From positions 3,931 through 67,930 of the IMG/VR virus record IMGVR_UViG_3300026549_000079: 64,000 bases of DNA. One strand, given 5' to 3'. Under the pieces are notes generated by a model that made no database searches, was not told where the DNA came from, and saw nothing but the letters and a program-made list of their open reading frames with translations. Source of the stretch: a virus. Its lineage: Duplodnaviria; Caudoviricetes. Both the position numbers and the translations under genes were made by a program. This document shows positions 1 through 64,000 of the stretch, in pieces; within the stretch, counting starts at the first letter, position 1, and every line of letters begins with the position of its first letter.

Positions 1-277
1 CCTCAATATCCGTAAGTCTTTGCACCCATATCCTCATTGTTACAGCTAAATTCTTTTCAATTGTATCTGCACAACCAAAAATCTCATATGGGTAATCAGT
101 ATAGATAAATTCATCCCTTTGTTTGGCATTTTCGAACTTAAGCATTGGAAGAACGTCTTCCTTGTCGTCTATTTCATCTATATCTAAACTATTATCCATG
201 ACCTTTTGATAATATTTAAGGTATTGTTTATTAATGTTTCTGACAACATCATTCAATTCTATTCCTATTCTTAACAT
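1..277 (-). CDS. HAD-superfamily 5'(3')-nucleotidase-like protein, partial (runs off left edge)
   Basis: Manual translation from ATG at 277 gives MLRIGIELNDVVRNINKQYLKYY..., open to the edge. It resembles 37570..38181 (MNIKIDVDGVIRNINE), but the DxD motif reads ELND. Confidence 0.5.
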   Translation of the reverse strand, partial: MLRIGIELNDVVRNINKQYLKYYQKVMDNSLDIDEIDDKEDVLPMLKFENAKQRDEFIYTDYPYEIFGCADTIEKNLAVTMRIWVQRLTDIE

Positions 278-306
278 AAACTATTCTTTTAATAAAATAT
301 AACCTA

Positions 307-1299
307 TTATTTTCGTCTTTTCAAGGCTTTTTTAGTACATTCGTTACATATAGGCTTCTGACCATCCGCCATCTGTATACTTGCTGTGTATTCATCAACC
401 TCTTTTCCACACACTGAGCAGAAGTATTTCTTTTCAAGCGGCATTAGTTCAACATTCACTTTCTTCCTTGCATTTGTCCTGTATTTTTCGTCCATTGTCT
501 TTGAATAATACTTCTCTTCAGGTTTTAGAGGTACTCTAATGTACGAATCCCATGAAAAGGTTAGTATATATTCATCTTTTGTCTCAAAACCTTCAAGATA
601 TTTGCATCCTTCAGTAAAGGCGTATGTAACAAAGTCTTCATCACCAGATGCCTTATAGGTTGAAAAAGATATTGATTCGATTGATGAAAGAATTTCATTC
701 CTGGAAATGGCATACTCATTTTTAATTTCAATGGCTTCTTTCAACGCATTAAGGAATGCACCAGAAGTCGTGTTATACTTGTCTCTATTTTTCCAGAACC
801 TAAGGGTTGTTTCAATAATATTTTTCGTCTCATCAATTTTTACGTTGATTGTATGTGCGTATCGTTCAAGTTTAAATCTGACAACATCATTGTACATGAT
901 TTCAATCCTATATTCTTCCGTACCATAGTTATCAACATGTTGTAGTTCCTTCAATATGGAAGAACATATAATCTTGTTTTCCTGTGTTACGTTATATTTT
1001 GTTCTTACGTCTGATTTTTTTTCATCATTCTCGTTTTTAAAAGCAACACCATTGCCGACATATTTATATTTTTCCGACTCATTTGCCACTTTATATGTCC
1101 TATATCTCAATTCCTCAACTTCCTGTGTGATTTCACCCTTTAATAGGTGTTTTGCAACCCTTTCATCTGAAACTTCTTGCGTTATTACAGTACCATCCTC
1201 GCCAGTGTTGCTGGAACCCATGATTTCTCGTTCAGCTCCTTGTAATCCAAAAGGTAACGCATTCACGATTTTAAGAAAAAAATCCTTAATTTTTCCCAT
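307..1299 (-). CDS. Hypothetical protein with C-terminal zinc ribbon
   Basis: 330-aa ORF; C-terminal CSVC-x20-CNEC. Confidence 0.6.
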   Translation of the reverse strand: MGKIKDFFLKIVNALPFGLQGAEREIMGSSNTGEDGTVITQEVSDERVAKHLLKGEITQEVEELRYRTYKVANESEKYKYVGNGVAFKNENDEKKSDVRTKYNVTQENKIICSSILKELQHVDNYGTEEYRIEIMYNDVVRFKLERYAHTINVKIDETKNIIETTLRFWKNRDKYNTTSGAFLNALKEAIEIKNEYAISRNEILSSIESISFSTYKASGDEDFVTYAFTEGCKYLEGFETKDEYILTFSWDSYIRVPLKPEEKYYSKTMDEKYRTNARKKVNVELMPLEKKYFCSVCGKEVDEYTASIQMADGQKPICNECTKKALKRRK

Positions 1300-1549
1300 A
1301 AACCAAATCCTCCAATTTCTTTTTTAATTTTTCCCTTATTGTTTCCTTTATCGTCAATAAATTCTGGCGTTCTTTTATCATTGCTTCTGCTTCTGGCGGC
1401 AAATTTTCAAGCAATTTATCCCCCGTAGATAATACGTATCCGTCACACATTCTTGTATATTCGTTAAACAACTCACTTGCAACACTATACACGCCAGCAA
1501 GCTTTTCTATAGTCATTGAATCTATTTTATTTACTGCCTTCTTTGCCAT
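1286..1549 (-). CDS. Hypothetical protein
   Basis: 87-aa ORF overlapping both neighbours (translational coupling). Confidence 0.6.
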   Translation of the reverse strand: MAKKAVNKIDSMTIEKLAGVYSVASELFNEYTRMCDGYVLSTGDKLLENLPPEAEAMIKERQNLLTIKETIREKLKKKLEDLVYGKN

Positions 1550-2250
1550 CTTCTTCTTCTATTTTGTGTTGTTATGTCTATTGGGTAATATTTTCCAAAT
1601 TCATTGTTTATAATTTCCCTGTTCTGGAACCACGTGTCCTTTAATTTGCCTACCGAGTTGTGTGCAACCCTGATATTTGTTGTTACTCCAATCTTGCATC
1701 CAGCGAAATAGTTTTTAAGGCAAAACCATATGTCATACATGTCAAAACCATATAAGTCTCTGTTGAATTTCTCTTTTACCTTCCTTTTATCAATCGCCAT
1801 GAATAACCCATCTATTACCACGACTTCTTCTAAGTCTTTGTCTAGCAAAGGAGAAAAAGCAGTAAGCCATGATTTTCCTTCGTTCCTATGTAGAACTTGT
1901 CCATATTTCTTTTCATAATTCCACCAAGCGCCATTTTCGTCAAACTGTGCTGAACCAGCTATACCAATGATACTATAATCCTTATGGTTGTTAAATAACC
2001 TTAGAACCTCTGCACCCCATCCAGGTCTTAGAAATTCTATGTCATCATGTATATAAACAAGGATGTTCTCATTTATATCCTCTGATTCCATCATGTCAGC
2101 ATAAATTTTAGAAATAGACACTCCGTCTGGATTATGTACGCAATATAAATGCGTTTCACACCCACATGTCTCTTTAATGTGCTCAATGAAACCTTGGTTT
2201 TCTTCCGTTGTCTTCTTAGAACAAAATATAACTGCTATATTACTTTCCAT
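1531..2250 (-). CDS. Glycosyltransferase family 2-like (GT-A fold) protein
   Basis: YIHDDIEF (DxD-like), IIGIAG, VVVIDGLFMA, GFDMYDIWFC and VAHNS motifs. Confidence 0.75.
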   Translation of the reverse strand: MESNIAVIFCSKKTTEENQGFIEHIKETCGCETHLYCVHNPDGVSISKIYADMMESEDINENILVYIHDDIEFLRPGWGAEVLRLFNNHKDYSIIGIAGSAQFDENGAWWNYEKKYGQVLHRNEGKSWLTAFSPLLDKDLEEVVVIDGLFMAIDKRKVKEKFNRDLYGFDMYDIWFCLKNYFAGCKIGVTTNIRVAHNSVGKLKDTWFQNREIINNEFGKYYPIDITTQNRRRRWQRRQ

Positions 2251-2277
2251 TTCAAAATTATTTAAATAAAAAATAAA

Positions 2278-2312
2278 AAAACTGGATAACCTTTTAAAGG
2301 ATTATCCAGTTT
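2278..2312 (-). terminator. Intrinsic terminator hairpin
   Basis: AAACTGGATAA-CCTTTTAAAGGA-TTATCCAGTTT inverted repeat, with an A-run giving a U-tail on the minus strand, just after the IMPDH-family gene. Confidence 0.7.
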
Positions 2313-2330
2313 AATGACCTTGTTTATAAA

Positions 2331-3428
2331 CTATTTGTTTACCGAATTTCTCGTATTTTCTGAATCCACAACAAGAACAGCCTTTTCACGGAATTCTCTT
2401 AGGTTGTGCGCATCGACATATGACATTGATGAGCGAAGTAAACCTATAAAATTATCAACCCATCCATGCATTGTGTATTTAACTTCAAGCTTTTTCTTGA
2501 GACCTTCACTTGTTCTTGTTTTTGAACCATTAAGTGCAATTTGTCCTTCCCTTGAAGCCATTCCATAGAAATATAGCGATAATTCCCCAATCAACTCTCC
2601 GTCTTGATACCAGAATCCGTCCTCGCCTCTTTTCATACCATCATATGACTCAATCACCTCCTCATCCCAATCGAATTTCGGAGCCGCTGATTCCAACATT
2701 GACGCAAATAAAGAACCGCACATAACATAATCTGCGCCAAGAGCAAGAGCCTTCATGATGTCACCAAAATCTCTGATACCTCCGTCAGCAACAATCTTTG
2801 GGGTTTTTGTCCATTCTCCAGACTGTTCCATATTTTTTCTAACACAATCAGTCTCATAAATCAACGACGCAATTGGGTAATGAATACCAGTAAGCGGTGT
2901 AGTAAGGCAACCTCCTCCAGTTCCGATGGAAAGCCTTATATAGTCAATTCCAGCCTTCGCATATTCATAATATGTTTGCGGGTTTGCGACGTTTCCAGCC
3001 ATAATGACTATTTTGTCACCATAAATACTCCTTGATTTTTTCGCCAAATCAAGTATTTTCTGCATGTGTCCGTTTGCTGTATCAATAAGGGCGAACATCT
3101 TGTTGTTTGTTTCAAGCATGTCATCATGGCTACAGAACACCATTTCAAATTCATTCAATGAATATGCTGCCCAATACCCAGAAGTTGAGCGGATTATTCT
3201 CTTCTCTAGTGATACAGTCCTTGGAAGAATTGGATAAATCAATTCAGATTCAAACTTTTCATAATTATCATCATTAACGACTGTGTCCATGGGAGCAGTA
3301 AACAACGGAAGCATACCATTTTCGTCCAAGGGAACACAATCTCTCCTGTGTTCAATATCTGTATTTACGCAAGGAATGATACTTACGTCGTTATACGAAT
3401 ATTTTGTTTCTTGTAAAAATCTTCCCAT
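2331..3428 (-). CDS. IMP dehydrogenase / GMP reductase family protein (no CBS domains)
   Basis: PLFTAPMDTV, DTANGH, AGNVA, SIGTGGGCLT (catalytic Cys), VADGGIRDFGDIMKALALGADYVMCGSLFA, FYGMAS and LRSSMSYV motifs. Confidence 0.9.
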   Translation of the reverse strand: MGRFLQETKYSYNDVSIIPCVNTDIEHRRDCVPLDENGMLPLFTAPMDTVVNDDNYEKFESELIYPILPRTVSLEKRIIRSTSGYWAAYSLNEFEMVFCSHDDMLETNNKMFALIDTANGHMQKILDLAKKSRSIYGDKIVIMAGNVANPQTYYEYAKAGIDYIRLSIGTGGGCLTTPLTGIHYPIASLIYETDCVRKNMEQSGEWTKTPKIVADGGIRDFGDIMKALALGADYVMCGSLFASMLESAAPKFDWDEEVIESYDGMKRGEDGFWYQDGELIGELSLYFYGMASREGQIALNGSKTRTSEGLKKKLEVKYTMHGWVDNFIGLLRSSMSYVDAHNLREFREKAVLVVDSENTRNSVNK

Positions 3429-3430
3429 AA

Positions 3431-3991
3431 TTATTTTCCATTAATTTCAATATAAGTCAACTCATTAGCCATCCTTACAATACTTGCCATAGTGCTTGCA
3501 AAGAACCTTGACTGGTCGTCTGTCAAATCCCTGTCATTGATGGTAAGGGCTTCAATCTCTTCCTTTGTGAGATAAATGCCACACTCATTCAACATGGACA
3601 ATGACATAAGACCTGTCCTGATTGATGGAAGTTCGTTGTTGTATTTGTATACCATGAGTCTTTTGTCAACTTCCCACTGGTTGTCATTCGGAATTAGCTT
3701 AATTGCTTTCCCGATATGATGAAGCAGGCATACCTTGACTAGTGTTGTCTTGTCTACTTTCTGAAAATCTGGCAGAAGCTCATTAATCCTAACAGCATAA
3801 GGTGTCAATTTCTTTAGTACAATCTCAATCATTGAGCCAGGATAGGCATTTCCGTGGTCGTTAATGTTTGTAAACGACGCCTCACGGAGAGCATCCCCGT
3901 ATTTGTCAACCAACTTCTCAACATTAACGCCGCACTGTTCAACTTTTTTCATGAACAGTTCAAAATTCTTGTTCATTTCTTCGTTTGTCAT
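3431..3991 (-). CDS. HD-domain-like protein (divergent)
   Basis: LLHHIGK (HD replaced by HH), plus a downstream EALTINDRD. Start reassigned to MTNEEM at 3991 because the longer ORF crosses a terminator and a promoter. Confidence 0.55.
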   Translation of the reverse strand: MTNEEMNKNFELFMKKVEQCGVNVEKLVDKYGDALREASFTNINDHGNAYPGSMIEIVLKKLTPYAVRINELLPDFQKVDKTTLVKVCLLHHIGKAIKLIPNDNQWEVDKRLMVYKYNNELPSIRTGLMSLSMLNECGIYLTKEEIEALTINDRDLTDDQSRFFASTMASIVRMANELTYIEINGK

Positions 3992-4024
3992 ATGATATTT
4001 TCTTTTTTTTTTGTTGTTCTGATA

Positions 4025-4056
4025 CAAATATATGATATTTTTCCAAATAAAACAAA
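4025..4056 (-). promoter_or_regulatory. Bacteroidota sigma-A type promoter
   Basis: Minus strand TTTG-N20-TATATTTG. Confidence 0.8.
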
Positions 4057-4081
4057 AAAAGCGAGGGAAAAACCTCGCTTT
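4054..4081 (-). terminator. Intrinsic terminator
   Basis: Minus strand AAAGCGAGG-TTTTTC-CCTCGC-TTTTTTT; its U-tail overlaps the -33 box of the next promoter. Confidence 0.8.
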
Positions 4082-4101
4082 AATTAACATTATGGCAAAC
4101 A

Positions 4102-5316
4102 TTAATTCTTAACAATGCTCTTATAGAATTCAACCCTGTCTTTACAAACAGTACCCAAAGAATATTTGTCTTTTACAAATTCGTGTAGATTATTCTGTAA
4201 CTTATGTAACATATCCCTGTCATTCGCAAGTTTATTGATAAACTTTGCCCATTGTTTATGATTTTTTGAAGTTTCAACAAGCAACGCAGTTCCATTTTCA
4301 TCAATAACGCCACCCTTCTTTATCATTGGTGTAAGGTCAATTGTATATGCGCCATAGTTCTGGGCGATAAATGCCGTATTAGTGAAACCACATTCAATTT
4401 CCTTTAATTGCGACTTAACCACGTTGAAATCATTTTCCTTAAGCGGTGCCATAAGCACATCAACATTGGCATAATGCGTCGCATACTTGGAAATATCCCT
4501 TGTCCACATCCTTCTATACGGCTCGTTTGTGAACGGGTCATCAACGTTAGGAGCATACTTCATGAGGAAGTCCTTATGTGCCTGTGACACGTTTTTGTAA
4601 TTATTTGTGAAAATCCTTTCATAGTCACACCACACACTCTCCTCTGGCTTAATTGGTCTGGTTGTTTTTTCACCAGTCTGTTGATTGTAAATAGTCCTGT
4701 TTCCCCTCGTATCAAATCCGCACAAGACAAATTGTACCTTTGAAGTATCAACTTGTTGGGCAACCCCTTCTACCAATTCCAGGTCTTTCAGGTGTGATGA
4801 ACCACAGATAACACCAACCCTTAACATGTCAGTCTCTGGTGTCTTCGGTACAGTAAATTGTTCCTCATCTGGGTTTATTGCATTAGGAAATACGAAGACG
4901 TTTTTATTATATTTCCTTAATAGATTTGCAAATATGGGTGTTGTCGTCGTGACATAATCTGCTTTCTTCAGGTGGTTAATGATTGGTCCAGCCCAGTTTT
5001 CCTTCTTCGCCGTAAGTGACATCGGGTGGTCATTTCCAAGGTTAAAATTATCATCAACGTCAACGATTACTTTTTTACCGAGGAATTTAATCATGTCAAT
5101 AATCTTACACTGGTCATCGAGTTTCTTGTGAATATGCACTATATCATATTTGCTTAAAAACTCTTCGAGGTTTCCTGGTGGCATGCTGTACACTATATCC
5201 ACATCAAATTCGTCCTTATAATGTTCCCCTATGTATACATGTGGGTCAACGGAACGGAATTTTCCACATCCGTAGTGGTCTGAAGGTATTACCAATATCT
5301 TAATCTTCTTTTCCAT
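4102..5316 (-). CDS. GT-B fold glycosyltransferase (GT4-like)
   Basis: KILVIPSDHYGCGKFRS, VIVDVDDNF, ADYVTTTTPIFA, VFPNAI and VDVLMAPLKENDFNVVKSQLKEIECG motifs; start reassigned to MEKKIK. Confidence 0.8.
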   Translation of the reverse strand: MEKKIKILVIPSDHYGCGKFRSVDPHVYIGEHYKDEFDVDIVYSMPPGNLEEFLSKYDIVHIHKKLDDQCKIIDMIKFLGKKVIVDVDDNFNLGNDHPMSLTAKKENWAGPIINHLKKADYVTTTTPIFANLLRKYNKNVFVFPNAINPDEEQFTVPKTPETDMLRVGVICGSSHLKDLELVEGVAQQVDTSKVQFVLCGFDTRGNRTIYNQQTGEKTTRPIKPEESVWCDYERIFTNNYKNVSQAHKDFLMKYAPNVDDPFTNEPYRRMWTRDISKYATHYANVDVLMAPLKENDFNVVKSQLKEIECGFTNTAFIAQNYGAYTIDLTPMIKKGGVIDENGTALLVETSKNHKQWAKFINKLANDRDMLHKLQNNLHEFVKDKYSLGTVCKDRVEFYKSIVKN

Positions 5317-5398
5317 TTTATTTTTTTCTAAAAAATAATGTTTTGTTTCGTTTCTTTCAACGGTTATCAAGGAAAAAATAACAACATACCTGTTGATA

Positions 5399-5430
5399 CA
5401 AAAAAAAGCACTTCTTAGGAAGCACTTTTT
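5399..5430 (-). terminator. Intrinsic terminator
   Basis: Minus strand AGTGCTTC-CTAA-GAAGTGCT-TTTTTT (G-U pairs), overlapping the stop of 5415..6080. Confidence 0.6.
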
Positions 5431-6080
5431 TTTCTCTTAATCTCATTGATATTTGATACTCGTTTCATGGTGCATTCATAAATATCACCATTATCGGTAA
5501 GGAACTTGAACTTATCACCAATCATCATCGTATTCACGGTGCTTACATTGGAACCCTTTGATTCATTGATGACTTTCTTTGTAATACTTCCAGCATATTT
5601 TCTGACGATTTCCTCAACAATTGTCCTAATCATCGGGTAATCTATTCCACCTGAAGGCTGAACAATGGTCTGTGTCTGCGGTTGCTGTACCGTTTCCTGT
5701 ACCACTTGTCTCTGCTGAGTCGGGGCATTGAGAAATGCAAGGTCATCCGACCCAGAAAGTGTTCTTATTAGTTCCCTGTCATCTGCACCAGGGTTATTCT
5801 TGAATGACTCCAATATTGCTGAAGGTAACTTGCTTGCAGAAGGTCCCATTATTGCCGTCTGCATCGGTCTCGCTGCGTTTCTTCGCTGCGGTACAGCTCC
5901 TTGAGGTACGTTTTGCGCATACACAGGTTCCGCTCCAGTTACGGCCTCAGCAATATCGTTTCTCTTAGATTCAGCTATCTTTCCAAGAGAACCGTTCATG
6001 TCCATTTGCATTATTTTTAATGATTTTTCCCTTGCGGCTTTTATTCTTTCAATCGCTGCCGCATTTGCCTGTCTTGCCAT
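5415..6080 (-). CDS. Hypothetical protein
   Basis: 221-aa ORF with a Q/P-rich middle. Confidence 0.65.
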   Translation of the reverse strand: MARQANAAAIERIKAAREKSLKIMQMDMNGSLGKIAESKRNDIAEAVTGAEPVYAQNVPQGAVPQRRNAARPMQTAIMGPSASKLPSAILESFKNNPGADDRELIRTLSGSDDLAFLNAPTQQRQVVQETVQQPQTQTIVQPSGGIDYPMIRTIVEEIVRKYAGSITKKVINESKGSNVSTVNTMMIGDKFKFLTDNGDIYECTMKRVSNINEIKRKKSAS

Positions 6081-6082
6081 TT

Positions 6083-6844
6083 CTATTCTCTTTTATTAAA
6101 TTCGTTATAACCTTCTTCTTCCTCGCCGTTCTGCATGATTGGTCCCTGTTGATTGTTTGCCAATTCTTGTTCAGCCTTTTCATAATCGGCAAATTTCTTT
6201 GCCCTATCAACCTCATCCTTGGTGTCTTCTATGTTTTTCTTGTACATTGCCCATTTTGGATTTTGTTTTGCATATGTGTCAACAGTTACTTTCCTTTTTT
6301 GGTCTGCACCTATCTCATCATTATTAATATAGCCAGACTTGTTTGTTGGCATCTTTTTTCTTCCAGCTGCAATATCTGCCGTTTTCTGTCTTTCTCTGTC
6401 GAGAGGGGATACAAACGGCTCAAAATTAACAATATTTAACACATTTGTTGCCATCTTGTCTCCATCTGGATTGAAATTTGATGGAAGGTTGGCTTCTGTG
6501 AACCTTGGAAATTTATCATTATACAATCTTAGATTCGATATGTTTTCAACCTTGAATAATTTCCACTTGAAAGGCCCTCTTTTCGTGTTTGTGTTCCAAT
6601 TGTGAAAGGCTCTTAGATATGTTATTCCATTTCTTTCAAAGAGACAATATGGTATAATTCTTCTAAATCCCCTTGGGTTTCCCTTTCTTTTTGGAAACAT
6701 TCCTGGTTCATCACCCTTTCTGTCGTTATAGTATAGAGAAATATATCTTCTATCGTTAATAGCCTTATTGATTTTATCAATCACACTATTACCGATATCT
6801 TCTTTAATTAGCCCTTTTATTATACTATATAACGTCAGTTCCAT
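6083..6844 (-). CDS. WYL-domain protein (no HTH) with charged C-terminal tail
   Basis: RYISLYY...RRIIPYCL..RNGITYLRAFH...WKLFKVENISNL matches the WYL pattern. Confidence 0.65.
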   Translation of the reverse strand: MELTLYSIIKGLIKEDIGNSVIDKINKAINDRRYISLYYNDRKGDEPGMFPKRKGNPRGFRRIIPYCLFERNGITYLRAFHNWNTNTKRGPFKWKLFKVENISNLRLYNDKFPRFTEANLPSNFNPDGDKMATNVLNIVNFEPFVSPLDRERQKTADIAAGRKKMPTNKSGYINNDEIGADQKRKVTVDTYAKQNPKWAMYKKNIEDTKDEVDRAKKFADYEKAEQELANNQQGPIMQNGEEEEGYNEFNKRE

Positions 6845-6857
6845 ATCACACAGTCAT

Positions 6858-7280
6858 TTATTTTTCCCCAAGGTGCATACCAAACGCCCACTGACCATCC
6901 TGGATGTTCTTTTCCGTATTAATAAGATTAGCTCCATATGACTCAAGGTGGTTATACAACGACCTTGCCATCTGAGTCTTACGGCCAGGTCTGCCAGCAT
7001 ATCCTTCTATATCGTACTCACCGCCAATTTTGTCATCTGGACTTGTTGCGAAGTTCGAGTAATCAATCATATTTGTTGGTTTTGTACAATCAGGAAGCCA
7101 ATGCGAATGTCCGCCGTGGCCAGCACCTTTACCCTGGGGGTCTCCGTTACTCAACGCATCAGAGTGTGTTGCTGAATATTGGTTTTCAATATTGTAATCA
7201 CTTCTTGCAATTTCAACATGCCTTTCGTCATATCCCCTCTTCTCAAGGCATGACTGACCATTTATTACTGTTGCTGCCAT
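6858..7280 (-). CDS. Hypothetical protein, probably late/virion
   Basis: 140-aa ORF preceded by TATTTATA on its coding strand (7315-7322). Confidence 0.6.
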   Translation of the reverse strand: MAATVINGQSCLEKRGYDERHVEIARSDYNIENQYSATHSDALSNGDPQGKGAGHGGHSHWLPDCTKPTNMIDYSNFATSPDDKIGGEYDIEGYAGRPGRKTQMARSLYNHLESYGANLINTEKNIQDGQWAFGMHLGEK

Positions 7281-7330
7281 ATTATATGTAAAATTTAATC
7301 TTTTATTTTCCGTTTATAAATAGTTTTTAT

Positions 7331-7735
7331 TTAACCTTTGAGCAATTCAGATGGAAGTTTCTTTTCCATGTTTGCAATCTTATCGTTATATCTATCTCTT
7401 TTTTCTCTTAGTTTCTCCAGCTTAGACAATGCTGCATCCTGCTCTCTTTTCTTTGATGCTTCCTGTTCCGCTTTAACTTCATCCATATCACCACCTACAA
7501 GGAATTCATTCTGTATCAGGTATTCTGAGGCAACAAGTTGTTTTGTGTATTCCATGTCCTTTCCCCATTCATTTCTTAATAGATGGTCTTTTCTCATCAC
7601 AAAACCTATCTTTTCAAGGTTTGATTGGTCTCCAGTCTGCTTATATGTACCAGTTTGAGTGGTGATTTCTGGTTTTCTTGTTCCAAACATCGCCTCCAGT
7701 GTATCCCCAACTCTTTGTACAAAATTTCCAGCCAT
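7331..7735 (-). CDS. Hypothetical protein
   Basis: 134-aa ORF with a C-terminal coiled coil. Confidence 0.6.
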   Translation of the reverse strand: MAGNFVQRVGDTLEAMFGTRKPEITTQTGTYKQTGDQSNLEKIGFVMRKDHLLRNEWGKDMEYTKQLVASEYLIQNEFLVGGDMDEVKAEQEASKKREQDAALSKLEKLREKRDRYNDKIANMEKKLPSELLKG

Positions 7736-7740
7736 AACGA

Positions 7741-8853
7741 TTAATTTAATTTTAATTTCATTATCTTATTCTCAGGGATATATATTTTCTTTATTTTTCT
7801 TTCTTCGGCAATTCTGTTTAATGAACTTCTACCACCTCTTATGAATATCGAGGAGAGGTCTCCCCTGCTATGTACGATGTCAAGTGCCTTGTTAACAAGC
7901 ACAAGCACTTTCTCTGGCGGAAGGTTCTCGTCGTATTCCCTTATTATTTTCATAATGGGTTCAATTCCGTAGTCGCTTATTGCATCACTTCCGTCTGGCA
8001 TTAGGTTCCAGTCATAGAAACCGATTTCATCAAGCCATTCGGAGCCCTCCTCAAACGAATCGTCTATCTCATATCCCTTTTCTTCAGCATATTCCGATAC
8101 CTCACAACCAGGGAAACCTTGTGTGTGCCCAGCAAGTTCAGTGCAAGTTTCAAGAATAGCTGTATTCCTCATGATAATGCCCATCCATTGATAAATGTAT
8201 TTCGTTGGGAAATTAATCAGTTTCCCGTACTTGGTGAATTCACTCAACGCCTTATGGTACATATCTGGGTTTATCAAAGGAGTCCAGCTTTGTTTTCCTT
8301 TCGGGTTACTGAAGAACTGGTCAAGCACGTACCACACACCGTATTCACTCAGATAGTCGTACATGACATGCCAGTCGCTGTCCTCGTTGATGACTCTGTT
8401 CTCTGCCGTTACCGTGTATTTAATTGTACCGTTTGGTGTTTCTATCTTCTTCTCTTTTGTAACCTCTGGCTTCAATGATGCGTTTGATGTTGGTTTTGGT
8501 GGTTGCACTGGTTGAACTTTTTCCTGAGACCTTGCCCTTTCAACCGTCTTTTTATAGAAGTTATACGCCCTTTCTCCTCCCTGAACAATGTCATTCGGGT
8601 TCATTCGCTGCATTCTCTTCTTTGCAACATCCACACCTATATATTTCACGTTATTAACCTTTCCGTTTTGTCTATCTGCACCTTTTTTGTTATATTCTTC
8701 CTTGGTAGCAAGACTCTTTAAGTTCTTGAGTTTATTTTTGCCTACGACTGGTTCTAACGCATTATATAATGCGCTATAATATTCAGCATCCTTCTTTGGA
8801 ACTGGTGCCTTTCTTTGCGTTACCTTCTGTGAATCTTCAAGAAATAGTGCCAT
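7741..8853 (-). CDS. Hypothetical protein with I/L-x-E processing-like motifs
   Basis: 370-aa ORF; MALFLED, RVINED and KKIYIPEN. Confidence 0.6.
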   Translation of the reverse strand: MALFLEDSQKVTQRKAPVPKKDAEYYSALYNALEPVVGKNKLKNLKSLATKEEYNKKGADRQNGKVNNVKYIGVDVAKKRMQRMNPNDIVQGGERAYNFYKKTVERARSQEKVQPVQPPKPTSNASLKPEVTKEKKIETPNGTIKYTVTAENRVINEDSDWHVMYDYLSEYGVWYVLDQFFSNPKGKQSWTPLINPDMYHKALSEFTKYGKLINFPTKYIYQWMGIIMRNTAILETCTELAGHTQGFPGCEVSEYAEEKGYEIDDSFEEGSEWLDEIGFYDWNLMPDGSDAISDYGIEPIMKIIREYDENLPPEKVLVLVNKALDIVHSRGDLSSIFIRGGRSSLNRIAEERKIKKIYIPENKIMKLKLN

Positions 8854-8860
8854 GTGTCTC

Positions 8861-9103
8861 TTATATGGTGATATTAGGTGCCCTCCATGCCTGTTTCATG
8901 AAATTATTATCTGGAACCATTGGCGCGATTTTATCTGCTGTCACTGGGTCAGAAGACTCCTTATCACCGTCTTGCGTGGTGATATTAGCTTGCGTCGTGT
9001 TTTCAGAACCAAATTTCTTCGTGGTATCATCACCATCAAGAATCTCGTCACTTTCTTGGAACAAACTTCTGAATTGGCTTTCGTTAATTCTAAATATTTT
9101 CAT
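8861..9103 (-). CDS. Small acidic protein with processing-like leader
   Basis: MKIFRINESQFRSLFQES. Confidence 0.6.
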   Translation of the reverse strand: MKIFRINESQFRSLFQESDEILDGDDTTKKFGSENTTQANITTQDGDKESSDPVTADKIAPMVPDNNFMKQAWRAPNITI

Positions 9104-9127
9104 AATAAACGGCTCATTATTTATTAA

Positions 9128-9140
9128 TATAAATATTTAT
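9128..9140. promoter_or_regulatory. Overlapping divergent TATTTAT motifs (putative late promoters)
   Basis: TATAAATATTTAT reads TATTTAT on both strands at the minus-to-plus strand switch. Confidence 0.5.
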
Positions 9141-9163
9141 CTAAGTAAAATGTGAAATAGGAA

Positions 9164-11209
9164 ATGGCTAATTTAAAGGTAAATAATTATCATACACCAA
9201 AACTTAGAATAAACAAGGATGAATATTGGGATTTCTATGTAAACAGGGATTCATGCGGAAAGTATGAATTCAATATCGGTGATTTATACGATAAATGTCT
9301 TATTTCCTATATAGATACATGTGATGAAGAATGTACGGATGATGAAGGCTGGATTTATTCAAAACCAGGGTATTACTGGGAAAACGCTCTTTCAAGTGGA
9401 TATACGCTGAATAATATTACATATACTGGTGTAGACAACGGTTTGTTTACATTCAGGAAAGATAGAATAAGTAATAAGGATTTCCTTGAGATATTCCAGA
9501 AAAACCACTTTAAGATTGAGGAAAATGATTACAGGCTAAAACTCCATCCAGTTAGTGGAAGCACGTTACAATATGATTACCCAATTTCATTTGAAGATTG
9601 TAGCGCAAAGTTAAATGGTGGCTTTTTCCAAGGTTTTTTCAAGACAGAATGTGATAAATATCAAATTTTGCCTTCAACTTTTAATGCTGGAGACAATTTC
9701 TATTTCGAATTTACACTGAAGAAATGTGACCTTGAACCAGAGTCAGATAAAACCCTCAATGACAAGTACCCAGATAATAAAGGAATATTCTTTTATTTGG
9801 GAACGAGGTCGGAAAACAAATGGATTTATCTTTATGATAAGGATGATGTTGATGGTCTTGAGGAGTGTTTTGAATTGGGAATAGGTGATTTCGTCGAAGA
9901 CGGGGAAATAGATAAGAATGATTATATTATAGGTAATTTCTATGACCCAAATCCAGATTTTGATGGGTATGACCCGTTTGAACTTGGTGATTATACGAAT
10001 TATAATTACTATGATGAAGAATATTACGAGGATGACCCATGTGATTGGAACGACATGTATGATTATCTTGAGATACCGACATCAAAGAAACCAAAGATAA
10101 TAGACGAAAACCTTCCACATACGACACTTACCTGGTGCTGTGGCGAAGAAAGTGAAAGATACGAGGATGATGGTTGGACTCCGTTCTTCAGAGGCTGTGC
10201 TTGCCCAGTATTATACAGAAAAAAAAGGAAAGTCACGGATACTACGGATGACCCAAACCCACTCAAGATGGGCGATGAATTCGGTGAGGACTATATTGGT
10301 GATTTTGAAGACCTTGGTGACCTTGCAGACTGTCAGGATTACATAGAACCTGAGCTTGATATTACGAATTTCGAGTATTATACGGATAACGGATTTAATT
10401 TGGGAGAAGCAAACCAATATTATTTCTATACTGATAACAAGTTTCTTATGTTTGACAGGACTTGTAATGGAAAAACAATACATAACTGGATAGAGGGTAC
10501 ACAATTCATGTATTATGGTAGAAAAAGTCAGTTTACTGGTAATTTATTCATATTAATGAATAGAACCTGTACTGGATACACAGTACATGACATAGAGAAA
10601 CTGAAGGAGGAAAATGCGAATAATTACAACCCGTACAACGACATTGTAAATAATGCCTTCGCTCTTAGGATTACAGATAAGGGAGAAATAGGTTACAGAA
10701 TACTTACAGTCGATTGCGAGAAGGAAGGTAGAGATAAGACTGGAATTATAGAAGGATATTCGTTTGAGAACGTAATTCCAGACTGTGAGTGGGTTACTGT
10801 AATGGTAAGGGTGATTTTCTTTGATAAGACTATGAAACTGATGTTCTTTGTAAACGGAAAACTGGTGTATATAACAAAGGAAATACCCAAAATTAACCTG
10901 AGGAAACTTAACGACCTTTATGAAAAGCAGGAAGGTGTTCCGTATAACATATCAATAGGTGGAGGAACACAGGGACTTGCTGAGACGATACAATATAACT
11001 ATATGTTGAACCCTACAAGGGTTTACCCTCTTGAAAAGAATTTCGCTGGAAGTTTTATAGGTTATATAAGGTCATTTAAGATATATAACTGTTTCATGGA
11101 ACCGATGATAATCGACAACAATTTCAAGTATGAAATGAATAGGTTAAAACCAAAGGTTGAACCAATTATCCCAGACGATGATTGGGATGAAGAAGATGGT
11201 TGGGATTAA
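9164..11209 (+). CDS. Putative virion structural protein with ConA/LamG-like C-terminal beta-sandwich
   Basis: 681 aa; acidic insert; C-terminal WVTVMVRV...LMFFVNGKLV...NISIGGG...FIGYIRSFKIYN; heads the fibre block. Confidence 0.5.
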   Translation: MANLKVNNYHTPKLRINKDEYWDFYVNRDSCGKYEFNIGDLYDKCLISYIDTCDEECTDDEGWIYSKPGYYWENALSSGYTLNNITYTGVDNGLFTFRKDRISNKDFLEIFQKNHFKIEENDYRLKLHPVSGSTLQYDYPISFEDCSAKLNGGFFQGFFKTECDKYQILPSTFNAGDNFYFEFTLKKCDLEPESDKTLNDKYPDNKGIFFYLGTRSENKWIYLYDKDDVDGLEECFELGIGDFVEDGEIDKNDYIIGNFYDPNPDFDGYDPFELGDYTNYNYYDEEYYEDDPCDWNDMYDYLEIPTSKKPKIIDENLPHTTLTWCCGEESERYEDDGWTPFFRGCACPVLYRKKRKVTDTTDDPNPLKMGDEFGEDYIGDFEDLGDLADCQDYIEPELDITNFEYYTDNGFNLGEANQYYFYTDNKFLMFDRTCNGKTIHNWIEGTQFMYYGRKSQFTGNLFILMNRTCTGYTVHDIEKLKEENANNYNPYNDIVNNAFALRITDKGEIGYRILTVDCEKEGRDKTGIIEGYSFENVIPDCEWVTVMVRVIFFDKTMKLMFFVNGKLVYITKEIPKINLRKLNDLYEKQEGVPYNISIGGGTQGLAETIQYNYMLNPTRVYPLEKNFAGSFIGYIRSFKIYNCFMEPMIIDNNFKYEMNRLKPKVEPIIPDDDWDEEDGWD

Positions 11210-11236
11210 AAAATGAAATAAAAAAAAGAATAAAAT

Positions 11237-13021
11237 ATGAAATATATTAAGTTATTTGAAAATCACTCAGGATATAGTGAGTATCTTGCATCAAGTGAAT
11301 ACCTTAGGCCAAATGTATCTCACTGCATTCAGGAGAATGAAGTGCATTATACAGTTCCAATTGATTGGTCAAAGGAATACTTTACAATTGAAAGCCTTGA
11401 AAATAGCAATACAATTTATCTGAAAGCATCAAATAGTGCAGTGGCAAAGGCTGTTTCAGTGTCAACTGATAATGGTGCTACTTGGGCTGAGTACGTATCA
11501 TCAACAGGTGGTAGTGGTACAACACTCGCAACACTTAATAATGGGGATAAACTGCTTGTTAAGGGAGAAAACAGTTCTTATGCAACATCAACCACAGTCT
11601 ATAACCAATTCGACACAACTGGTCAATTTGAAGTTAAGGGTAATATAATGTCACTTATCAGTGGAGACTCTTTTGCAAGTGCTGATGAATTAACAGAAGC
11701 ATATACATTTGTTTATTTATTCCGTGGATGCACAGGTTTAACATTAGCTGTAAACCTTGTATTACCCGCTACAATATTAGCAAGTTATTGTTATTCAAGT
11801 ATGTTCTTTGGTTGTAGAAGTCTCACAGCAGCACCTGAATTGCCCGCAACAACATTAGCAAATAATTGTTATAACTATATGTTCCAAGGTTGCACAAGTC
11901 TGACAACGGCACCTGAGTTACCTGCTACTACATTGACAAAGAATTGTTATGACCATATGTTCCAAGGTTGTTCAAGTCTTACAACAGTACCTGAGTTACC
12001 TGCTACTACATTGACAAAGAATTGTTATGACCATATGTTCTACAATTGTTCAAGTCTTACAACAGTACCTGAGTTACCTGCAACAATATTGTCAAATTAT
12101 TGTTATTCGCAGATGTTCAATGGTTGTACAAGCCTTACAGCAGCACCTAATTTACCTGCTACAACATTGGTAAGTAATTGCTATTCGCAGATGTTCAATG
12201 GTTGTACAAGCCTTACAGCAGCACCTGAACTTCCTGCTACTACATTGACAAATAGTTGCTATAGAGGTATGTTCAATGGTTGTACGAGTCTGACTGTTGC
12301 TCCTGAACTTCCTGCAACAATATTGGCAAATAGTTGTTATCAAAGTATGTTCGGAGGTTGCACAAGTCTGACAGCAGCACCTGAATTACCTGCTACAACA
12401 TTGGCAGATAGTTGTTATGCTAGTATGTTCCGAGGCTGTACTAGCCTGACAACAGCGCCTGAACTTCCAGCTACCACATTGACAAGCAGTTGTTATTCAT
12501 ATATGTTCTCTGGTTGTGCAAGCCTAACAACAGCACCTGAACTTCCAGCTACCACATTGACAAGCAATTGTTATCAGGAGATGTTCAATGGTTGCACAAG
12601 CCTAACAACAGCACCTGAGTTGCCTGCTACAACATTGGCGGCTTATTGTTATGAGAGTATGTTCCATTATTGTCCAAATCTTACAACAGCACCTGAGTTA
12701 CCCGCTACAACATTGGCAAATAATTGTTATGCTAGTATGTTCGGGAATTGTACAAGTCTAACTGTAGCACCAGAACTTCCTGCAACAACATTGACAAATA
12801 GTTGTTATAACTATATGTTCAACGGTTGTTCAAATCTTAATTATATCAAGGCAATGTTCACGACAACACCAAGTGGCAGTTCACCAAATTACTATACACA
12901 AAACTGGGTTAAGGGTGTTGCTTCAACAGGTACATTTGTGAAGAATTCTGCTGCAACGTGGAATGTAACAGGTAGTCATGGTATACCAACAGGATGGGCT
13001 GTTGAAACCGCAACAGCGTAG
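11237..13021 (+). CDS. BspA-like leucine-rich repeat protein (14 repeats of 26 aa)
   Basis: Repeats xAPELPATTLxxxCYxxMFxGCTSLT; leader MKYIKLFEN; C-cap shared with 48321..49655. Confidence 0.85.
   Translation: MKYIKLFENHSGYSEYLASSEYLRPNVSHCIQENEVHYTVPIDWSKEYFTIESLENSNTIYLKASNSAVAKAVSVSTDNGATWAEYVSSTGGSGTTLATLNNGDKLLVKGENSSYATSTTVYNQFDTTGQFEVKGNIMSLISGDSFASADELTEAYTFVYLFRGCTGLTLAVNLVLPATILASYCYSSMFFGCRSLTAAPELPATTLANNCYNYMFQGCTSLTTAPELPATTLTKNCYDHMFQGCSSLTTVPELPATTLTKNCYDHMFYNCSSLTTVPELPATILSNYCYSQMFNGCTSLTAAPNLPATTLVSNCYSQMFNGCTSLTAAPELPATTLTNSCYRGMFNGCTSLTVAPELPATILANSCYQSMFGGCTSLTAAPELPATTLADSCYASMFRGCTSLTTAPELPATTLTSSCYSYMFSGCASLTTAPELPATTLTSNCYQEMFNGCTSLTTAPELPATTLAAYCYESMFHYCPNLTTAPELPATTLANNCYASMFGNCTSLTVAPELPATTLTNSCYNYMFNGCSNLNYIKAMFTTTPSGSSPNYYTQNWVKGVASTGTFVKNSAATWNVTGSHGIPTGWAVETATA
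11753..12842 (+). repeat. Tandem 78-bp coding repeats (14 units)
   Basis: Recurrent cctgagttacctgctactacattg / tgttat / atgttc / tgtacaagtct scaffold; units 3 and 4 are near-identical. Confidence 0.95.
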
Positions 13022-13043
13022 AAAAACCACACACAACGCATAT

Positions 13044-13077
13044 AAAGGGGATAATCTCAATTGAGGTTATCCCTTTT
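13044..13077. terminator. Bidirectional terminator
   Basis: AAAGGGGATAATCTC-AATT-GAGGTTATCCCTTTT between convergent genes. Confidence 0.8.
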
Positions 13078-13080
13078 CTT

Positions 13081-13416
13081 TTAATAATCAATATAGTCAT
13101 CAAGAACAAAGAAATCATTGATTATTCCCATTTTCAATGCTTTCTTATATGCTGTTTGATTTCCCCTAAAGAATTCTGTTTTGGTGTTATATTTCAATGC
13201 CTCTTCCTCTATGTGTTTATAAGTCCAGTATCCGTTCTTATGTTGTTTTTGTCTCACCATCCAGTCAAATTCGTCTATATACCCGTATTTATGGGCCGCA
13301 AGAAACGCTGTTAAGTTTCCCTTTTGAAACTCTTCCTTTGTTGAATATTTCCTTGCTTCAGCCATCATATTTTCCCTATTTTTCCAATATCCTTTTGGAT
13401 GTTTCACTTTTTTCAT
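13081..13416 (-). CDS. Small protein made of two homing-endonuclease-type DNA-binding repeats, with no nuclease domain
   Basis: Two copies of GYW-x6/8-EA(R/L)KY(S/N)TK(E/T)EF-x-GN-x-TA(F/Y)-x2-A-x-K-x-G-x-I-x2-F; counter-oriented in the late block. Confidence 0.55.
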   Translation of the reverse strand: MKKVKHPKGYWKNRENMMAEARKYSTKEEFQKGNLTAFLAAHKYGYIDEFDWMVRQKQHKNGYWTYKHIEEEALKYNTKTEFFRGNQTAYKKALKMGIINDFFVLDDYIDY

Positions 13417-13523
13417 AAAAATTGTAAGATTTATATAGATAAGTAGGTAAATAACGTGAATTAAGTGGAACTTTTTGATATTTATTTTTAAGAAAATAAC
13501 AAAAAAAAAATAATAATTAGATT

Positions 13524-15707
13524 ATGAGTTGCTTATATTACTACAAGTTAAATTCTGGATACCAATGCGATGTAAGTAAGCAGTGCAAGCTCACGATTAA
13601 TGAGATAGACTCCAACTTCTATCAATTAAAGAGTGATGACATCGTATCGGCTGATTTCGTTAGAGATGAGAAAATACTTGTATTGACAAGAACCAATGGT
13701 GATGAGCTCATCGTTGACCTCAGTGATATGGTTTATGACCTTGAAGCCAACGCGAACTGTACTGACAGTGGCGTTACTCTTACCATGCACTATGATGGTA
13801 AGAATGGTGTTAAGGATATCAAGGTTGACAACCTGATTACCCTTGATATGTTAAGGAATAAGATTGAGGAACTTATTGGAACTGACATTCTTACAAAGGT
13901 TATCACTGACGGTACATTGAAGGGGTACGGAACACTTGATTCCCCACTTGGTCTCAATGGTACTGAGAAGACTGGTCAGTATGCCCCAGTGATAAGCAAG
14001 CTTGACCTTACAAACGGAGACCAGCTTCCTGAAGTTGCAAAACTCGGAACAAGATATGCAACAGTTGAGTATGTGAATGATTATGGATACCTCTATAACG
14101 GAGAAGGTGTTAAGAAGATTTCAGACCATGTGACAGAAGAAGGTCGTGGCTGGAGAGTTCCTAGCAAGGAAGACTGGGACAAGATGCTTAACCTCATTGA
14201 ACCATGTGAAAACAGGAATCATGATTCTGCAAGCTGTCACAGGGAGCTTGGTCTTGTCGCTGGTAAATACCTCAAGTCAGCATGCGGATGGGTTGGACAG
14301 CCTCTTTGCGAATGTGGTGAAACCGTACCAGATACTGGTTGTACGATTGGTAACGGAAGTGTTACCCCTGGTGAATATGTTGACGATAGTGAGGACTATG
14401 GAGTACCAGAGTCGAGCGTTGACGGAGCTCAGGGTGTTGATAAATATGGTATGAATATTCTCCCAGTTGGTGTTGCAGTCCTTGACGGATATGGAAAACC
14501 ACAATACAACTCATTCAGGGAGAAGGCTGCAATGTGGACTACTTCATTTGTTCATGGAGACATTGACCAGGATAAATATGTAAAGGTATTTGACTGGAAT
14601 AAGGCTGGCGTGACACAGGTTGCTGAATGTCCTACACCTTACTATGGAGTGAGGCTTGTAAAGGATTATGACGGTTCAAATTATTTTGATACAGAATACA
14701 TTGACGGTGTTCCTTATAAGACAATTCTGTTCCCAGAAATCAGACAGATTTGGCTTGCTTCAAACTACGCAAAGAAAGAAGGTTTTGTTGAATACACAGC
14801 AAATGGAGAGACTCCAGAGGTTCTTCCAGTTAACAATGGTGAGGTTAATGAGAAGAGAAAGGCAGTCTTTATCAACGAATGGAATGGCTGCTACTGGGAA
14901 AAGAAAGAACTCAAGGAAGGTGACACCGTTGTTATTGAGAACCCTTGTATGACCAATACTGGTGGCGAAACCACGAACGTGTGCTGGAAAGATGAACTCG
15001 GTGTTGAAAATTGTGTTGAAGTTGAAATGCCAGAGCTTGCACAGCATAACATTGAATACAGGGTATTCACCACAAATGACAAGTGCGACCAAGACCTAAT
15101 CAATACAGACTGGCTGGCAATTGAAAGACTTCTCAGGGTTGTAATCCCAATGATTGAGAAATACAAGAAGGATGCAGCAGACAGCGACGAACATCTCCAG
15201 GAACAGATTGATGACCTCAACGAAAAAGTTTCTGGATTAACAGAAGACCTTGCTGCTGAGGTTTCGGCACGTACAGCCGCAGATGAGGCTCTTGATGAAA
15301 AGATTAACGCTGAAATTGAACGTGCAACAAGCGCTGAGACGAAGATTGCAAGTGACCTTGCTGCTGAGGTTGAAAGGGCAACAGCTGCTGAAACTCAACT
15401 TCATGATGACATCTTGACAGAATCTGGTCGTGCAGCATCTGAAGAAGCAAGGATTGAAGCCAAACTCGATGCTGAAATAGAACGTTCAATTGCTGCTGAC
15501 AGTGCATTTACAGGTGCGCTTGATGCTGAGATAGAACGCGCAAAAGCAGCAGAGGGAGAAATTTCTGGTCTTACAATTGATACGTCGAAAGACTATATCA
15601 TGTCAGCGTCAACAGAATCTAACTATAACCTTGTTTTAGAATCAAAAGATGGTAATGAAGACCATTTCATTAAGATAAAGTTTGATGGAGATTTTGGTGA
15701 AATCTAA
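13524..15707 (+). CDS. Tail fibre-like protein with Fib_succ_major (FISUMP, lectin-like) domain and coiled-coil repeats
   Basis: GYLYNG, GWRVPSKEDW, DKYGMNILPVG, MWTTS and GVRLVKD motifs; C-terminal AEVERATAAE-type repeats. Confidence 0.7.
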   Translation: MSCLYYYKLNSGYQCDVSKQCKLTINEIDSNFYQLKSDDIVSADFVRDEKILVLTRTNGDELIVDLSDMVYDLEANANCTDSGVTLTMHYDGKNGVKDIKVDNLITLDMLRNKIEELIGTDILTKVITDGTLKGYGTLDSPLGLNGTEKTGQYAPVISKLDLTNGDQLPEVAKLGTRYATVEYVNDYGYLYNGEGVKKISDHVTEEGRGWRVPSKEDWDKMLNLIEPCENRNHDSASCHRELGLVAGKYLKSACGWVGQPLCECGETVPDTGCTIGNGSVTPGEYVDDSEDYGVPESSVDGAQGVDKYGMNILPVGVAVLDGYGKPQYNSFREKAAMWTTSFVHGDIDQDKYVKVFDWNKAGVTQVAECPTPYYGVRLVKDYDGSNYFDTEYIDGVPYKTILFPEIRQIWLASNYAKKEGFVEYTANGETPEVLPVNNGEVNEKRKAVFINEWNGCYWEKKELKEGDTVVIENPCMTNTGGETTNVCWKDELGVENCVEVEMPELAQHNIEYRVFTTNDKCDQDLINTDWLAIERLLRVVIPMIEKYKKDAADSDEHLQEQIDDLNEKVSGLTEDLAAEVSARTAADEALDEKINAEIERATSAETKIASDLAAEVERATAAETQLHDDILTESGRAASEEARIEAKLDAEIERSIAADSAFTGALDAEIERAKAAEGEISGLTIDTSKDYIMSASTESNYNLVLESKDGNEDHFIKIKFDGDFGEI

Positions 15708-15734
15708 TAATGATTAAAAATAAAGAATATTACA

Positions 15735-18281
15735 ATGGAAAATAGATTACAATTTAGACATCATACTCCGATTTTCGAGACAAGACAGGAGGCAGTTGAC
15801 TATATTTACACCCAAATAAGATATACTGATTCTGGTTTGGCAACAACTGACAGGTCGTATGGCTTTTCATTGCTTGCCGAACCTACCATCCTGAGGTATA
15901 AGAACGAGGAGGATGAATCAAACCCACATGTCATTATTGCAATTGGTGCCGCAACAAACGATGGTGCTGTTGGTTATGGCGATAATCGTTTCTGCATTAT
16001 TGATATAGATAAGACGGAGAAGGAAATTGAAGAGCTTGGTGGTATTGTTGAAGATGCTATTAAAAGTTTGACCCTCATCGTCGCAAACTCAAACACTCTT
16101 AACCTTAACGCTGAAAAGACTGAGAGTGGAACGGTCGTCAGTGGCGACGTGAAACTGGCAAATGGAGTTGTTTTTGATGATATAAGGAGGCAAAATTCAA
16201 TTCTTGAGACAGAAAACGGATTATTCCTGCACGTAAGCATGTCGTATGACAGTGAGAACGATTCAATTAGATTTATTGTAAATGGAGACGTTCTTGATGT
16301 TAAGCTTTCTAACAGCAAGCTTGCAAGTGGTGTATATGACAAGAAGGATGAATCAATTCACCTGTTTAACAATGATGGAAGTGAGGTTGTTATCAATTGT
16401 GAGGAACTTATTGCTGAATGGGGTATTGAAGGTGAGAATTCTAAGACACCTGTTGTGCTGACAAGGGATGAAATCGGATATTCATCGGATGACGGTCATT
16501 ATCATGTAGAACCTTGGCAGGATGTGTTAAGAGCTGATGTAAGACTTAAGGACGAACAAAGGGTACTTCAAGAAGATGGCACGTATAGATATGTGAAAGA
16601 CCCAGAAAGCACCAATATCCTTAACAGGACTGCGGACGGAAGATATCTTTATGTTGATGGAAGAGCCAGTAACATTATTTATTATGATAATGGTGTGAAG
16701 ACAAACGTAAGGGACGCTCTTGATAAGGTTTCAAAAAACAAACCTTCAAGTGATGACAGGAACATTATCCAGTCAAAGGTTGATGGTCTCTTCGCCTCTT
16801 CAAGCCTTGAGTATATCACGTCAGAGAACACCCTTGTATTCAAGGCAAGCGGACAGCCAGAGACGAGATTGAAACTCAATAGCATTGAATTGTTCAAGGA
16901 TATTCATTACGACCCAGCAACAGAAGAACTTGTTATCATTTACGTTGATAACGACAACAACGTACAGTCAGAGAGGATACCTCTTGGCGAAATGCTTAGA
17001 GACTGGGAATTGGAGCCACAGAATGACGGACACAACGTCTGGATTACAAAGACCAGGATTGTCAACGGTAATGACAAGGTTTCAGCTGACGTGAGAATTT
17101 ATGAATCTGAGGACAACATTCTTGTTGAAAAGAATCATGAATTATTCGTTGATGGAAATGCAGATAATATCAAATATGGTGACAATTCAAACGTTAAGGC
17201 TGCTCTTGACCTACTGAACACTTCTAAGGCGGAACATAGTGCCGCAATTAACGAAATTAGCGGAAAAACTGATGCTGCAATCAATGATATTACAAATGAT
17301 GACCACTCTATCAATATTGATAAGGCAAACCCACTAAAGCCAAACATTAGCGTAAGAAGGAGTTCTGAAGTTGAGGATGGCAGGAAAAATATCCTTAAAT
17401 TAAACAACGACGGTTTGTTCGTTAATGTTGATTTATCATACATTGAAGGAGAAAACAAGCTTATTTTCCACACGTCTGGTGAAGATGCTGATAAGGAAAT
17501 CATGCTTAATGGTATGTCAGATATCATTGATATTAGATATGACGAGACAACCGAGGAAATTGTTGTCCAGTACATGGCAAACGGAAGTGAAGTCAAGGAA
17601 TTCAGACTTCCAATTCACCAGATTATCAGGGAGTGGAGAGTTACCGAAGGAACTGATGGAGCAATAAAGCTGATTAAGACTGAAAACCCAGATTATAATC
17701 AGGATGTGCTTAGTGCTTCTGTGATTATTAATACTACACATGATGACAATGCCCTTGTAAATGACCACGGCTCTCTCTATGTAGGCGCAAATGGAATTGT
17801 TGAAAAATCAACTTCTTTCCAATGTCTGAGCGCTGAAACCAAGGCAGTTGAGGAATTACTTGGTGTAGAAGGAAACTGCGCTGAAACAATTTCCTATCCA
17901 TCTAAGGATGGAAGTATTCTTTCTGGTGCAACAACTTATGCTGAGGCAGATTCAATCCTTGAAGGTGCTATAAATGAGTTAAGAGAAGAAATTAGTGGTA
18001 TTGACACTGATATAACTGGAGATGTGACAAATACCGTAGAGGTTAAGTCTTATCTCGATGAAGAAGGAAAGAGACACGTTTCGGCAGATGTTAGACTAAA
18101 GGATGGTGGAGACGCCGTTGTTGTTGATAACGACAACGCACTTGGTGTTGTTGAGAATGAGGGTCTTTATCTTAGCAAGACGTGGAATTGCGGAGAATAT
18201 TCAGACGGAGATTCAGAGGACGTTTTAGATGACGACAGTTATATGAATTATAAGAGGCTTAACGGTGATGTTGAACCATAA
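15735..18281 (+). CDS. Long tail fibre/shaft-like protein
   Basis: 848 aa; recurring (V/L)(S/R)ADV(R/K)(L/I)...NIL...LFV modules; follows a fibre gene. Confidence 0.6.
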   Translation: MENRLQFRHHTPIFETRQEAVDYIYTQIRYTDSGLATTDRSYGFSLLAEPTILRYKNEEDESNPHVIIAIGAATNDGAVGYGDNRFCIIDIDKTEKEIEELGGIVEDAIKSLTLIVANSNTLNLNAEKTESGTVVSGDVKLANGVVFDDIRRQNSILETENGLFLHVSMSYDSENDSIRFIVNGDVLDVKLSNSKLASGVYDKKDESIHLFNNDGSEVVINCEELIAEWGIEGENSKTPVVLTRDEIGYSSDDGHYHVEPWQDVLRADVRLKDEQRVLQEDGTYRYVKDPESTNILNRTADGRYLYVDGRASNIIYYDNGVKTNVRDALDKVSKNKPSSDDRNIIQSKVDGLFASSSLEYITSENTLVFKASGQPETRLKLNSIELFKDIHYDPATEELVIIYVDNDNNVQSERIPLGEMLRDWELEPQNDGHNVWITKTRIVNGNDKVSADVRIYESEDNILVEKNHELFVDGNADNIKYGDNSNVKAALDLLNTSKAEHSAAINEISGKTDAAINDITNDDHSINIDKANPLKPNISVRRSSEVEDGRKNILKLNNDGLFVNVDLSYIEGENKLIFHTSGEDADKEIMLNGMSDIIDIRYDETTEEIVVQYMANGSEVKEFRLPIHQIIREWRVTEGTDGAIKLIKTENPDYNQDVLSASVIINTTHDDNALVNDHGSLYVGANGIVEKSTSFQCLSAETKAVEELLGVEGNCAETISYPSKDGSILSGATTYAEADSILEGAINELREEISGIDTDITGDVTNTVEVKSYLDEEGKRHVSADVRLKDGGDAVVVDNDNALGVVENEGLYLSKTWNCGEYSDGDSEDVLDDDSYMNYKRLNGDVEP

Positions 18282-18887
18282 GGAGATAAAATTGATGGAC
18301 ATGAATATGTTGACCTCGGTCTTCCAAGTGGAGCAAAGTGGGCTTCAATGAATGTTGGAGCAAACTCTGTAACGGATAGTGGTTTTTTCTTCGCATGGGG
18401 AGAAACAGACGGTTATTCAGATGAAGAGGCTGGTACTGTCAAGAGATTCACGTTCTTAGATAGCGATTACAAATATGGTGAAGGAACCCCGTTTAGTAAG
18501 TATGATACTGACGGTTTAACGGAACTTGAACCTTCGGATGATGGTGTTCAGCAAGCCTGGGGAGGTTCTTGGGTAACGCCAACAAAGAGCGACTTTGACG
18601 AACTCATTTCAAACACCACGTTTGCGTGGGTCAACAACTACCAGAACTCTGGTGTTCCTGGAGCAACGTTTACTGGAAACGGCAATGTTTTATTCATACC
18701 AGCAGTTGGTTATGCTTATGATGGAACAATTGGTGACAACGGTGCGCTTGGAATCGTGTGGGCTTCTTCGCTGAACACGGAAGGAACTGATTATGTATAT
18801 GGGTTTAGCGTAGACGATGCTGAGGCTGGCGTACATAACTACTTTGAACGTTGTAGTGGTCTCAAACTTCGTGGTATATCCAAATAA
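18282..18887 (+). CDS. YVDLGLPSG-family (C-type lectin-fold, DUF1566-like) domain, in frame behind the TAA of the fibre gene
   Basis: The frame is open from 18282 (GDKIDGHEYVDLGLPSGAKWASMNVGA...WGET...WVTPTKSDFDEL...LFIPAVG...VWASS); the first ATG (18348) lies inside the conserved motif. Confidence 0.75.
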   Translation, partial: GDKIDGHEYVDLGLPSGAKWASMNVGANSVTDSGFFFAWGETDGYSDEEAGTVKRFTFLDSDYKYGEGTPFSKYDTDGLTELEPSDDGVQQAWGGSWVTPTKSDFDELISNTTFAWVNNYQNSGVPGATFTGNGNVLFIPAVGYAYDGTIGDNGALGIVWASSLNTEGTDYVYGFSVDDAEAGVHNYFERCSGLKLRGISK

Positions 18888-18895
18888 ATAATAAG

Positions 18896-18962
18896 AAAAA
18901 AAAGAGGGAACGATATATCCTTGGTTATTTAAAACTAAGAGATATATCGTTCTTTTTTTTTT
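18896..18962. terminator. Long bidirectional terminator at the convergence of the late and early blocks
   Basis: GAACGATATATC-CTTGGTT-ATTTAA-AACTAAG-A-GATATATCGTTC with flanking A- and T-runs. Confidence 0.8.
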
Positions 18963-18973
18963 AGGAAATATGT

Positions 18974-19315
18974 TTATAACTTTCCGTTTTCTTTTAGCCA
19001 AATTACCATTTCAAATACTGCATCAATGGGGTCTAAATACCAATCAGAACACTTGAGTTCTACAGGTAGAGTAACTCGGCATAATTCTGTAGAAGACCCT
19101 CTTTCCAAACGTGCTGATTTAGGGAGCATGTTGAACAGTGCAGTAAGACTCCAAGCACGAATATGCTCTTCATCTTCATTAAAATCACCATCATCCATTG
19201 TTTCTATATAGTACCTTAAACTCGTAGGCCACCAATACATATCAGCGGTATTTATATCAATCCCAAGTTCTATTAATTTCTTGGATTGTTCTATAGATGT
19301 ACAAATTTTATCCAT
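18974..19315 (-). CDS. Hypothetical protein, KICT/QSKKLIELG family (copy 1)
   Basis: MDKICTSIEQSKKLIELGID..TADMYW; paralog at 25358..25561. Confidence 0.7.
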   Translation of the reverse strand: MDKICTSIEQSKKLIELGIDINTADMYWWPTSLRYYIETMDDGDFNEDEEHIRAWSLTALFNMLPKSARLERGSSTELCRVTLPVELKCSDWYLDPIDAVFEMVIWLKENGKL

Positions 19316-19318
19316 AAT

Positions 19319-19459
19319 TTAATCTTTAAATTTTCCGCATTCTTTCATGTGCCAAAGAGTGTCAATAGCGTGTAATAAATAATATTTATCTTGGTTGCTA
19401 TATGTATGATTATAGGCTTCTTTCAAAAAATCAATTACTTCCTCTACTTTATTTGACAT
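19319..19459 (-). CDS. Small hypothetical protein (46 aa)
   Basis: Manual translation MSNKVEEVIDFLKEAY...; fills the gap exactly. Confidence 0.5.
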   Translation of the reverse strand: MSNKVEEVIDFLKEAYNHTYSNQDKYYLLHAIDTLWHMKECGKFKD

Positions 19460-19462
19460 AAA

Positions 19463-19864
19463 TTATTCTTTATAAGGATTATTATTTTCTGTCACGGCAA
19501 TTGCTAAACCTTTCTCAATTAACCCTCTGTAGTCAAAATGATATTTATTATAAAAATCAATTGCAAACACACTACTTGCAGCACTTTCTATTGTATGTCC
19601 TTCTGGGCTCTCAAGGGCTTTTAGTTCAAGCTCAAATATTTTTTCAAATTCAATTTCTTCTTCCTCAGTCATAGAAGACATTGGACGAAGGTATGGCTTA
19701 AATGTACCTATTCTATGTTCCCACCCATCATTATCAATGAAATCAGCTCCATCATATCCTATAATAGTAAATGGTGGATATTCATTGTCTTCCCATGCTT
19801 TAATTTCATATTGTAACCTACTACAGAGGTCTTTTATCAACAATTCTTTTTCTTCCTGTGTCAT
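19463..19864 (-). CDS. Hypothetical protein, MTQEEK family
   Basis: MTQEEKELLIKDLCSRL...KPYLRPMSSMTEEE...HFDYRGLIEKGLA. Confidence 0.75.
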   Translation of the reverse strand: MTQEEKELLIKDLCSRLQYEIKAWEDNEYPPFTIIGYDGADFIDNDGWEHRIGTFKPYLRPMSSMTEEEEIEFEKIFELELKALESPEGHTIESAASSVFAIDFYNKYHFDYRGLIEKGLAIAVTENNNPYKE

Positions 19865-19867
19865 ATC

Positions 19868-21079
19868 TTATCCACCTTTTAGGTTCTTTAAATCTTCATA
19901 AAGTTCTTCAAGATAATCTGGTTCAAAAGTAAAAGAATCTATTGCTCTTTTAAGGTCATGCAACTGGTCATCACTTGGCTTCCATCCGTATCTTTCTTTG
20001 AGTGATTTGAGCCACTTAATTTCTTTGAAATATCTTTCAGCTAATTGTTCTGTAGGATAATCTTCAAGACGTTTTTGTATATCATTTATGATTCCCGTAA
20101 CTATCTTCTCATCCTCTTTGCCCCATTTGGCAGGCTTATGAGGAATTAAAGACAGCAAGTATGCTGCACGTTCTTTTACTTCTTCTACTGTGGCATCATT
20201 ATCATCTATAGCATCCCTGTAATCATCCATCATATCTTTTACAGCATCTTCAAATTCCGTCAGTTTGAGCTGCTCAACCTTCTTCAACTCTTTCTTCTCA
20301 GCATCCCACTCGTATTCTGATTCCTTCATTTTCTCAAAAAGAATGGTTCGTTCGTCTTTAGTGGCAGGGCAAACATCGTTTGGAATACTAATCAAACCAT
20401 CTGTAGCAACGTTTTTAGTTACATAGTTCATGTTTACACAAGCATAGTAATGCTCCTTATCTTTATAAATCCATATAAGACGATGAGATGGAGAATTGAG
20501 TACATCACCATCCTTTGTATCTTGGATAGTCCAGTACGTAAGGTCTTTTTCAACTTCTTCTATAGGATAATTTGCTTCTACTCCATCATAACAAAGCACA
20601 CGATATAATCCGTCATTAACCGAAAGTATTTTAAAAATGTTGCCGCTACTGATTGCTCTTACCCAATCACCAACCTTAAACTTTGGCTCAACCTTATCAT
20701 TAGGCTTTGATTCACTATAAAGACAATTATTAACAATCTCATTATATTCTTTAGAAGATATACCAAGACTTTCTTCTGGCGATTTCATTTCAATAACAGG
20801 CTTATTTTCACCTTGCTTTTTAAGCCAAGCAATAAACCTATCGCATTCAGGGAAACCAGCAAGTCTTGATTTTACAAAGTCAATAAGTTCTTTTCTTATT
20901 TTCTCACTATCATTCTCTTTGAGTTCGGGGAAATAGTATTCTATGTCTGTTACTATTTCCTTTTTTAGCACCCATAAATCAGTTTCTTCGTGGTTGCTTA
21001 GTGCATCACGAAACTTTCGCATATTTCCAATAGCCTCATCATAGGCTCTTGCTTTCTCTTCTATTGATAGTTCTTTCAT
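19868..21079 (-). CDS. Modular hypothetical protein, EKARAYDEA family
   Basis: IEEKARAYDEA, EKIRKELI, DKVEPKFKVGD, WTIQDTKDGDVL and W-x-x-EDE modules. Confidence 0.7.
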   Translation of the reverse strand: MKELSIEEKARAYDEAIGNMRKFRDALSNHEETDLWVLKKEIVTDIEYYFPELKENDSEKIRKELIDFVKSRLAGFPECDRFIAWLKKQGENKPVIEMKSPEESLGISSKEYNEIVNNCLYSESKPNDKVEPKFKVGDWVRAISSGNIFKILSVNDGLYRVLCYDGVEANYPIEEVEKDLTYWTIQDTKDGDVLNSPSHRLIWIYKDKEHYYACVNMNYVTKNVATDGLISIPNDVCPATKDERTILFEKMKESEYEWDAEKKELKKVEQLKLTEFEDAVKDMMDDYRDAIDDNDATVEEVKERAAYLLSLIPHKPAKWGKEDEKIVTGIINDIQKRLEDYPTEQLAERYFKEIKWLKSLKERYGWKPSDDQLHDLKRAIDSFTFEPDYLEELYEDLKNLKGG

Positions 21080-21086
21080 GGTTTCA

Positions 21087-22394
21087 CTATTTTAATTTTT
21101 TTAAACACTCCAAAAGTTCAGATAGTACATCGTACTTAATATCTTTTATAGATAGAACATCGCTCAAAGCATTTATCTGTTTTTCAGTTGGCTTCCACTG
21201 CTTCTGAAATCTCAGCGATTTAAGCCAATCTATATCTTGTTCTTGTTGATAAATCTCGTCAGTATCTCCTTTTCGATTTTTCCAAATAAAATCTGAAATA
21301 CGATTAACTCTTTTCTCATCCTCTTCACTCCACTCTTGTTTAAAGGATTCGAGCCAGCGGTGAGCTTTTATCATGTCTATACCTTTTTCTTCAAGGTATT
21401 TTGCAGATTCTTTACATGTAATTGCATTACCAATATAACGAACCATATCCTCATCTTCATCACTCCACTCAGTAGGCTTTAGTTGCACTTTATCTTTGAT
21501 AGATTTAAACCACTTGAGTTCTTCTTCAACTTTTGTTGGTAATTGTCCCATATAGCATTTTCCAAGAACACCAAGAGTTCTAGTATACATACTTTCATCC
21601 TCTTCATTCCATTCGATAGATTGCAGAGCATCTGCTTTTCCCCTTTCGTATTCTGCATTAAAGAAATCAGATAACATGGGGCGTGTGTTCTCAATCTTCT
21701 TCAACTCTTTCTTTTCAAAGTCAAATGTATATCCAGCATCAGCCATTGCTTTCATCAAAGTTTCACGCTGTTCTTCGGTTGCTGGGTGAACTACTGCATC
21801 GATAAGGCAGAAACATTCGTTTTTACCTATATCATCATAGAATCTTCCATCATCGGTGTTTATATGACAATATCCCATTAAACGTGTGTCATTGATGAAA
21901 TGGAATATGAAGATATTAGAACCATTTACAAGCACATCACCTGATTTTGCATATTCGATAGTCCAAAGATGAAATGTCTTATTTACCCATTCTATTGTAG
22001 GACGCGATTCACCTCCTTCTACACCTTCTAAGAGATAAAATTGATTTAGGATTCCTTCTATTTTCCAGACGTTACCACAATTATCCACAACCAAATCACC
22101 AACCTTAAACTTTGGTTCAACCTTATCAGCAGGGGTTTGTTTCCCTTGCTTTTCAAGCCAAGTAAGTATTTCATCTACTTCCCATTTATGTAAGGCATAG
22201 CCACCTTGCTCATGCGACTTCTTTACAAGATTAATAAGTTTTTCCCGAATCTTATCATCATCACTCTCATGGAGTTCTGAAAAGATATATTCCATTCGCT
22301 TGATTTCGGCGAGGTCACTGCTATATTTGTGTATCTTCCTTGCTCTTTCAAGAGCCTCATCATAGGCTCTTGCCTTTTCTTCTATTGTCTTCAT
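21087..22394 (-). CDS. Modular hypothetical protein, EKARAYDEA family
   Basis: Same module order as 19868..21079, with three WxEEDE repeats. Confidence 0.7.
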   Translation of the reverse strand: MKTIEEKARAYDEALERARKIHKYSSDLAEIKRMEYIFSELHESDDDKIREKLINLVKKSHEQGGYALHKWEVDEILTWLEKQGKQTPADKVEPKFKVGDLVVDNCGNVWKIEGILNQFYLLEGVEGGESRPTIEWVNKTFHLWTIEYAKSGDVLVNGSNIFIFHFINDTRLMGYCHINTDDGRFYDDIGKNECFCLIDAVVHPATEEQRETLMKAMADAGYTFDFEKKELKKIENTRPMLSDFFNAEYERGKADALQSIEWNEEDESMYTRTLGVLGKCYMGQLPTKVEEELKWFKSIKDKVQLKPTEWSDEDEDMVRYIGNAITCKESAKYLEEKGIDMIKAHRWLESFKQEWSEEDEKRVNRISDFIWKNRKGDTDEIYQQEQDIDWLKSLRFQKQWKPTEKQINALSDVLSIKDIKYDVLSELLECLKKLK

Positions 22395-22396
22395 AA

Positions 22397-22558
22397 TTAA
22401 TCAACCCTAAGTAAATAATCGCTACAATGATGTATCTCTTCTCCACATAAGCCCAAGCTTACATTAACTTGTGGAGAGCCACACCCATCATAATCACACC
22501 AAACATTAACTTTTAGATTCTCTCTTAAAAAGTTAAACAGATAATCTTTATCAATCAT
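22397..22558 (-). CDS. Small hypothetical protein (53 aa)
   Basis: Manual translation MIDKDYLFNFLRENLKVNVWCDYDGCG... Confidence 0.5.
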   Translation of the reverse strand: MIDKDYLFNFLRENLKVNVWCDYDGCGSPQVNVSLGLCGEEIHHCSDYLLRVD

Positions 22559-22573
22559 ACTTTAATTTATTTT

Positions 22574-22660
22574 TAGTTAGGAATATTGGAATTGAACCAA
22601 TCAGAGTCATCATCTTGAATCAGCATCTTGCCTTCTCTGACCACCAAACTGGTATTCCCG
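22574..22660 (-). ncRNA. tRNA-like element (acceptor stem + T-arm, no canonical anticodon arm)
   Basis: CGGGAAT/ATTCCTA acceptor (C1.A72 mismatch), ATTGG-TTCAATT-CCAAT T-arm, CAGAG/CTCTG helix, 3' A-CTA; fills an intergenic gap. Confidence 0.45.
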
Positions 22661-22666
22661 TTCCAT

Positions 22667-22861
22667 TTACAATACTCTATTTATATGATTATCAAAATCA
22701 ATTTCCTTATAACTTACAATTTCACCATCTTCATCATTTTTAAAAGATGGATATTTACATATTGTTCTCAACATCTCATTTTCTGTGTCTGCCAATACAA
22801 ACAAATCATAATATGAAATACCAAAATGATATGTTTTAATGTGTACCTTCCAAAGTCTCAT
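22667..22861 (-). CDS. Hypothetical protein
   Basis: 64-aa ORF in the packed early block. Confidence 0.55.
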   Translation of the reverse strand: MRLWKVHIKTYHFGISYYDLFVLADTENEMLRTICKYPSFKNDEDGEIVSYKEIDFDNHINRVL

Positions 22862-22865
22862 AATG

Positions 22866-23102
22866 TTATTTTAATTTAATAGGTTCATCACTATAAGTCA
22901 TTTCTTTACCAATGAGATATTTAATGGTTTCTTTTGGTAATAATACACCCCGTCTATATTCAGGTTCAACAGAATTAGCCGTCCATCTTTGACCCCAAGT
23001 AACTTCCAAATCCATGTTTGGAAAATTTCTATGTGGTTTGACTGGAAATATTCTTTCATCTCCATGTCCATCAACACATATCCAAGATTCTTCTTTATTC
23101 AT
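22866..23102 (-). CDS. Hypothetical protein
   Basis: 78-aa ORF. Confidence 0.6.
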   Translation of the reverse strand: MNKEESWICVDGHGDERIFPVKPHRNFPNMDLEVTWGQRWTANSVEPEYRRGVLLPKETIKYLIGKEMTYSDEPIKLK

Positions 23103-23103
23103 A

Positions 23104-23235
23104 TTATTCCCTATATTTAAGATTATCTAACCATTCCATTTCTTCACTGTAGGAAATACCATGTAACTTTTCAAGTTGAAGAAGAGCAATCTTAATCTCT
23201 TCTACTTTGCCAAAATCACTTGCACTCCATTTCAT
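23104..23235 (-). CDS. Small protein (43 aa) resembling a stand-alone C-terminal module of the EKARAYDEA family
   Basis: Manual translation MKWSASDFGKVEEIKIALLQLEKLHGISYSEEMEWLDNLKYRE; first gene after a promoter. Confidence 0.45.
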   Translation of the reverse strand: MKWSASDFGKVEEIKIALLQLEKLHGISYSEEMEWLDNLKYRE

Positions 23236-23271
23236 AATATATTATTATTTTTTAATTGTTTAAATACATTA

Positions 23272-23303
23272 CAAATATAGGATATTTTTTTGAAATAACC
23301 AAA
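23272..23303 (-). promoter_or_regulatory. Bacteroidota sigma-A type promoter
   Basis: Minus strand TTTG-GTTATTTCAAAAAAATATCC-TATATTTG. Confidence 0.85.
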
Positions 23304-23342
23304 TAATCCCTTATTTCAGTATCATTTTTCATAACAAGTTTT

Positions 23343-23723
23343 TTAAATTAAATTTTCAAGTATGTATTTCAACGATGCCTCAACAGCATCTTCGTAAGAA
23401 TCAACATAAGTAGTTCCAACAATTTCTCTTGTAATATATTTAACAACGCCAAGAGGAATTGTTTCTATAGTAATATGATAACCTTTAGGACCCCTTGCAA
23501 TTCCAATATGTAATTTATGTACTTCCCTCAACCAAGCCATCGCCATTTGATGAGTCGGAGCTAATGCACAAAAATCATCACAAGCTTCTTCGCTATTAAT
23601 ATAACCTACATGATTAAAAGATAAATAACCTTCATTATCATATTTTAACCAACAAGATTCATCAAACCCTTTCTCTTTGAGCAGCTTGGCTACTTCAAAT
23701 GAAACGTAAGCTTCTTCTATCAT
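23343..23723 (-). CDS. Hypothetical protein, AYxSFEVAKLLKEKGFDE family
   Basis: Conserved N-terminus, PTHQMAMAWLREVH and YEDAVEA. Confidence 0.75.
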   Translation of the reverse strand: MIEEAYVSFEVAKLLKEKGFDESCWLKYDNEGYLSFNHVGYINSEEACDDFCALAPTHQMAMAWLREVHKLHIGIARGPKGYHITIETIPLGVVKYITREIVGTTYVDSYEDAVEASLKYILENLI

Positions 23724-23728
23724 ATTAT

Positions 23729-24088
23729 TTAATTATTTTTTTTAAGACAATATTTTAATGCTTGTTCAACTGTTTCCTCATAAGAAGGAAAACCTTTCCT
23801 TAAAGGATTCTCATAATAGTTATCACCTTCCCATAAAGAGAAATAACAACTTGTATTAGAATAAGGTTCAATAACTATAAAAATATTATGTACTTCCCTC
23901 AACCAAGCCATTGCCATTTGATGGGTTGGGGCATTATAAAACTTATCACCAATCTGGGTATTAGTAAACACAGTTCCTCTGTATAGTTCTTTACTGTCAA
24001 ACTTGTAGAAGTGTTGAACAGGTTCATCAAATCCTTTCTCTTTCAGCAGCTTTGCCACTTCAAAAGAACAATACGCTTCTTTAACCAT
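23729..24088 (-). CDS. Hypothetical protein, AYxSFEVAKLLKEKGFDE family
   Basis: Tandem paralog of 23343..23723. Confidence 0.75.
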   Translation of the reverse strand: MVKEAYCSFEVAKLLKEKGFDEPVQHFYKFDSKELYRGTVFTNTQIGDKFYNAPTHQMAMAWLREVHNIFIVIEPYSNTSCYFSLWEGDNYYENPLRKGFPSYEETVEQALKYCLKKNN

Positions 24089-24091
24089 AAC

Positions 24092-24292
24092 TTATTTTAC
24101 ATTTAAATCATTTTCAATTTCTAACTCCCAAACAGTTTCTTTCTGGTTAAGATATTCATATATCCCATCCAGAGTCATTTGTTTGAATTGTGGATATATT
24201 TCGCGCATATCCATAACATATTTAAGAAAGGTTCCGACTTGCTGATGTATTCCGATTTTTTCTCGGATATTATAATATTCTTGTCGTGTCAT
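24092..24292 (-). CDS. Hypothetical protein
   Basis: 66-aa ORF. Confidence 0.55.
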   Translation of the reverse strand: MTRQEYYNIREKIGIHQQVGTFLKYVMDMREIYPQFKQMTLDGIYEYLNQKETVWELEIENDLNVK

Positions 24293-24566
24293 GGGCTTTC
24301 ATGTATTTCTCGTTTTGTTCTCTGTTTAGTTTCTTGATATATTTCTTTAATTCTCTTATTTGTTCTTCAAGATTCTTTAATACTTGACCTCTAATTTTTA
24401 TTTCTTCTATTGTTTGCTTTTCCCAAATATCTTTATCTAAATTCGGATAATCATATGGGTCCCAAAATTCTTTTTTTATGATATCAATACTAACTTGGAT
24501 ATACCGATATTTTTCTTTTAAACCTTTAAGTTCCTTTATTTTGTTACTAAGTTCTTGTTCCTTCAT
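24270..24566 (-). CDS. Hypothetical coiled-coil protein bounded by 20-bp direct repeats
   Basis: 98-aa ORF; ggctttcat(g/a)tatttctcgt at 24294-24313 and 24574-24593. Confidence 0.6.
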   Translation of the reverse strand: MKEQELSNKIKELKGLKEKYRYIQVSIDIIKKEFWDPYDYPNLDKDIWEKQTIEEIKIRGQVLKNLEEQIRELKKYIKKLNREQNEKYMKAHDTTRIL

Positions 24567-24652
24567 TTAACACGGCTTTCATATATTTCTCGTACTCTTC
24601 ATCTGTATGGTTCGGGTGTTTCTTATGAAATTTAATAGTTAATTTACAACCA

Positions 24653-24775
24653 TTAATATCTCCTGTACCATAATACCCACAACCTAAGTACAGCAAATTC
24701 ATATAGCTCATCATATTTTTGACGAGTTAAATCCTTTGAATGGAATATCTTTGTGTACTTACTCTGTATAATCAT
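24653..24775 (-). pseudogene. 5' remnant of a TnpB-like (IS200/IS605/IS607) nuclease gene
   Basis: MIIQSKYTKIFHSKDLTRQKYDELYEFAVL followed by an unrelated 10-aa tail. The first 30 aa match, from memory, the N-terminus of a gut-phage TnpB-like family; not verified by search. Confidence 0.5.
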
Positions 24776-24777
24776 AT

Positions 24778-24939
24778 TTAGTCCTCCAAATTATCGACAT
24801 CTTGGCTTGTATGCCCTAATAATTCTCTGTACAAAACAATATCATCTTTGTTAAAAGATTCTTTGGCTTTAAATTGTTCATACATATTTTTAAGCCAAGA
24901 AATGTCTCCATTTTCTCTTATTTTAATATCAATGCCCAT
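24778..24939 (-). CDS. Small hypothetical protein (53 aa)
   Basis: Manual translation MGIDIKIRENGDISWLKNMYEQF... Confidence 0.5.
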   Translation of the reverse strand: MGIDIKIRENGDISWLKNMYEQFKAKESFNKDDIVLYRELLGHTSQDVDNLED

Positions 24940-25243
24940 ATATTATTTCCATTTCTTCAGTAGTCATTTCTTCAATGATAATGCTGTATTCTTTATTTGA
25001 CTCTATTTTATTCTTTACTAGTTTCAAGTGATATAAACAATCTATTAGTGAATGATTTCCAAAAGAATCCGTATTGTCTTCTGCTGATATACAAATATCT
25101 TTTTCATTCATATTTTCATCAAACATTTTATATACACAAACATCTGACACGCTTTCAACAGCACAATATATAGTGTATTCATTACGCATATATCCATACT
25201 GTTCTATATATTTTGTTTTGAATCCTCCAGTTTTAAATGCCAT
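24929..25243 (-). CDS. Hypothetical protein
   Basis: 104-aa ORF. Confidence 0.6.
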   Translation of the reverse strand: MAFKTGGFKTKYIEQYGYMRNEYTIYCAVESVSDVCVYKMFDENMNEKDICISAEDNTDSFGNHSLIDCLYHLKLVKNKIESNKEYSIIIEEMTTEEMEIIYGH

Positions 25244-25361
25244 CTTTTTCTATTTTTAATTCACAATGCCGACAAGACAAATGGTTATTTACATCCATAT
25301 GGGAACAAAAAGTTGGAATACACTTTTGTTTATACAATTTACAGTACTTATAATATTTCAT
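25233..25361 (-). CDS. Small Cys-rich protein (42 aa)
   Basis: Manual translation MKYYKYCKLYKQKCIPTFCSHMDVNNHLSCRHCELK...; overlaps both neighbours. Confidence 0.45.
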   Translation of the reverse strand: MKYYKYCKLYKQKCIPTFCSHMDVNNHLSCRHCELKIEKDGI

Positions 25362-25561
25362 TGTTCTTGTTTTTGTTTACGTTTCTTTCTATTTTCTTGT
25401 GCTCTCAATGAGTATACCTTACCACTAAAACTTGCAATTAACATCGTTTCTATATAGTACCTTAAACTTGTAGGCCACCAATACATATCAGCCGTGCTAA
25501 CATCAATTCCAAGTTCAATTAACTTCTTAGATTGGTTTATATCCGTGCAAATCTTATTCAT
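25358..25561 (-). pseudogene. Chimera: KICT-family 5' half fused to a probable IS607 TnpA (serine recombinase) C-terminus
   Basis: The first 40 aa match 18974..19315 up to YYIETM. They are followed by LIASFSGKVYSLRAQENRKKRK, which resembles the IS607 TnpA C-terminal pattern (I/L)xxFSGKLYGxRSxKxKK. Confidence 0.55.
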
Positions 25562-25790
25562 TTCCTATTTTTATTAGTTCTGGTCTAACATTAAAATCGT
25601 TACATTCTTTTGCTACCTTGCTATAATTTCCAATGTAGCCTCCGTCTATATCTTTGTTAAGTTTAAAACAACGCCCAGTACAAGCATGAAGTCCATAACC
25701 TTCAAAATGCGTACAAAAGTTACATGCTTTAACTTCATCCAAATCTCTATATATATCTCCGTTTGTTCCGATTCCAACTCTAATTTTCAT
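25554..25790 (-). CDS. Small Cys-rich hypothetical protein
   Basis: CNFC-x8-C-x3-C...ECNDF. Confidence 0.6.
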   Translation of the reverse strand: MKIRVGIGTNGDIYRDLDEVKACNFCTHFEGYGLHACTGRCFKLNKDIDGGYIGNYSKVAKECNDFNVRPELIKIGNE

Positions 25791-26166
25791 AAGGCTTATT
25801 ATCTTTTGTTACTGGAATTGCTAATTTTTTCTCAATTAACCCACGGTAGTCAAAATGGTGGGCATTGAGCCAATCAATTTGATTAACATTTGGAATACGA
25901 ACACCATTTTCTACTTCAATTCCAGGAGCGATATGCTCATATTCTTTTCTTTCTTCACTGGTCATCGAAGACATTGGACGAAGGTAGGGTTTAATTTCTG
26001 TATCACCATCTTCATCATTGAGCAACTGCTCAATATGGTCAGGTTCAAGGGTTGTGTTAATATACGTCCCTTCACTCATAACCCACCATGTAAGTCCTAT
26101 TTTAACGTCATAAGCCAACCTACCGCATAGGTCTTTAAGTAAAAGTGATTTTTCTTCTTGTGTCAT
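25780..26166 (-). CDS. Hypothetical protein, MTQEEK family
   Basis: MTQEEKSLLLKDLCGRL...IKPYLRPMSSMT. Confidence 0.75.
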   Translation of the reverse strand: MTQEEKSLLLKDLCGRLAYDVKIGLTWWVMSEGTYINTTLEPDHIEQLLNDEDGDTEIKPYLRPMSSMTSEERKEYEHIAPGIEVENGVRIPNVNQIDWLNAHHFDYRGLIEKKLAIPVTKDNKPYEN

Positions 26167-26663
26167 AAGGTATTCTCCTCAATTAGCTTTTTCTTTTCTT
26201 CTTCGGTATAATCAAAGTTGTCTATGTTAGCAACTAGATTTTCCCATAGTTTTCCAGTTACATCAAGTGTAGCTGAGTTCCACCAATAGCCTGCGCCAAA
26301 CCATCCGCCTTGTTTTGTTCTTACGTATACCCCAAGTCCCTCATTTTCTCCTTTATAAGTGATAACAAACTTATCAGAATGCGTAGAATAAAGCCAATAG
26401 GACAATTTTACTGATTTGACATATCGTTCAAACAATTCAGGATATTTCTTTCTAAATTGGATGAACCCAAGAACCTCATCAACTTGAATAATGAAGTGAC
26501 GAGAGAATCTAATTTTTCCATCATCAAAACAATGATACTTTTTTCCAACTTCTGGAACTGGCTCAAGGTATTTCTTACGACTATATAAGACAGTCCTATC
26601 AGGAATAGGATACATATTTCTTCGTTGACGAGGAAAATAACCTCTTGAATTCTTTTTGCTCAT
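26163..26663 (-). CDS. Hypothetical protein
   Basis: 166-aa ORF. Confidence 0.65.
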   Translation of the reverse strand: MSKKNSRGYFPRQRRNMYPIPDRTVLYSRKKYLEPVPEVGKKYHCFDDGKIRFSRHFIIQVDEVLGFIQFRKKYPELFERYVKSVKLSYWLYSTHSDKFVITYKGENEGLGVYVRTKQGGWFGAGYWWNSATLDVTGKLWENLVANIDNFDYTEEEKKKLIEENTL

Positions 26664-26664
26664 A

Positions 26665-26874
26665 TCATTCTATTAACATTTTAATAAAATCATAAAAAAT
26701 GGAAAAAATGCAAAGTATAAAATAAACAGGCCAAAATAGAATATAGGTTAATCTAAGTAATACTCTCCATATACGTTTAAGTTTAGCAAATTCTTCTGTT
26801 TCAGAAACTTTCATACCCAAGAATGTTATAAATCCGCACAGAAGATAAAAGAATGTAATAATTATAATAGTCAT
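26665..26874 (-). CDS. Small membrane protein (2 TM)
   Basis: Two hydrophobic segments; ILFWP motif. Confidence 0.6.
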   Translation of the reverse strand: MTIIIITFFYLLCGFITFLGMKVSETEEFAKLKRIWRVLLRLTYILFWPVYFILCIFSIFYDFIKMLIE

Positions 26875-26889
26875 AATTAAATCAAATTT

Positions 26890-27036
26890 TTAAATACGTT
26901 TTATTGCATTAGGCTTACAAAGAACTTCCACAACCTCATCTTTACCTACATCTATTTGAACGATAGCTGTGATAATTTTATTAAACAGGTCTTTATCTGT
27001 TGAATTAGACTTGATTGTTAAATCAATTTGAACCAT
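26890..27036 (-). CDS. Small hypothetical protein (48 aa)
   Basis: Manual translation MVQIDLTIKSNSTDKDLFNKII... Confidence 0.45.
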   Translation of the reverse strand: MVQIDLTIKSNSTDKDLFNKIITAIVQIDVGKDEVVEVLCKPNAIKRI

Positions 27037-27039
27037 ATT

Positions 27040-27417
27040 TTAAATCAAGTTCGTAAGTACATATTCCAATGCTGCTTCAATAGCATCTTCATATTTCCAA
27101 TTAAAGTTTGTACATCCAAGTTTTACATATTTACATTCCTTATCAAGAATTGTATAACTGAAATGATATTTACCATTAAGGTCTATACTTGTACTGATTT
27201 CAATAAAGATATGGTGAACTTCTCTCAACCAAGCCAACGCCATTTGATGGGTTGGTACATCTAATACGAACTCTCTTTTTTCAGACTTGGTAACTCTTGG
27301 AAAATTAGTTGGTATTAAATATTTATTTCTATTATACATGGCATGACATACTTCATCAAATCCTTTCTCTTTAAGTAGTTTGGCTACTTCAAAAGAACAA
27401 TATGCTTCTTTTATCAT
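27040..27417 (-). CDS. Hypothetical protein, AYxSFEVAKLLKEKGFDE family
   Basis: Third paralog; PTHQMALAWLREVH. Confidence 0.75.
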   Translation of the reverse strand: MIKEAYCSFEVAKLLKEKGFDEVCHAMYNRNKYLIPTNFPRVTKSEKREFVLDVPTHQMALAWLREVHHIFIEISTSIDLNGKYHFSYTILDKECKYVKLGCTNFNWKYEDAIEAALEYVLTNLI

Positions 27418-27435
27418 AAATTATTTTATTTCTGT

Positions 27436-27570
27436 TTATAAGTTTCCTGTGTATCTTGCTAGGTCTTCACAAACACCACAATAACCTATGTAAGTATAGT
27501 CACCACATAGTTCTCCTTGTTTATAATACCAATATTCTGGAATTTCCTTTCCACACTTAATACATTTCAT
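27436..27570 (-). CDS. Small Zn-ribbon protein (44 aa)
   Basis: Manual translation MKCIKCGKEIPEY...YCGVCEDL. Confidence 0.5.
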   Translation of the reverse strand: MKCIKCGKEIPEYWYYKQGELCGDYTYIGYCGVCEDLARYTGNL

Positions 27571-27576
27571 AAATTT

Positions 27577-27936
27577 CTATTTTGTTACATTATACATTTC
27601 TTCAGGTGCTTCAAGAGCTAACCCCATAGGAATTAAACCACGATAGTCAAACATTTTCTTGTTTAGCCAATCAATTTCTTTTGAATCACCTATAAATTTA
27701 GAATTAGCCAATTCACATAATTCATCATATTCTTCCTCCGTCATTGAACTCATTGGACGGAGATAGGGTTTTATACTTTCTATACGAAATGAGTCTGAAT
27801 CAACATCTAAATACACTTCATGCCCGTTGATACCCATTAAAATGCATGTCTCTTTTTCATAGAGACAAACTTTTACTTTAAAAGGCAACCTTGCACAAAG
27901 GTCTACCAATAATAATTTTTTTTCTTCCTGTGTCAT
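27577..27936 (-). CDS. Hypothetical protein, MTQEEK family
   Basis: Start reassigned to MTQEEKKLLLVDLCARL at 27936. Confidence 0.75.
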   Translation of the reverse strand: MTQEEKKLLLVDLCARLPFKVKVCLYEKETCILMGINGHEVYLDVDSDSFRIESIKPYLRPMSSMTEEEYDELCELANSKFIGDSKEIDWLNKKMFDYRGLIPMGLALEAPEEMYNVTK

Positions 27937-27985
27937 ATTGTTATTCTCCTTTAAGTTTTTCTGGTTGTTCACTAATGTCCTGAGG

Positions 27986-28345
27986 TTAAAGATTTTCAAG
28001 CCAGACAACCATATCATTGCAGTCTACATTATTATGATTCATTACACCTTGACCAATATTTTCAAGTACCAAATCAATAAGTGCTTCCTTCACCTTCTCA
28101 TCATCACTCTTACGGAGTTCTGGCACATTATCACTCACCCAATTCTGTAATGTAGGATTTTCTTCCATTGCTCTTTTTAAACCAAGGTCATAGAAAAATC
28201 TTGCCGTTGCTTCAATGTCACCCAAGGTAATTTTATAAGTTTCTGGATGAAAACCACGCATAGTTGTGTAATGCTTCTTTATTGTTTCCATCCATTTTTC
28301 CAAATCAAAATCATTTCCATTCATAGTTTCATTTTTCTTTGACAT
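27986..28345 (-). CDS. Hypothetical protein carrying the ELxxSDDEK module of the EKARAYDEA family
   Basis: PELRKSDDEKVKEALIDLV...MVVWLE. Confidence 0.6.
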   Translation of the reverse strand: MSKKNETMNGNDFDLEKWMETIKKHYTTMRGFHPETYKITLGDIEATARFFYDLGLKRAMEENPTLQNWVSDNVPELRKSDDEKVKEALIDLVLENIGQGVMNHNNVDCNDMVVWLENL

Positions 28346-28348
28346 AAC

Positions 28349-28726
28349 TTATTCTTTATATGGATTATTCTCTTCTGTAACGGCAATTGCCAATCCTTTT
28401 TCAATTAAGCCACGATAGTCGAAGTGGCGTGCATTGAGCCAATCTAAAAGTGGTAAAGACAAATTCTCAAAATCCCCAGCCCATTCAAGTTCTTCGTATT
28501 TATCAAACTCTTCCTCAGTCATCGAAGACATTGGACGGAGATAGGGTTTAATGTCAACAATTTCGTTATAATAAAATGCGTCTCTTAAAACATCACCATA
28601 GTTATGTTCTAAATCCAATACACCTTCTTCTGTTGTTCCGTCTTTAAGCCAAACCTTGACTTTAACATGGTATGGTAATCTTGAACAAAGGTCTTTGAAT
28701 ATTAATTCTTTTTCTTCTTGTGTCAT
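28349..28726 (-). CDS. Hypothetical protein, MTQEEK family
   Basis: MTQEEKELIFKDLCSRL...; C-terminus nearly identical to 19463..19864 (GLIEKGLAIAVTExNNPYKE). Confidence 0.75.
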   Translation of the reverse strand: MTQEEKELIFKDLCSRLPYHVKVKVWLKDGTTEEGVLDLEHNYGDVLRDAFYYNEIVDIKPYLRPMSSMTEEEFDKYEELEWAGDFENLSLPLLDWLNARHFDYRGLIEKGLAIAVTEENNPYKE

Positions 28727-28735
28727 GTATTTCGC

Positions 28736-29491
28736 TTAATCATTAAGATATTTAACTTTTGTCATTTTAAGGTATTCATCAATCTCTTTCCATTTATTAG
28801 CATCTGTCAAATCATAGCCATGTTTAATGTTAGTGAATAGTTTGTTCGGAAAATCTATATCAACAGACTGTACTGGGATGTTAATTCCAAATTTTCCAGT
28901 GGTATTATTGATTAATGTCAACCAATAATCATTGGCTATTTCTCCTTCAACGACTTTTGTTGCTAACGGTGAATTATCTGAAAGAGAAAAACAACTATCT
29001 AAGATTGTATTTAATTCCTCTCTATCTATCCTTAACATGTAAAGATTACCAACACCAAAATAATCTCTGTTTGTGACCTTTAGCACTTCAATATTGAACT
29101 CAGAATTAATCTTAACAATCTTCTTCATGTTAATTAATTCCAAATTTTGAGACCAAGTGACAAAGAAATACTTTGATAAATCAAATTCTTTGTTTAATTC
29201 ATCGGCGGTTGTCAGATAAGGATACGGTTCAATGAAACTAACGTCTTCAATGGTGATGATTACATATTTACCACATTGTTTTGAGTAAACATGCAAACCC
29301 TTTAAGTTGGGATACATATCTTCTTTATTACCTTCCATTATTCCAAGATAATGAAAATTTCCAGTGTTCAACATTGGACCGATGTCATTCTTTCCACCAG
29401 TAATTAACTTTAATCCATCTGGTATTGTGATAGTCGAGTTTATTATGCCACCATATTGACCTTGCTTTACCTTATATGTCTTAAATTTCAT
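28736..29491 (-). CDS. Hypothetical protein
   Basis: 251-aa ORF. Confidence 0.65.
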   Translation of the reverse strand: MKFKTYKVKQGQYGGIINSTITIPDGLKLITGGKNDIGPMLNTGNFHYLGIMEGNKEDMYPNLKGLHVYSKQCGKYVIITIEDVSFIEPYPYLTTADELNKEFDLSKYFFVTWSQNLELINMKKIVKINSEFNIEVLKVTNRDYFGVGNLYMLRIDREELNTILDSCFSLSDNSPLATKVVEGEIANDYWLTLINNTTGKFGINIPVQSVDIDFPNKLFTNIKHGYDLTDANKWKEIDEYLKMTKVKYLND

Positions 29492-29500
29492 GTCTTTTGT

Positions 29501-29770
29501 TTAATAATTGTTAACTTTGTTTAAGCTTTCCAACCACTCTTCAAGCGTCATTTTATCCTTCCTGTTTGTTCGCTCACGGTTGCAGTAGTCTGGGCAATAA
29601 GAGTCTCCTTTGACAATATGTTTCTCCTCATAGTCCGTACAAGGAGAAGTTGTGTGCATATAACATACACCTTCACCATCATGCTTGACAAGACGAGCAC
29701 CAATAACTTTGTAGCCTTCTCCGTGGGTAACCTTATACCACCAGCAATTCTTGCATCGTCCGTGATTCAT
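29501..29770 (-). CDS. Small Cys-rich hypothetical protein
   Basis: CKNC...CYMH...CPDY. Confidence 0.6.
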   Translation of the reverse strand: MNHGRCKNCWWYKVTHGEGYKVIGARLVKHDGEGVCYMHTTSPCTDYEEKHIVKGDSYCPDYCNRERTNRKDKMTLEEWLESLNKVNNY

Positions 29771-29772
29771 GT

Positions 29773-30027
29773 TCAGTCCTCCATTGCTTTACGATAATCT
29801 TCCGCTAATTTTACAAAATCAATTTCATCGTCACCAAAATCGGAAGTTAAATACCAACCACTGCCACCTTTACGAAGCCACTCATAAGTCTTTTCTATCA
29901 TCGTTTTGTCAGCCCAAACAGCCCCATCAAGAATAGCAAGTTGGATACTTTCTTTTAGTTCTTCGTTCTCCATATCTTTACCTTTAAAAGATAAAGCGTA
30001 GTTCACTCTTTCTTCTTTCCGTGTCAT
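29773..30027 (-). CDS. Hypothetical protein
   Basis: 84-aa ORF; GAVWADKTMIEK..EWL. Confidence 0.6.
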   Translation of the reverse strand: MTRKEERVNYALSFKGKDMENEELKESIQLAILDGAVWADKTMIEKTYEWLRKGGSGWYLTSDFGDDEIDFVKLAEDYRKAMED

Positions 30028-30064
30028 ATCACATTCTTTTTGTAAGTTCGTTAAATGATGGTAC

Positions 30065-30367
30065 CTATTCTCCTTTCAGTAATTTAACTGTTTCGTCACT
30101 TGCGTATCTCGAAAGACGTTCAATTATTTCACCCTTTGTCATACCAGCTGCCACCGTTATATCTAGGTCACTATCAGCGCCCTCTGTGTTAAACGTTATC
30201 AATGCTTCGTCTCCAGACGCAAAGTTAGCACCAAACATCGGTATCTGTTTTTTCGAGAAGCCTTTTTCAAGCATCAATTCCTGGGCTGCTTTGTTAACGA
30301 ACCTTTCTGCTTTATTTAAAGCATGCAACGAATCGTCAAGATAACCCATCCAACTTTTCTTTGCCAT
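30065..30367 (-). CDS. Hypothetical protein
   Basis: 100-aa ORF directly after a promoter. Confidence 0.65.
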   Translation of the reverse strand: MAKKSWMGYLDDSLHALNKAERFVNKAAQELMLEKGFSKKQIPMFGANFASGDEALITFNTEGADSDLDITVAAGMTKGEIIERLSRYASDETVKLLKGE

Positions 30368-30406
30368 ATACTTTTTTTTTTAGAAATTAGTTTTCTTCTT
30401 ACAATG

Positions 30407-30438
30407 CAAATATACGATATTTTTCCAGAAAAAACAAT
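30407..30438 (-). promoter_or_regulatory. Bacteroidota sigma-A type promoter
   Basis: Minus strand ATTG-N20-TATATTTG. Confidence 0.75.
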
Positions 30439-30451
30439 TTTTTAAGATATT

Positions 30452-30670
30452 TTAACTTTGGAATGGGTTATACCTTTCTTCATCTTGTACGTCAAAAATA
30501 ACTTCCTTGCAACAATCCTTTTTTGTTTCACCATCACCGCCACCAACATAACATACGTTAGGCAATGATATACCTGTTGGAATACCATTCGCATTAGTAT
30601 AGACCAGCGCATCCATATTATAATCTAATAATATGGTGATTAACTCTTTAACTGTTAAAATCTTTCTCAT
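30452..30670 (-). CDS. Hypothetical protein
   Basis: 72-aa ORF; LTVKELITILLDY. Confidence 0.55.
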   Translation of the reverse strand: MRKILTVKELITILLDYNMDALVYTNANGIPTGISLPNVCYVGGGDGETKKDCCKEVIFDVQDEERYNPFQS

Positions 30671-30929
30671 ATCGTTCTATATATTTTCGTTTTATTTTTT
30701 CTATGTATTTCAATACATCCTCTTTATTTTCAAATTCGCCATTTTCCAAAAAAAGTTCAATAAACTCTTCCGTGTTGCATATTGGACAAGGAATGTCACC
30801 ACCAATAAAATAACCCTCACTGTCCCAAGAATCCATATCATACAGATAGCCATCCAAACATACAGCATCAGGATACGATGCACCGAAAAGTGGAAATTCT
30901 ATACCACATCCTTTTTTATTCTTCTCCAT
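30648..30929 (-). CDS. Hypothetical Zn-binding protein
   Basis: GCG...YPDAVCLDGYLYD.DS...IPCPICN. Confidence 0.6.
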   Translation of the reverse strand: MEKNKKGCGIEFPLFGASYPDAVCLDGYLYDMDSWDSEGYFIGGDIPCPICNTEEFIELFLENGEFENKEDVLKYIEKIKRKYIERYEKDFNS

Positions 30930-31377
30930 TTTTCAATTGTTTATATAATTCCTCAATATATTCTTCCCTTTGTCTCTTCCATTCATCATAATTGTCAATG
31001 ACTTCCCCGTAATAATCAATAGGGGGTGTTATTTGTTCTGGTGATATAAATGGAAACACTACTCTTAAAGGAAGCATATAAAGCATTTGCTTGGTCACGT
31101 TCTTCCTCACATCAGGTGCCCATTTCATCACATCTTCCCTGATATAATCAAAACAGTATTTCTTCTTTTGTCCAAGTGCTCTTTTCCATTCTTCAAAAAA
31201 ATCATTCGGTCCGATTTTATTGCAATACATACCAGGTGCTATTTCATATTTATTTTCGTTTATTTTCTTCGGATAAGGAAATACAATTTCAATTTCCTTT
31301 AATGGTTCAGTGAAATTAAATGGCAAACTTGGTGCTCCACGTCTTATAGGCTCAAATAGTTTTTTCTTCTTTTTCAT
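30916..31377 (-). CDS. Hypothetical protein
   Basis: 153-aa ORF. Confidence 0.55.
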   Translation of the reverse strand: MKKKKKLFEPIRRGAPSLPFNFTEPLKEIEIVFPYPKKINENKYEIAPGMYCNKIGPNDFFEEWKRALGQKKKYCFDYIREDVMKWAPDVRKNVTKQMLYMLPLRVVFPFISPEQITPPIDYYGEVIDNYDEWKRQREEYIEELYKQLKNGEE

Positions 31378-31390
31378 AATATTTTTTACA

Positions 31391-31693
31391 TTATCCTCTG
31401 TTATATTTTTCTTTTATTAGTTCTGGTAATTCACTAAACCCAATTTCTTCAATATCACAACCCCACCACTCACCATTTGGAAATGTCTTGTCTATAAAAG
31501 TTTCAAGCCTAAGTGCATGACCTAAATAGTCACAATACGAATCTGTGCCATAGCATTCAATAAAATCAGCATTCTTATCTAAGAAATATCTATAATCAGA
31601 TGAATTGTTTTGTAGGCAATAAATTATATTTTCTCCAGTATATCCTTCATTGCTATCATAGTGAATTGTTATCTTAAATCTTCGTCTACTCAT
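31391..31693 (-). CDS. Hypothetical protein
   Basis: 100-aa ORF. Confidence 0.55.
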   Translation of the reverse strand: MSRRRFKITIHYDSNEGYTGENIIYCLQNNSSDYRYFLDKNADFIECYGTDSYCDYLGHALRLETFIDKTFPNGEWWGCDIEEIGFSELPELIKEKYNRG

Positions 31694-31721
31694 TTTAATT
31701 CTTTATCTAATATCCTAAGTG

Positions 31722-31892
31722 TTACCATAGTGCATTTATTTTTGTTTCTGATTTACAAACAAGATGTTGACTTTTCAACCTATCCAATTCATATTGCACG
31801 TGTTGTTTGTACCAACAATTGTTACAATCGTTGTTGTTGAAGCAATACCTATCACATCCGTAGTGTGCCAAAAGACGTTCTATTTCACTCAT
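31722..31892 (-). CDS. Small Cys-rich protein (56 aa)
   Basis: Manual translation MSEIERLLAHYGCDRYCFNNNDCNNC... Confidence 0.45.
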   Translation of the reverse strand: MSEIERLLAHYGCDRYCFNNNDCNNCWYKQHVQYELDRLKSQHLVCKSETKINALW

Positions 31893-32349
31893 TTACAAGA
31901 TTATCCCTTAATGATGTTTTGATATGACATTCGCCATATTTTTCCTTTATTAATGATTTCTGTGTGTTTAACACTTCTATTAAAGAAGCATTATCCTCAT
32001 CTTCGTGGTCAACATACAGGCATTCATATTCATACTCACCAAAGTCCTCAATGAGATTATATCTTATCATTTCTTTGATATGGTCTTCAAAATCAAGATA
32101 TCCTATTCTCATTTCACCTGCATTTCCAACTACTTTAACGTATACCTCATTATATGGTATGGATGTATAGAAAAGAAATGAACCATTTTCATTGGTTACT
32201 GGCTTTATTTCGGTATAAGGGACAAAAATCTCCGTTAAAAGCACATCATCAAATGTCATTCCTAATGATTTTGGTTCTTTAAATATGTATCTTTCAAACG
32301 GATAACATTCATTGAAACACTTTAAAAAATCTTCATCATAACTATTCAT
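31885..32349 (-). CDS. Hypothetical protein
   Basis: 154-aa acidic ORF. Confidence 0.6.
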   Translation of the reverse strand: MNSYDEDFLKCFNECYPFERYIFKEPKSLGMTFDDVLLTEIFVPYTEIKPVTNENGSFLFYTSIPYNEVYVKVVGNAGEMRIGYLDFEDHIKEMIRYNLIEDFGEYEYECLYVDHEDEDNASLIEVLNTQKSLIKEKYGECHIKTSLRDNLVNE

Positions 32350-32352
32350 AAC

Positions 32353-32751
32353 TTATTCCTTTCTATCTCCTAATTTTAAAATAAACACTTCCTTATCCTC
32401 TGGTGCTCCCCACTCAGGTTTTCCCATGCCGATTTTAATTTCTTTTAGTTCAAACAGCATTGTCCGTTTGGTATATCCATAACGGAATCTAACGTGGGTA
32501 TAGCCCCTTGTCCCATATTTCGGAATCAAATATTTGTAACTATGACATAATGGGTTTTCAATATTCGTTTCCGTGATTGAATCGAACATATGTCCATCAT
32601 AACATTTTATTCCTAATGGGTATTTATATAATAACCTATTGCACCAATGGGGCTTAATTTGTCTGTATTCTTCCTTCTTGACACCACTTTCAATCATATC
32701 ATACCACTCTTTCTTAAGTGGCAGGTCAAGTATTTTCATTTCCTTTTCCAT
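32353..32751 (-). CDS. ASCH-domain protein
   Basis: LDLPLKKEWYDMIESGVKKEEYR...HVRFRYGY...MLFELKEI..G.GKPEWGA. Confidence 0.8.
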   Translation of the reverse strand: MEKEMKILDLPLKKEWYDMIESGVKKEEYRQIKPHWCNRLLYKYPLGIKCYDGHMFDSITETNIENPLCHSYKYLIPKYGTRGYTHVRFRYGYTKRTMLFELKEIKIGMGKPEWGAPEDKEVFILKLGDRKE

Positions 32752-32752
32752 A

Positions 32753-33019
32753 TTATTTCATTTTAACAGTAGTTTCATCTATATACTCAAACTCATCGAT
32801 ATAATCTGAAAGGTTCCATTCTCCTTCATCTTTGGGCCTTAAATGATTCCATGGCTCATTCAGCCACTTCTCGTCATACATTATTATATCACCTACATTA
32901 TGGTTAAAAGAATAAGTAAGTACTACGAAAAAATTCTTCGCCTTATATAATACCATGTATTCGGCATCGTCATCTCTTGTGTAGCATTGCCCAACTACTA
33001 AATCGTCAATTTTTATCAT
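32753..33019 (-). CDS. Hypothetical protein
   Basis: 88-aa ORF. Confidence 0.55.
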   Translation of the reverse strand: MIKIDDLVVGQCYTRDDDAEYMVLYKAKNFFVVLTYSFNHNVGDIIMYDEKWLNEPWNHLRPKDEGEWNLSDYIDEFEYIDETTVKMK

Positions 33020-33737
33020 TTTCTTTTTCAGTATTTATTCCTTTCAAAAAATCAATAATTTCGTCATGATATGGATTATCTTCACTTGGAAGCATAGACT
33101 TTATCTTTTCTATAAACTCCCTGTCATGATTATAAGTCTCCCACAGGATTTCTGCGGTTACTCTATTCTTGTCATAAGAACCACTACACAATTTCTGCTC
33201 AATTTCCTTTTCTTTATCCCTAATCTTCTTGAGTTGTTCCTCAGTTACTCTATCCTTACACATAAGTCCAAGGTAGAAAGCATTAGTCCATTCATTTTCA
33301 AGGGCATCAGCACATTTGCCTTCAAATTTAAACAATCTTTCATAGTCTTGTCTTCGTCCTCTGAAATAGTTTGAAAGTTCATTGTTGACAATCTGATTCT
33401 TCCTTTTCTTTATGGTTTGAAGCACTTCATATCCTTCCTTCAATGACGGACATTCGACAATCTCATTAAGAATTGTCTTTATTCTTGCACAAACCTCCGC
33501 ACGTCCATGACTTATCCAACCCTCACGTGTCGTTGTCCATAGGTTTTTCCGTTCGTCTGAGCGTATTTTATCCACCTCCTTGAGGTATTCTTCAACAGCG
33601 TCATAAAGACGCTTCACAACACGCCTAATTCGGTCTTGAAACTCAGCCTCAGAAAACTCCAAAGTATCTGGGTCATTTAATAATTGCGAGAGTAATTCTA
33701 ATTTTTCTTGTTTTGATAAAGCACTTAATTCAATCAT
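33006..33737 (-). CDS. Hypothetical helical protein
   Basis: 243-aa ORF. Confidence 0.6.
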   Translation of the reverse strand: MIELSALSKQEKLELLSQLLNDPDTLEFSEAEFQDRIRRVVKRLYDAVEEYLKEVDKIRSDERKNLWTTTREGWISHGRAEVCARIKTILNEIVECPSLKEGYEVLQTIKKRKNQIVNNELSNYFRGRRQDYERLFKFEGKCADALENEWTNAFYLGLMCKDRVTEEQLKKIRDKEKEIEQKLCSGSYDKNRVTAEILWETYNHDREFIEKIKSMLPSEDNPYHDEIIDFLKGINTEKENDKN

Positions 33738-34149
33738 ATACTTTAAAAAAATATGACGGTTTTATATTGCCAACAAAGTTATATTCTTTGGGCATATCTT
33801 TTCGATTCCCACTAACAAGTTCATAAACATCATCATACTTAATATCTTGTGCAACAAACGTTATGCGCATCGTAAAGGTAGAAACGCCACAACTATTATA
33901 CCCTTTACTAGAATAAAATCTTTTAAGGTTGCTATAACATAGTTCTTGGATTGTATTCTCACTTAAAGGTTTCCCTTCCCAATCTGTTTTGTCAATGCGG
34001 GAAAGTATATATTCTTCTATGTTTTTATTTTTGGCGGTAACATCAAAATCTATAGAAATAACTGGTGTGTTCCTTATTAGTTTTGATAGTTTTGCTATTG
34101 TATCAAGTGTTATTTTCTTATATTCCTTTGTCATGTCTATATTAATCAT
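33730..34149 (-). CDS. Hypothetical protein
   Basis: 139-aa ORF. Confidence 0.6.
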   Translation of the reverse strand: MINIDMTKEYKKITLDTIAKLSKLIRNTPVISIDFDVTAKNKNIEEYILSRIDKTDWEGKPLSENTIQELCYSNLKRFYSSKGYNSCGVSTFTMRITFVAQDIKYDDVYELVSGNRKDMPKEYNFVGNIKPSYFFKVYD

Positions 34150-34526
34150 AATACTATTTCTTTTTCAATTCCATAAAGTCTTAACGCATGCTGTAATTGG
34201 TGAACATGTTTCAGATTTATTGGAACGGGTGTGCAATTTATTGAAAGTGTAATTACATTCGTTTCTTTGAATACAATCTGAATAGGTTTTAGTTCTTTTG
34301 TTTGGATATACCATAAGTCAGTCATGTATTTAAACCCATTCTTTTCAAGAATTTCTGGAGTGAGCGGAATTGGTGTATAACAGCCCTCAATTGCCAAATC
34401 AATGTCTTCCCCACCATTAATCTGCGTTGGAAACCATTCTTTTGTTGGTTCATATTCATCTTCTATAAAAACATTTGGGTTATACATTACCCAATCATTA
34501 ATCATTAATTCGTTTCCTGCCAACAT
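34146..34526 (-). CDS. Conserved Bacteroidota-phage protein (YopX-like)
   Basis: ELMINDWV...PIPLTPEILEKNGF...VHQLQHALRL.GIEKEI. Confidence 0.55.
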   Translation of the reverse strand: MLAGNELMINDWVMYNPNVFIEDEYEPTKEWFPTQINGGEDIDLAIEGCYTPIPLTPEILEKNGFKYMTDLWYIQTKELKPIQIVFKETNVITLSINCTPVPINLKHVHQLQHALRLYGIEKEIVL

Positions 34527-34596
34527 AACTTTTTCTTCTTTTTCTAAACATTATGTTCGTATAGTTTGATATTTTACCATTTAATTCAGGTTATTA

Positions 34597-34628
34597 CAAA
34601 TATATGGTTTTTTTCCTTAATATCCAAA
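34597..34628 (-). promoter_or_regulatory. Bacteroidota sigma-A type promoter
   Basis: Minus strand TTTG-N20-TATATTTG. Confidence 0.85.
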
Positions 34629-34636
34629 AGAAACAT

Positions 34637-34674
34637 AAAAAAAAAAAGAGTGGCTAAACACACCACTCTTTTTT
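34637..34674 (-). terminator. Intrinsic terminator closing the radical SAM operon
   Basis: GAGTGG-N9-CCACTC stem with an 11-nt U-tail on the minus strand. Confidence 0.75.
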
Positions 34675-35014
34675 AACTGTATCCATAATATCCAAATGCA
34701 ATTACCTTTTTACCGTTTGGCGTTTTATATGAATCCATGAACTTTTCATACTCAATTGCATCCCAATCATTAAAGAACTGGTCATAAGTGAGATAGTCAT
34801 ACTGAATCCAGTCTTCCTCCTTTTCTGCGTCTGATTTCTTCGCCCATTCTTGGTACTCCTTGTCGTCCAAAGGCACAAGACGTTCATAGTCTTTTGAATA
34901 GACCATCAGACCGTTCTTCCATTTTTCAAAATCACTATCATCACACATTGTTATTGAATGCGTTGAACTTGAATTGGTTTCAAACAAACCTCTGCGTACC
35001 TGAATCTTTCCCAT
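34673..35014 (-). CDS. FETNSSSTHS-motif protein (paralog 2)
   Basis: MGKIQVRRGLFETNSSSTHSITMC. Confidence 0.75.
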   Translation of the reverse strand: MGKIQVRRGLFETNSSSTHSITMCDDSDFEKWKNGLMVYSKDYERLVPLDDKEYQEWAKKSDAEKEEDWIQYDYLTYDQFFNDWDAIEYEKFMDSYKTPNGKKVIAFGYYGYS

Positions 35015-35026
35015 ATTTTCTAAGTT

Positions 35027-35545
35027 TTAGTTTCCCTTGAAATATTCATAAAGAGCATTTTTTGGCTCTTCACCAAGAATGTCATAATCATCATTATCAT
35101 TACTCGTCTCGACATATGAAGCGTCTGAGAACAAGTAATTCATAAGAAGCTCATCGTTTTCACACAGTTTAATTACTAAATCATTGTTTTCACCTCCGTG
35201 GTCAACATAAGCGAAACCTGGTGTTTTATAATATGTGGTGCCATCACTGTATTCTCCCTTGATGAGGTCTTCAAATTTTGCCTCTACACCCCAATTTTTA
35301 AGGATATTCTTAATCTTTTCAATCCAGGTGTATGGGTCGTCCATATACATCAACGACGTAAACAGATAGCTAGCTTTTGTCTCTGTATCCGTATACAGTT
35401 TATGTTTCCATCCAAATTCTCCGCCATGAAAATATAGCTCTTCTGGCAAATTTGATTTGATATCTTCTCCATTGTTACCAATAACAATCGAATGCGTCGA
35501 ACTTGAATTTGTCTCAAATAAACCTTTTCTAATCTTTGTTTTCAT
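35027..35545 (-). CDS. FETNSSSTHS-motif protein (paralog 1)
   Basis: MKTKIRKGLFETNSSSTHSIVI...GEFGW...KASYL...YVDHG. Confidence 0.75.
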   Translation of the reverse strand: MKTKIRKGLFETNSSSTHSIVIGNNGEDIKSNLPEELYFHGGEFGWKHKLYTDTETKASYLFTSLMYMDDPYTWIEKIKNILKNWGVEAKFEDLIKGEYSDGTTYYKTPGFAYVDHGGENNDLVIKLCENDELLMNYLFSDASYVETSNDNDDYDILGEEPKNALYEYFKGN

Positions 35546-35557
35546 TTTTTTCTTTAT

Positions 35558-36439
35558 TTATACGTTTCTTATTTCGTTAAACATTTCATCAATGGTCTTG
35601 TCACCAATGTCGTATCTTTCCTGGGATAGGGAATTCTTAGCAAATTTTCCATCCACCATATCAATGTAGAACGTGTAATTTCCGTCATCCCCCATATAGA
35701 ATTCCTCCCACTTATCCTCAGGCAAAAGTCTCTTCACATCAAGCTGCTTAATTGCAAGATTATCAAATGACACAAGTTTAAACCACCCATCATTAATGAT
35801 TGTAGGTAGATTATCATAAAGGTAATCACTATTTTTGGAATATTCCTCCGTATGGCTATCAAAATATGTTTTGCCCCTGCGAAGTTTCTTGAAACCAAGG
35901 ATTAAAACCTTAAGGTTATTTCCCTTCAATTGTTTAATATCGGTTTCGGTTAATATTCCGTTAATTGTATGCAAAACAACATTAGGAAACTCTTTTACTT
36001 TGCTAATGAATTCCTCATCATAATGATTGTATGAAACGCCAATGCCATAAATCAGCTTATTTTCGCTATAGTGCTTTAGAGTTTCATAGTTATTCATAAA
36101 TTGTTTTTGATGAACTGTAATATTGGCAAACACCTTCTTTCCCTTAAGGAAAACGAGAAGTCTCTCAAGGTCTGGGTGGTTCATATCATTTCCATTCAAC
36201 GCCATTTCAGTATATGGGTGTAATGTATCTATAAACCGATATTTGAATAAATCACCGTGTTTTCCTTCCTTTGTGCAACCCTCGTAACAAAACGGACAAC
36301 CAACGCTGCAATTTGATGTTATCTTAACATCAACGTTCTCTGCAAATGCTGGAACGAATGAATCCTCGTTTGTTTTTCTAATCTTTGTTCCGTCATCCAT
36401 AATACAGACGACATAATTCCCGTTTTTATAAAAATTCAT
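35558..36439 (-). CDS. Radical SAM enzyme
   Basis: VDVKITSNCSVGCPFCYEG (CxxxCxxC); no further Cys cluster, so no SPASM/Twitch domain. Confidence 0.9.
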   Translation of the reverse strand: MNFYKNGNYVVCIMDDGTKIRKTNEDSFVPAFAENVDVKITSNCSVGCPFCYEGCTKEGKHGDLFKYRFIDTLHPYTEMALNGNDMNHPDLERLLVFLKGKKVFANITVHQKQFMNNYETLKHYSENKLIYGIGVSYNHYDEEFISKVKEFPNVVLHTINGILTETDIKQLKGNNLKVLILGFKKLRRGKTYFDSHTEEYSKNSDYLYDNLPTIINDGWFKLVSFDNLAIKQLDVKRLLPEDKWEEFYMGDDGNYTFYIDMVDGKFAKNSLSQERYDIGDKTIDEMFNEIRNV

Positions 36440-36466
36440 GCTTATTTTTGAATAAAGTTTACAAAT

Positions 36467-36802
36467 TCAAACAATTCCCTTTTCTTCAAGATGCTTAATC
36501 AGATATGCAAAGTTTCCGATGGTGAACGAATCTATATCATCATAACAATATAGGACATCACACAACCAATGCCAATCAACGTCACCTTTAATGAAATCAA
36601 CGAATGTCTTCTGGATGTCTTTTTTCTCGTCTTCAACAAGCTCATCCCCGTTTTCATCATCAAATTCGCCAACCTCTTCTAGTGTGAAATCAACATCGAA
36701 TCCAAGGATTTCGTTAAGACAATATAATGTTTCCTCCCAACTGGGCTCTCTCTTTATCTGGATTCCCTTACAGAAACCATTTTCTTGCATTAAGTATTCC
36801 AT
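36467..36802 (-). CDS. Hypothetical acidic protein
   Basis: Start reassigned to MEYLMQENG. Confidence 0.55.
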   Translation of the reverse strand: MEYLMQENGFCKGIQIKREPSWEETLYCLNEILGFDVDFTLEEVGEFDDENGDELVEDEKKDIQKTFVDFIKGDVDWHWLCDVLYCYDDIDSFTIGNFAYLIKHLEEKGIV

Positions 36803-36806
36803 AATT

Positions 36807-37109
36807 CTATTCTTTTGTAAATTTGAAATAAGGTTCATAAGACTCATTAAAACCTGGCTTATCGTAGACAACCTTCCAACCTGCTTTACGATATAAATCC
36901 TCAAAATCAAGCCAATGCTTTTTATATACCGTTCCAGTGGTTATTTTTTCCATACCAGGATATCCACGTAAAATCTTGTCAACGACATCCTTTTGGGAGA
37001 TTTTTGCTTCCTCACCATCCCAAGCTTCCTTTATCATCTTATTCACAATCTCGATGACAAATTCGGGAATCTCTATCCATACATCATTTGGTCTAATTGG
37101 CTCTATCAT
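36807..37109 (-). CDS. Conserved phage hypothetical protein
   Basis: MIEPIRPNDV..EIPEFVIE..N..I...W...WLDFEDLYRKAGWKVVYDKPG. Confidence 0.7.
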   Translation of the reverse strand: MIEPIRPNDVWIEIPEFVIEIVNKMIKEAWDGEEAKISQKDVVDKILRGYPGMEKITTGTVYKKHWLDFEDLYRKAGWKVVYDKPGFNESYEPYFKFTKE

Positions 37110-37139
37110 GTTCTTAATTTTTTTCTTTAAAAGACAATA

Positions 37140-37171
37140 CAAATATATGATATTTTTTCGAAATATCCAAA
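37140..37171 (-). promoter_or_regulatory. Bacteroidota sigma-A type promoter
   Basis: Minus strand TTTG-GATATTTCGAAAAAATATCA-TATATTTG. Confidence 0.85.
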
Positions 37172-37174
37172 TTT

Positions 37175-37567
37175 TTATGGAAAAACGTTGACAATTAACT
37201 CAGATTCTACAACCGTTGCCAACGTGTGTGGGTTGTCATAGACGTTAAATTGCAAAACTTTGTTTTTTTCAATTTCTCCTAACATTCCATTCAAACAAGA
37301 TTTCTTTGCGAAATCAATCGCACGTTCTTTTCCTAAAAACACCATCATTTCAATGGGAATCTCCACTCTTGAAACAAGTCTTATTGGTTTTCCGTCTATG
37401 TTTACAACATTTAGTTTCGGAATAGGTATTGGATAAAGTTGAACCGCATAGGTATATAATTTATTTCCAACATACCTTTTCAACTTCGGTTTAACATCTG
37501 CTCCATCAAGGCAGCAACATATCGTGTAAACCACAAACAATATCAGAACAACATAAACCAAAACCAT
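37175..37567 (-). CDS. Hypothetical protein with N-terminal TM anchor
   Basis: Hydrophobic first 20 aa. Confidence 0.6.
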   Translation of the reverse strand: MVLVYVVLILFVVYTICCCLDGADVKPKLKRYVGNKLYTYAVQLYPIPIPKLNVVNIDGKPIRLVSRVEIPIEMMVFLGKERAIDFAKKSCLNGMLGEIEKNKVLQFNVYDNPHTLATVVESELIVNVFP

Positions 37568-37569
37568 AC

Positions 37570-38181
37570 CTATACACTTTTCGTTTCTCTAAGTTTATTT
37601 TCTTCCATTATAAGAAACGTTTTAAAAAACTTCTCTTGTTCTAGAATGATATTAACAGCATCCTGTAAATCATTTGCTCTTGTGCAGAAAAATTTGCAAT
37701 CTTTATTGTAAGGCATTCTAATCATTATTTTACTTGACTTTTCCCTTTCATCCGTTATGAACTCTGGATTATCATCAATCAGCCAGTCACCTTGAATCAT
37801 CCACTTGTCTTTTGTAAAACAAATATCGTCATAAGGTATCTTGTTCTTTTCAAAGAACATTAAAGTATAATATTTGTTCTGTAAGTTAAATTGCCACGTT
37901 ACGATGACAACCTTGTGTCCTGCATCTCTTAATTTCTGAATTGCTTCTCTAACACCTGCATATGGTTCACTATACAAGAAAACTTCCTTTGCTTCCCAAG
38001 AAAAAAAGTAATCAACAGCAGTCATTCCAATTTTTTCTTTAATCCTATTGAAAACCTTTTCAACATTGTAGTCAAATATATCTTCAACCGTTATTTTCTC
38101 ATTAAACAGTTGATTATATAGTTTACACATTGTTTCATTGATGTTTCTTATAACACCGTCTACGTCAATCTTAATATTCAT
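37570..38181 (-). CDS. 5'(3')-deoxyribonucleotidase (NT5C-like, HAD superfamily)
   Basis: IDVDGV (motif I), IVT (motif II), K, LIDDNP (motif IV). Confidence 0.85.
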   Translation of the reverse strand: MNIKIDVDGVIRNINETMCKLYNQLFNEKITVEDIFDYNVEKVFNRIKEKIGMTAVDYFFSWEAKEVFLYSEPYAGVREAIQKLRDAGHKVVIVTWQFNLQNKYYTLMFFEKNKIPYDDICFTKDKWMIQGDWLIDDNPEFITDEREKSSKIMIRMPYNKDCKFFCTRANDLQDAVNIILEQEKFFKTFLIMEENKLRETKSV

Positions 38182-38193
38182 AATCTTGTTTAT

Positions 38194-38664
38194 TTAATTT
38201 TCGTCATCTTCATCATCGGAATCTCCCCACCAACTTTCGTTCCACGTAACACCAAAGTTTTCCTCTTTGTATTCAGGGAACTCCCATTCGTCATTATACC
38301 CATATACACAACCATCTTTATCTGGTTTGCAAATGAAATCAGAGTACTTTTTTGTATGTTCTTTTACAGTACGCTTTTCATTTCCTTTGTCATCACAATG
38401 TATTCTTACGGTCTTATAGGTATATTCTTCATCCGTAAGTAATTTTGGGCAATGCTTTTCAACCCATGTTCTTGGCGCTGCGACACAATAGTTCATTGAC
38501 ATATCAATCGCTCCGCACAGCACACAAAGTTTATTTTCTATGCACCATTCATTATCCTTGAACTGATTATCTATAATCCATTTTCTGAAAATTTCATCAT
38601 TTGGAAAATCTTTTCCAGCAATCCAATCGTTAAATTCAAAATATACAATCTCTTTCATAATCAT
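38194..38664 (-). CDS. Conserved hypothetical protein
   Basis: YFEFNDW...WCIENKLCV....IDMSMNYCVAAP..WV. Confidence 0.65.
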   Translation of the reverse strand: MIMKEIVYFEFNDWIAGKDFPNDEIFRKWIIDNQFKDNEWCIENKLCVLCGAIDMSMNYCVAAPRTWVEKHCPKLLTDEEYTYKTVRIHCDDKGNEKRTVKEHTKKYSDFICKPDKDGCVYGYNDEWEFPEYKEENFGVTWNESWWGDSDDEDDEN

Positions 38665-38676
38665 TTAATTTAGTTA

Positions 38677-41600
38677 TTAACCTTCATACTTTTCAATTTG
38701 CTGTATCTGAATATCATCAAACACATATCCACCAGTAGATGGCGTCATCTCTGGAAGTTTCTTAAGATAGAACCTCATGTCACTTCCAACGGTTACAATT
38801 GATGTTATACTAGCAGGAAGTTTACCTTCTTCATAAAATTCACTAATATCTGAATCGGTCAGATTATTAATTGCGTCAAGATACTTTTCATTCTCTTCTT
38901 GGAAGATTGCGTCTTCCTCTTTCTTTGTTATTTCGTTGTATTCATTAACAAGTTTTTCCCAATCAATACCGCACTCATTTACGAAAGGAGGGGTTTCATG
39001 TATTTTTTCCCAGAATGCGATTTCCTTTCGTTCTGGTGTCATAAGAGCTTCATAGGTGTCCTGGTCTTCTGGCTTGTTTGGTTGACCACTGACAAGGGAA
39101 GCTTCTGACTCGGTAAAGAATTTTCTGTCTTTTGGGTTTGTTATCAATATTTTATTTCTTATGTCAGTACTGAAACACACTAAGAGCGGCGTAATCCTCT
39201 TATTGAATTGGTCAATGTATTTCTCTACATTATATTCCAACCCTTCATATTCACTGCAAAGAATATCCTTTTCACTGTCAATGATTTCCATTGGAACAAG
39301 TTTGCAATTAAGAATAATCTCATCCTCTTCGAATGCGTTCTTGTTGATTTTCTCCTTTGCAATCTCAATCCTTGTCTTTTTTGTTTCGACACCAGAAGAA
39401 GCTGCTGCTTTGTTGTTTTCCTTATACAGCTTTTCAACATCCTTGCTTACTTCAACCTTGTTTCCATCCTTATCATACATGAAGTAATGAGTAACACGTT
39501 TCACATCTGAATGCCCCTTCTTTGTACCAGTGTTAATATAGTATACGGAATCACCGACATTTACATTAAGCCCCTCATTAATTGCAAGCTCATACCAAGC
39601 CTGTCTTGATTTCTTTGAACCAGCCTTTGTTAAGGTCTTGCAATCTTCCTTGTATTCCTTTATGGACTTCTTGATATTACCCTTTGATGCGATGTCCTTG
39701 ATTGGGATTTGGTAGTTGTAAATCTTGTCAATGTAATCATAGTAATTTGACAGGAAATGATAACCATCACCGTTTAGGAGTAGTTCAACGCCTTCGTTGA
39801 TGAATTTTTCAAGATAACCAGCCATTTTTCTTGATTTGATTGTGTTACCGACGAGTTTAATTGAACCATCAGGCAATTTATCACAATAGTTTTTCCTAGA
39901 TACGTTGCACGAGCTAGAAATATACTCATCAATGTCAAGGCCGTAACGTTGTATTCCGTTGTTATAACAGGTGTTTAGATACATGTCCTCGAATTCAGCA
40001 ACATCTGCCTCAACTCCAGTGTACGCTTTATCTTTCTTCACGTTTCTCCCTAAGCCTTTGCCTATGTATGGATGCTCATTGGTATACCTAAGTTTTTTGG
40101 GTAAACGCATGTTAAACCCATCAGTGTCTCCAACAATTGGCTCATAATTGTAGCTTTCATCATTAAGGTTAAATTTCGTGCTTATTGTTGCAAAATGACT
40201 TATCATCAGCCTAAGCATCATTCGCCCGATACATGTTGTCTTTTCGGCAGCTGTTAGCGATGCCCATGGCCATATGGCAGGATTGCCAGCACTTCCAAAG
40301 TAGCTATTACCCAATATCTTTAAAGGTAACTGTTTTTTGTCGTTTCCACTTTTTTCTGATTTCCAATATGCTATTTCTTCTTTAATTTTATGTTTCTCAG
40401 ATTCGTCAGCAGTTTGGAGTTTTTCTTTTAGTTCTTCCACTTTCGCACCAGCCTCGCCTTTTAATTGCTTATATTTTTCACGTTGAGATAAAACGAAATT
40501 TAGCATTTGGTTAAGAACGCCAGTTTCATCAACCTCGTTGTCTATATTCCAAGTTAATATGATTGAAGGATACAATGAATTGAAATCCAATTTGGCCTGT
40601 TGGCCAATGGCCCCCGTTACAAGGAGCCTCGAAAGTCCTCCCGTGAAGCGTTTTTTTATGCCTAATCCTGGAACCACGAGGTCATTCTCATACGACCACG
40701 CAAGCATGATAAGCTTCCATATACCAGCAGTACCCATTGTACATGCGCGTGAGAATGTTGTAGGTAGCAACTTACCAACAAGGAAGTTTGATTCGTTAAG
40801 TTTCTCCTCCACCTTGTCAGTTTCCCATACGTCATCGAGCAGGTATCTTTCCACGATATAGTGTCCAGACACCATTTCATAGCCTTCTTCCAATGGTCGT
40901 TCAGACGAAACCTTGTACCAGTCACCATTTTCGTCATTGAATGCAAAAACCTTATCATTTATAGCCCATGTCTTGGTAATCTTATCACCAGGAACGTATA
41001 CACGGTTTTCTTTTTGAAGATTAAGGTACTTGGTGACATATTTCAGGTTGGATTTCTTCATGTTTGAGTCGATTGCCTGGGCACGTCTTGCAGCATGTAA
41101 CGAATCAAGCACGATATGTCCCCATATAATGGTGGGCTTGAAATATTCAACCTCTCCACCAAGTTTAAGCACCGTTTCCTTATTCTTCTTATAGATTGGG
41201 TGTTTGAAATATTTAAGACTTAATTCTTTAAGCGGATATCCAAGTATGTCACATCTTGTGATGATGAAATCCCAGTCGAAGTTCTCTGAGTTATGTCCGA
41301 CAATCGTATCTGGCTTTAGTTCCGATAATATCCTAATAAACGTATCAATCGCCTCAATCTCAGATTTATTCTTTTCTTCTTCTGTATTTCCTTCTACAGA
41401 CAACAATCTTTCAAAACCGTGGTTTGTCCTTATACCAATCTGTTCAATTCTGTGTATTTGGGGATTAAGACCCTGTGTCTCAAGGTCGAAGAAACACCTG
41501 TTAAGGTCGTTATAATTCTCATATCCTTTAAATAGACGTTTTCCAGTTGAAATCATAAACTGTTCAACTGGGCTGACTGATAGATAATCTTTATTGGAGC

Positions 41601-42030
41601 TTCCTTGTGTTTCGCCTTTTTTCTTTCTATTATATATAGGAACACCACCTTCGTTGAAGAATTGCAGGAAACGTTGGTATGTCATTGCTCTTTTGGCGAA
41701 GAACATAAACTTATATCCGTCCTTGATTCTCTCATCACAATGTTCTTCATCAACGATGTTAAGCTTCTTGACACCAATACCATAAGAGTGCATTTTATTC
41801 TTCAGCTCGTTCCTATTTCCTTCAAACAGGCTTGTTGCCGCATTCAGCTTTACCCACACGAAAGGTTTGAACGGTTCTTTCTTGATTCTCTTTTCACCGT
41901 TTTCGTTGATGTAGATAATGCTTGCAGAATCACTCTGATAGTCACACTCAATGGTAATAATCCTTTCCATTGGGTCGCTTCCGTTAAGGAAGTCGTTTAC
42001 TTTTTCTGTTGATATATTATTAAAATTCAT
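38677..42030 (-). CDS. Family B DNA polymerase with 3'-5' exonuclease
   Basis: Exo motifs FDLET, HNSENFD and YLLDD; Pol motifs DFNSLYPS, KILGNSYFG and GDTDG. Start reassigned to MNFNNI (42030) because the promoter lies inside the longer ORF. Confidence 0.95.
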   Translation of the reverse strand: MNFNNISTEKVNDFLNGSDPMERIITIECDYQSDSASIIYINENGEKRIKKEPFKPFVWVKLNAATSLFEGNRNELKNKMHSYGIGVKKLNIVDEEHCDERIKDGYKFMFFAKRAMTYQRFLQFFNEGGVPIYNRKKKGETQGSSNKDYLSVSPVEQFMISTGKRLFKGYENYNDLNRCFFDLETQGLNPQIHRIEQIGIRTNHGFERLLSVEGNTEEEKNKSEIEAIDTFIRILSELKPDTIVGHNSENFDWDFIITRCDILGYPLKELSLKYFKHPIYKKNKETVLKLGGEVEYFKPTIIWGHIVLDSLHAARRAQAIDSNMKKSNLKYVTKYLNLQKENRVYVPGDKITKTWAINDKVFAFNDENGDWYKVSSERPLEEGYEMVSGHYIVERYLLDDVWETDKVEEKLNESNFLVGKLLPTTFSRACTMGTAGIWKLIMLAWSYENDLVVPGLGIKKRFTGGLSRLLVTGAIGQQAKLDFNSLYPSIILTWNIDNEVDETGVLNQMLNFVLSQREKYKQLKGEAGAKVEELKEKLQTADESEKHKIKEEIAYWKSEKSGNDKKQLPLKILGNSYFGSAGNPAIWPWASLTAAEKTTCIGRMMLRLMISHFATISTKFNLNDESYNYEPIVGDTDGFNMRLPKKLRYTNEHPYIGKGLGRNVKKDKAYTGVEADVAEFEDMYLNTCYNNGIQRYGLDIDEYISSSCNVSRKNYCDKLPDGSIKLVGNTIKSRKMAGYLEKFINEGVELLLNGDGYHFLSNYYDYIDKIYNYQIPIKDIASKGNIKKSIKEYKEDCKTLTKAGSKKSRQAWYELAINEGLNVNVGDSVYYINTGTKKGHSDVKRVTHYFMYDKDGNKVEVSKDVEKLYKENNKAAASSGVETKKTRIEIAKEKINKNAFEEDEIILNCKLVPMEIIDSEKDILCSEYEGLEYNVEKYIDQFNKRITPLLVCFSTDIRNKILITNPKDRKFFTESEASLVSGQPNKPEDQDTYEALMTPERKEIAFWEKIHETPPFVNECGIDWEKLVNEYNEITKKEEDAIFQEENEKYLDAINNLTDSDISEFYEEGKLPASITSIVTVGSDMRFYLKKLPEMTPSTGGYVFDDIQIQQIEKYEG

Positions 42031-42091
42031 ATACAATAAAACTTTAAAGTTAGTTAAAGGCGCACAAGTGACACCATCACATATTTTGGTA

Positions 42092-42123
42092 CAAAAATAT
42101 GGATAATATTTGAATAAAACAAG
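42092..42123 (-). promoter_or_regulatory. Bacteroidota sigma-A type promoter of the DNA polymerase gene
   Basis: Minus strand CTTG-N20-TATTTTTG. Confidence 0.65.
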
Positions 42124-42134
42124 CATTCTCTTAA

Positions 42135-42142
42135 TATTTATA
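42135..42142 (+). promoter_or_regulatory. TATTTATA motif (putative late promoter)
   Basis: 43 nt upstream of the first plus-strand gene; recurs before late genes. Confidence 0.5.
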
Positions 42143-42184
42143 GAGAAAAAACAGCTTATGAAAATTGTTAGGAGGTAATGTTTT

Positions 42185-42988
42185 ATGATATTATATGTGA
42201 ATAATGATAAGGTAAAGAGGGTTTACATTAATGAGTCTCAGGCGATGGTGTTAAATGAGGCTGGATTTTATCGGAGAAAAAAAGAAGAACCAGTCTATTA
42301 TTCCATGGATGACGACATAAGATTATCCGAAGACCCCTTTGCAAGGATTGAAAAAGAAAAACAGAGCGGAAAGCCTAGAAATTTTGCAATCGAAAGAAAT
42401 GGGAAGCAATACTGGGTAAGTCGTTCTTCTACAATATCCCTATATGTTTTTTGCAAAGATGAAAATGGTGAATGGAATTTACTTGTAAGCCAAAGAGGTA
42501 AAAAAATGCAATATGGTGGAAAATGGAATGTCGTTGCTGGTTTTTTGGATTACGGTGAGACACTCGAAGATGCTGCCGTGAGAGAATGCTATGAAGAGTG
42601 TGGTGTGAACATAAAAGGAAAGAAGTTAATAAGTTGTGGCACCAATTCTAGTGAACTATATGGTGCAGTAAACCATAAGTTTTCTTGTATCCTGGATGGC
42701 ACCACTGTGAAATATCCACCATCAATGGAGCATTGTGAAGGATATGGTACGGATATGCAGGAAGTTCAAAATGTTATGTGGATACCAATTAGTAAACTAG
42801 ACACCCTGAATATCAGAGATAGCCAAAAACGAAATGCAAAAGAGTTGATTTCCAGACTCGCTAGTGACGAAGCCGACTATCCAGATTCTTATAATGAACT
42901 CCTTAAAAAGCTATATGGAATGTTCGTATCAGGCGAATTATCAAATGATAAATATATGACTATTGTCAACATATTAAAGAAAAAATAG
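42185..42988 (+). CDS. Nudix hydrolase with processing-like leader
   Basis: Nudix box GFLDYGETLEDAAVRECYEECGV; N-terminal YINESQ..VLNEAG. Confidence 0.85.
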   Translation: MILYVNNDKVKRVYINESQAMVLNEAGFYRRKKEEPVYYSMDDDIRLSEDPFARIEKEKQSGKPRNFAIERNGKQYWVSRSSTISLYVFCKDENGEWNLLVSQRGKKMQYGGKWNVVAGFLDYGETLEDAAVRECYEECGVNIKGKKLISCGTNSSELYGAVNHKFSCILDGTTVKYPPSMEHCEGYGTDMQEVQNVMWIPISKLDTLNIRDSQKRNAKELISRLASDEADYPDSYNELLKKLYGMFVSGELSNDKYMTIVNILKKK

Positions 42989-42993
42989 TAAAC

Positions 42994-43347
42994 ATGAAAA
43001 AGATACATATAAAAGAAAGCAGTTTGGCAAATAATTTCAATAAAGATTTAGAGCCAATGTCTGATTTTGAAAAAGACATAAAGGATGGAATGGATTATAT
43101 GAATAGTGACGAATATAAAAACGCAGAAGAAATATCCGACCTTGATTCTGATGTAGACCAAGATGATGAATATTCGAAAAACTTTATAATAGGCAGGCTC
43201 TTTGAGGCACAGCAAATTTTAATGGATTTGATAGATTATCTTGAAAATTCCGACTATGCTCTTGAGAGAGGAGGTGAACTTTTCAAGAAACATTTGGAAA
43301 AGGTAAATAGAATAAATAATGAATTAGAACATTTCTGGGATGAATAG
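42994..43347 (+). CDS. Acidic hypothetical protein with processing-like leader
   Basis: MKKIHIKESS...RLFEA. Confidence 0.6.
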   Translation: MKKIHIKESSLANNFNKDLEPMSDFEKDIKDGMDYMNSDEYKNAEEISDLDSDVDQDDEYSKNFIIGRLFEAQQILMDLIDYLENSDYALERGGELFKKHLEKVNRINNELEHFWDE

Positions 43348-44680
43348 GTTTTTATTAGATGAAGGCATTAGTCCAGTTGTATACCACTTCTGCCCACTAT
43401 CCGTTATGTATCAGATTTCAGTTAATGACACTTTCATTTTATCAGAAACTGGTAAATATGGTAGTGATGCCAGAATGAATTCATTCCCTACTGGAAAATA
43501 TAGTGAAGATGGTAAACCAATTAAAAAGGTTTATCCGTATTATATGTGCTTTTCTAGGACTCCTTCTACGTTGGTTGGTTATCAGTTAATGCGTATAACG
43601 TCAACGAAAAATGATTGGATAAACGCATTAGTCAGGATAAAACTTAACGGAAATGCAATTAACAATAATTATAAGGGCGCACCAGTTAATTTCTTTACAG
43701 AAAAGAACCCTTCTGGAGAACTTGCAAAAAAATATAAATATGGACAAGATTGGACTAATTTTTTAGCAATACCTAGTAGGAATGGAAGTATTGGAGACAG
43801 AATTTCTTTTTCTAAGGGAAATCTTGTTCGAAGGGAAATGCCAAAAGTGAACCCAGATATTAGTAAACGAGGAAGACCAGCACTATTACCTAATGGTTTT
43901 AAAGAAGTAAAAGTTGATTATAAACAGCTTGAGAGAAATCGTTTGAGCGAATATGAAGATAGGTTATTCTCAAATAGCCCTTACATTAAAAATGCTAGCA
44001 GATACATTGAAAAAATAGATATTCTTGTAAGTGATACAACAATCAAACAAAAACATGTAATTTCAATGATATCAAAGATAATTAAAAGGTATGGTCTTGA
44101 TAACGTCTTCATATATGATAACCAAATTGCGTTTAATGCTGAAAACATAAGAGAAGCTTTATCTAAACAAGAAATTAAGAACCTTGTTTATACAGATATA
44201 GAAAAAACAATATTTAATGATTTTGACTCTGATGTTGACTTCATGTTATCAAAAAGCGATTTATATAACATAAGCGGAATAATATCAATGATAGCATTTA
44301 CTCCAGATTTTTCAGAAGAGAAATATGATAGTAATATCATGGATATCTGTAAAATGATTGGTTTGACAGATTTCAAATATTATGGTAAGAAAATCAACTT
44401 CTTTAATGACATAAAAGAAAGATGTTACATGTTTTTATCGAAATTCGATGACCCGAATATCGGATATACCAAAAATTTTCCAGTGTATACAATGTATGTC
44501 AGGAATTTTGAAAAGAAAAATCAAGGCAAAGAAAACATTAATTTGATGTTTAGAAAATTAATAGATATAGCAAATTCAAACGCTGCTTCTTTTTCAAGAA
44601 AATACTGTGATGGACAAAAATTAAGTGTCCCAAAGGCAACAAAAATTAAGTATCTTATTTTTTTAAGAAATAATAAGTAA
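43340..44680 (+). CDS. Putative ADP-ribosyltransferase-like protein
   Basis: VVYHF...YMCFSRT...EYEDR, which follows the H/S/ExE order of the ART fold; leader LLDEG. Confidence 0.45.
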   Translation: MNRFLLDEGISPVVYHFCPLSVMYQISVNDTFILSETGKYGSDARMNSFPTGKYSEDGKPIKKVYPYYMCFSRTPSTLVGYQLMRITSTKNDWINALVRIKLNGNAINNNYKGAPVNFFTEKNPSGELAKKYKYGQDWTNFLAIPSRNGSIGDRISFSKGNLVRREMPKVNPDISKRGRPALLPNGFKEVKVDYKQLERNRLSEYEDRLFSNSPYIKNASRYIEKIDILVSDTTIKQKHVISMISKIIKRYGLDNVFIYDNQIAFNAENIREALSKQEIKNLVYTDIEKTIFNDFDSDVDFMLSKSDLYNISGIISMIAFTPDFSEEKYDSNIMDICKMIGLTDFKYYGKKINFFNDIKERCYMFLSKFDDPNIGYTKNFPVYTMYVRNFEKKNQGKENINLMFRKLIDIANSNAASFSRKYCDGQKLSVPKATKIKYLIFLRNNK

Positions 44681-44731
44681 GGTGTTTTAGTAGTATTTAT
44701 AGAATAATATAAGTTAGGTTTCTTTCAAGTT

Positions 44732-46978
44732 ATGGACAATAATAAGTGGTTATTAAACGAAGGCGCAAGAGATAATATGCTTGCAGTGTATATTCCGCTC
44801 TTTCAGAAGAGGGGAATTGATATCAATGTAAGCAAATTGAAACAATTTCTCCTTAACAAGTTTGTTACTGAAGCTGGAATAAGGCAATTGTCAGAAAGAA
44901 GTAATTATTACCTTGCTGGTGTTGCAAGATACTATTTCAACGGTGACCTTACAAGTAACACAAGACTGAACGCATTGTACCCTCGTTTTAAGGATAAATT
45001 TAACCATGAAGTATGCGAGAGGCTCAATGCGCTTATTAAGATATTAAGACTTTCATATATAGATTCTGTTGGTACTCAGTTTGAACAACCAGAGGATTTT
45101 GGTACGTTATCATTGAAGCAGCTTTTCAGGAAATACAATAAGAAGATAAACCAGGAACTCGGCATAGATGACGGTAATAATGCTGGAGAAAATGGAGAAG
45201 TCAACAATGACACAAGCGCTGGAAAATCATACACATATGACATTCTTTACTCCTTTGAAGACGCGAAGAAGTATTATAAATACACGGAACCAGGTGCGTG
45301 GTGCATAACATACGGAAAACAACACTATGATGGTTATATAAGGAATCTTGGCATACATTATGTCATATTCCTTATGAATGGCTACGAAAAAGTCCCAAGA
45401 AGAATTGGTGATGGGTTTACAAAGGATAAACCACATGATTTGTACGGAAATTCAATGATTGCCGTGTTGCAAAGTAATAGTTCACCAGACCCAGTATATA
45501 TCACATCCAGGTGGAACCATGGTTCAGGTATTGATAATACTCAGGGGACGGAAGCCGACCATGCATATACAAAAGAGGAGTTCCTTGATGTCATAGGATG
45601 CGATGAAAGTGTCCTTATGAGATGTTATGAACAATGGAAGCGGAACAAGGCAAAGTACGGTAATGTGGATAAAAACATGATGAAGGCTGAAAAACTTGAG
45701 GCTACCAGGAATTTTAAGTACATGCAAATGCTGTTAAACGGAGGTATGAGACTTAAAGACATGCCGAGGGAATTGATTACAAATGGTTTTGTCATAGCAA
45801 ACCCCAATGAAAAAAATGTTGAAAATTCAGTTCTCAAGGTAACAACAACCGTAAATGGAAAACAATATTTTACAATATTTGACAGAAAACGGCTCATGTT
45901 TGATGATATCATGTTGGAAGATGATGGATACCAAATAAGAAACTGCTCAAAAGAAACTGGATACATTCAATTCAATGTTTGGAATGGGCATAGTTCATCA
46001 CATATATTATATAACACGAGAAGTCATCAATTTGTAAGCGTTGAAGGTTGTAAAAAATTTAGATATGTTGGTGATGAGTTTTTACATACTTGGGCGGATT
46101 TCCCTTATTCTGTTGTAGGCTTAAATGGAAGACAGTTCGCTTTAATTAACGTAGCATCTGGAAAGACAGTAAGGACAAGAACTGGGGCTGAATGGTTTGA
46201 GGGCATAAATGCGCTTGAAAGTTCTAGTTGGACCAACGTGAATTTGTTGAATAAAATACGACTTCCTTATTTTAATGAAAACACTAAAGTGATTAAGTTA
46301 TTGTATGATTCCTCTGCTAATATTAAATATCTTTTTTCCGTTGAAACTGGGAAATTCATTGATTTTAATGTACCAGATGGCTTTATAATTTCTGATTCGC
46401 AACCTTTCGCAAATAAAGGATACATTGAATACCATATGGGTAGAGAAGGTGGCCTCGACATGAGAGTTATCTATGTGGACTTAAATACTGGAGAATTACT
46501 TAATATTCTTGGTGAAACCCAGTTTAATGGTAAAATTAATATTATGAAGTATACAAACGTGGGTCATACTCTGTATTATGCCAAATTATTGGACGGTAGG
46601 TGTGTTTATATGCTTGACGATATTTCTAATATTGTTACGTTTAACGGGGAACCAATCACAAAAAATGCAAGGATATCTTATATTAAAGAGTATTTCGCCT
46701 TCCAGATGGGAGACGTGCAGGACAGATTTAATTCTTCTTTCAATGAACTTAATGAGAAAGACCTTCTCTTGAATCCATTCACTGGCGAGTTCTATCACGA
46801 TGAAATCAGTGGATATTGGTTTTCATTGGCGAGAGAAAATTACGGAAATATCTATGCAATAAACAGGAAAACTGGTGTATTATATCCCATACCGAGAGCG
46901 TCTGAAGCTCAGAAAGTGGAAATGGAATCCATAAAGAACAAGTTCAATTTAATTCTTGAAAAACTAAATAGGAGGTAA
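44732..46978 (+). CDS. Large hypothetical protein (WCIT-motif domain plus beta-rich repeats)
   Basis: 748 aa; leader LLNEG; GAWCITYG..HYDGY; C-terminal NLILEKL. Confidence 0.55.
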   Translation: MDNNKWLLNEGARDNMLAVYIPLFQKRGIDINVSKLKQFLLNKFVTEAGIRQLSERSNYYLAGVARYYFNGDLTSNTRLNALYPRFKDKFNHEVCERLNALIKILRLSYIDSVGTQFEQPEDFGTLSLKQLFRKYNKKINQELGIDDGNNAGENGEVNNDTSAGKSYTYDILYSFEDAKKYYKYTEPGAWCITYGKQHYDGYIRNLGIHYVIFLMNGYEKVPRRIGDGFTKDKPHDLYGNSMIAVLQSNSSPDPVYITSRWNHGSGIDNTQGTEADHAYTKEEFLDVIGCDESVLMRCYEQWKRNKAKYGNVDKNMMKAEKLEATRNFKYMQMLLNGGMRLKDMPRELITNGFVIANPNEKNVENSVLKVTTTVNGKQYFTIFDRKRLMFDDIMLEDDGYQIRNCSKETGYIQFNVWNGHSSSHILYNTRSHQFVSVEGCKKFRYVGDEFLHTWADFPYSVVGLNGRQFALINVASGKTVRTRTGAEWFEGINALESSSWTNVNLLNKIRLPYFNENTKVIKLLYDSSANIKYLFSVETGKFIDFNVPDGFIISDSQPFANKGYIEYHMGREGGLDMRVIYVDLNTGELLNILGETQFNGKINIMKYTNVGHTLYYAKLLDGRCVYMLDDISNIVTFNGEPITKNARISYIKEYFAFQMGDVQDRFNSSFNELNEKDLLLNPFTGEFYHDEISGYWFSLARENYGNIYAINRKTGVLYPIPRASEAQKVEMESIKNKFNLILEKLNRR

Positions 46979-46980
46979 AA

Positions 46981-48297
46981 ATGTTTATACAACCTAAACC
47001 ATATATAGATAAATTTAAAATAAGACACCAGGCATACGGTGTCGAGAGGAGGCGTAATATGTCTAAAATCATACTTGAAAACCAGACATATTTGCCGAAA
47101 ACAATAGAATACTCAGATATTGACCAGGAAATGTTCAATTGGGTTGATAAACATATTGACCTTGCATATGATGGAGTAAGACTTCCCACCTATAAGCTAT
47201 ATTCAACACAAAGATTATCTGAATACACCCAGACTTGGAACCAAACGGATGATTTTGGAAATATTATCATGAATTTCAAGACGATAACAAGGGAGAATAA
47301 CCCTCAGAGTGGTGATATAAATGGTGGATATTATAACATACCAGGACATAAGGATTTTGCTATGTTCTATGTCCCAGTACTACAGGAAAATGGGACTGAG
47401 GCATATGACAAATATACAATGAAACAGCCATTTGGTGTCGATTTCATGTATTCAATATCTATCATTACCAATAAGATGGAAGTGCTTAATGAAATGAATG
47501 AGAAGATGCATTATGAATTTAATGCAATTAACTGTTATATTGCACCAAACGGACACCCGATGTCAATGACCCTTGAAGATGTCTCAGATGATTCAGAATA
47601 TACAATAGATGACCGTAAATATTATTCACAGACCTATAAAGTAAAGGTGAGGGGTTATATCATAAGGAAAGAAGACTTTTCGGTTGAAAGGATTCCTTCA
47701 AGGTTTGTTATCGGCACACATGATTCAGATGCGGCTGGAATTGTCAACAAGAGAGGAAGAAACAGAGATAAAACGGATAGGGTAGATTTCTTCAAGGAAG
47801 ATTATGATGATACAAGGAGATTTGAACTTGACGTAATGGAAAATGATGATAACTGTTACATAACAATAGTTGAAGAGACAGAAAAACCTACGGTTATTTC
47901 AGATGACCCTGGAGACAATGATGATTGTTGTATAAACGGACTTCCAAGATATAGATATAAGACAGTTAAGGTTATAATGGGCTTTGATGAGTGTACCCTT
48001 GAAATGTCGTTCGAGATGGATAAGAAAATAGTCGTTGAGACGGTTGAAACGACAAATGTACATGATTTCAGGATATTCATTAATGATGAACTAATGGACT
48101 TGGATAATGAGATAACAATTTTAAAGGGGGATAATGTTTTGGTGAAAATATCAAGGGAAGATATTCACGGTGTTTCTGAATTTATTTTGGTTGGTTACGA
48201 CCCAGAGTCCGTTATTGATAATGAAAAACTGGCTGAAACATCACTTGATGAGCCTTATGATGAGGAACATATAATAGTGGAACCAGACAATGAATAA
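46981..48297 (+). CDS. Putative tail completion / sheath stabiliser or neck protein
   Basis: LPKTIEYSDID..., QPFGVDFMYSISII...LNEMNE, NGHPM..LEDVSD and YSQTY.VKVRGYI patterns; located upstream of the sheath gene. Confidence 0.5.
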   Translation: MFIQPKPYIDKFKIRHQAYGVERRRNMSKIILENQTYLPKTIEYSDIDQEMFNWVDKHIDLAYDGVRLPTYKLYSTQRLSEYTQTWNQTDDFGNIIMNFKTITRENNPQSGDINGGYYNIPGHKDFAMFYVPVLQENGTEAYDKYTMKQPFGVDFMYSISIITNKMEVLNEMNEKMHYEFNAINCYIAPNGHPMSMTLEDVSDDSEYTIDDRKYYSQTYKVKVRGYIIRKEDFSVERIPSRFVIGTHDSDAAGIVNKRGRNRDKTDRVDFFKEDYDDTRRFELDVMENDDNCYITIVEETEKPTVISDDPGDNDDCCINGLPRYRYKTVKVIMGFDECTLEMSFEMDKKIVVETVETTNVHDFRIFINDELMDLDNEITILKGDNVLVKISREDIHGVSEFILVGYDPESVIDNEKLAETSLDEPYDEEHIIVEPDNE

Positions 48298-48320
48298 TAA
48301 ATGTAAAATGGAGTAAAAAT

Positions 48321-49655
48321 ATGGAATATATTAAATTATTTGAAAACCACACCCAGTATGGCGAATATGCTGGGGGGGGGGGCATGCTCAAGCCTAACGT
48401 GAGCCACTGTGTTCAGGAAAATGAGGTACATTATAACCCACGCACATGGGCTGATGAGTACTTCACAACGGTTGCCAGAGAGAATGGCACTATCTCATTC
48501 AATATATGGAAATCAATGGGAACTGATATGATTACGTCTATCAGTTATTCAACTGATAACGGAGAAACATGGACAACAACCAATAATGCAAATGATAAAG
48601 AAGAAAACCTTGCCATTACAGTTAACGTAAGTGAAGGTGACAAGGTAATGTGGAAGGGTGATGCAACACAATTGGGATTTCTGGATGAAGATGAAGGCGT
48701 TGGTTCATTTTTCTCATCCGATTGTGAGTTTGATGTTCAAGGAAACATAATGTCCTTGTTATATGGGGATGATTTCAAAGATAAAACAACAATTGAAAAT
48801 GAATATGAATTTGCTTGCTTGTTCTTTGTTTACGACGAAGAAAAGGCTTGTAAGGTAGTAAACACCAATAACCTTTCATTACCTGCTACTACATTGGCAA
48901 GTAACTGCTATCGTGGTATGTTCGCTAATTGTACAAGTCTTACAACGCCACCTAAGTTACCTGCAACAACATTGACATATAGTTGTTATACTAGTATGTT
49001 CGAAGGTTGCACTAGTTTAACCACAGCGCCTGAATTGCCTGCAACAGCATTAGCAAATTATTGTTATGAATCTATGTTCTATGGCTGTACAAACTTAGCC
49101 AAAGCGCCTGAGTTGTCTGCAACAACATTGGCGGCTTATTGTTATCATCATATGTTCGAAGGTTGCACAAGCCTAACTACAGCACCTGTGTTACCAGCTA
49201 CCACATTGGCAGATAGTTGTTATAGTGGTATGTTCAATGGTTGTACAAGCCTGACAACAGCACCTGAGTTACCTACTACAACATTGGCAGATAATTGTTA
49301 TTTAAATATGTTCTACAATTGTATTAAACTTGCAACAGCCCCTGCGTTACCTGCTACTACATTGGCAAGTAACTGCTATCGTGGTATGTTTGGTGGTTGT
49401 ACAAGCCTAACAACAGCACCTGAATTACCCGCAACAATATTGACAAGTTATTGTTATCAAGGAATGTTCGGTGATTGTACAAGTCTTAACTACATTAAGG
49501 CAATGTTCACAACAACACCAAGCACAACATATACACGAGATTGGGTCAATGGTGTCGCATCAAGCGGTACGTTTGTAAAGAACAGTGCTGCAACGTGGAA
49601 TGTAAGTGGTGTTAATGGCATTCCAAATGGATGGACAGTCCAAAACGCATCTTAA
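48321..49655 (+). CDS. BspA-like leucine-rich repeat protein (8 repeats of 26 aa) with a G11 tract at codons 18-21
   Basis: Paralog of 11237..13021: same leader (YIKLFENH...PNVSHC.QENEVHY), repeats and C-cap. Confidence 0.85.
   Translation: MEYIKLFENHTQYGEYAGGGGMLKPNVSHCVQENEVHYNPRTWADEYFTTVARENGTISFNIWKSMGTDMITSISYSTDNGETWTTTNNANDKEENLAITVNVSEGDKVMWKGDATQLGFLDEDEGVGSFFSSDCEFDVQGNIMSLLYGDDFKDKTTIENEYEFACLFFVYDEEKACKVVNTNNLSLPATTLASNCYRGMFANCTSLTTPPKLPATTLTYSCYTSMFEGCTSLTTAPELPATALANYCYESMFYGCTNLAKAPELSATTLAAYCYHHMFEGCTSLTTAPVLPATTLADSCYSGMFNGCTSLTTAPELPTTTLADNCYLNMFYNCIKLATAPALPATTLASNCYRGMFGGCTSLTTAPELPATILTSYCYQGMFGDCTSLNYIKAMFTTTPSTTYTRDWVNGVASSGTFVKNSAATWNVSGVNGIPNGWTVQNAS
48372..48382 (+). 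repeat. Homopolymeric G11 tract
   Basis: gct GGGGGGGGGGG c atg; I saw no comparably long G/C run elsewhere in the window. Confidence 0.9.
48870..49490 (+). repeat. Tandem 78-bp coding repeats (8 units)
   Basis: Same scaffold as 11753..12842. Confidence 0.95.
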
Positions 49656-49705
49656 TAAAACAATATAATTTCTAAAAAATAACTTAAAAAAAAATATTAA
49701 ACACA

Positions 49706-50368
49706 ATGAAACAACTTTCAAAGTATTACATTAATCAGGCTTATTTCGTCAAGGAAGGTGTAGTATATGACATTAAGAAGGCATATACTGGAAACGACGC
49801 TTGTGCTAATAAGGCAGAAAAAATCGCAGATAAGCTCCCAGTCATTAAAGTGACAAACAATGAAACCAGCGCTGTGACGACCTATTATCTTGATTCTTTT
49901 ATTGCTGACGGTGACAAGTTTAACGGAACTGTTTTCAAGAAGACGAAGCATTCTGAAACAGAAGAGGAAGAAATCACAATGCAGGCATATTTCAATGAAC
50001 TTGTTGAGGAAGAGATTTCAGCCTTGATAAAGACATATTTCACCAAGAGTTTTTCATGGTTTAATGACAACCTTGTTAGGCTTGGAATCCCAGCATATGC
50101 ATTAAAAGGAAAAGGTTTTAATGTGGAAGGTACTGAATTTGAACAGGTGGAATTTAACGAGGAGTATTTTAACGAGGCAAAATGCAAAGCAGTTAAGGAT
50201 GAAATAATCAGGAAGGCAAATGAAGTCCTTGACACTTATAAGTATGAATGGGTTAATGGAGAACCTGAGTTCGATGTACAACCCAAGGGTACGGAACCTG
50301 AACCACAAGCCCAAGAAGACGTTAATACGGATGTAGTTTCATCGGTGCAAGAGCCAGAAATATCATAG
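49706..50368 (+). CDS. Hypothetical protein
   Basis: 220-aa ORF. Confidence 0.6.
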   Translation: MKQLSKYYINQAYFVKEGVVYDIKKAYTGNDACANKAEKIADKLPVIKVTNNETSAVTTYYLDSFIADGDKFNGTVFKKTKHSETEEEEITMQAYFNELVEEEISALIKTYFTKSFSWFNDNLVRLGIPAYALKGKGFNVEGTEFEQVEFNEEYFNEAKCKAVKDEIIRKANEVLDTYKYEWVNGEPEFDVQPKGTEPEPQAQEDVNTDVVSSVQEPEIS

Positions 50369-50378
50369 GCTTTTTTAG

Positions 50379-50407
50379 TGGCTAATCGTTTTGATTAGCC
50401 ATTTTTT
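50379..50407 (+). terminator. Intrinsic terminator
   Basis: TGGCTAATC-GTTTT-GATTAGCCA-TTTTTT. Confidence 0.8.
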
Positions 50408-50430
50408 CTTTATTTTTTATAGAAAAAAAG

Positions 50431-50775
50431 ATGGAAAAATCATACATTACTGAAATAATGACGATAGAAAGATTGTTATTGGAAATTGAGGCTAGAGATA
50501 AATTTAATCTTTCATTCAACGATTCAATGAAGTTATATAACTTTTTAAGGGAAATTGGTGAGATTACCAATTTTTTCTTTTTAATACAAGAAGAATTTTC
50601 AAGGAAATATCAGGATGATGAAAAATTAAAGAGCTTTAAGAGTAAGATTATGTCTGAGAAGATAGATTTTGACATATCGGAATATGTTTCATTTATTGAC
50701 CATGTGTTACAAACAACTGATGATGAATATATCAAAACTCTTATATTAAGAAATCGCTTCTGGGTGCATAAATAG
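50431..50775 (+). CDS. Hypothetical helical protein
   Basis: 114-aa ORF. Confidence 0.55.
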   Translation: MEKSYITEIMTIERLLLEIEARDKFNLSFNDSMKLYNFLREIGEITNFFFLIQEEFSRKYQDDEKLKSFKSKIMSEKIDFDISEYVSFIDHVLQTTDDEYIKTLILRNRFWVHK

Positions 50776-50828
50776 TACATTTAAAGGAATTTTTCGTCGC
50801 CATAAATGAATTAATGAAACGAATTAGA

Positions 50829-50836
50829 TATTTATA
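50829..50836 (+). promoter_or_regulatory. TATTTATA motif (putative late promoter of the sheath gene)
   Basis: GATATTTATA 48 nt upstream of the ATG. Confidence 0.55.
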
Positions 50837-50883
50837 TAAAAATGTTAACAGGAAAATAATAAATTTTAAATATTGTAAAAATT

Positions 50884-53800
50884 ATGGCAGATAACGCTAG
50901 AGGAATTCATGTGTCTCCAGGCATCTATAGTAGAGAAATTGATATCAATTACGCAATACGTAGTCTTGGTATCACTACACTTGGTGTTGTGGGCGAAACA
51001 TTGAAAGGTCCTGCTTTCCAGCCAATGGATATTGCCAACTGGCGAGAGTATCAGGATGTTTTTGGAGGAACGAGCACAGAAAAATTTAAGGGTAGTCAGT
51101 ACCCAAAATACGAATTACCTTATATTGCTAAATCATTCTTATCCGAGAGTGAACAGCTTAAGGTTGTCCGTGTACTTGGTCTCAGCGGTTATAACGCTGG
51201 TCCTGCATGGATTGTGACAGCTAACGGTCAGGCAGTGGTGTTGCTTCGTTCCAGGGGTACTTATAAGCCCTATGAGACTGGTGCAACTGATGTATGTACT
51301 TGCGAACCTTCAAAGTATGATTCATTAAGGTATTTTGTCGGTGAGCCAATGCCAGACAAGAGCACGACAGATTGTCTTAGGAAGGAATACAACCTTAATG
51401 CGCTTGATATTAAGCCTTACATTCCAATTAGCAGCGATGGTGATGAATGTGACGGTTATAAGATTGATTCTGGTGAAGGAAACATGGAGATTTCACAGTA
51501 CAACCACGGAAGATTTAAGATTGTCGGCGTCTTCGGTTCGCATACATCAGAAGACGTTACCAGGATTATGGGTGGAAGACTGTTCGATGAGGGTTATTTT
51601 GAATATCCAGTGTCATTGAATCCTTTTGACAAGGAGTATATCCTTAACGTGCTTGGAACAAAACCTTACGACGGAGATGCATACGTCTTCGTAGAAAGTC
51701 TTTATGACGTTGCCCTTGACCAGGGTATTGCAGAGGGAAGGTTATCACAGATTGACAGTTCTCTTACAAGCTATCAGGTTTATCAGACAGCCGACTACTG
51801 TCACCATGAGCCAGTGGTGGGTCTTCTCTCAAAGCCATCCTCTACATTGAGAAGGAGAAATGTAGGTGAGAGGTATCTTGCAGACACAAATGCCGTAAAT
51901 CTTGGTATTACTTGTGTGGCATATAACTACAAGACTGGAAAGCCTTCTAGCCTGGACAATGAAAACAACCCAGTACAGGAAGAAGTTGTCCCTGGTCAGA
52001 TTTATACTGTCAAGCAGTACACGACAGCAGACGGAAAGAGACATTATTACTATTCATACTACACCGAGGAAAGTGTAAATGAGTTTATTGACGGATATGT
52101 TGCAAAAGGCAAGACCGTTGACCCAACAAACCTTTACGGAAACCTGTTATATGGTGGAACGAAGGGAATGGATAAGGCTTATAAGTTCGAGGACATAAAC
52201 GCAAAAGAGGTATGGGCTACGCTTGTTCTTAACACCTATAATGGTCTTTATTACAGAATGAATAAGGAGAAGAATGATGTTGCGTTCGTTGAGCTTGACC
52301 TTAACGACTATAAGTCAGCATACAGATATGCATCCACTCCTTGGATTGTTTCCAACCTGAAGGGTGACCATGACCACGTTGAAATCAACAAGTTGTTCAG
52401 ATTCCATACAATTTCAGATGGTAACAATGCGAACAATGAGGTTAAAATCTCAATTGAAAACATTCGTCCAGACGAAGGTACGTTTGATGTTGTCGTAAGA
52501 AACATCAACGATGGTGATGAATCGATAGTTCCACTTGAGAAGTTTACCAGATGTAATATGGTTCCTGGAGACAATAACTATATTGCATTCAAGATTGGTT
52601 CGTTTGATGGTGTATACGAAACAAAATCAAAATATATAGCCGTTGAGGTTAATGATTCAACAGCCGCAAGAATGTCCGTTCCTGCTGGTTTCCTCGGTTA
52701 TCCAATTCCTAATTATGGAGGTTTGCAGATTAAGGATGACGAGACGAACGACAACAGCAATGTAACATTCCCAACGCTTGCTTACAATAGGTTCTTTGAC
52801 CCAGACATCAAGAACAGGAAGCAGTACTTCGGTCTTTCTTCATGGGTAGGTGTTGACATTGACAACTTTATGTTCAAGGGAAACAAGGCTTACATCAATG
52901 ACCCAAGATTCATGTCAAACGGTTTCCACCTTGATTCAAGGCTTGATGAGACAAATGGAGGACTTGCTGCAAGCGGTATTACCGTTGATGGCGAACATGG
53001 TTATAAGTTCGAGTGTGTTTCAACCAACTCAAGAACCAGCACGCTTACTGAGCCACCTATCATTGGTACAGAGGAAGAAATGTATGGTTCAATCTATGAG
53101 TATGTGAACCTTCGTAAATTTACTGTTTACTTCTATGGAGGTTTTGACGGATGGGATGATTACAGAGACCAGAGAACCAATACGGATGATTACAAGATGT
53201 CACAATATAGAGGTTTCATCAACCAGGGAAGCGGTGAAGGCTATGCATTCAACAGAATTAAAGACCCATCACTTCTTAAGCTCAACCAGAATGGTATTAC
53301 GTCTGACTGGTACGCATATCTGAGCGGTATTAGACAATTCTCAATCCCAGAGGAAACTGACATTAACGTGTTTGCAACTCCAGGTATTGACTACGTTAAC
53401 CAGAAACTTCTTGTTGAAGAGGCTATTGAGATGATTGAGGAAGAAAGAGCCGACAGTATTTATGTGGTGACAACCCCAGATAAGCCAAGCGGTGCTGGTG
53501 ATTATGTTGATGAAATGTACACCCCAGATGATGCAGTAGCAAATCTTGAAGATTCTGAAATAGATTCAAACTACACTTGCACATATTATCCTTGGGTTAA
53601 GTATCTTGATATTGACAATAACCAGTATATTTACCTGCCAGCAACAAAGGACGCCGTCAGGAATTTTGCTCAGACCGACAACACGACATGGCCTTGGTTT
53701 GCTCCAGCTGGTATTTCACGTGGTTCTGTTGATTGTGTAAGGGCACACTTCATTACAAAGATTGCTGACGAAGATACTCTGTATGACGGAAGGATTAACC

Positions 53801-54186
53801 CAATTAAGACGTTTGCGAGTGACGGACCAAAGATTTGGGGTCAGAAGAACCTTCAGATTAACGAGTCACAGCTCAATAGAATCGCCGTTCGTAGGCTGCT
53901 GCTTAGAATGAGGAAGCTGATTTCAATCTCTTGTATCGGTCTCATCTTCCAGCCTAACGACCCAACGGTTAAGCAGTCGTTTATCTCCACCGTTACTCCA
54001 ATTATGGAGAACATCAGGAGCAACAGGGGTATCTCAGACTTTAAGATTGAAGTTAATGACACTGTTGAGAGCCGTGAACGTAGAGAACTTCCTGCGAAGA
54101 TATACTTTAAGCCATATAACGCATTAGAGTACATTGTAATCGATTTTGTTTTGACACCTGAGGGTATTTCGTTCGATGATATTTAA
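50884..54186 (+). CDS. Tail sheath protein (T4 gp18-like, enlarged)
   Basis: SPGIYSREID...GVVGETLKGPAFQP, FYGGFDG, INVFATPG, TYYPWV, WFAPAG..RG, RINPI, GQKNLQ..SQLNRIAVRRLL and KIYFKP..ALEYIVIDF motifs. Confidence 0.95.
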   Translation: MADNARGIHVSPGIYSREIDINYAIRSLGITTLGVVGETLKGPAFQPMDIANWREYQDVFGGTSTEKFKGSQYPKYELPYIAKSFLSESEQLKVVRVLGLSGYNAGPAWIVTANGQAVVLLRSRGTYKPYETGATDVCTCEPSKYDSLRYFVGEPMPDKSTTDCLRKEYNLNALDIKPYIPISSDGDECDGYKIDSGEGNMEISQYNHGRFKIVGVFGSHTSEDVTRIMGGRLFDEGYFEYPVSLNPFDKEYILNVLGTKPYDGDAYVFVESLYDVALDQGIAEGRLSQIDSSLTSYQVYQTADYCHHEPVVGLLSKPSSTLRRRNVGERYLADTNAVNLGITCVAYNYKTGKPSSLDNENNPVQEEVVPGQIYTVKQYTTADGKRHYYYSYYTEESVNEFIDGYVAKGKTVDPTNLYGNLLYGGTKGMDKAYKFEDINAKEVWATLVLNTYNGLYYRMNKEKNDVAFVELDLNDYKSAYRYASTPWIVSNLKGDHDHVEINKLFRFHTISDGNNANNEVKISIENIRPDEGTFDVVVRNINDGDESIVPLEKFTRCNMVPGDNNYIAFKIGSFDGVYETKSKYIAVEVNDSTAARMSVPAGFLGYPIPNYGGLQIKDDETNDNSNVTFPTLAYNRFFDPDIKNRKQYFGLSSWVGVDIDNFMFKGNKAYINDPRFMSNGFHLDSRLDETNGGLAASGITVDGEHGYKFECVSTNSRTSTLTEPPIIGTEEEMYGSIYEYVNLRKFTVYFYGGFDGWDDYRDQRTNTDDYKMSQYRGFINQGSGEGYAFNRIKDPSLLKLNQNGITSDWYAYLSGIRQFSIPEETDINVFATPGIDYVNQKLLVEEAIEMIEEERADSIYVVTTPDKPSGAGDYVDEMYTPDDAVANLEDSEIDSNYTCTYYPWVKYLDIDNNQYIYLPATKDAVRNFAQTDNTTWPWFAPAGISRGSVDCVRAHFITKIADEDTLYDGRINPIKTFASDGPKIWGQKNLQINESQLNRIAVRRLLLRMRKLISISCIGLIFQPNDPTVKQSFISTVTPIMENIRSNRGISDFKIEVNDTVESRERRELPAKIYFKPYNALEYIVIDFVLTPEGISFDDI

Positions 54187-54207
54187 TTGATTATCAAGTA
54201 CTTACAT

Positions 54208-54246
54208 AAAATGGTAAACATTGAAAAATGTTTACCATTTTTTTTT
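54208..54246. terminator. Bidirectional terminator
   Basis: AAATGGTAAACAT-TGAAAA-ATGTTTACCATTT-TTTTT. Confidence 0.85.
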
Positions 54247-55901
54247 TATTGTTTTATTTGTGATTTCCATATATAACACTTGCAACCGCAGTCATATATT
54301 CGTTTTATCCCTCTTTCCTGCATAATTTCACGTTCTGACTTGTCTTTGTCGTATCCGTCCTTCACAAGTTCTGATTTCCTGTATTTAAATCTGTTTTGTC
54401 TGTTATTGCCTTCCACATAGTAATAGTTCGGTTGTGAATTATGATGGAATTTGAAACCCAATATTCCGTATAAGGCACCCACACTCCATCTTCTGTCACA
54501 ATATGACGTTATCGTGGTTGGACTATATTCTTCCAGAAAATACTTGAACAGTTTGCTTGCGCCACCAATAATTCTTGTATTGATTTTATTACAGAACCTC
54601 AATAATTCATATTCCCCTTCTGAATATGTTTTTTTACCGAGGTTTATTCTAGGTTTGCCGAAGCACATCAACGATACGAGCTCACCATTGTAATATAATC
54701 CAATGTCAATTGATGATGCAATGTTACCCTGTATATGGTTTTCATTGAGAAACTTTTTCTTTTCCTCCTTATCAGCCATTCCTATTAAACATTTTCTGGC
54801 ATATACAGTATCTTCTGTCATACCCAGTAGATTCCTAAGCATGCTTTTTATTATTTCCTTCTTGTCACGCCATTCATCCTCGAATATATGAATTAACCTT
54901 ATACCTTTCTCTTCACAGTCATTCGTCTTCTTTAGGTGGTAATCCTTGTCTTTATATGCTTCGGAATGCCAATAAAGCCCGTCATACTCTATACCTACTT
55001 TTTTTAATGGAACAAATATGTCTATTTCTTTACCGTCAAGAACTTTCTTATCTTTTGTAATCGTGTCAAAACCAAGTCCGATTATGAATTCGTTAATCTC
55101 ATCCTCTGCATTTGACATATTATTTCCACATCTCTGGCATCCGTGCCCGTTAAGGTGGTCATTTGCCCTTTGGACAAAGTCACCGTGAATCGGGCATGTT
55201 ATTACAAGATTATTATACGCCCCAGTGTATATTGTCTTCTTATAATCGTATTTCCCTCCGTGTATCTTATTCGCCTTTTCCTTAAACTCTTCAGTTGTCA
55301 TCGTCTTATTCTCAGCCCTCTTTACAACCCCGCACTTAGGACATCCCTGTCCAATCAGATGTTTTGCTGGAGTTTGCCAGAACTCACCGTGTTCTGGGCA
55401 TATGATGCAGACCTTTTTGTCGCTCCTTTCATATTTCACTAATGAATAGTCGTATTTTTTTCCATGTTTATCAATAAAGCGTGATATGACCTCATCATTT
55501 GTAAGCCCCCTTCCTTTACACTTCGGGCAACCCTGACCATTGAGGTGCGCCATTGGGGTCATCCAGAAAGTACCGTGTTCAAGACAAAGAATCGGAACCT
55601 TTGTCATTGCATTCACATACGACGTCCTGTCGTATATGTATTTTCCACCATGAATTATGTTTGCCCTTTCTATAAACTCGTCAATATTGCTCCTGAATGC
55701 ATTCCCTCTCTTTATATTTGCACATTTAGGACAACCGTTTCCCCTTACATGCGCCTGAGGTGTCTGCCAGAATTCACCGTGTTCAGGGCATATGATGCAG
55801 ACCTTTGTTAAGCTATCAGTATATTCTACTTTGGAGTAGTCATATTTGTTTCCGTGCTTCTTTATCGCCTTGTCTATAAACCTCTTTTTCTTATCAACCA
55901 T
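54246..55901 (-). mobile_element. Free-standing homing endonuclease-like gene (4 Zn-finger repeats + PD-(D/E)XK/Vsr-like nuclease + YARKC Hef-like domain)
   Basis: 4x HGxKYDY...CPxHG.F...H..G.GCPKC; EIDIFVP..KVGIEYDGLYWHS; IHIFEDEW; VYARKC; ELLRFC; SYCDRRWS; IYDCG. Confidence 0.8.
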
Positions 55902-55935
55902 ATTATGTTTTACCTATAAATATCTTTTCCATCTA

Positions 55936-55967
55936 CAAATATATGGATTTTTTTTCATAAAAGCAAT
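55936..55967 (-). promoter_or_regulatory. Bacteroidota sigma-A type promoter of the endonuclease gene
   Basis: Minus strand ATTG-N20-TATATTTG; a GATATTTATA motif follows (TATTTATA core at 55915-55922). Confidence 0.7.
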
Positions 55968-56054
55968 TTTTTTCGTTAAAAAAATGAAAATCATTGTATT
56001 TATTTGTAAACTCGAAAAAGAGTTGTAAATAATTTAGATTAAAAAAATATTATC

Positions 56055-56543
56055 ATGAGTGACCTTCTAATGAAAATGCCATTAAACTATGAGCCTCTGA
56101 GGAAAAATAGATGGCTATTGAGATTTCCAGCTGACTTAGGTATTCAGGAGTGGTGGTGTGAAAGTGCAAAGCGTCCAAGTATCAAACAGGAAGGAAAGGA
56201 AATTCCGTTCCTTAACACATCAACGTATGTTGTAGGTCGTTATACCTGGGATGAGATACAAGTTGCTCTTCGTGACCCAATCGGTCCTTCTGCTTCACAG
56301 GCAATTATGGAGTGGGTGCGTCTGCATTCTGAGTCTGTTACTGGACGTCAGGGCTACGCAGCAGGCTACAAGCGCGATGTTGAACTTGAGATGCTTGACC
56401 CAACTGGTGTTGTTGTATCGAAATGGATATTGAAGAATGCGTTTATTACGAGTGCTGACTTCGGAGACCTTAACTATTCACAGGATGACCTTGCAACGAT
56501 TCAAATTACGCTTCGTATGGACTACTGTATCTTAGCATACTAA
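56055..56543 (+). CDS. Tail tube protein (T4 gp19-like)
   Basis: YEPLRKNRWLLRF...IPFLNTSTYVVGRYTWDEI.V.LRDPIGPS...EW...GYKRDVELEMLDPTG.VV.KWIL....I.SADFGDL.Y. Confidence 0.92.
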   Translation: MSDLLMKMPLNYEPLRKNRWLLRFPADLGIQEWWCESAKRPSIKQEGKEIPFLNTSTYVVGRYTWDEIQVALRDPIGPSASQAIMEWVRLHSESVTGRQGYAAGYKRDVELEMLDPTGVVVSKWILKNAFITSADFGDLNYSQDDLATIQITLRMDYCILAY

Positions 56544-56567
56544 TAATCAATTAGTTACAGAGATGCT

Positions 56568-56607
56568 AAAAGTGTCAGGATTTTAAATGAATCCTGGCAT
56601 TTTTTTT
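56568..56607 (+). terminator. Intrinsic terminator
   Basis: AAAAGTGTCAGGATT-TTAAATG-AATCCTGGCATTTTTTTT. Confidence 0.8.
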
Positions 56608-56636
56608 GTTTATGTGGATATTTATTTATGTAATAA

Positions 56637-56669
56637 TTTGTTTTTTTAAAGGAATTTTTAATATATTTG
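56637..56669 (+). promoter_or_regulatory. Bacteroidota sigma-A type promoter of the second endonuclease gene
   Basis: TTTG-N21-TATATTTG; preceded by GATATTTATT (TATTTATT core at 56619-56626). Confidence 0.65.
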
Positions 56670-56673
56670 TACT

Positions 56674-58332
56674 ATGAGTAGGAAGAAAATAGATTTTAAG
56701 GAAAGAGCCATTGCCGTCCACGGGAATAAGTATGATTACAGCCAGTCTGTATATTCTGGCATGCATAAGAAATTAACGATAGTGTGCCCTATTCACGGTA
56801 AATTTGAGCAAGAGGCACATAGCCATCTCAAAGGACAGGGGTGTCCTAAGTGTGGGCTTGAATCGAGGTCACGTAAAAGAAGTGACACAAAGGAAACGTT
56901 CATTGAAAAGGCAAGGAAAGTGCATGGTGACAAATATGATTATTCAAAGGTTGAGTATATTGGAAGTCAGGATAAGGTCAGTATTATATGTCCAGAACAT
57001 GGAGAGTTCTTGATAAAACCGTATCTTCATATCCAGGGACACGGGTGTTCGAAATGTTGGGAGCAAAGAAGGAAGTTTAACAGACTTAAGACAACCGATG
57101 AATTTGTAGAAAAGGCAAAGGAGATACATGAGGGGAAATATGATTACTCAAAGGTTGAGTATGTCAACAATTCGACCAAGGTGTGTATTATTTGTCCAAA
57201 GCACGGTGAGTTCTGGCAGACACCAGATTCTCATTTGTGTGGGCGTGGGTGCCCTAAATGTGGAATAGAAAAAACCCATATTCTGATGAGTAATAATGAA
57301 TTCATTGAAAAGGCTAGGAAGGTTCATGGCGATAAATATGACTATTCAAACGTAGAGTATAACGGACCATTTGATAACGTCAGGATTATATGCCCGAAAC
57401 ACGGGGAGTTCTTACAGAAACCAGCTATACATCTAACTGGTTGCGGCTGTCAGAAATGCGGAGTTACGGAATCAAAATGGGAAAATGAAGTGTATGATTT
57501 TGTACATTCATTGTGTGTTGATGCGGTGAATAATGATAGGAGCGTGTTAAATGGAAAGGAGATAGACGTATTTGTACCTTCAAAGTCGATTGGTTTTGAA
57601 TGTGACGGACTCAGGTGGCACAATGAGTTGCACAAGGACAAGAACTACCATCTTGATAAGACGAAATTGTGTAAGGAAAATGGGATAAGATTGATACACA
57701 TATTCGAGGATGAGTGGGATGAGAAGAAGGATATTGTTAAGAGTAGGATTAGGAACCTGCTTGGTATGACAGAAAGGACTATTTATGCGAGAAAGTGTAT
57801 AATAAGGGAGGTCCCTGGTACCGAAGCCTTAAGTTTCATGAATGAGAATCACCTTCAAGGAAAGGTTCCGTCTAAATATTATTACGGGTTGTATAATGGT
57901 GATGAATTGGTATCGTTGATGTCATTTGGACTTAAGAGGAAAAACCTTGGCAGCGCTGTGAAGGAAGGTGAGTTTGAGCTTATTAGGTTCTGTAACAGGA
58001 AGGACACGAACGTCATCGGTGGGGCAAGCAAACTATTGAAATATTTCCTTAAAAATGAAAACCCTCGTGAGATAATATCATATTGTGATTTAAGGTGGAG
58101 CGAAGGCTCATTATATGAAAAACTCGGCTTCACGCTTGACCATGTGTCACAGCCCAATTATTTCTACGTTGTCGGTAATAGAAGGAAAAATAGGTTTAAC
58201 TTCAGGAAGGATAGACTTATTAGTGAGGGATACGATGCAAGTATGACTGAACATGAGATAATGCTTAGCAGGAAAATATATAGAATCTATGACTGTGGAA
58301 ATTTCGTCTATAAGCTGAAAAATATACAATGA
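56674..58332 (+). mobile_element. Free-standing homing endonuclease-like gene, paralog of 54246..55901
   Basis: Same 4 Zn-finger repeats; EIDVFVPSKSIGFECDGLRWH; IYARKC; ELIRFC; IYDCG. Confidence 0.8.
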
Positions 58333-58363
58333 TTGGATATTTATTTAGAAAAAGAAAGTTTAT

Positions 58364-59125
58364 ATGATTAGTAACGATAGATTAAGCAAGATACTCAGGG
58401 AATCAATAGACAGGTTGCTGACCGAGTCGATTCCTTCTGAAAGGTTATCCGATTTTTTCTCACAACATGGTGGCGTGAACAGACAATATCCACAAGACGG
58501 ACTCGGTGATGTGACTGATGACCAGATTGTCAGCATGTATACATATGACACAATACGTGATGCTGAGAACTTAGCCTGGAAAATGAGGAGGAACCCCAAA
58601 TACCGTGAATTCTTCCCATGTGTATATACCGCAAATGATGGCACGTCAGTTGTTACGTTGTTTGATAGAAATAAGGTTAAGACTGGGCGTAATTGGGGAG
58701 GTGAACACTTTAAGAAACTGAGTGACAGGATTTGGCGTGACGAACATGACCCCTATGCAAAGAACCAGAAGAATGATGTCTACTATTATGGTGGCGGTGA
58801 GCACGTTCCTACGAATGATTTCGGACTCAGGACAAATATGAATTATAAGGGAAGGCTGGATGATATTGAGAATACCAGGGAAAGATACAAGGATTATTAT
58901 ACACCGAAAGCACCACGAGATGACAGGGGTAAATTTGAGAGGTTCTTTGGGTTGAACAAACCTAAGAGTCCTACCAGGGATGAAATAGAGGCTGGAAGAA
59001 AAAAGGGAGAAGAAGAGTTCAATACCTTAAGGAAGAATGCCGAGAAAGACAGGAAAGACTACCTGAACAGACACTATAAGTGGCATAGAAGGGACTTTAT
59101 AAAGGATAAACCGAGGGAATGGTAG
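58364..59125 (+). CDS. Basic hypothetical protein with processing-like leader
   Basis: RLSKILRESIDRLLTES; K/R-rich C-terminus. Confidence 0.6.
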   Translation: MISNDRLSKILRESIDRLLTESIPSERLSDFFSQHGGVNRQYPQDGLGDVTDDQIVSMYTYDTIRDAENLAWKMRRNPKYREFFPCVYTANDGTSVVTLFDRNKVKTGRNWGGEHFKKLSDRIWRDEHDPYAKNQKNDVYYYGGGEHVPTNDFGLRTNMNYKGRLDDIENTRERYKDYYTPKAPRDDRGKFERFFGLNKPKSPTRDEIEAGRKKGEEEFNTLRKNAEKDRKDYLNRHYKWHRRDFIKDKPREW

Positions 59126-59134
59126 AAATAATAT

Positions 59135-59166
59135 TGGGTGAACCGATTGGAGGTTCACCCATTTTT
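59135..59166 (+). terminator. Intrinsic terminator
   Basis: TGGGTGAACC-GATTGGA-GGTTCACCCA-TTTTT. Confidence 0.85.
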
Positions 59167-59174
59167 GTCTCTCT

Positions 59175-59320
59175 TAATATAATATATAATTAATATATAA
59201 TATTATATATAATAATATAAATTATATAGTTATAGATAGTAGTACCTTATATGTATAGAGATATATAATAAATAAAAATATATATCAATATATTGATTTT
59301 TATTTATATTTTTTTATCTT
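59175..59320. other. Extremely AT-rich low-complexity intergenic tract
   Basis: About 145 bp of TAATATA/TATATA iterations; palindrome ATCAATATATTGAT. Confidence 0.7.
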
Positions 59321-59329
59321 TTAAAGAAA

Positions 59330-60148
59330 ATGGCACACAACAGGAAGATAAGGCTTACTGAAGAACAGGTTCTGGACGTGATAGACGGGTTGATTGAAAA
59401 CCTTACTGGAAGTAAGGACAGAATTCTCTCAACTGATGTATTCAGGACTGCTTTATCCAATGCAGTCATTACAGAGGGCCTTATAAAGACATACTCGTAC
59501 AGCGATACGAGGAAGGTGCTTCTTAACAACGACATACTTAAGTATGGAATTAAGATTTCTCCAATGTATTTCTTTAAGCAGACCAATTCTTCAGGTGATA
59601 AACCGATACAGATTTATCTTAATTTCACCAAAGGTCTGGAAAGCATAAGTGAGGAATATTTCAACGGGGTGATTAAGTTAATGGATATATGCGGTTGGTA
59701 TTTCGCAGGTACACTGGGACACGGTAATGAGCTTGGGTATGATAGACTGCTTAGACTTGGCTCACCGTTCACTTGTGTCTTTGAACCTAAGTTTGATGTT
59801 CTTCTTTCCAATGATGACATCCCTAATGAATTGTATCATGTTACACCAAAGAGGCTTGTTGAGAAGATACTTAAAAAAGGAATCGTACCGAAGAGTGGTA
59901 ATATGTTCACGAATCATCCAGAGAGGGTTTATTTATTCATGCAAGGCCCTTCTGATATGATTGATGAAATAGCGCATACATTTAACCTGGGAAAGGATAT
60001 TGATGAGGAATACGTTGTGATTGAGGTTGAATATGATAAGATAAGAAACGGTAACAGGTTTTACATAGACCCGAATTCCAACTATATAAACGCTTGTTTT
60101 ACATTGGAACCGATACCTCCGTTTGCTTTGAGAATAAAAGAAGGATAA
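59330..60148 (+). CDS. ART-fold (Tpt1/KptA- or PARP-like) NAD+-utilising protein with processing-like leader
   Basis: LYHVTP.....ILKKGIVP......HPERVYLF...YVVIEV...FYIDPN...FTLEPIPP; leader IRLTEEQ..LIEN..ITEGLIK. Confidence 0.6.
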   Translation: MAHNRKIRLTEEQVLDVIDGLIENLTGSKDRILSTDVFRTALSNAVITEGLIKTYSYSDTRKVLLNNDILKYGIKISPMYFFKQTNSSGDKPIQIYLNFTKGLESISEEYFNGVIKLMDICGWYFAGTLGHGNELGYDRLLRLGSPFTCVFEPKFDVLLSNDDIPNELYHVTPKRLVEKILKKGIVPKSGNMFTNHPERVYLFMQGPSDMIDEIAHTFNLGKDIDEEYVVIEVEYDKIRNGNRFYIDPNSNYINACFTLEPIPPFALRIKEG

Positions 60149-60165
60149 AAGAACTACTATATTTT

Positions 60166-61746
60166 ATGAAAGTTGCATTATGTTGTATTGGTAGGATGGA
60201 AAACCTATACATCAAAGAATATGTTGAATATTATCAAAAATTGGGGTTTGATAAAATTTTCATATATGATAATAATCATGATGGAGAAGATAGGTTTGAA
60301 GACGTAATTGGAGATTATATCAATGCTGGTTTTGTTGATATTGTTGATTTCAGAAATAAGACGGTTTGCCAGCTTGTAGCATATCAAGATTGTTATGATA
60401 AGCATGGTGATGAGTATGATTGGATTTGTTTCTTTGATTGTGATGAATTTTTAACTTTTAAGGATGAAAATGAAAATGTTAAATCATTTTTATCTCAGGA
60501 TAAGTTCAACGGTTTTGACATAATTCATGTGAATTGGATGTGCTATGGTGATAATGACCTTGTTTATTACGATAACAGACCTCTTACAGAAAGATTTACA
60601 AAACCAGTTGAGCCGTTGTATTTTAAGCATGGGTATGACTTTCCTGAGAATAACCACATAAAATCTATCGTTAGAGGTGGGCTTGACGGAATAAGATGGA
60701 CAGCAACGCCTCATACCCCTAATAATGTTTTAAGGTGCTGTAATGGGTGTGGCAATGAATGTAATTCCAAATCGCCGTTTAATGATTATGATTTTTCTTG
60801 TGTGTGGCTGAGACACTATCAAATGAAGACCATACAAGAATGGATTCAAATAAAAAAGGTTCGTGGGGTTGGTGACAGAACTTATGATACTTTCATTAAG
60901 ACATACAAACTTGAATCGTTTTTTAAGCATAATAAAAAGACAAAGGAAAAGGAAAGGTTTATTCAATCGTTTTCAGAAACTGGTAAAAATGTTGATAATC
61001 TTGATATTTTTATATGCACCCATAAGGATTTTAAGCAGGTTGTAACAAACCCTTGTTTTAAAGTGATAAACACAAAGTTTATTAATCCAAAAGATTTTGG
61101 ACTATCATATGGGGATGATTTTTATTCCGAATTAATAAATTTTTATTGGGTGGTAAAAAACTATCACATTAAAGATTATATTGGTTTCTGTCATTACAGG
61201 AGGTATTTTAGTTTTATGGATGATATTCCAGACATGAATGAAATATTCAAAGATTATGATGCAATACTACCATATCCGATAAAGTTAGGTTGTACAATAA
61301 AACAACACTATGGAATTTGTCATAACATTGAGGATTTAGAAATAATTCAAGAAATAATCAACAAATGGTTTCCAAATTACGCAAATGCGGCAAATATTGT
61401 ACTTAATAATTCTTATCTTTTCACCAATAACATGTTTATTATGAAAAAAGAAGATTTCTTGGAGTTCTTTGCGTTTTATGAAAACGTTATTGATAGATAC
61501 TTAAAGTATATAGGAGGTGATATTGATAAGAGAATAGAAGAAAACAAAGATAAATATCTCAAGAATTTCCAAAACAGTCCTCAAAATGGTGAAGTGTGGT
61601 ATCAGAAAAGAATTGGTGGATTTCTTTCGGAGAGGCTTCTTACGATTTTTTGCATTAAGAAGTTTAAGAAAATTAAATTTTACAAAATAGAATTAACAGA
61701 TAAAAAATATAACGTAGATAAAGTTGATAGTAAATATGAAGGATAA
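60166..61746 (+). CDS. Fusion of a GT2/GT92-like glycosyltransferase and a DUF4422-like domain
   Basis: N-terminal ENLYIKEYVEYY..LGFDKIFIYDNN...WICFFDCDEFL; C-terminal DIFICTHK...DYIGFCHYRRYF...GGFLSERL; start reassigned to MKVALC. Confidence 0.8.
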   Translation: MKVALCCIGRMENLYIKEYVEYYQKLGFDKIFIYDNNHDGEDRFEDVIGDYINAGFVDIVDFRNKTVCQLVAYQDCYDKHGDEYDWICFFDCDEFLTFKDENENVKSFLSQDKFNGFDIIHVNWMCYGDNDLVYYDNRPLTERFTKPVEPLYFKHGYDFPENNHIKSIVRGGLDGIRWTATPHTPNNVLRCCNGCGNECNSKSPFNDYDFSCVWLRHYQMKTIQEWIQIKKVRGVGDRTYDTFIKTYKLESFFKHNKKTKEKERFIQSFSETGKNVDNLDIFICTHKDFKQVVTNPCFKVINTKFINPKDFGLSYGDDFYSELINFYWVVKNYHIKDYIGFCHYRRYFSFMDDIPDMNEIFKDYDAILPYPIKLGCTIKQHYGICHNIEDLEIIQEIINKWFPNYANAANIVLNNSYLFTNNMFIMKKEDFLEFFAFYENVIDRYLKYIGGDIDKRIEENKDKYLKNFQNSPQNGEVWYQKRIGGFLSERLLTIFCIKKFKKIKFYKIELTDKKYNVDKVDSKYEG

Positions 61747-62740
61747 ATATATATTAATAACTGGTGTTGCTGGCTTATTGGGAGCCAATTTTGCAGATTG
61801 GGTAATTGAGAATAAACCAGAATATGGTGTAATTGGCGTTGATAATTTATTCGGAGGGTATATTGAAAACATCAACAAGGAAGTAATCTTCTATCAAAGG
61901 GATATTGCTGAGGAAAAACTTAATGATATTTTCGAAAAATATAATATTGAGTATGTGTTTCATTTTGCAGCATATGCAGCTGAAGGTTTATCTCCTTTTG
62001 TGAGAATGTTCAATTGGAGGAATAATTCAGTATCAACAGCAAATGTCATTAACTGCTGTGTCGAATATGATGTAAAGAGGCTTGTTTATACATCTTCAAT
62101 GTCAGTATATGGTCATGGTTCAATGAATGGTACTAGATTTGATGAGAATGACGTACCTTGTCCAATTGACCCTTATGGCATTTCAAAGTATGCTTGTGAG
62201 ATGGACATTAAGGTGGCTGGTGAACAACACGGACTTGATTGGTGTATTATCCGTCCCCATAACATCTACGGAATTAAACAGAATATATGGGATAAATATA
62301 GGAATGTTTTAGGTATTTGGATGTATCAGATTTTGCATAATGAGCCAATTTTAATTTATGGCGATGGAGAACAATCAAGAGCCTTTACTTACATTAACGA
62401 TAATCTTGAACCGATATGGAATGCAGCAACGAGGAAGGAAGCCTCAATGGAAATTATCAACCTAGGCGGCATAGTCCCATATACCATTAATGAGGCGGCA
62501 AAGATATTGATTGATATTACAAACTACAACAAGATTGAGCATAAAGAACCTAGGCATGAAGTTAAATATGCGGTTCCAACTTATCAAAAATCCATTGACA
62601 TATTGGGATTCAGACATATGACAGATTTAAAGGAAGGACTTCAAGATATGTGGGGTTGGGCAAAGATACAACCGCACAGAAAACAATATAAGTGGAATAA
62701 CTACGAGATAAATAAGGGGTTATATTCATATTGGAAATAA
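61736..62740 (+). CDS. NAD-dependent epimerase/dehydratase (extended SDR, GalE-like)
   Basis: LITGVAGLLG, VDNL.GG, FHFAAY, YTSSMSVYG, PYGISK (YxxxK), RPHNIYG and IYGDGEQSRAFTY motifs. Confidence 0.92.
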   Translation: MKDKYILITGVAGLLGANFADWVIENKPEYGVIGVDNLFGGYIENINKEVIFYQRDIAEEKLNDIFEKYNIEYVFHFAAYAAEGLSPFVRMFNWRNNSVSTANVINCCVEYDVKRLVYTSSMSVYGHGSMNGTRFDENDVPCPIDPYGISKYACEMDIKVAGEQHGLDWCIIRPHNIYGIKQNIWDKYRNVLGIWMYQILHNEPILIYGDGEQSRAFTYINDNLEPIWNAATRKEASMEIINLGGIVPYTINEAAKILIDITNYNKIEHKEPRHEVKYAVPTYQKSIDILGFRHMTDLKEGLQDMWGWAKIQPHRKQYKWNNYEINKGLYSYWK

Positions 62741-62765
62741 TTTAAACAGAAAATAGATTGATGTT

Positions 62766-63293
62766 ATGAAAGAGTTTATAAATATGAAATTAAAGATGTT
62801 GCCCTTTTGGTGTTTACAAGAAACGGATTATGTTAAGAAAAATACAAATAAGGATGTATTGGAAACAATCTACAAAAGATGGGAAATGCTTGAATTTACA
62901 AAAGGGATGGAAGATGGGGACAATGAAATCTGTGCAATTGCGTTTGAGCAGATGGCTGTACTTATGTTGAGGCTTAAATATGGATTTTATGATAAGATAC
63001 TTGAAACCATTATTTTTCCAGTAATAAGGAAAGTAATAAGTGATGTTGGTGGTGAGAAATACTCCACGAAAAAGTGTCTTGATGCCATTTGTGAACAGCC
63101 GTTCTCCAAATTACATGATAAGATAGTACTTTCAGAGCGTTATACAGAGAATCTTGACGCCGAGGCTGAGCTTTGCTCAATAATGGCAACTGCGTTGTGT
63201 ATGGTTATGCTTGGGGAGATTGAACCGAAGGATTATTATTCGGCTGTTGAAAAGGGCGTAAATGGGTTTATAAATAATTTGGGAAATGAATAA
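62766..63293 (+). CDS. Hypothetical protein resembling the N-terminal part of a gp23-type major capsid protein
   Basis: KRWEMLEFTKGM....EICAIAFEQMA..ML followed by LETIIFPVIRKVIS; recognised by eye only. Confidence 0.4.
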   Translation: MKEFINMKLKMLPFWCLQETDYVKKNTNKDVLETIYKRWEMLEFTKGMEDGDNEICAIAFEQMAVLMLRLKYGFYDKILETIIFPVIRKVISDVGGEKYSTKKCLDAICEQPFSKLHDKIVLSERYTENLDAEAELCSIMATALCMVMLGEIEPKDYYSAVEKGVNGFINNLGNE

Positions 63294-63304
63294 ATTTTGA
63301 TGTT

Positions 63305-64000
63305 ATGAGCGAATTTTACTTTGATGGGGGTTACATTGAAAATCTTGAACGTGAGCTTAAACTCAGCAAGATTGAGCTTGAAATGTTGAATAAGACATAT
63401 GAAGAGAGTCTTGAAAAGGGTTCATATTTGGATGTCAGGGAAATAAGAGATGAATGCATTGAGAAATCAAAGCATATTTACGAAGTACAGGAAAAGATAC
63501 AGAAGTATTATCAGAGTCTTAAAGAACTGAACGAGTCGAAGAGTTATGAATTAAAAGATAGTGACAGTGTTAGTGTTACCAATTATCCGCAATACAATGA
63601 TAATGTAACATGTACAGAAGATAATAAGACTGATTTTGATATTGTGCTGGATGAGTTGCAGAATAATCTTGAAAGGTGTACCAGAAATAACAGGTTTCTT
63701 GTACACGCATTAGATATTCCAAGCGATATGGTACGTAGTATTGAAATATTTGACAACCAACTTATCTTACAAACATATAATTTTCTTAATGACAATTGCA
63801 TCCCGATTTTCATTGAACTTGAAAATATTAGGAAGAATGAGCAGAAATTTGACGTTACGGTGGAACACCTCAATTCTTTTGGCGATGTTATGTATAAGGA
63901 AATCTATAGGGATTGTGTGATTAACAACGCGATTGCAAGGTCTCCAATGGATTATGGTTCGGATGACTTTACGAAGAATACTATTTATATTTCATATAAG
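63305..64000 (+). CDS. Coiled-coil + tail-tube-like domain protein, partial (runs off right edge)
   Basis: Manual translation, 232 open codons from MSEFYFDGG. C-terminal RNNRFLV and FDVTVEHLNSFGDVMYKEIYRDCVI...MDYGSDD align with the tube's RKNRWLL and RDVELEMLDPTGVVVSKWILKNAFI...LNYSQDD. Confidence 0.6.
   Translation, partial: MSEFYFDGGYIENLERELKLSKIELEMLNKTYEESLEKGSYLDVREIRDECIEKSKHIYEVQEKIQKYYQSLKELNESKSYELKDSDSVSVTNYPQYNDNVTCTEDNKTDFDIVLDELQNNLERCTRNNRFLVHALDIPSDMVRSIEIFDNQLILQTYNFLNDNCIPIFIELENIRKNEQKFDVTVEHLNSFGDVMYKEIYRDCVINNAIARSPMDYGSDDFTKNTIYISYK

Follow-up and report, generated by a model that had tools for sequence, protein, structure and literature searches.

The window analysed here, a 64,000-nucleotide stretch of DNA from a virus of the Caudoviricetes, contains an 848-aa ORF at positions 15735-18281 (+) that begins at ATG 15735, ends at TAA 18279-18281 and encodes a fibre-like protein, here called the shaft. 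The stop lies in the context GAA CCA TAA GGA GAT AAA ATT GAT GGA CAT GAA TAT GTT GAC CTC GGT, and past it the same frame stays open for 201 codons, up to TAA 18885-18887. When the 603 nt past the stop were shuffled, 0 of 20000 sequences stayed open in frame, and the other two frames over the same 603 nt contain 7 and 23 stops. An earlier note on this DNA had described a single in-frame TAA with 201 codons running onward, and the coordinates, the shuffles and an alignment of homologues confirm this description. The first in-frame ATG past the stop, at 18348, is residue 23 of the downstream segment, here called the tip; the tip offers no canonical in-frame start ahead of this Met23, and a peptide across the stop would read VEP-x-GDKIDGHEYVDLGLPSGAK. 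No terminator was found between the in-frame TAA and the tip; the terminator closes the transcription unit past the tip and not past this TAA. The tip and the shaft have equal GC3 (0.343 and 0.354). By descent the locus is best read as a single gene, that of a jumbo-myophage fibre-like structural protein, and its source is a giant (jumbo) gut or rumen phage.

Table 1. Features of the shaft-tip locus, in positions of the window.
Feature	Position	Strand	Evidence or remark
Fibre-like "shaft" protein	15735..18278	+	848 codons; ORF, homologues, synteny
Acidic C-terminal shaft tail, residues 817-848, predicted disordered	18183..18278	+	pLDDT 31-38; holds the native family end ...YMNYKRL
Start of the added module, codons N-G-D-V-E-P	18261..18278	+	Homology to the tipless relatives L003 and L037 ends at 18262 in a DNA alignment
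In-frame TAA	18279..18281	+	Glu (E849) here in the natural fused variant P0371
Linker remainder G-D-K-I, with ATT 18291 as the only near-cognate in-frame start candidate	18282..18293	+	
Complete tip of predicted C-type-lectin fold, DUF1566/Lcl_C-like superfamily, without its own start codon or N-terminal adaptor	18294..18884	+	AF2, structural matches, homologues
179-aa ORF from the first ATG, annotated by gene callers, without the invariant N-terminal strands	18348..18887	+	Conservation
Strong hairpin between an A-run and a T-run, a bidirectional intrinsic terminator	18898..18962	.	RNA fold -32.5 kcal/mol, z = -8.7

The N-terminal ~500 aa of the shaft are kept across related jumbo phages, as is the synteny of the shaft with the upstream 681-aa and 727-aa genes, and many of its 674 homologues lie on phage contigs of 350-414 kb. 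The protein is β-rich, with internal repeats and long helices. Its AF2 monomer, of low confidence (pLDDT 56) and too poor to serve as a fold-search query, is likewise β-rich and places helices at residues 487-516, 685-709 and 735-755. A search of genome contigs with the shaft as query gave no match. Its context, its repeats, its variable length and the adhesin-like genes beside it make the tail-fibre identity proposed in the earlier note plausible; the shaft matched no Pfam or PHROG family.

The normal end of this family is ...YMNYxRL(S/N). All 24 of the 24 closest shaft homologues end at ...YMNYQRLS, and more distant ones at ...YMNY(Q/N)R(L/M)... Two relatives with 68% identity, L003 and L037, have a terminator directly after the shaft stop and no tip within 4-6 kb, and a tip adjoins the shaft in 0 of 40 related loci. 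The string NGDVEP followed by (EP)n is also found in P0002, P0004 and P0005, the last of which ends in ...TPRA*, and a Glu at the stop position would continue the EPE pattern of these linkers. From such comparisons the tip and its linker (NGDVEP...) appear to be a module appended in the window's lineage, with the terminator now past the tip. Stand-alone tip homologues are headed by a 40-50 aa N-terminal adaptor, MKYIKLFENH...PNVSxC..EVHYNP, which the tip here does not have and which two of the window's own genes, at 11237 and 48321, do carry; short stand-alone homologues of ~200 aa without the adaptor, such as P0247 and P0264, also exist. A representative search with the junction as query returned no shaft-tip fusions, its results being swamped by multi-copy lectin-domain proteins. 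The combined alignment A4, which misplaced short tip homologues (17-25% identity), was left out of folding.

The tip was modelled by AF2 at pLDDT 97.1 and pTM 0.92. VIA-align matched the model to 8oks (Z 8.0) and 8q4e (Z 7.4, rmsd 2.9 over 106 residues), with further matches to DGR variable proteins, FGE and C-type lectins (Z 5-6.7); the matches are uniformly of the CLec or FGE fold, at moderate Z values. A Foldseek search of the PDB found nothing significant, and the tip profile had 0 matches among PDB sequences. The tip is predicted from the model to have a C-type-lectin-like fold resembling the solved Lcl C-terminal domain. All 201 residues considered, it aligns over 97-99% of its length with hundreds of homologous domains, and many of the 40-50% identical homologues carry a precomputed PF07603 assignment, so that membership in PF07603 (Lcl_C / DUF1566) would come by transitive homology only. 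Searched against Pfam, the 201-aa tip had no match even at E <= 10 and did not reach the PF07603 gathering score; its homologue P0247 scored 29 bits, below the cut-off of 34.9. In genome contigs, the tip query found only 33-38% identical proteins of Bacteroidales and Paludibacteraceae MAGs. The earlier description of a lectin-like, DUF1566-type tip thus holds for the fold and by transitive homology, with the tip itself below the Pfam threshold.

The domain boundary, (N/D)GHEYVDLG, recurs in >100 multidomain homologues. Tip residues Y9-A21, among which G13, W20 and A21 are invariant in 60 sequences, are the most conserved stretch of the family and form the first two β-strands of the model. Because this stretch lies upstream of Met23, a start at ATG 18348 would decapitate the fold, as the earlier note had foreseen.

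Variants of the locus were found at strain level. P0371 (1050 aa) is an uninterrupted shaft-tip fusion, collinear with the window and in the same 90% protein cluster. Its junction reads ...VEPEGDKIDGHEYVDLG... / ...NGDVEPEGDKIDGHEYVDLG..., with Glu at the position of the TAA, which answers the earlier question of a sense codon in relatives, and it differs from the window by 48 other substitutions. It is the only fused haplotype sampled. A second 848-aa haplotype, P0368, differs at 14 amino acids, ends at the same position and is followed by the tip ORF P0364, so the stop is present on two shaft haplotypes (P0362 and P0368). Four 179-aa tip-ORF haplotypes (P0361, P0364, P0366 and P0373) imply an upstream stop. 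The stop-bearing tips show no decay, every difference among them falling at variable positions of the family, and the fused P0371 has the substitution W160R, which replaces a Trp that 53 of 59 homologues share. The commonest variants of the cluster are tipless 843-aa forms (KRLN*), 96-99.9% identical, and the haplotypes are mosaic. Since these tipless forms dominate, a tipless fibre is viable. JGI/IMG, Logan and ENA assemblies contain exact protein matches to the 848-aa and 179-aa ORFs, on contigs of up to 325 kb. Neither Megablast nor tblastn against phage records gave a close match, and an exact 21-mer of the junction had 0 matches in viral contigs.

These findings probably reflect a nonsense allele, GAA to TAA in the linker between the domains, that segregates among strains and silences an accessory receptor-binding tip. 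A short, acidic Glu-Pro linker followed by a binding domain of C-type-lectin fold would have been added to the native C-terminus ...YMNYxRL, and a single-base change from GAA (Glu) to TAA in that linker would have ended translation after residue 848. Because translation would end there, the window's virions would carry a tipless fibre, as in most relatives, and the intact tip coding sequence would stay downstream in the same transcript, untranslated or barely translated. Loss of the tip may alter adsorption or host range. Reversion, or recombination with strains that carry the fused allele, could switch the tip back on, and across the population the site would be a polymorphism that turns an accessory receptor-binding module on or off. 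The earlier note had offered a recent nonsense mutation that switched host range as one of three readings. With Glu in P0371 the mutation itself is favoured, and its effect on host range would follow from the missing tip; it is not brand new, being present on at least two shaft and four tip haplotypes.

Several observations sit less easily with a nonsense allele. The stop is carried by two shaft and four tip haplotypes against one fused haplotype, the tips behind it are undecayed, and it sits in the linker, 5 codons beyond where the family natively ends and 5 codons ahead of the domain boundary, a spot in which a random tolerated nonsense mutation would fall only ~5% of the time. The age of the stop, the undecayed tips and the stop position leave room for a maintained, partly expressed arrangement. 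In a leaky stop of this kind, near-cognate decoding or a phage tRNA encoded outside the contig would give mostly tipless subunits and a few tipped ones, from a stop that lies exactly in the linker on several haplotypes, ahead of an intact domain that keeps all conserved residues and lies within the transcription unit. The stop tetranucleotide is UAA followed by G, and the Glu-Pro end of the nascent chain is the only suggestive feature of its context; interference of proline motifs with termination may extend to Glu-Pro and to the host of this phage. Such interference is known for C-terminal proline motifs (Pro-Pro) in E. coli (PMC3834316). Related jumbo phages carry ~44 tRNAs: a 409-kb relative has 44 tRNA matches, and ARAGORN, run on 16 loci covering most of them, found one CTA anticodon and no TTA. 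The 68-kb contig, which covers ~20% of the genome and lies outside the tRNA region of this phage, contains no tRNA and hence no suppressor tRNA of the ochre type that the earlier note had proposed to look for. For a tRNA-like element at 22574-22660, considered as a suppressor, neither ARAGORN nor Rfam gave support. No stop codon is tighter than UAA, and TAA is also the commonest genuine stop in the window, ending 41 of 61 genes, so that an ochre suppressor would extend most phage proteins. RNA folding of 18260-18400 detected no significant structure at or after the stop (z = -1.39; 21 of 200 shuffles fold as well), the sister strain simply has Glu, and most close relatives do without the tip. 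Read-through or suppression, another of the earlier readings, thus gained no positive support, and we consider a leaky stop unlikely. Less likely again is that the TAA has been selected as a tight, non-absolute stop (Glu-Pro-UAA-G) that leaves a minority of subunits tipped, with the Glu and tipless 843-aa alleles as the other settings of a three-state switch; this would be an equivalent, in a dsDNA phage and with UAA, of the read-through that yields A1 in Qbeta. Genome-wide recoding of TAA is excluded by the 41 of 61 genes that end in it and by the split gene standing alone: among long ORF pairs that share a frame, only 15735-18887 lacks its own start, and an in-frame stop interrupts no other gene in the 68 kb. 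Each of the three stop codons terminates genes in the normal way, and genes ended by TAG have only 0-46 open codons past the stop. A translational hop from CCA 18276 to CCA 18324 was also rejected; it would delete the conserved YVDLGL strand.

The tip might instead be a separate 198-aa subunit, free or non-covalently bound to the fibre, made by reinitiation or a non-AUG start at ATT 18291 and coupled to the TAA 10 nt upstream. ATT 18291 is in frame, with the domain boundary 3 codons further on and AAGGAG 5 nt upstream, stop-then-start junctions within a few nucleotides are common in the window's phage, the adaptor-free homologues of ~200 aa stand alone, and the tip ORF is intact on several haplotypes. 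Gene starts, however, are ATG in 58 of 61 cases, TTG in 3 and ATT in none, with all confident starts being ATG, and the AGGAG (here part of the codons GGA GAT) carries no weight because Shine-Dalgarno cores are not enriched, preceding 6 of 61 genes (9.8%) against a background of 8.2%. The nearest canonical starts past the AGGAG, TTG 18292 and ATG 18295, are out of frame and open an ORF of only ~19 codons, the 40-50 aa adaptor of the stand-alone homologues in related phages is absent, and the orthologue in P0371 is a fusion. Initiation at ATT 18291, the remaining reading of the earlier note, is weakened by these counts, and we regard a separate subunit as improbable. It would be more surprising still if the TAA were a sequencing or assembly error in a genome that truly encodes the 1050-aa fusion. 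TAA and GAA are one base apart and the fused form does exist, but exact matches to the 848-aa and 179-aa ORFs come from three assembly sources, P0368, a separate haplotype whose tip ORF is P0364, ends at the same residue, and an identical upstream stop is implied by two more 179-aa tip haplotypes. Very little likewise speaks for the 179-aa ORF from ATG 18348 as a real second gene for an N-terminally shortened lectin domain: gene callers report it (P0361 and others), but its product would be without Y9-A21, a stretch that includes the first two strands and the invariant residues G13, W20 and A21, and the domain always begins (N/D)GHEYVDLG in hundreds of homologues. The locus is most likely a natural knock-out allele of an optional host-recognition tip and not a new decoding trick.

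The side tail fibre gene stf of phage lambda is intact in Ur-lambda, and in laboratory lambda PaPa a frameshift divides it into two ORFs. As would be the case here, a point lesion leaves an upstream ORF and a silent downstream one, intact and broken alleles coexist, and the phage is viable with only an accessory adsorption function lost. The locus here differs from stf in that the lesion is a nonsense codon, placed precisely within the linker that leads to an added lectin domain, the upstream product is the native full-length protein of most relatives, and several haplotypes with the broken allele are present in natural metagenomic populations. In phage Qbeta, programmed read-through of a leaky, conserved UGA yields A1, a C-terminally extended virion protein, and programmed frameshifts add C-terminal domains to phage structural proteins. 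Those cases share with the window a structural protein, a stop and an in-frame extra domain on one transcript. Unlike the A1 stop, that of the window is UAA, is a sense codon in the sister strain and has no stimulatory signal that we could find. For gut phages, stop-codon recoding of TAG to Gln and TGA to Trp has been described (for example PMC9523058). The window resembles these in coming from a phage of gut Bacteroidota-type hosts with a relative that encodes a CTA-anticodon tRNA, but its one in-frame stop in 68 kb is TAA, beside normal use of all three stops.

The tip shares its fold with DUF1566/PF07603 domains, Mtd, TvpA, TaqVP (Z 6.4-6.6 for the last three) and the Bdellovibrio fibre tip of 8oks, and with DUF1566/Lcl_C tips it shares the start (N/D)GHEYVDLGLPSGxxWA and a C-terminal place on a fibre-like carrier. 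DUF1566 has been described as a target of DGRs in Bacteroides phages (PMC8143477, PMC5758913), and the earlier note had counted folds of this type among the DGR-target tips of Bacteroidota phages. Unlike those proteins, the tip comes without a Pfam match (E up to 10), a reverse transcriptase (PF00078 unmatched in the 67.9-kb contig, ~20% of the genome) or a template/variable repeat pair in the contig, and 18282-18887 is absent from the 24 direct-repeat families of the window. On these grounds, which cover the contig, DGR targeting was rejected as unsupported.

If the silenced tip were expressed at a low level, it would be the first UAA read-through extension of a dsDNA-phage structural protein; most likely, the locus is a well-documented but ordinary case of nonsense polymorphism. 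In terms of annotation, the 179-aa ORF reported by gene callers would not be a gene, and the locus would be one disrupted fusion. One uncultivated jumbo-phage population would hold three states at one site, with no tip, a fused tip or a tip silenced by a single base, and would provide a clean natural example of how receptor-binding modules are gained by, and switched off from, phage fibres.

The shaft reading frame runs for 848 codons from ATG 15735 to TAA 18279-18281 and, as an earlier note had described, stays open for 201 codons more, ending at TAA 18885-18887. None of 20,000 shuffles of the tip region stayed open and its alternative frames hold 7 and 23 stops, which excludes chance as the origin of the open tip frame. 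The source record, of which the window spans 3931-67930, is linear, 67.9 kb long and has an estimated completeness of ~20%.

The predicted structure of the 201-residue tip (pLDDT 97.1, pTM 0.92) recovered exclusively C-type-lectin or FGE-fold proteins in an all-against-all structural search: the C-terminal domain of Bdellovibrio Bd2740 was the best match (8oks, Z 8.0), and that of Legionella Lcl (8q4e, Z 7.4), the DGR variable proteins TvpA, TaqVP and Mtd (Z 6.4-6.6) and animal C-type lectins were also found. A Foldseek search with the same model returned no match. The tip itself falls below the threshold of Pfam's Lcl_C/DUF1566 model, which is reached by hundreds of its homologues at 40-50% identity; its family numbers 25,539 cluster representatives at E <= 1e-3. 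By predicted fold and transitive homology, the tip is a member of the DUF1566/Lcl_C C-type-lectin-like superfamily, and its earlier description as lectin-like and DUF1566-type is upheld. Such domains serve as binding tips and DGR targets in Bacteroidota phages (PMC8143477, PMC5758913). The suggestion that this tip is a DGR target found no support, as searches of the 67.9-kb contig for a reverse transcriptase and of the window for a template repeat were both empty.

In multidomain homologues the domain always starts at (N/D)GHEYVDLGLPSG, and in the window this boundary lies 5 codons 3' of the TAA. Residues Y9-A21, where conservation in the family peaks and which form the first two strands of the model, sit upstream of Met23, the first in-frame ATG after the stop (18348). 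The 179-aa ORF that begins at this ATG is consequently not credible as a protein, in agreement with the earlier view that a start there breaks the fold.

Neither Pfam nor PHROG gave a family for the shaft. Of its 674 homologues, many come from 350-414 kb phage contigs. The N-terminal half is conserved and internal repeats are present; a low-confidence model is beta-rich, with long helices and an acidic disordered C-terminal tail. It is adjoined by adhesin-like genes, one for a BspA-LRR protein and one for a protein with a Fib_succ_major domain, and a tail sheath and a family-B DNA polymerase are also encoded on the contig. Judged from this context, it is plausibly a fibre-like host-recognition protein; the earlier label of tail-fibre shaft is likewise plausible from context, with no family match.

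Most relatives lack the tip. The 24 closest shaft homologues (65-90% identity, 99% coverage) end in SYMNYQRLS, and more distant ones in YMNYNRM and similar. In L003 and L037, two related phage loci (68% identical), an intrinsic terminator and convergent genes directly follow the shaft stop, and homology to the window stops at 18262, just past CTT A. The tip domain was found in 0 of 40 related loci within 4-6 kb flanks of the shaft. A complete 409-kb relative encodes tip homologues of 236 aa and 304 aa, each as a gene of its own elsewhere in the genome. Stand-alone tip homologues of related phages begin with a 40-50 aa module, MKYLKKF..H..Y......PNVSxC....EVHYNP, which also heads the window genes at 11237 and 48321 and is absent from the window's tip. 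We found no terminator after TAA 18279-18281 in the window; a very strong bidirectional hairpin (-32.5 kcal/mol, z -8.7) lies 3' of the tip instead, and the tip equals the shaft in GC3. Both properties identify the tip as an ameliorated C-terminal add-on of the fibre gene, attached via NGDVEP, a junction common to the homologues P0002, P0004 and P0005, each then with an (EP)n linker.

Features of the window and strain variants of the shaft gene (90% cluster around P0001, compared as proteins)
Feature	Position or length	Form	Remarks
Hairpin terminator	18898-18962	bidirectional	3' of tip
Several small-gene families	18974-28726	2-4 copies each	minus strand, directly 3' of tip
N-terminal module, ~45 aa	11237-11380, 48321-48460	M(K/E)YIKLFENH..Y.EY....L(R/K)PNVSHC.QENEVHY	also in P0242-P0274 and L071:1345-2055 (related phage)
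78-nt (26-aa) tandem repeats	11683-12918, 48800-49567	13 and 7 units	in two BspA-type LRR genes
~55-nt motif	4003-4057, 23250-23304, 30385-30439, 34575-34629, 37118-37172	five copies	centre ACAAATATA(T/C/G)GATATTTTT
P0362	848 aa	stop after NGDVEP	identical to window; JGI, Logan, ENA; contigs up to 325 kb
P0368	848 aa	stop at same residue as window	14 substitutions
P0361, P0364, P0366, P0373	179 aa	tip ORF from Met23	0, 4, 5, 5 substitutions; 10 contigs total
Six variants incl. P0363	843 aa	...YMNYKRLN, stop	29 contigs total, longest 368 kb
P0371	1050 aa	uninterrupted fusion ...NGDVEP-E-GDKIDGHEYVDLG...	48 other substitutions

The shafts of this cluster are mosaic at 96-99.9% identity, with one common block spanning residues 393-444 as an example, a sequence pattern that indicates recombination at the shaft gene among co-circulating strains. 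Since GAA and TAA are one base apart and the Glu of P0371 prolongs the EPE pattern of sister linkers, TAA is most simply the derived state. P0371, the only uninterrupted shaft-tip variant, carries W160R (tip numbering; residue 1009 of the whole protein), where 53/59 homologues keep the Trp; the change could be a loss of function, a change of specificity or an assembly error. In a sister clade (~81% identical to the window's shaft), P0004, P0005 and P0006, compared as proteins, are 99% identical with unlike C-termini: P0006 stops after QRLS, P0005 after QRLNGDVEP(EP)4TPRA, and P0004 reads QRLNGDVEP(EP)4TP(EP)4 and onward. The terminal RA of P0005 is the expected product of a +1 insertion in GAG CCT GA(A), so P0005 is possibly a second, independent truncation within the linker.

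Best supported, and reasonably probable, is that TAA 18279-18281 is a nonsense allele segregating in the linker between the two domains. The earlier proposal of a recent nonsense mutation is favoured by P0371, with its Glu at the stop, but not in its recency: the allele is present on several haplotypes and so is older than a singleton. An assembly error is very unlikely, because the stop recurs in independent assemblies and another haplotype stops at the same residue. Recoding or a suppressor tRNA, also raised earlier, has little support: TAA ends 41/61 genes, no other gene split by an in-frame stop was found, TAG stops in the window look genuine, and neither ARAGORN nor Rfam found a tRNA on the contig. 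The complete relative G001 (409,537 bp) has 44 tRNA matches, clustered at ~124-165 kb; those examined include no TTA anticodon and one CTA anticodon. The latter (L066:1500-1576) is of amber-suppressor type and is labelled tRNA-Pyl by ARAGORN, and three G001 tRNAs have irregular anticodon loops.

Low-level read-through of the TAA is unlikely: RNA structure at the stop is not significant, so read-through signals are absent, and the sole suggestive feature is a nascent chain ending in Glu-Pro. In E. coli, proline motifs at the C-terminus impair termination, as documented for Pro-Pro (PMC3834316); we infer that this might extend to Glu-Pro and to the phage's host. Reinitiation at ATT 18291, giving the tip its own start after AGGAG, is improbable: ATG begins 58/61 genes, genes show no enrichment of Shine-Dalgarno cores upstream (9.8%, against 8.2% for random sequence), and no canonical start beside AGGAG is in frame with the tip. 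Ribosomal hopping across the TAA was rejected, since it would delete the conserved first strand. Three points, none of which decides between the readings, keep the rival ones alive: the spread of the stop allele over several haplotypes, the lack of visible decay in stop-bearing tips while the sole fused variant has W160R, and the precise fall of the stop in the linker.

Elsewhere in the window, the 78-nt repeats match one another at 60-85% identity, both inside each array and across the two. The ~45-aa module heads otherwise unlike binding proteins, namely two window LRR proteins and, in related phages, lectin-fold proteins that stand alone, and looks like a common virion-docking adaptor. The reverse complement of the ~55-nt motif contains TATATTTG, which fits the Bacteroidota -7 promoter consensus, TAnnTTTG; from their sequence, the five copies are probably minus-strand promoters and may hint at a Bacteroidota host. 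The repeated small genes lie in a region wholly unlike that 3' of the shaft in L003, and the fibre gene thus abuts a hypervariable zone.

The closest known analogue of this split fibre locus is lambda stf, a gene that Ur-lambda has in intact form and laboratory lambda in split form. The nonsense allele would return the fibre to the tipless form of most relatives, and would leave the tip cassette intact yet silent within the transcript.

Follow-up and report, generated by a model that had tools for sequence, protein, structure and literature searches.

Phage radical SAM enzymes linked to acidic proteins with a shared serine-rich N-terminal tag: a candidate protein-maturation module

The 64,000-nucleotide stretch of phage DNA analyzed here (referred to as the window) encodes, within one operon, a compact radical SAM (rSAM) enzyme and two acidic proteins that begin with the same serine-rich segment. 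The most likely reading of this arrangement, to which we give about an even chance, is an rSAM-dependent maturation of the N-terminal tag of client proteins, with the enzyme probably recognizing and chemically altering the tag. An earlier note, made from the sequence alone, had suggested that the segment may be a recognition tag and had proposed a search for its co-occurrence with the enzyme clade, and this search revealed a strong linkage from both sides. Among phage loci anchored on the tag, the rSAM gene was found in 81 of 81, usually within 50 to 1000 bp, and it was present in 68 of 80 genome loci anchored in the same way. Seven of the 12 enzyme-less genome loci are cut by contig ends, while 3 of the remaining 5 have the enzyme elsewhere in the genome. 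For two tagged loci, both in incomplete genomes, no enzyme was detectable, and in one bacterial locus the tagged genes are paired with a DUF5131 protein instead. Conversely, 77 of 79 loci anchored on the enzyme contain at least 1 tag inside 6 kb (1 to 5 tags), the other two being truncated. Beyond the tagged genes and the rSAM gene, no neighbor was conserved, with each other family occurring in at most 25 of 224 loci, and no protease or exporter was conserved among the neighbors of these 224 loci. The segment behaves as a dedicated tag tied to this rSAM clade.

The module ranges from 540-kb Lak gut megaphages to cyanophages, phages of thermophiles, and a phage of Salmonella. Cultured carriers are Thermus phage phiYS40, Rhodothermus phage RM378, Microcystis phage Ma-LMM01, and Salmonella phage Arash; the carrier in the window is a Lak-like giant phage with one module copy. 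In a library of 50%-identity representatives, 938 relatives of the rSAM enzyme were identified at E ≤ 1e-30 and 4257 at E ≤ 1e-3, and the tagged proteins form more than 2000 clusters at 90% identity. The module is very common among phages. The earlier note knew of no assigned function, and none was found in print: literature searches on the motif, on phage rSAM enzymes, and on radical SAM in connection with Lak, Ma-LMM01, or phiYS40 returned no description of the module.

Within the window, the operon comprises five minus-strand genes between a promoter-like box (37138-37171) and a strong intrinsic terminator (34642-34674). These elements, including a CxxxCxxC enzyme without SPASM domain, lie where the earlier note had placed them. 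The 34-nt box (TTTGGATATT-N12-CATATATTTGTA, minus strand) is located directly upstream of the operon and is of the Bacteroidetes -33/-7 type, presumably matching the promoter layout -33 TTTG / -7 TAnnTTTG, which gives the operon promoter a host-type look. An exact second copy was found at 34595-34628, just past the terminator, and a third copy, with 2 mismatches, at 23270-23303, so that the window holds 3 copies, all on the minus strand, compared to a chance expectation of 0. The first two genes encode small lineage-specific proteins, one of 100 aa (36807-37109, starting from ATG and ending with TAG) with a weak match to phrog_9698 (E = 0.005), and an acidic one of 111 aa (36467-36802), for which searches of Pfam, PHROG, and NCBIfam gave no match. 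As tblastn matches to both were found in 0 of 81 related loci, they do not belong to the conserved module. These are followed by the genes for the rSAM enzyme (35558-36439, 293 aa), the L-type tagged protein (35027-35545, 172 aa, pI 4.6, tag MKTKIRKGLFETNSSSTHSI), and the S-type tagged protein (34673-35014, 113 aa, pI 4.6, tag MGKIQVRRGLFETNSSSTHSI), the TAA stop of the latter being overlapped by the terminator (13-bp stem, 7-nt loop, and T-run). No informative family was assigned to any operon protein by Pfam, NCBIfam, and PHROGs. The neighborhood of the module in the window contains replication and nucleotide-metabolism genes (PolB, NT5C, NUDIX). In Ma-LMM01, whose homologs are the only ones with transcriptome data, gp130, gp129, and gp128 share a single middle-phase expression class (B5), and a promoter has been mapped ahead of gp130 (PMC5780444, supplementary file 4); they are co-transcribed, and they are expressed together with replication and nucleotide-metabolism genes (PMC5780444). 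Since these homologs are middle genes and the promoter in the window is host-like in appearance, the label "early" that had been given to the operon is not supported.

The L- and S-type proteins are alike solely in their first 26 to 28 residues, within which GLFETNSSSTHSI is identical. BLASTP aligned residues 3-28 of one with residues 2-27 of the other only (15 of 26 identical, E = 3e-9), and in a profile-profile comparison of the two families, the first 28 columns align and nothing beyond. The term "paralogs" had to be abandoned, as neither comparison detected a relation outside the tag. Across 321 distinct tags, the residues R, F, T, N, S, S, S, and H of the consensus M-K-x-Q-[IV]-R-x-x-h-F-E-T-N-S-S-S-x-H-[SA]-[IL] are each 97-100% conserved, and the tag begins 8 to 9 residues past the initial Met in about 93% of cases; by sequence, the sharing of this motif is far beyond chance. 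Furthermore, for each of the three tag serines, both TCN and AGY codons are heavily used, and the conservation is therefore at the protein level. Tags of L- and S-type proteins from the same locus share 14.39 of 20 identities compared to 13.21 for shuffled pairs, a comparison that ignores kinship. The tag also varies by enzyme lineage, reading STNSSSSH in RM378, ATNSSSSH in Arash, MTNSSSAS in phiYS40, and VSNSSSSSF in Vibrio phage D479; NSSS is retained in all four, the Glu is missing in all four, and across the distant cultured phages RM378, phiYS40, and D479, the core narrows to R-x4-[T/S]-N-S-S-S.

Arrays of diverse small proteins that have only a short N-terminal sequence in common are known from the internal-protein loci of phage T4, and we take the h-F-E-T of the tag to resemble an L/I-x-E prohead-protease site. 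However, that the tag is a targeting signal of the T4 style, sending proteins to the capsid or to a protease with cleavage after Glu, is hardly credible, as the Glu is absent from the four lineages named above and the linkage to, and fusion with, the rSAM enzyme would be left unexplained. In addition, gp146c of Arash, a tagged fusion protein, does not appear among the 116 virion proteins that were detected (PMC10585845, Table 2), and the Ma-LMM01 homologs are middle rather than late genes (PMC5780444).

The earlier note had also suggested an autoprocessing site, in which a Ser-Ser bond of the tag would self-cleave, whether or not the rSAM enzyme assists, to an N-terminal pyruvoyl cofactor. The invariant serine triplet is situated near the start of the folded body, and pyruvoyl enzymes cleave at X-Ser bonds. 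However, pyruvoyl groups are known to form autocatalytically, without any rSAM enzyme, which leaves the linkage and the fusions unexplained, and the Arg and the basic N-terminus upstream of the serines are strongly selected, yet would be lost on cleavage. Neither sequence similarity nor, among the structural matches listed for the L-type model, fold similarity to a pyruvoyl enzyme family (HDC, PSD, AdoMetDC, PanD, PdaD) was found (best VIA Z of any chain 2.3). We consider this proposal very improbable. Likenesses of the tag to the HAD DxDxT loop, the flavodoxin phosphate loop, the bacterial N-glycosylation sequon D/E-x-N-x-S/T, NPTH autocleavage, and Ntn-hydrolase processing found no support from any tool and were likewise dismissed, as the Glu on which they depend is not universal.

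In the rSAM enzyme, the cysteines of the C44-x3-C48-x2-C51 motif are invariant in an alignment of 25 diverse homologs (A3), and no further invariant Cys that could hold an auxiliary cluster was found anywhere in this family alignment. Since the enzyme contains no cysteine past residue 55, it has no SPASM or twitch motif. A three-strand mini-domain (YKNGNY..DGTKI) forms its N-terminus, and its C-terminal domain (YMGDDG..Y.D) is cysteine-free. The SAM-binding motif reads E-h-A-h-GGG in most homologs and E-M-A-L-N-G-N-D in the clade of the window, while the Arash enzyme has a canonical GGGEP; some homologs (P0373) carry an intein directly before the third Cys. The enzyme matches phrog_16999, "Fe-S oxidoreductase" (E = 2.6e-35), whereas PF04055 scored E = 0.77 and 10.4 bits against a gathering cut-off of 29.5, and the A3 profile gave weak matches to rSAM cores in the PDB (best E 0.0085). 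Its AF2 model (pLDDT 91) contains the partial TIM-barrel rSAM core fold, and many solved rSAM enzymes match it with VIA Z scores of 12 to 19. The closest solved structure is SkfB (Z 18.6, 262 residues aligned), and further scores were obtained for SuiB (17.8), EpeE/YydG (15.6), ChlB (14.5), anSME (14.2), PqqE (14.2), and CteB (13.6). Going by the model, the nearest structural relatives of the enzyme are thus peptide- and protein-modifying rSAM enzymes. This agrees with the protein-modification reading of the earlier note, whereas the covalent modification itself is something that we infer.

Among these relatives, the SPASM/twitch maturases of RiPP systems (SkfB, SuiB-SuiA, CteB, EpeE/YydG, PqqE) are the best whole-length matches to the phage enzyme model, and like the phage module, RiPP systems place one enzyme beside one or several partners with a common conserved N-terminal sequence. 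However, unlike RiPP maturases, the phage enzyme lacks auxiliary-cluster cysteines and a full-size RRE domain, and unlike RiPP precursors, the phage partners are 100 to 320 aa long, with an L-type protein that is modeled with a confident fold. Moreover, the conserved part of the phage partners is likely also the reaction site, while the variable part is a whole domain, and the module is phage-borne with no accompanying protease or exporter. A second parallel is anSME/AtsB, where the target of the rSAM enzyme is a serine or cysteine within a short conserved motif of whole-protein clients, several of which are served by one enzyme, and anSME is a clear structural match. In contrast to anSME, the phage motif R-x4-[TS]-N-S-S-S is situated at the extreme N-terminus, (C/S)-x-(P/A)-x-R is absent from the tags, the clients contain no sulfatase or other Pfam domain, and the enzyme lacks the two auxiliary clusters. 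Glycyl-radical enzymes and their activating enzymes (PflA-PflB, NrdG-NrdD, GrcA) also come close to what is proposed here, as their rSAM enzyme is small, has a single cluster, and targets a flexible segment at one end of a folded partner protein. However, the tags lack RVxG[FWY] and a conserved Gly, the partners are small and without matched fold, and glycyl-radical activases are not among the top structural matches to the phage enzyme. The single tag Gly, at position -2, occurs in 51% of tags, and a glycyl-radical reading was rejected for this reason.

Beyond the tag, the proteins diverge into about 30 unrelated sequence families, all strongly acidic, and Pfam returned nothing for 29 representatives of these. 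The L-type body is characterized by conserved GEFGW, YVDH, and (S/G)NDN motifs and a C-terminal KGN, the S-type body by a W..G motif and a C-terminal FGYYG, which is not common to other tagged families. None of 541 L-type and none of 1538 S-type homologs contains a Pfam domain, and body and tag rarely occur apart, with tagged ORFs accounting for 156 of 159 matches to the L-body profile and 186 of 196 matches to the S-body profile. In the AF2 model of the L-type protein (pLDDT 90), residues 1-12 are below 50, while all other residues average about 90, which points to a flexible tag. No fold match to this model was found in the PDB by Foldseek or by VIA-align over 48,161 chains (best VIA Z 2.3), and BFVD yielded uncharacterized family members only; the modeled L-type fold therefore appears to be previously unseen. 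A structural lead from the ESM Atlas, pointing to proteins that contain a Tad2-like domain (TM 0.61 by query and 0.43 by target), was dropped, because PF11195 (Tad2) was absent near the module in 5 records examined and the PDB searches returned no Tad2 structure.

The composition of the motif, rich in residues that commonly serve as ligands or nucleophiles (E, T, N, S, H), together with a first β-strand that directly follows it in the L-type model, the further conserved polar motifs of L-type bodies, and the few tagged loci without a nearby rSAM gene, would fit an independent active site: FETNSSSxH as catalytic or metal-/phosphate-binding loop of small rSAM-independent enzymes, whose gene linkage then reflects a shared pathway or co-regulation only. 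We regard this as improbable, since neither convergence nor retention would explain one motif at a fixed N-terminal distance on about 30 unrelated body families, and a near-absolute two-way linkage to one enzyme family, plus fusions, also speaks against it. Furthermore, the motif region is the sole low-confidence part of the fold.

Single-chain fusions of tag, L-body, and rSAM enzyme occur in P0392, P0419, P0436, and P0459 as well as in gp146c of Salmonella phage Arash. None of these has a Met at the junction; the metagenomic ones are known as protein chains, and P0392 had no match in IMG/VR. The L-type protein is also the partner that is retained in the most distant phages (Ma-LMM01, RM378, Arash). 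These two observations, the recurrent 1:1 arrangement in cis and the retention of the L-type, are consistent with a heteromeric enzyme. The tagged proteins would then be partners in the rSAM holoenzyme, not its substrates, and it would fall to their bodies to choose a third substrate, for example a nucleotide, a nucleic acid, a small molecule, or a host protein. The N-terminal peptide would dock in the enzyme, where it may contribute polar ligands or relay a hydrogen atom, with the L-type protein and the rSAM enzyme as core holoenzyme and the other tagged proteins as alternative specificity subunits. The polar, near-invariant residues of the tag, which resemble a catalytic motif, the invariant DH and NDN motifs of the L-type body, the placement of the module among PolB, NT5C, and NUDIX genes, and the expression of the Ma-LMM01 module with genes of this kind point in the same direction. 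However, S-type bodies, at about 100 aa and without conserved pocket, hardly look like specificity subunits, the presence of as many as 10 different tagged proteins for one enzyme (tag-anchored genome loci) suits clients better, the nearest structural relatives of the enzyme all act on a bound peptide, and no third conserved or substrate-related gene accompanies the module. A heteromer is a real contender, though a clearly less probable one than maturation of the tag.

The phage module consists of two parts, a compact rSAM enzyme with a single [4Fe-4S] cluster and 1 to 10 dedicated acidic proteins, the set in the window being one L-type and one S-type protein. In the maturation reading these proteins are clients, and we infer that the enzyme binds their tag and modifies it, as well as which residue is changed and what biological role this serves. 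The flexible N-terminal peptide of a client would enter the rSAM active site, with the basic start of the tag (K..R) used for recognition; the 5'-deoxyadenosyl radical would then abstract a hydrogen atom within [T/S]-N-S-S-S, and a covalent change, e.g., serine oxidation, a cross-link, or epimerization, would mature the client. The L-type protein would be the ancestral partner, at times fused to the enzyme, and its polar pocket (W, DH, NDN) suggests that the modified tag may complete a binding or catalytic site. Because the clients are acidic, diversified, and variable in copy number, their role may be host takeover or counter-defense.

Several observations weigh against tag maturation. The enzyme lacks the auxiliary clusters that most of its peptide-modifying relatives need to finish their reactions, and the nine near-invariant polar residues resemble an active-site or ligand-binding motif rather than a passive substrate. 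A fusion of substrate and enzyme would be unusual, with stable subunits fitting the fusions better, and the two enzyme-less tagged loci in incomplete genomes as well as the bacterial locus with DUF5131 also have to be taken into account. It is possible, though rather unlikely, that the rSAM enzyme turns N-S-S-S into a reactive group, arming the rapidly diversifying acidic proteins as enzymes or as covalent inhibitors of host factors. Such a group might be a stable radical on the backbone, or an aldehyde of the formylglycine type whose formation requires no auxiliary clusters.

Peptide-processing rSAM/SPASM genes have also been predicted in the VMAP/FtsH ternary conflict systems (Kaur, Burroughs, Iyer, Aravind 2020, PMC7159879), which share with the phage module a predicted rSAM modification of variable proteins or peptides with a conserved terminal motif in a setting of biological conflict. 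However, the conserved piece of those proteins is C-terminal (FxSxx and other types), their enzyme is of the SPASM type, and their context is bacterial vWA-MoxR. They were therefore rejected as a published description of the module and represent a different system.

If the tag is truly modified, the module would constitute a large, unstudied protein-maturation system of phages, and radical SAM post-translational chemistry would reach whole-protein clients via a minimal single-cluster enzyme. It would also provide the first functional handle on "dark" acidic phage proteins of previously unseen fold, whose copy number varies as in arms-race genes. Should N-S-S-S become a reactive group, it would represent a protein cofactor of a new class, encoded by phages and installed by radical chemistry. 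The cultured carriers phiYS40, RM378, Ma-LMM01, and Arash make the system directly testable.

The genes studied here form a compact transcription unit on the minus strand of the window (37171-34642). It starts with a promoter-like 34-nt box, TTTGGATATT-N12-CATATATTTGTA (37138-37171), followed, all on the minus strand, by two small genes (36807-37109 and 36467-36802), the gene for the radical SAM (rSAM) protein of 293 aa (35558-36439), the L-type tagged protein of 172 aa (35027-35545) and, last, the S-type tagged protein of 113 aa (34673-35014), whose TAA stop is overlapped by a terminator with a 13-bp stem. Directly past the terminator lies an exact second copy of the box (34595-34628), and a third copy, differing at two positions, is found at 23270-23303. 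The three copies share the minus strand, and none is expected by chance in the window. A relaxed version of the pattern, TTTG-N19-21-TAnnTTTG, has five occurrences in the window compared to 1.7 expected; looser copies of the box lie at 4025-4056 and 56637-56669. We take this layout to be that of Bacteroidetes primary-sigma promoters (-33 TTTG / -7 TAnnTTTG), which fits the origin of the window, since its rSAM gene has 67% DNA-level identity to Prevotella Lak megaphages. The recurrent minus-strand box probably marks the starts of phage operons dependent on host RNA polymerase.

Within the source record, a 68-kb piece of a phage genome, the genes adjoining the operon encode an NT5C-type deoxynucleotidase (37570-38181) and a family-B DNA polymerase (38677-42126), with a NUDIX gene at 42185-42988 on the opposite strand, so that 37570-42988 is a replication and nucleotide-metabolism region. 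The stop codon of the first small gene is TAG (36807-36809), and TAG reassignment has been reported for Lak-type phages. This would leave the operon structure unaffected, as reading the codon as a residue extends the frame by only 13 codons before a TAA; in-frame TAG is absent from all three core genes.

The earlier note had described the two tagged proteins as dissimilar apart from a common N-terminal motif, the serine-rich tag of FETNSSS type, and this was confirmed: both are identical in GLFETNSSSTHSI, their alignment is limited to residues 3-28 versus 2-27, and in a profile-profile comparison of the L-type and S-type families the match ends after 28 columns. The consensus derived from 321 distinct tags is M-K-[KR]-Q-[IV]-R-x-x-[VTI]-F-E-T-N-S-S-S-x-H-[SA]-[LI]; conservation stands at 99% for R, 97% for F, 97% for T, 99% for N and 99% for H, and a Met is found 8 or 9 residues ahead of the tag F in about 93%. 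At each of the three tag serines TCN and AGY codons are used to a comparable extent, and the tag Arg is encoded by both AGR and CGN; the conservation therefore acts on the protein and not on DNA or RNA.

Homologue searches in 90%-identity clusters detected 541 L-type and 1538 S-type proteins, none of them with a Pfam domain, as well as 4766 homologues of the enzyme; among 50%-identity representatives, the latter yielded 4257 matches at E<=1e-3, of which 938 reach E<=1e-30. The co-occurrence of tag and enzyme, which the earlier note had proposed to check, was then determined from both sides. The enzyme was found in 81/81 tag-anchored phage loci (80 IMG/VR loci retrieved via the S-type protein, plus Ma-LMM01), mostly immediately adjacent, and in 68/80 tag-anchored loci from prokaryote genome assemblies, which are mostly MAG contigs of 100-170 kb and include Eubacterium plexicaudatum, Acetivibrio ethanolgignens and the Breznakiella homolactica chromosome. 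Seven of the 12 assembly loci lacking the enzyme are cut by contig ends, and for 3 of the 5 others it is encoded elsewhere in the genome. Conversely, 77/79 enzyme-anchored phage loci contain 1-5 tagged ORFs inside 6 kb, the remaining two being truncated. These counts clearly show that the motif proteins do not occur mostly without the enzyme, and they support a dedicated enzyme-plus-tag system. A phage locus has 1-6 tagged genes, and two MAG contigs have up to 10.

Neither small upstream gene was found in any of the related loci, and both lie outside the module of rSAM and tagged genes. No other neighbour family is common to more than 25 of 224 loci. Thg1-like tRNA-His guanylyltransferases and PurA/PurZ-like adenylosuccinate synthetase occur near the module, at most a few kb away, in related phages, as does a HisRS-like gene in Ma-LMM01 (fetched loci L186:9218-10042, L151:12199-12920, L005:14402-15511 and L001:3971-4771), without consistent linkage to it. 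Among the assemblies, a Christensenellaceae MAG contig (L137:2398-5200) carries two tagged genes in a chromosome-like context beside a DUF5131 protein (PF07505, E 7e-39) and a GNAT acetyltransferase; the fetched locus has no rSAM gene, which the same genome encodes elsewhere. A further locus (L129:4755-7100) has an array of five or six tagged genes with no rSAM gene nearby, the genome encoding the enzyme on another contig. The array includes degenerate tags (FETNSSHEH, FETNSSTQH and FETSSSSED), which may reflect relaxed constraint or decay.

Behind the tag, the bodies belong either to one of two large families or to one of about 30 small ones, none with a Pfam domain. L-type bodies show the motifs GEFGW(E), YVDH, (S/G)NDN and a C-terminal KGN, S-type bodies W..G and a C-terminal FGYYG. 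Body-only profiles match tagged ORFs almost exclusively (156/159 for L-type, 186/196 for S-type), most untagged matches being start-codon or frameshift artefacts; the system of tag and bodies is thus closed. Every body family is very acidic and aromatic-rich, with a median pI of 4.36 and a net charge of -12 per 100 residues, compared to 5.5 and -2.4 for neighbouring ORFs of similar size. The AF2 model of the L-type protein is confident (pLDDT 90, pTM 0.86) apart from residues 1-12, which score below 50, so that the prediction leaves unplaced only the segment conserved most strongly; its first strand begins at residue 16. No solved structure resembles this model (Foldseek, nothing at E<=0.001; VIA-align, best Z 2.3 among 48,161 chains), and a Tad2-like domain, a structural lead from the ESM Atlas, was not borne out. 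Apart from uncharacterised family members, a BFVD search returned only a weak match to a 461-aa phage protein labelled "Radical_SAM domain", which may be another fusion.

The enzyme itself falls below the threshold of the Pfam Radical_SAM model, and its family profile gives weak matches to rSAM cores in many solved structures; its AF2 model (pLDDT 91) is clearly of the rSAM fold. The top VIA-align matches are SkfB (Z 18.6, rmsd 3.5 across 262 aligned residues) and SuiB (Z 17.8, 276 residues), followed by EpeE (15.6), a viperin-like enzyme (14.8), BlsE (14.8), ChlB (14.5), anSME (14.2), PqqE (14.2) and CteB (13.6), and Foldseek agrees on these relatives. Standing about 2-3 Z units clear of the others, the top group is made up of modifiers of ribosomal peptides. 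Unlike these, the phage enzyme lacks auxiliary-cluster cysteines: C44, C48 and C51 are invariant, and the family alignment contains no further conserved cysteine. It further differs in its N-terminal part, which is only a three-strand, very conserved mini-domain (Y4, G7, N8, G17, T18), and in conserved acidic residues of the C-terminal domain (GDDG..Y.D). In some homologues, inteins that contain homing-endonuclease domains occupy one or other of two conserved sites, immediately ahead of the third Cys of CxxxCxxC (P0373) and within the E-h-A|GGG SAM-binding motif (P0411); P0404, P0414 and P0466 give similar two-piece matches.

Cultured phages carry the module as well. In Ma-LMM01 and relatives, the gene order is gp130 (tagged L-type), gp129 and gp128 (enzyme, 34% identical). 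All three belong to "Cluster 2, B5" of the infection transcriptome, the middle class that also contains replication, recombination and nucleotide-metabolism genes, and a middle promoter was mapped ahead of gp130 (PMC5780444, supplementary file 4). This supports the co-transcription of client and enzyme, and the earlier note's term "early" needs qualification. In Rhodothermus phage RM378, p106 (MKAFIRFGLSTNSSSSHSI.., with DFGWE) lies two genes past the enzyme p108; in Thermus phage phiYS40, tagged gp162 (..VRLTSMTNSSSAS..) directly adjoins the enzyme gp161; and in Vibrio phage D479 a weakly related rSAM-like gene is preceded, 1.4 kb upstream, by the gene of a 133-aa protein beginning MKIRNGFVSNSSSSSF. 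Comparing distant and cultured relatives, the tag Glu and His are clade-specific and the universal core is R-x4-[T/S]-N-S-S-S; tag variants go with enzyme lineages. L and S tags taken from one locus also match better than shuffled pairs do (14.39 against 13.21 identities of 20), in a control that makes no correction for common descent. Salmonella phage Arash gp146c, annotated as "methyltransferase", combines tag (IRYGFATNSSSSHS), L-type body (GYGWD, YIDHES, GGNDN) and enzyme in a single chain. Four more such fusions among the enzyme representatives (P0392, P0419, P0436 and P0459) are not read-through artefacts, as none has a junction Met. The fused gp146 is not listed among the 116 proteins of the Arash virion proteome (PMC10585845, Table 2); a capsid-targeting signal explains much less of the data than the proposed modification of the tag.

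We consider rSAM-dependent maturation of the N-terminal tag the most likely mechanism, with about an even chance of being correct. It is favoured by a fixed, flexible and invariant N-terminal peptide across many unrelated bodies, by the near-absolute two-way linkage to one enzyme family, whose lineages the tag variants track, and by the kinship of this enzyme to peptide-modifying rSAM enzymes. The main rival, which we regard as rather unlikely, is that tagged proteins, chiefly L-type, are stable subunits contributing their N-terminus to the enzyme active site. Both the recurrence of fusions and the motif, which is very polar and looks catalytic, favour this rival; against it stand the many clients, which vary in number, and the S-type bodies, which are minimal. 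An independent active-site motif, or a self-cleavage site as in pyruvoyl enzymes, likewise explains much less than tag maturation. Full-text literature searches found no description of the module in print. The closest idea in print concerns bacterial conflict systems in which rSAM/SPASM genes stand next to proteins that carry a conserved C-terminal piece (PMC7159879); that system differs from the present one. The clients, being acidic, variable in copy number and diversified, may have a role in host takeover or counter-defence.
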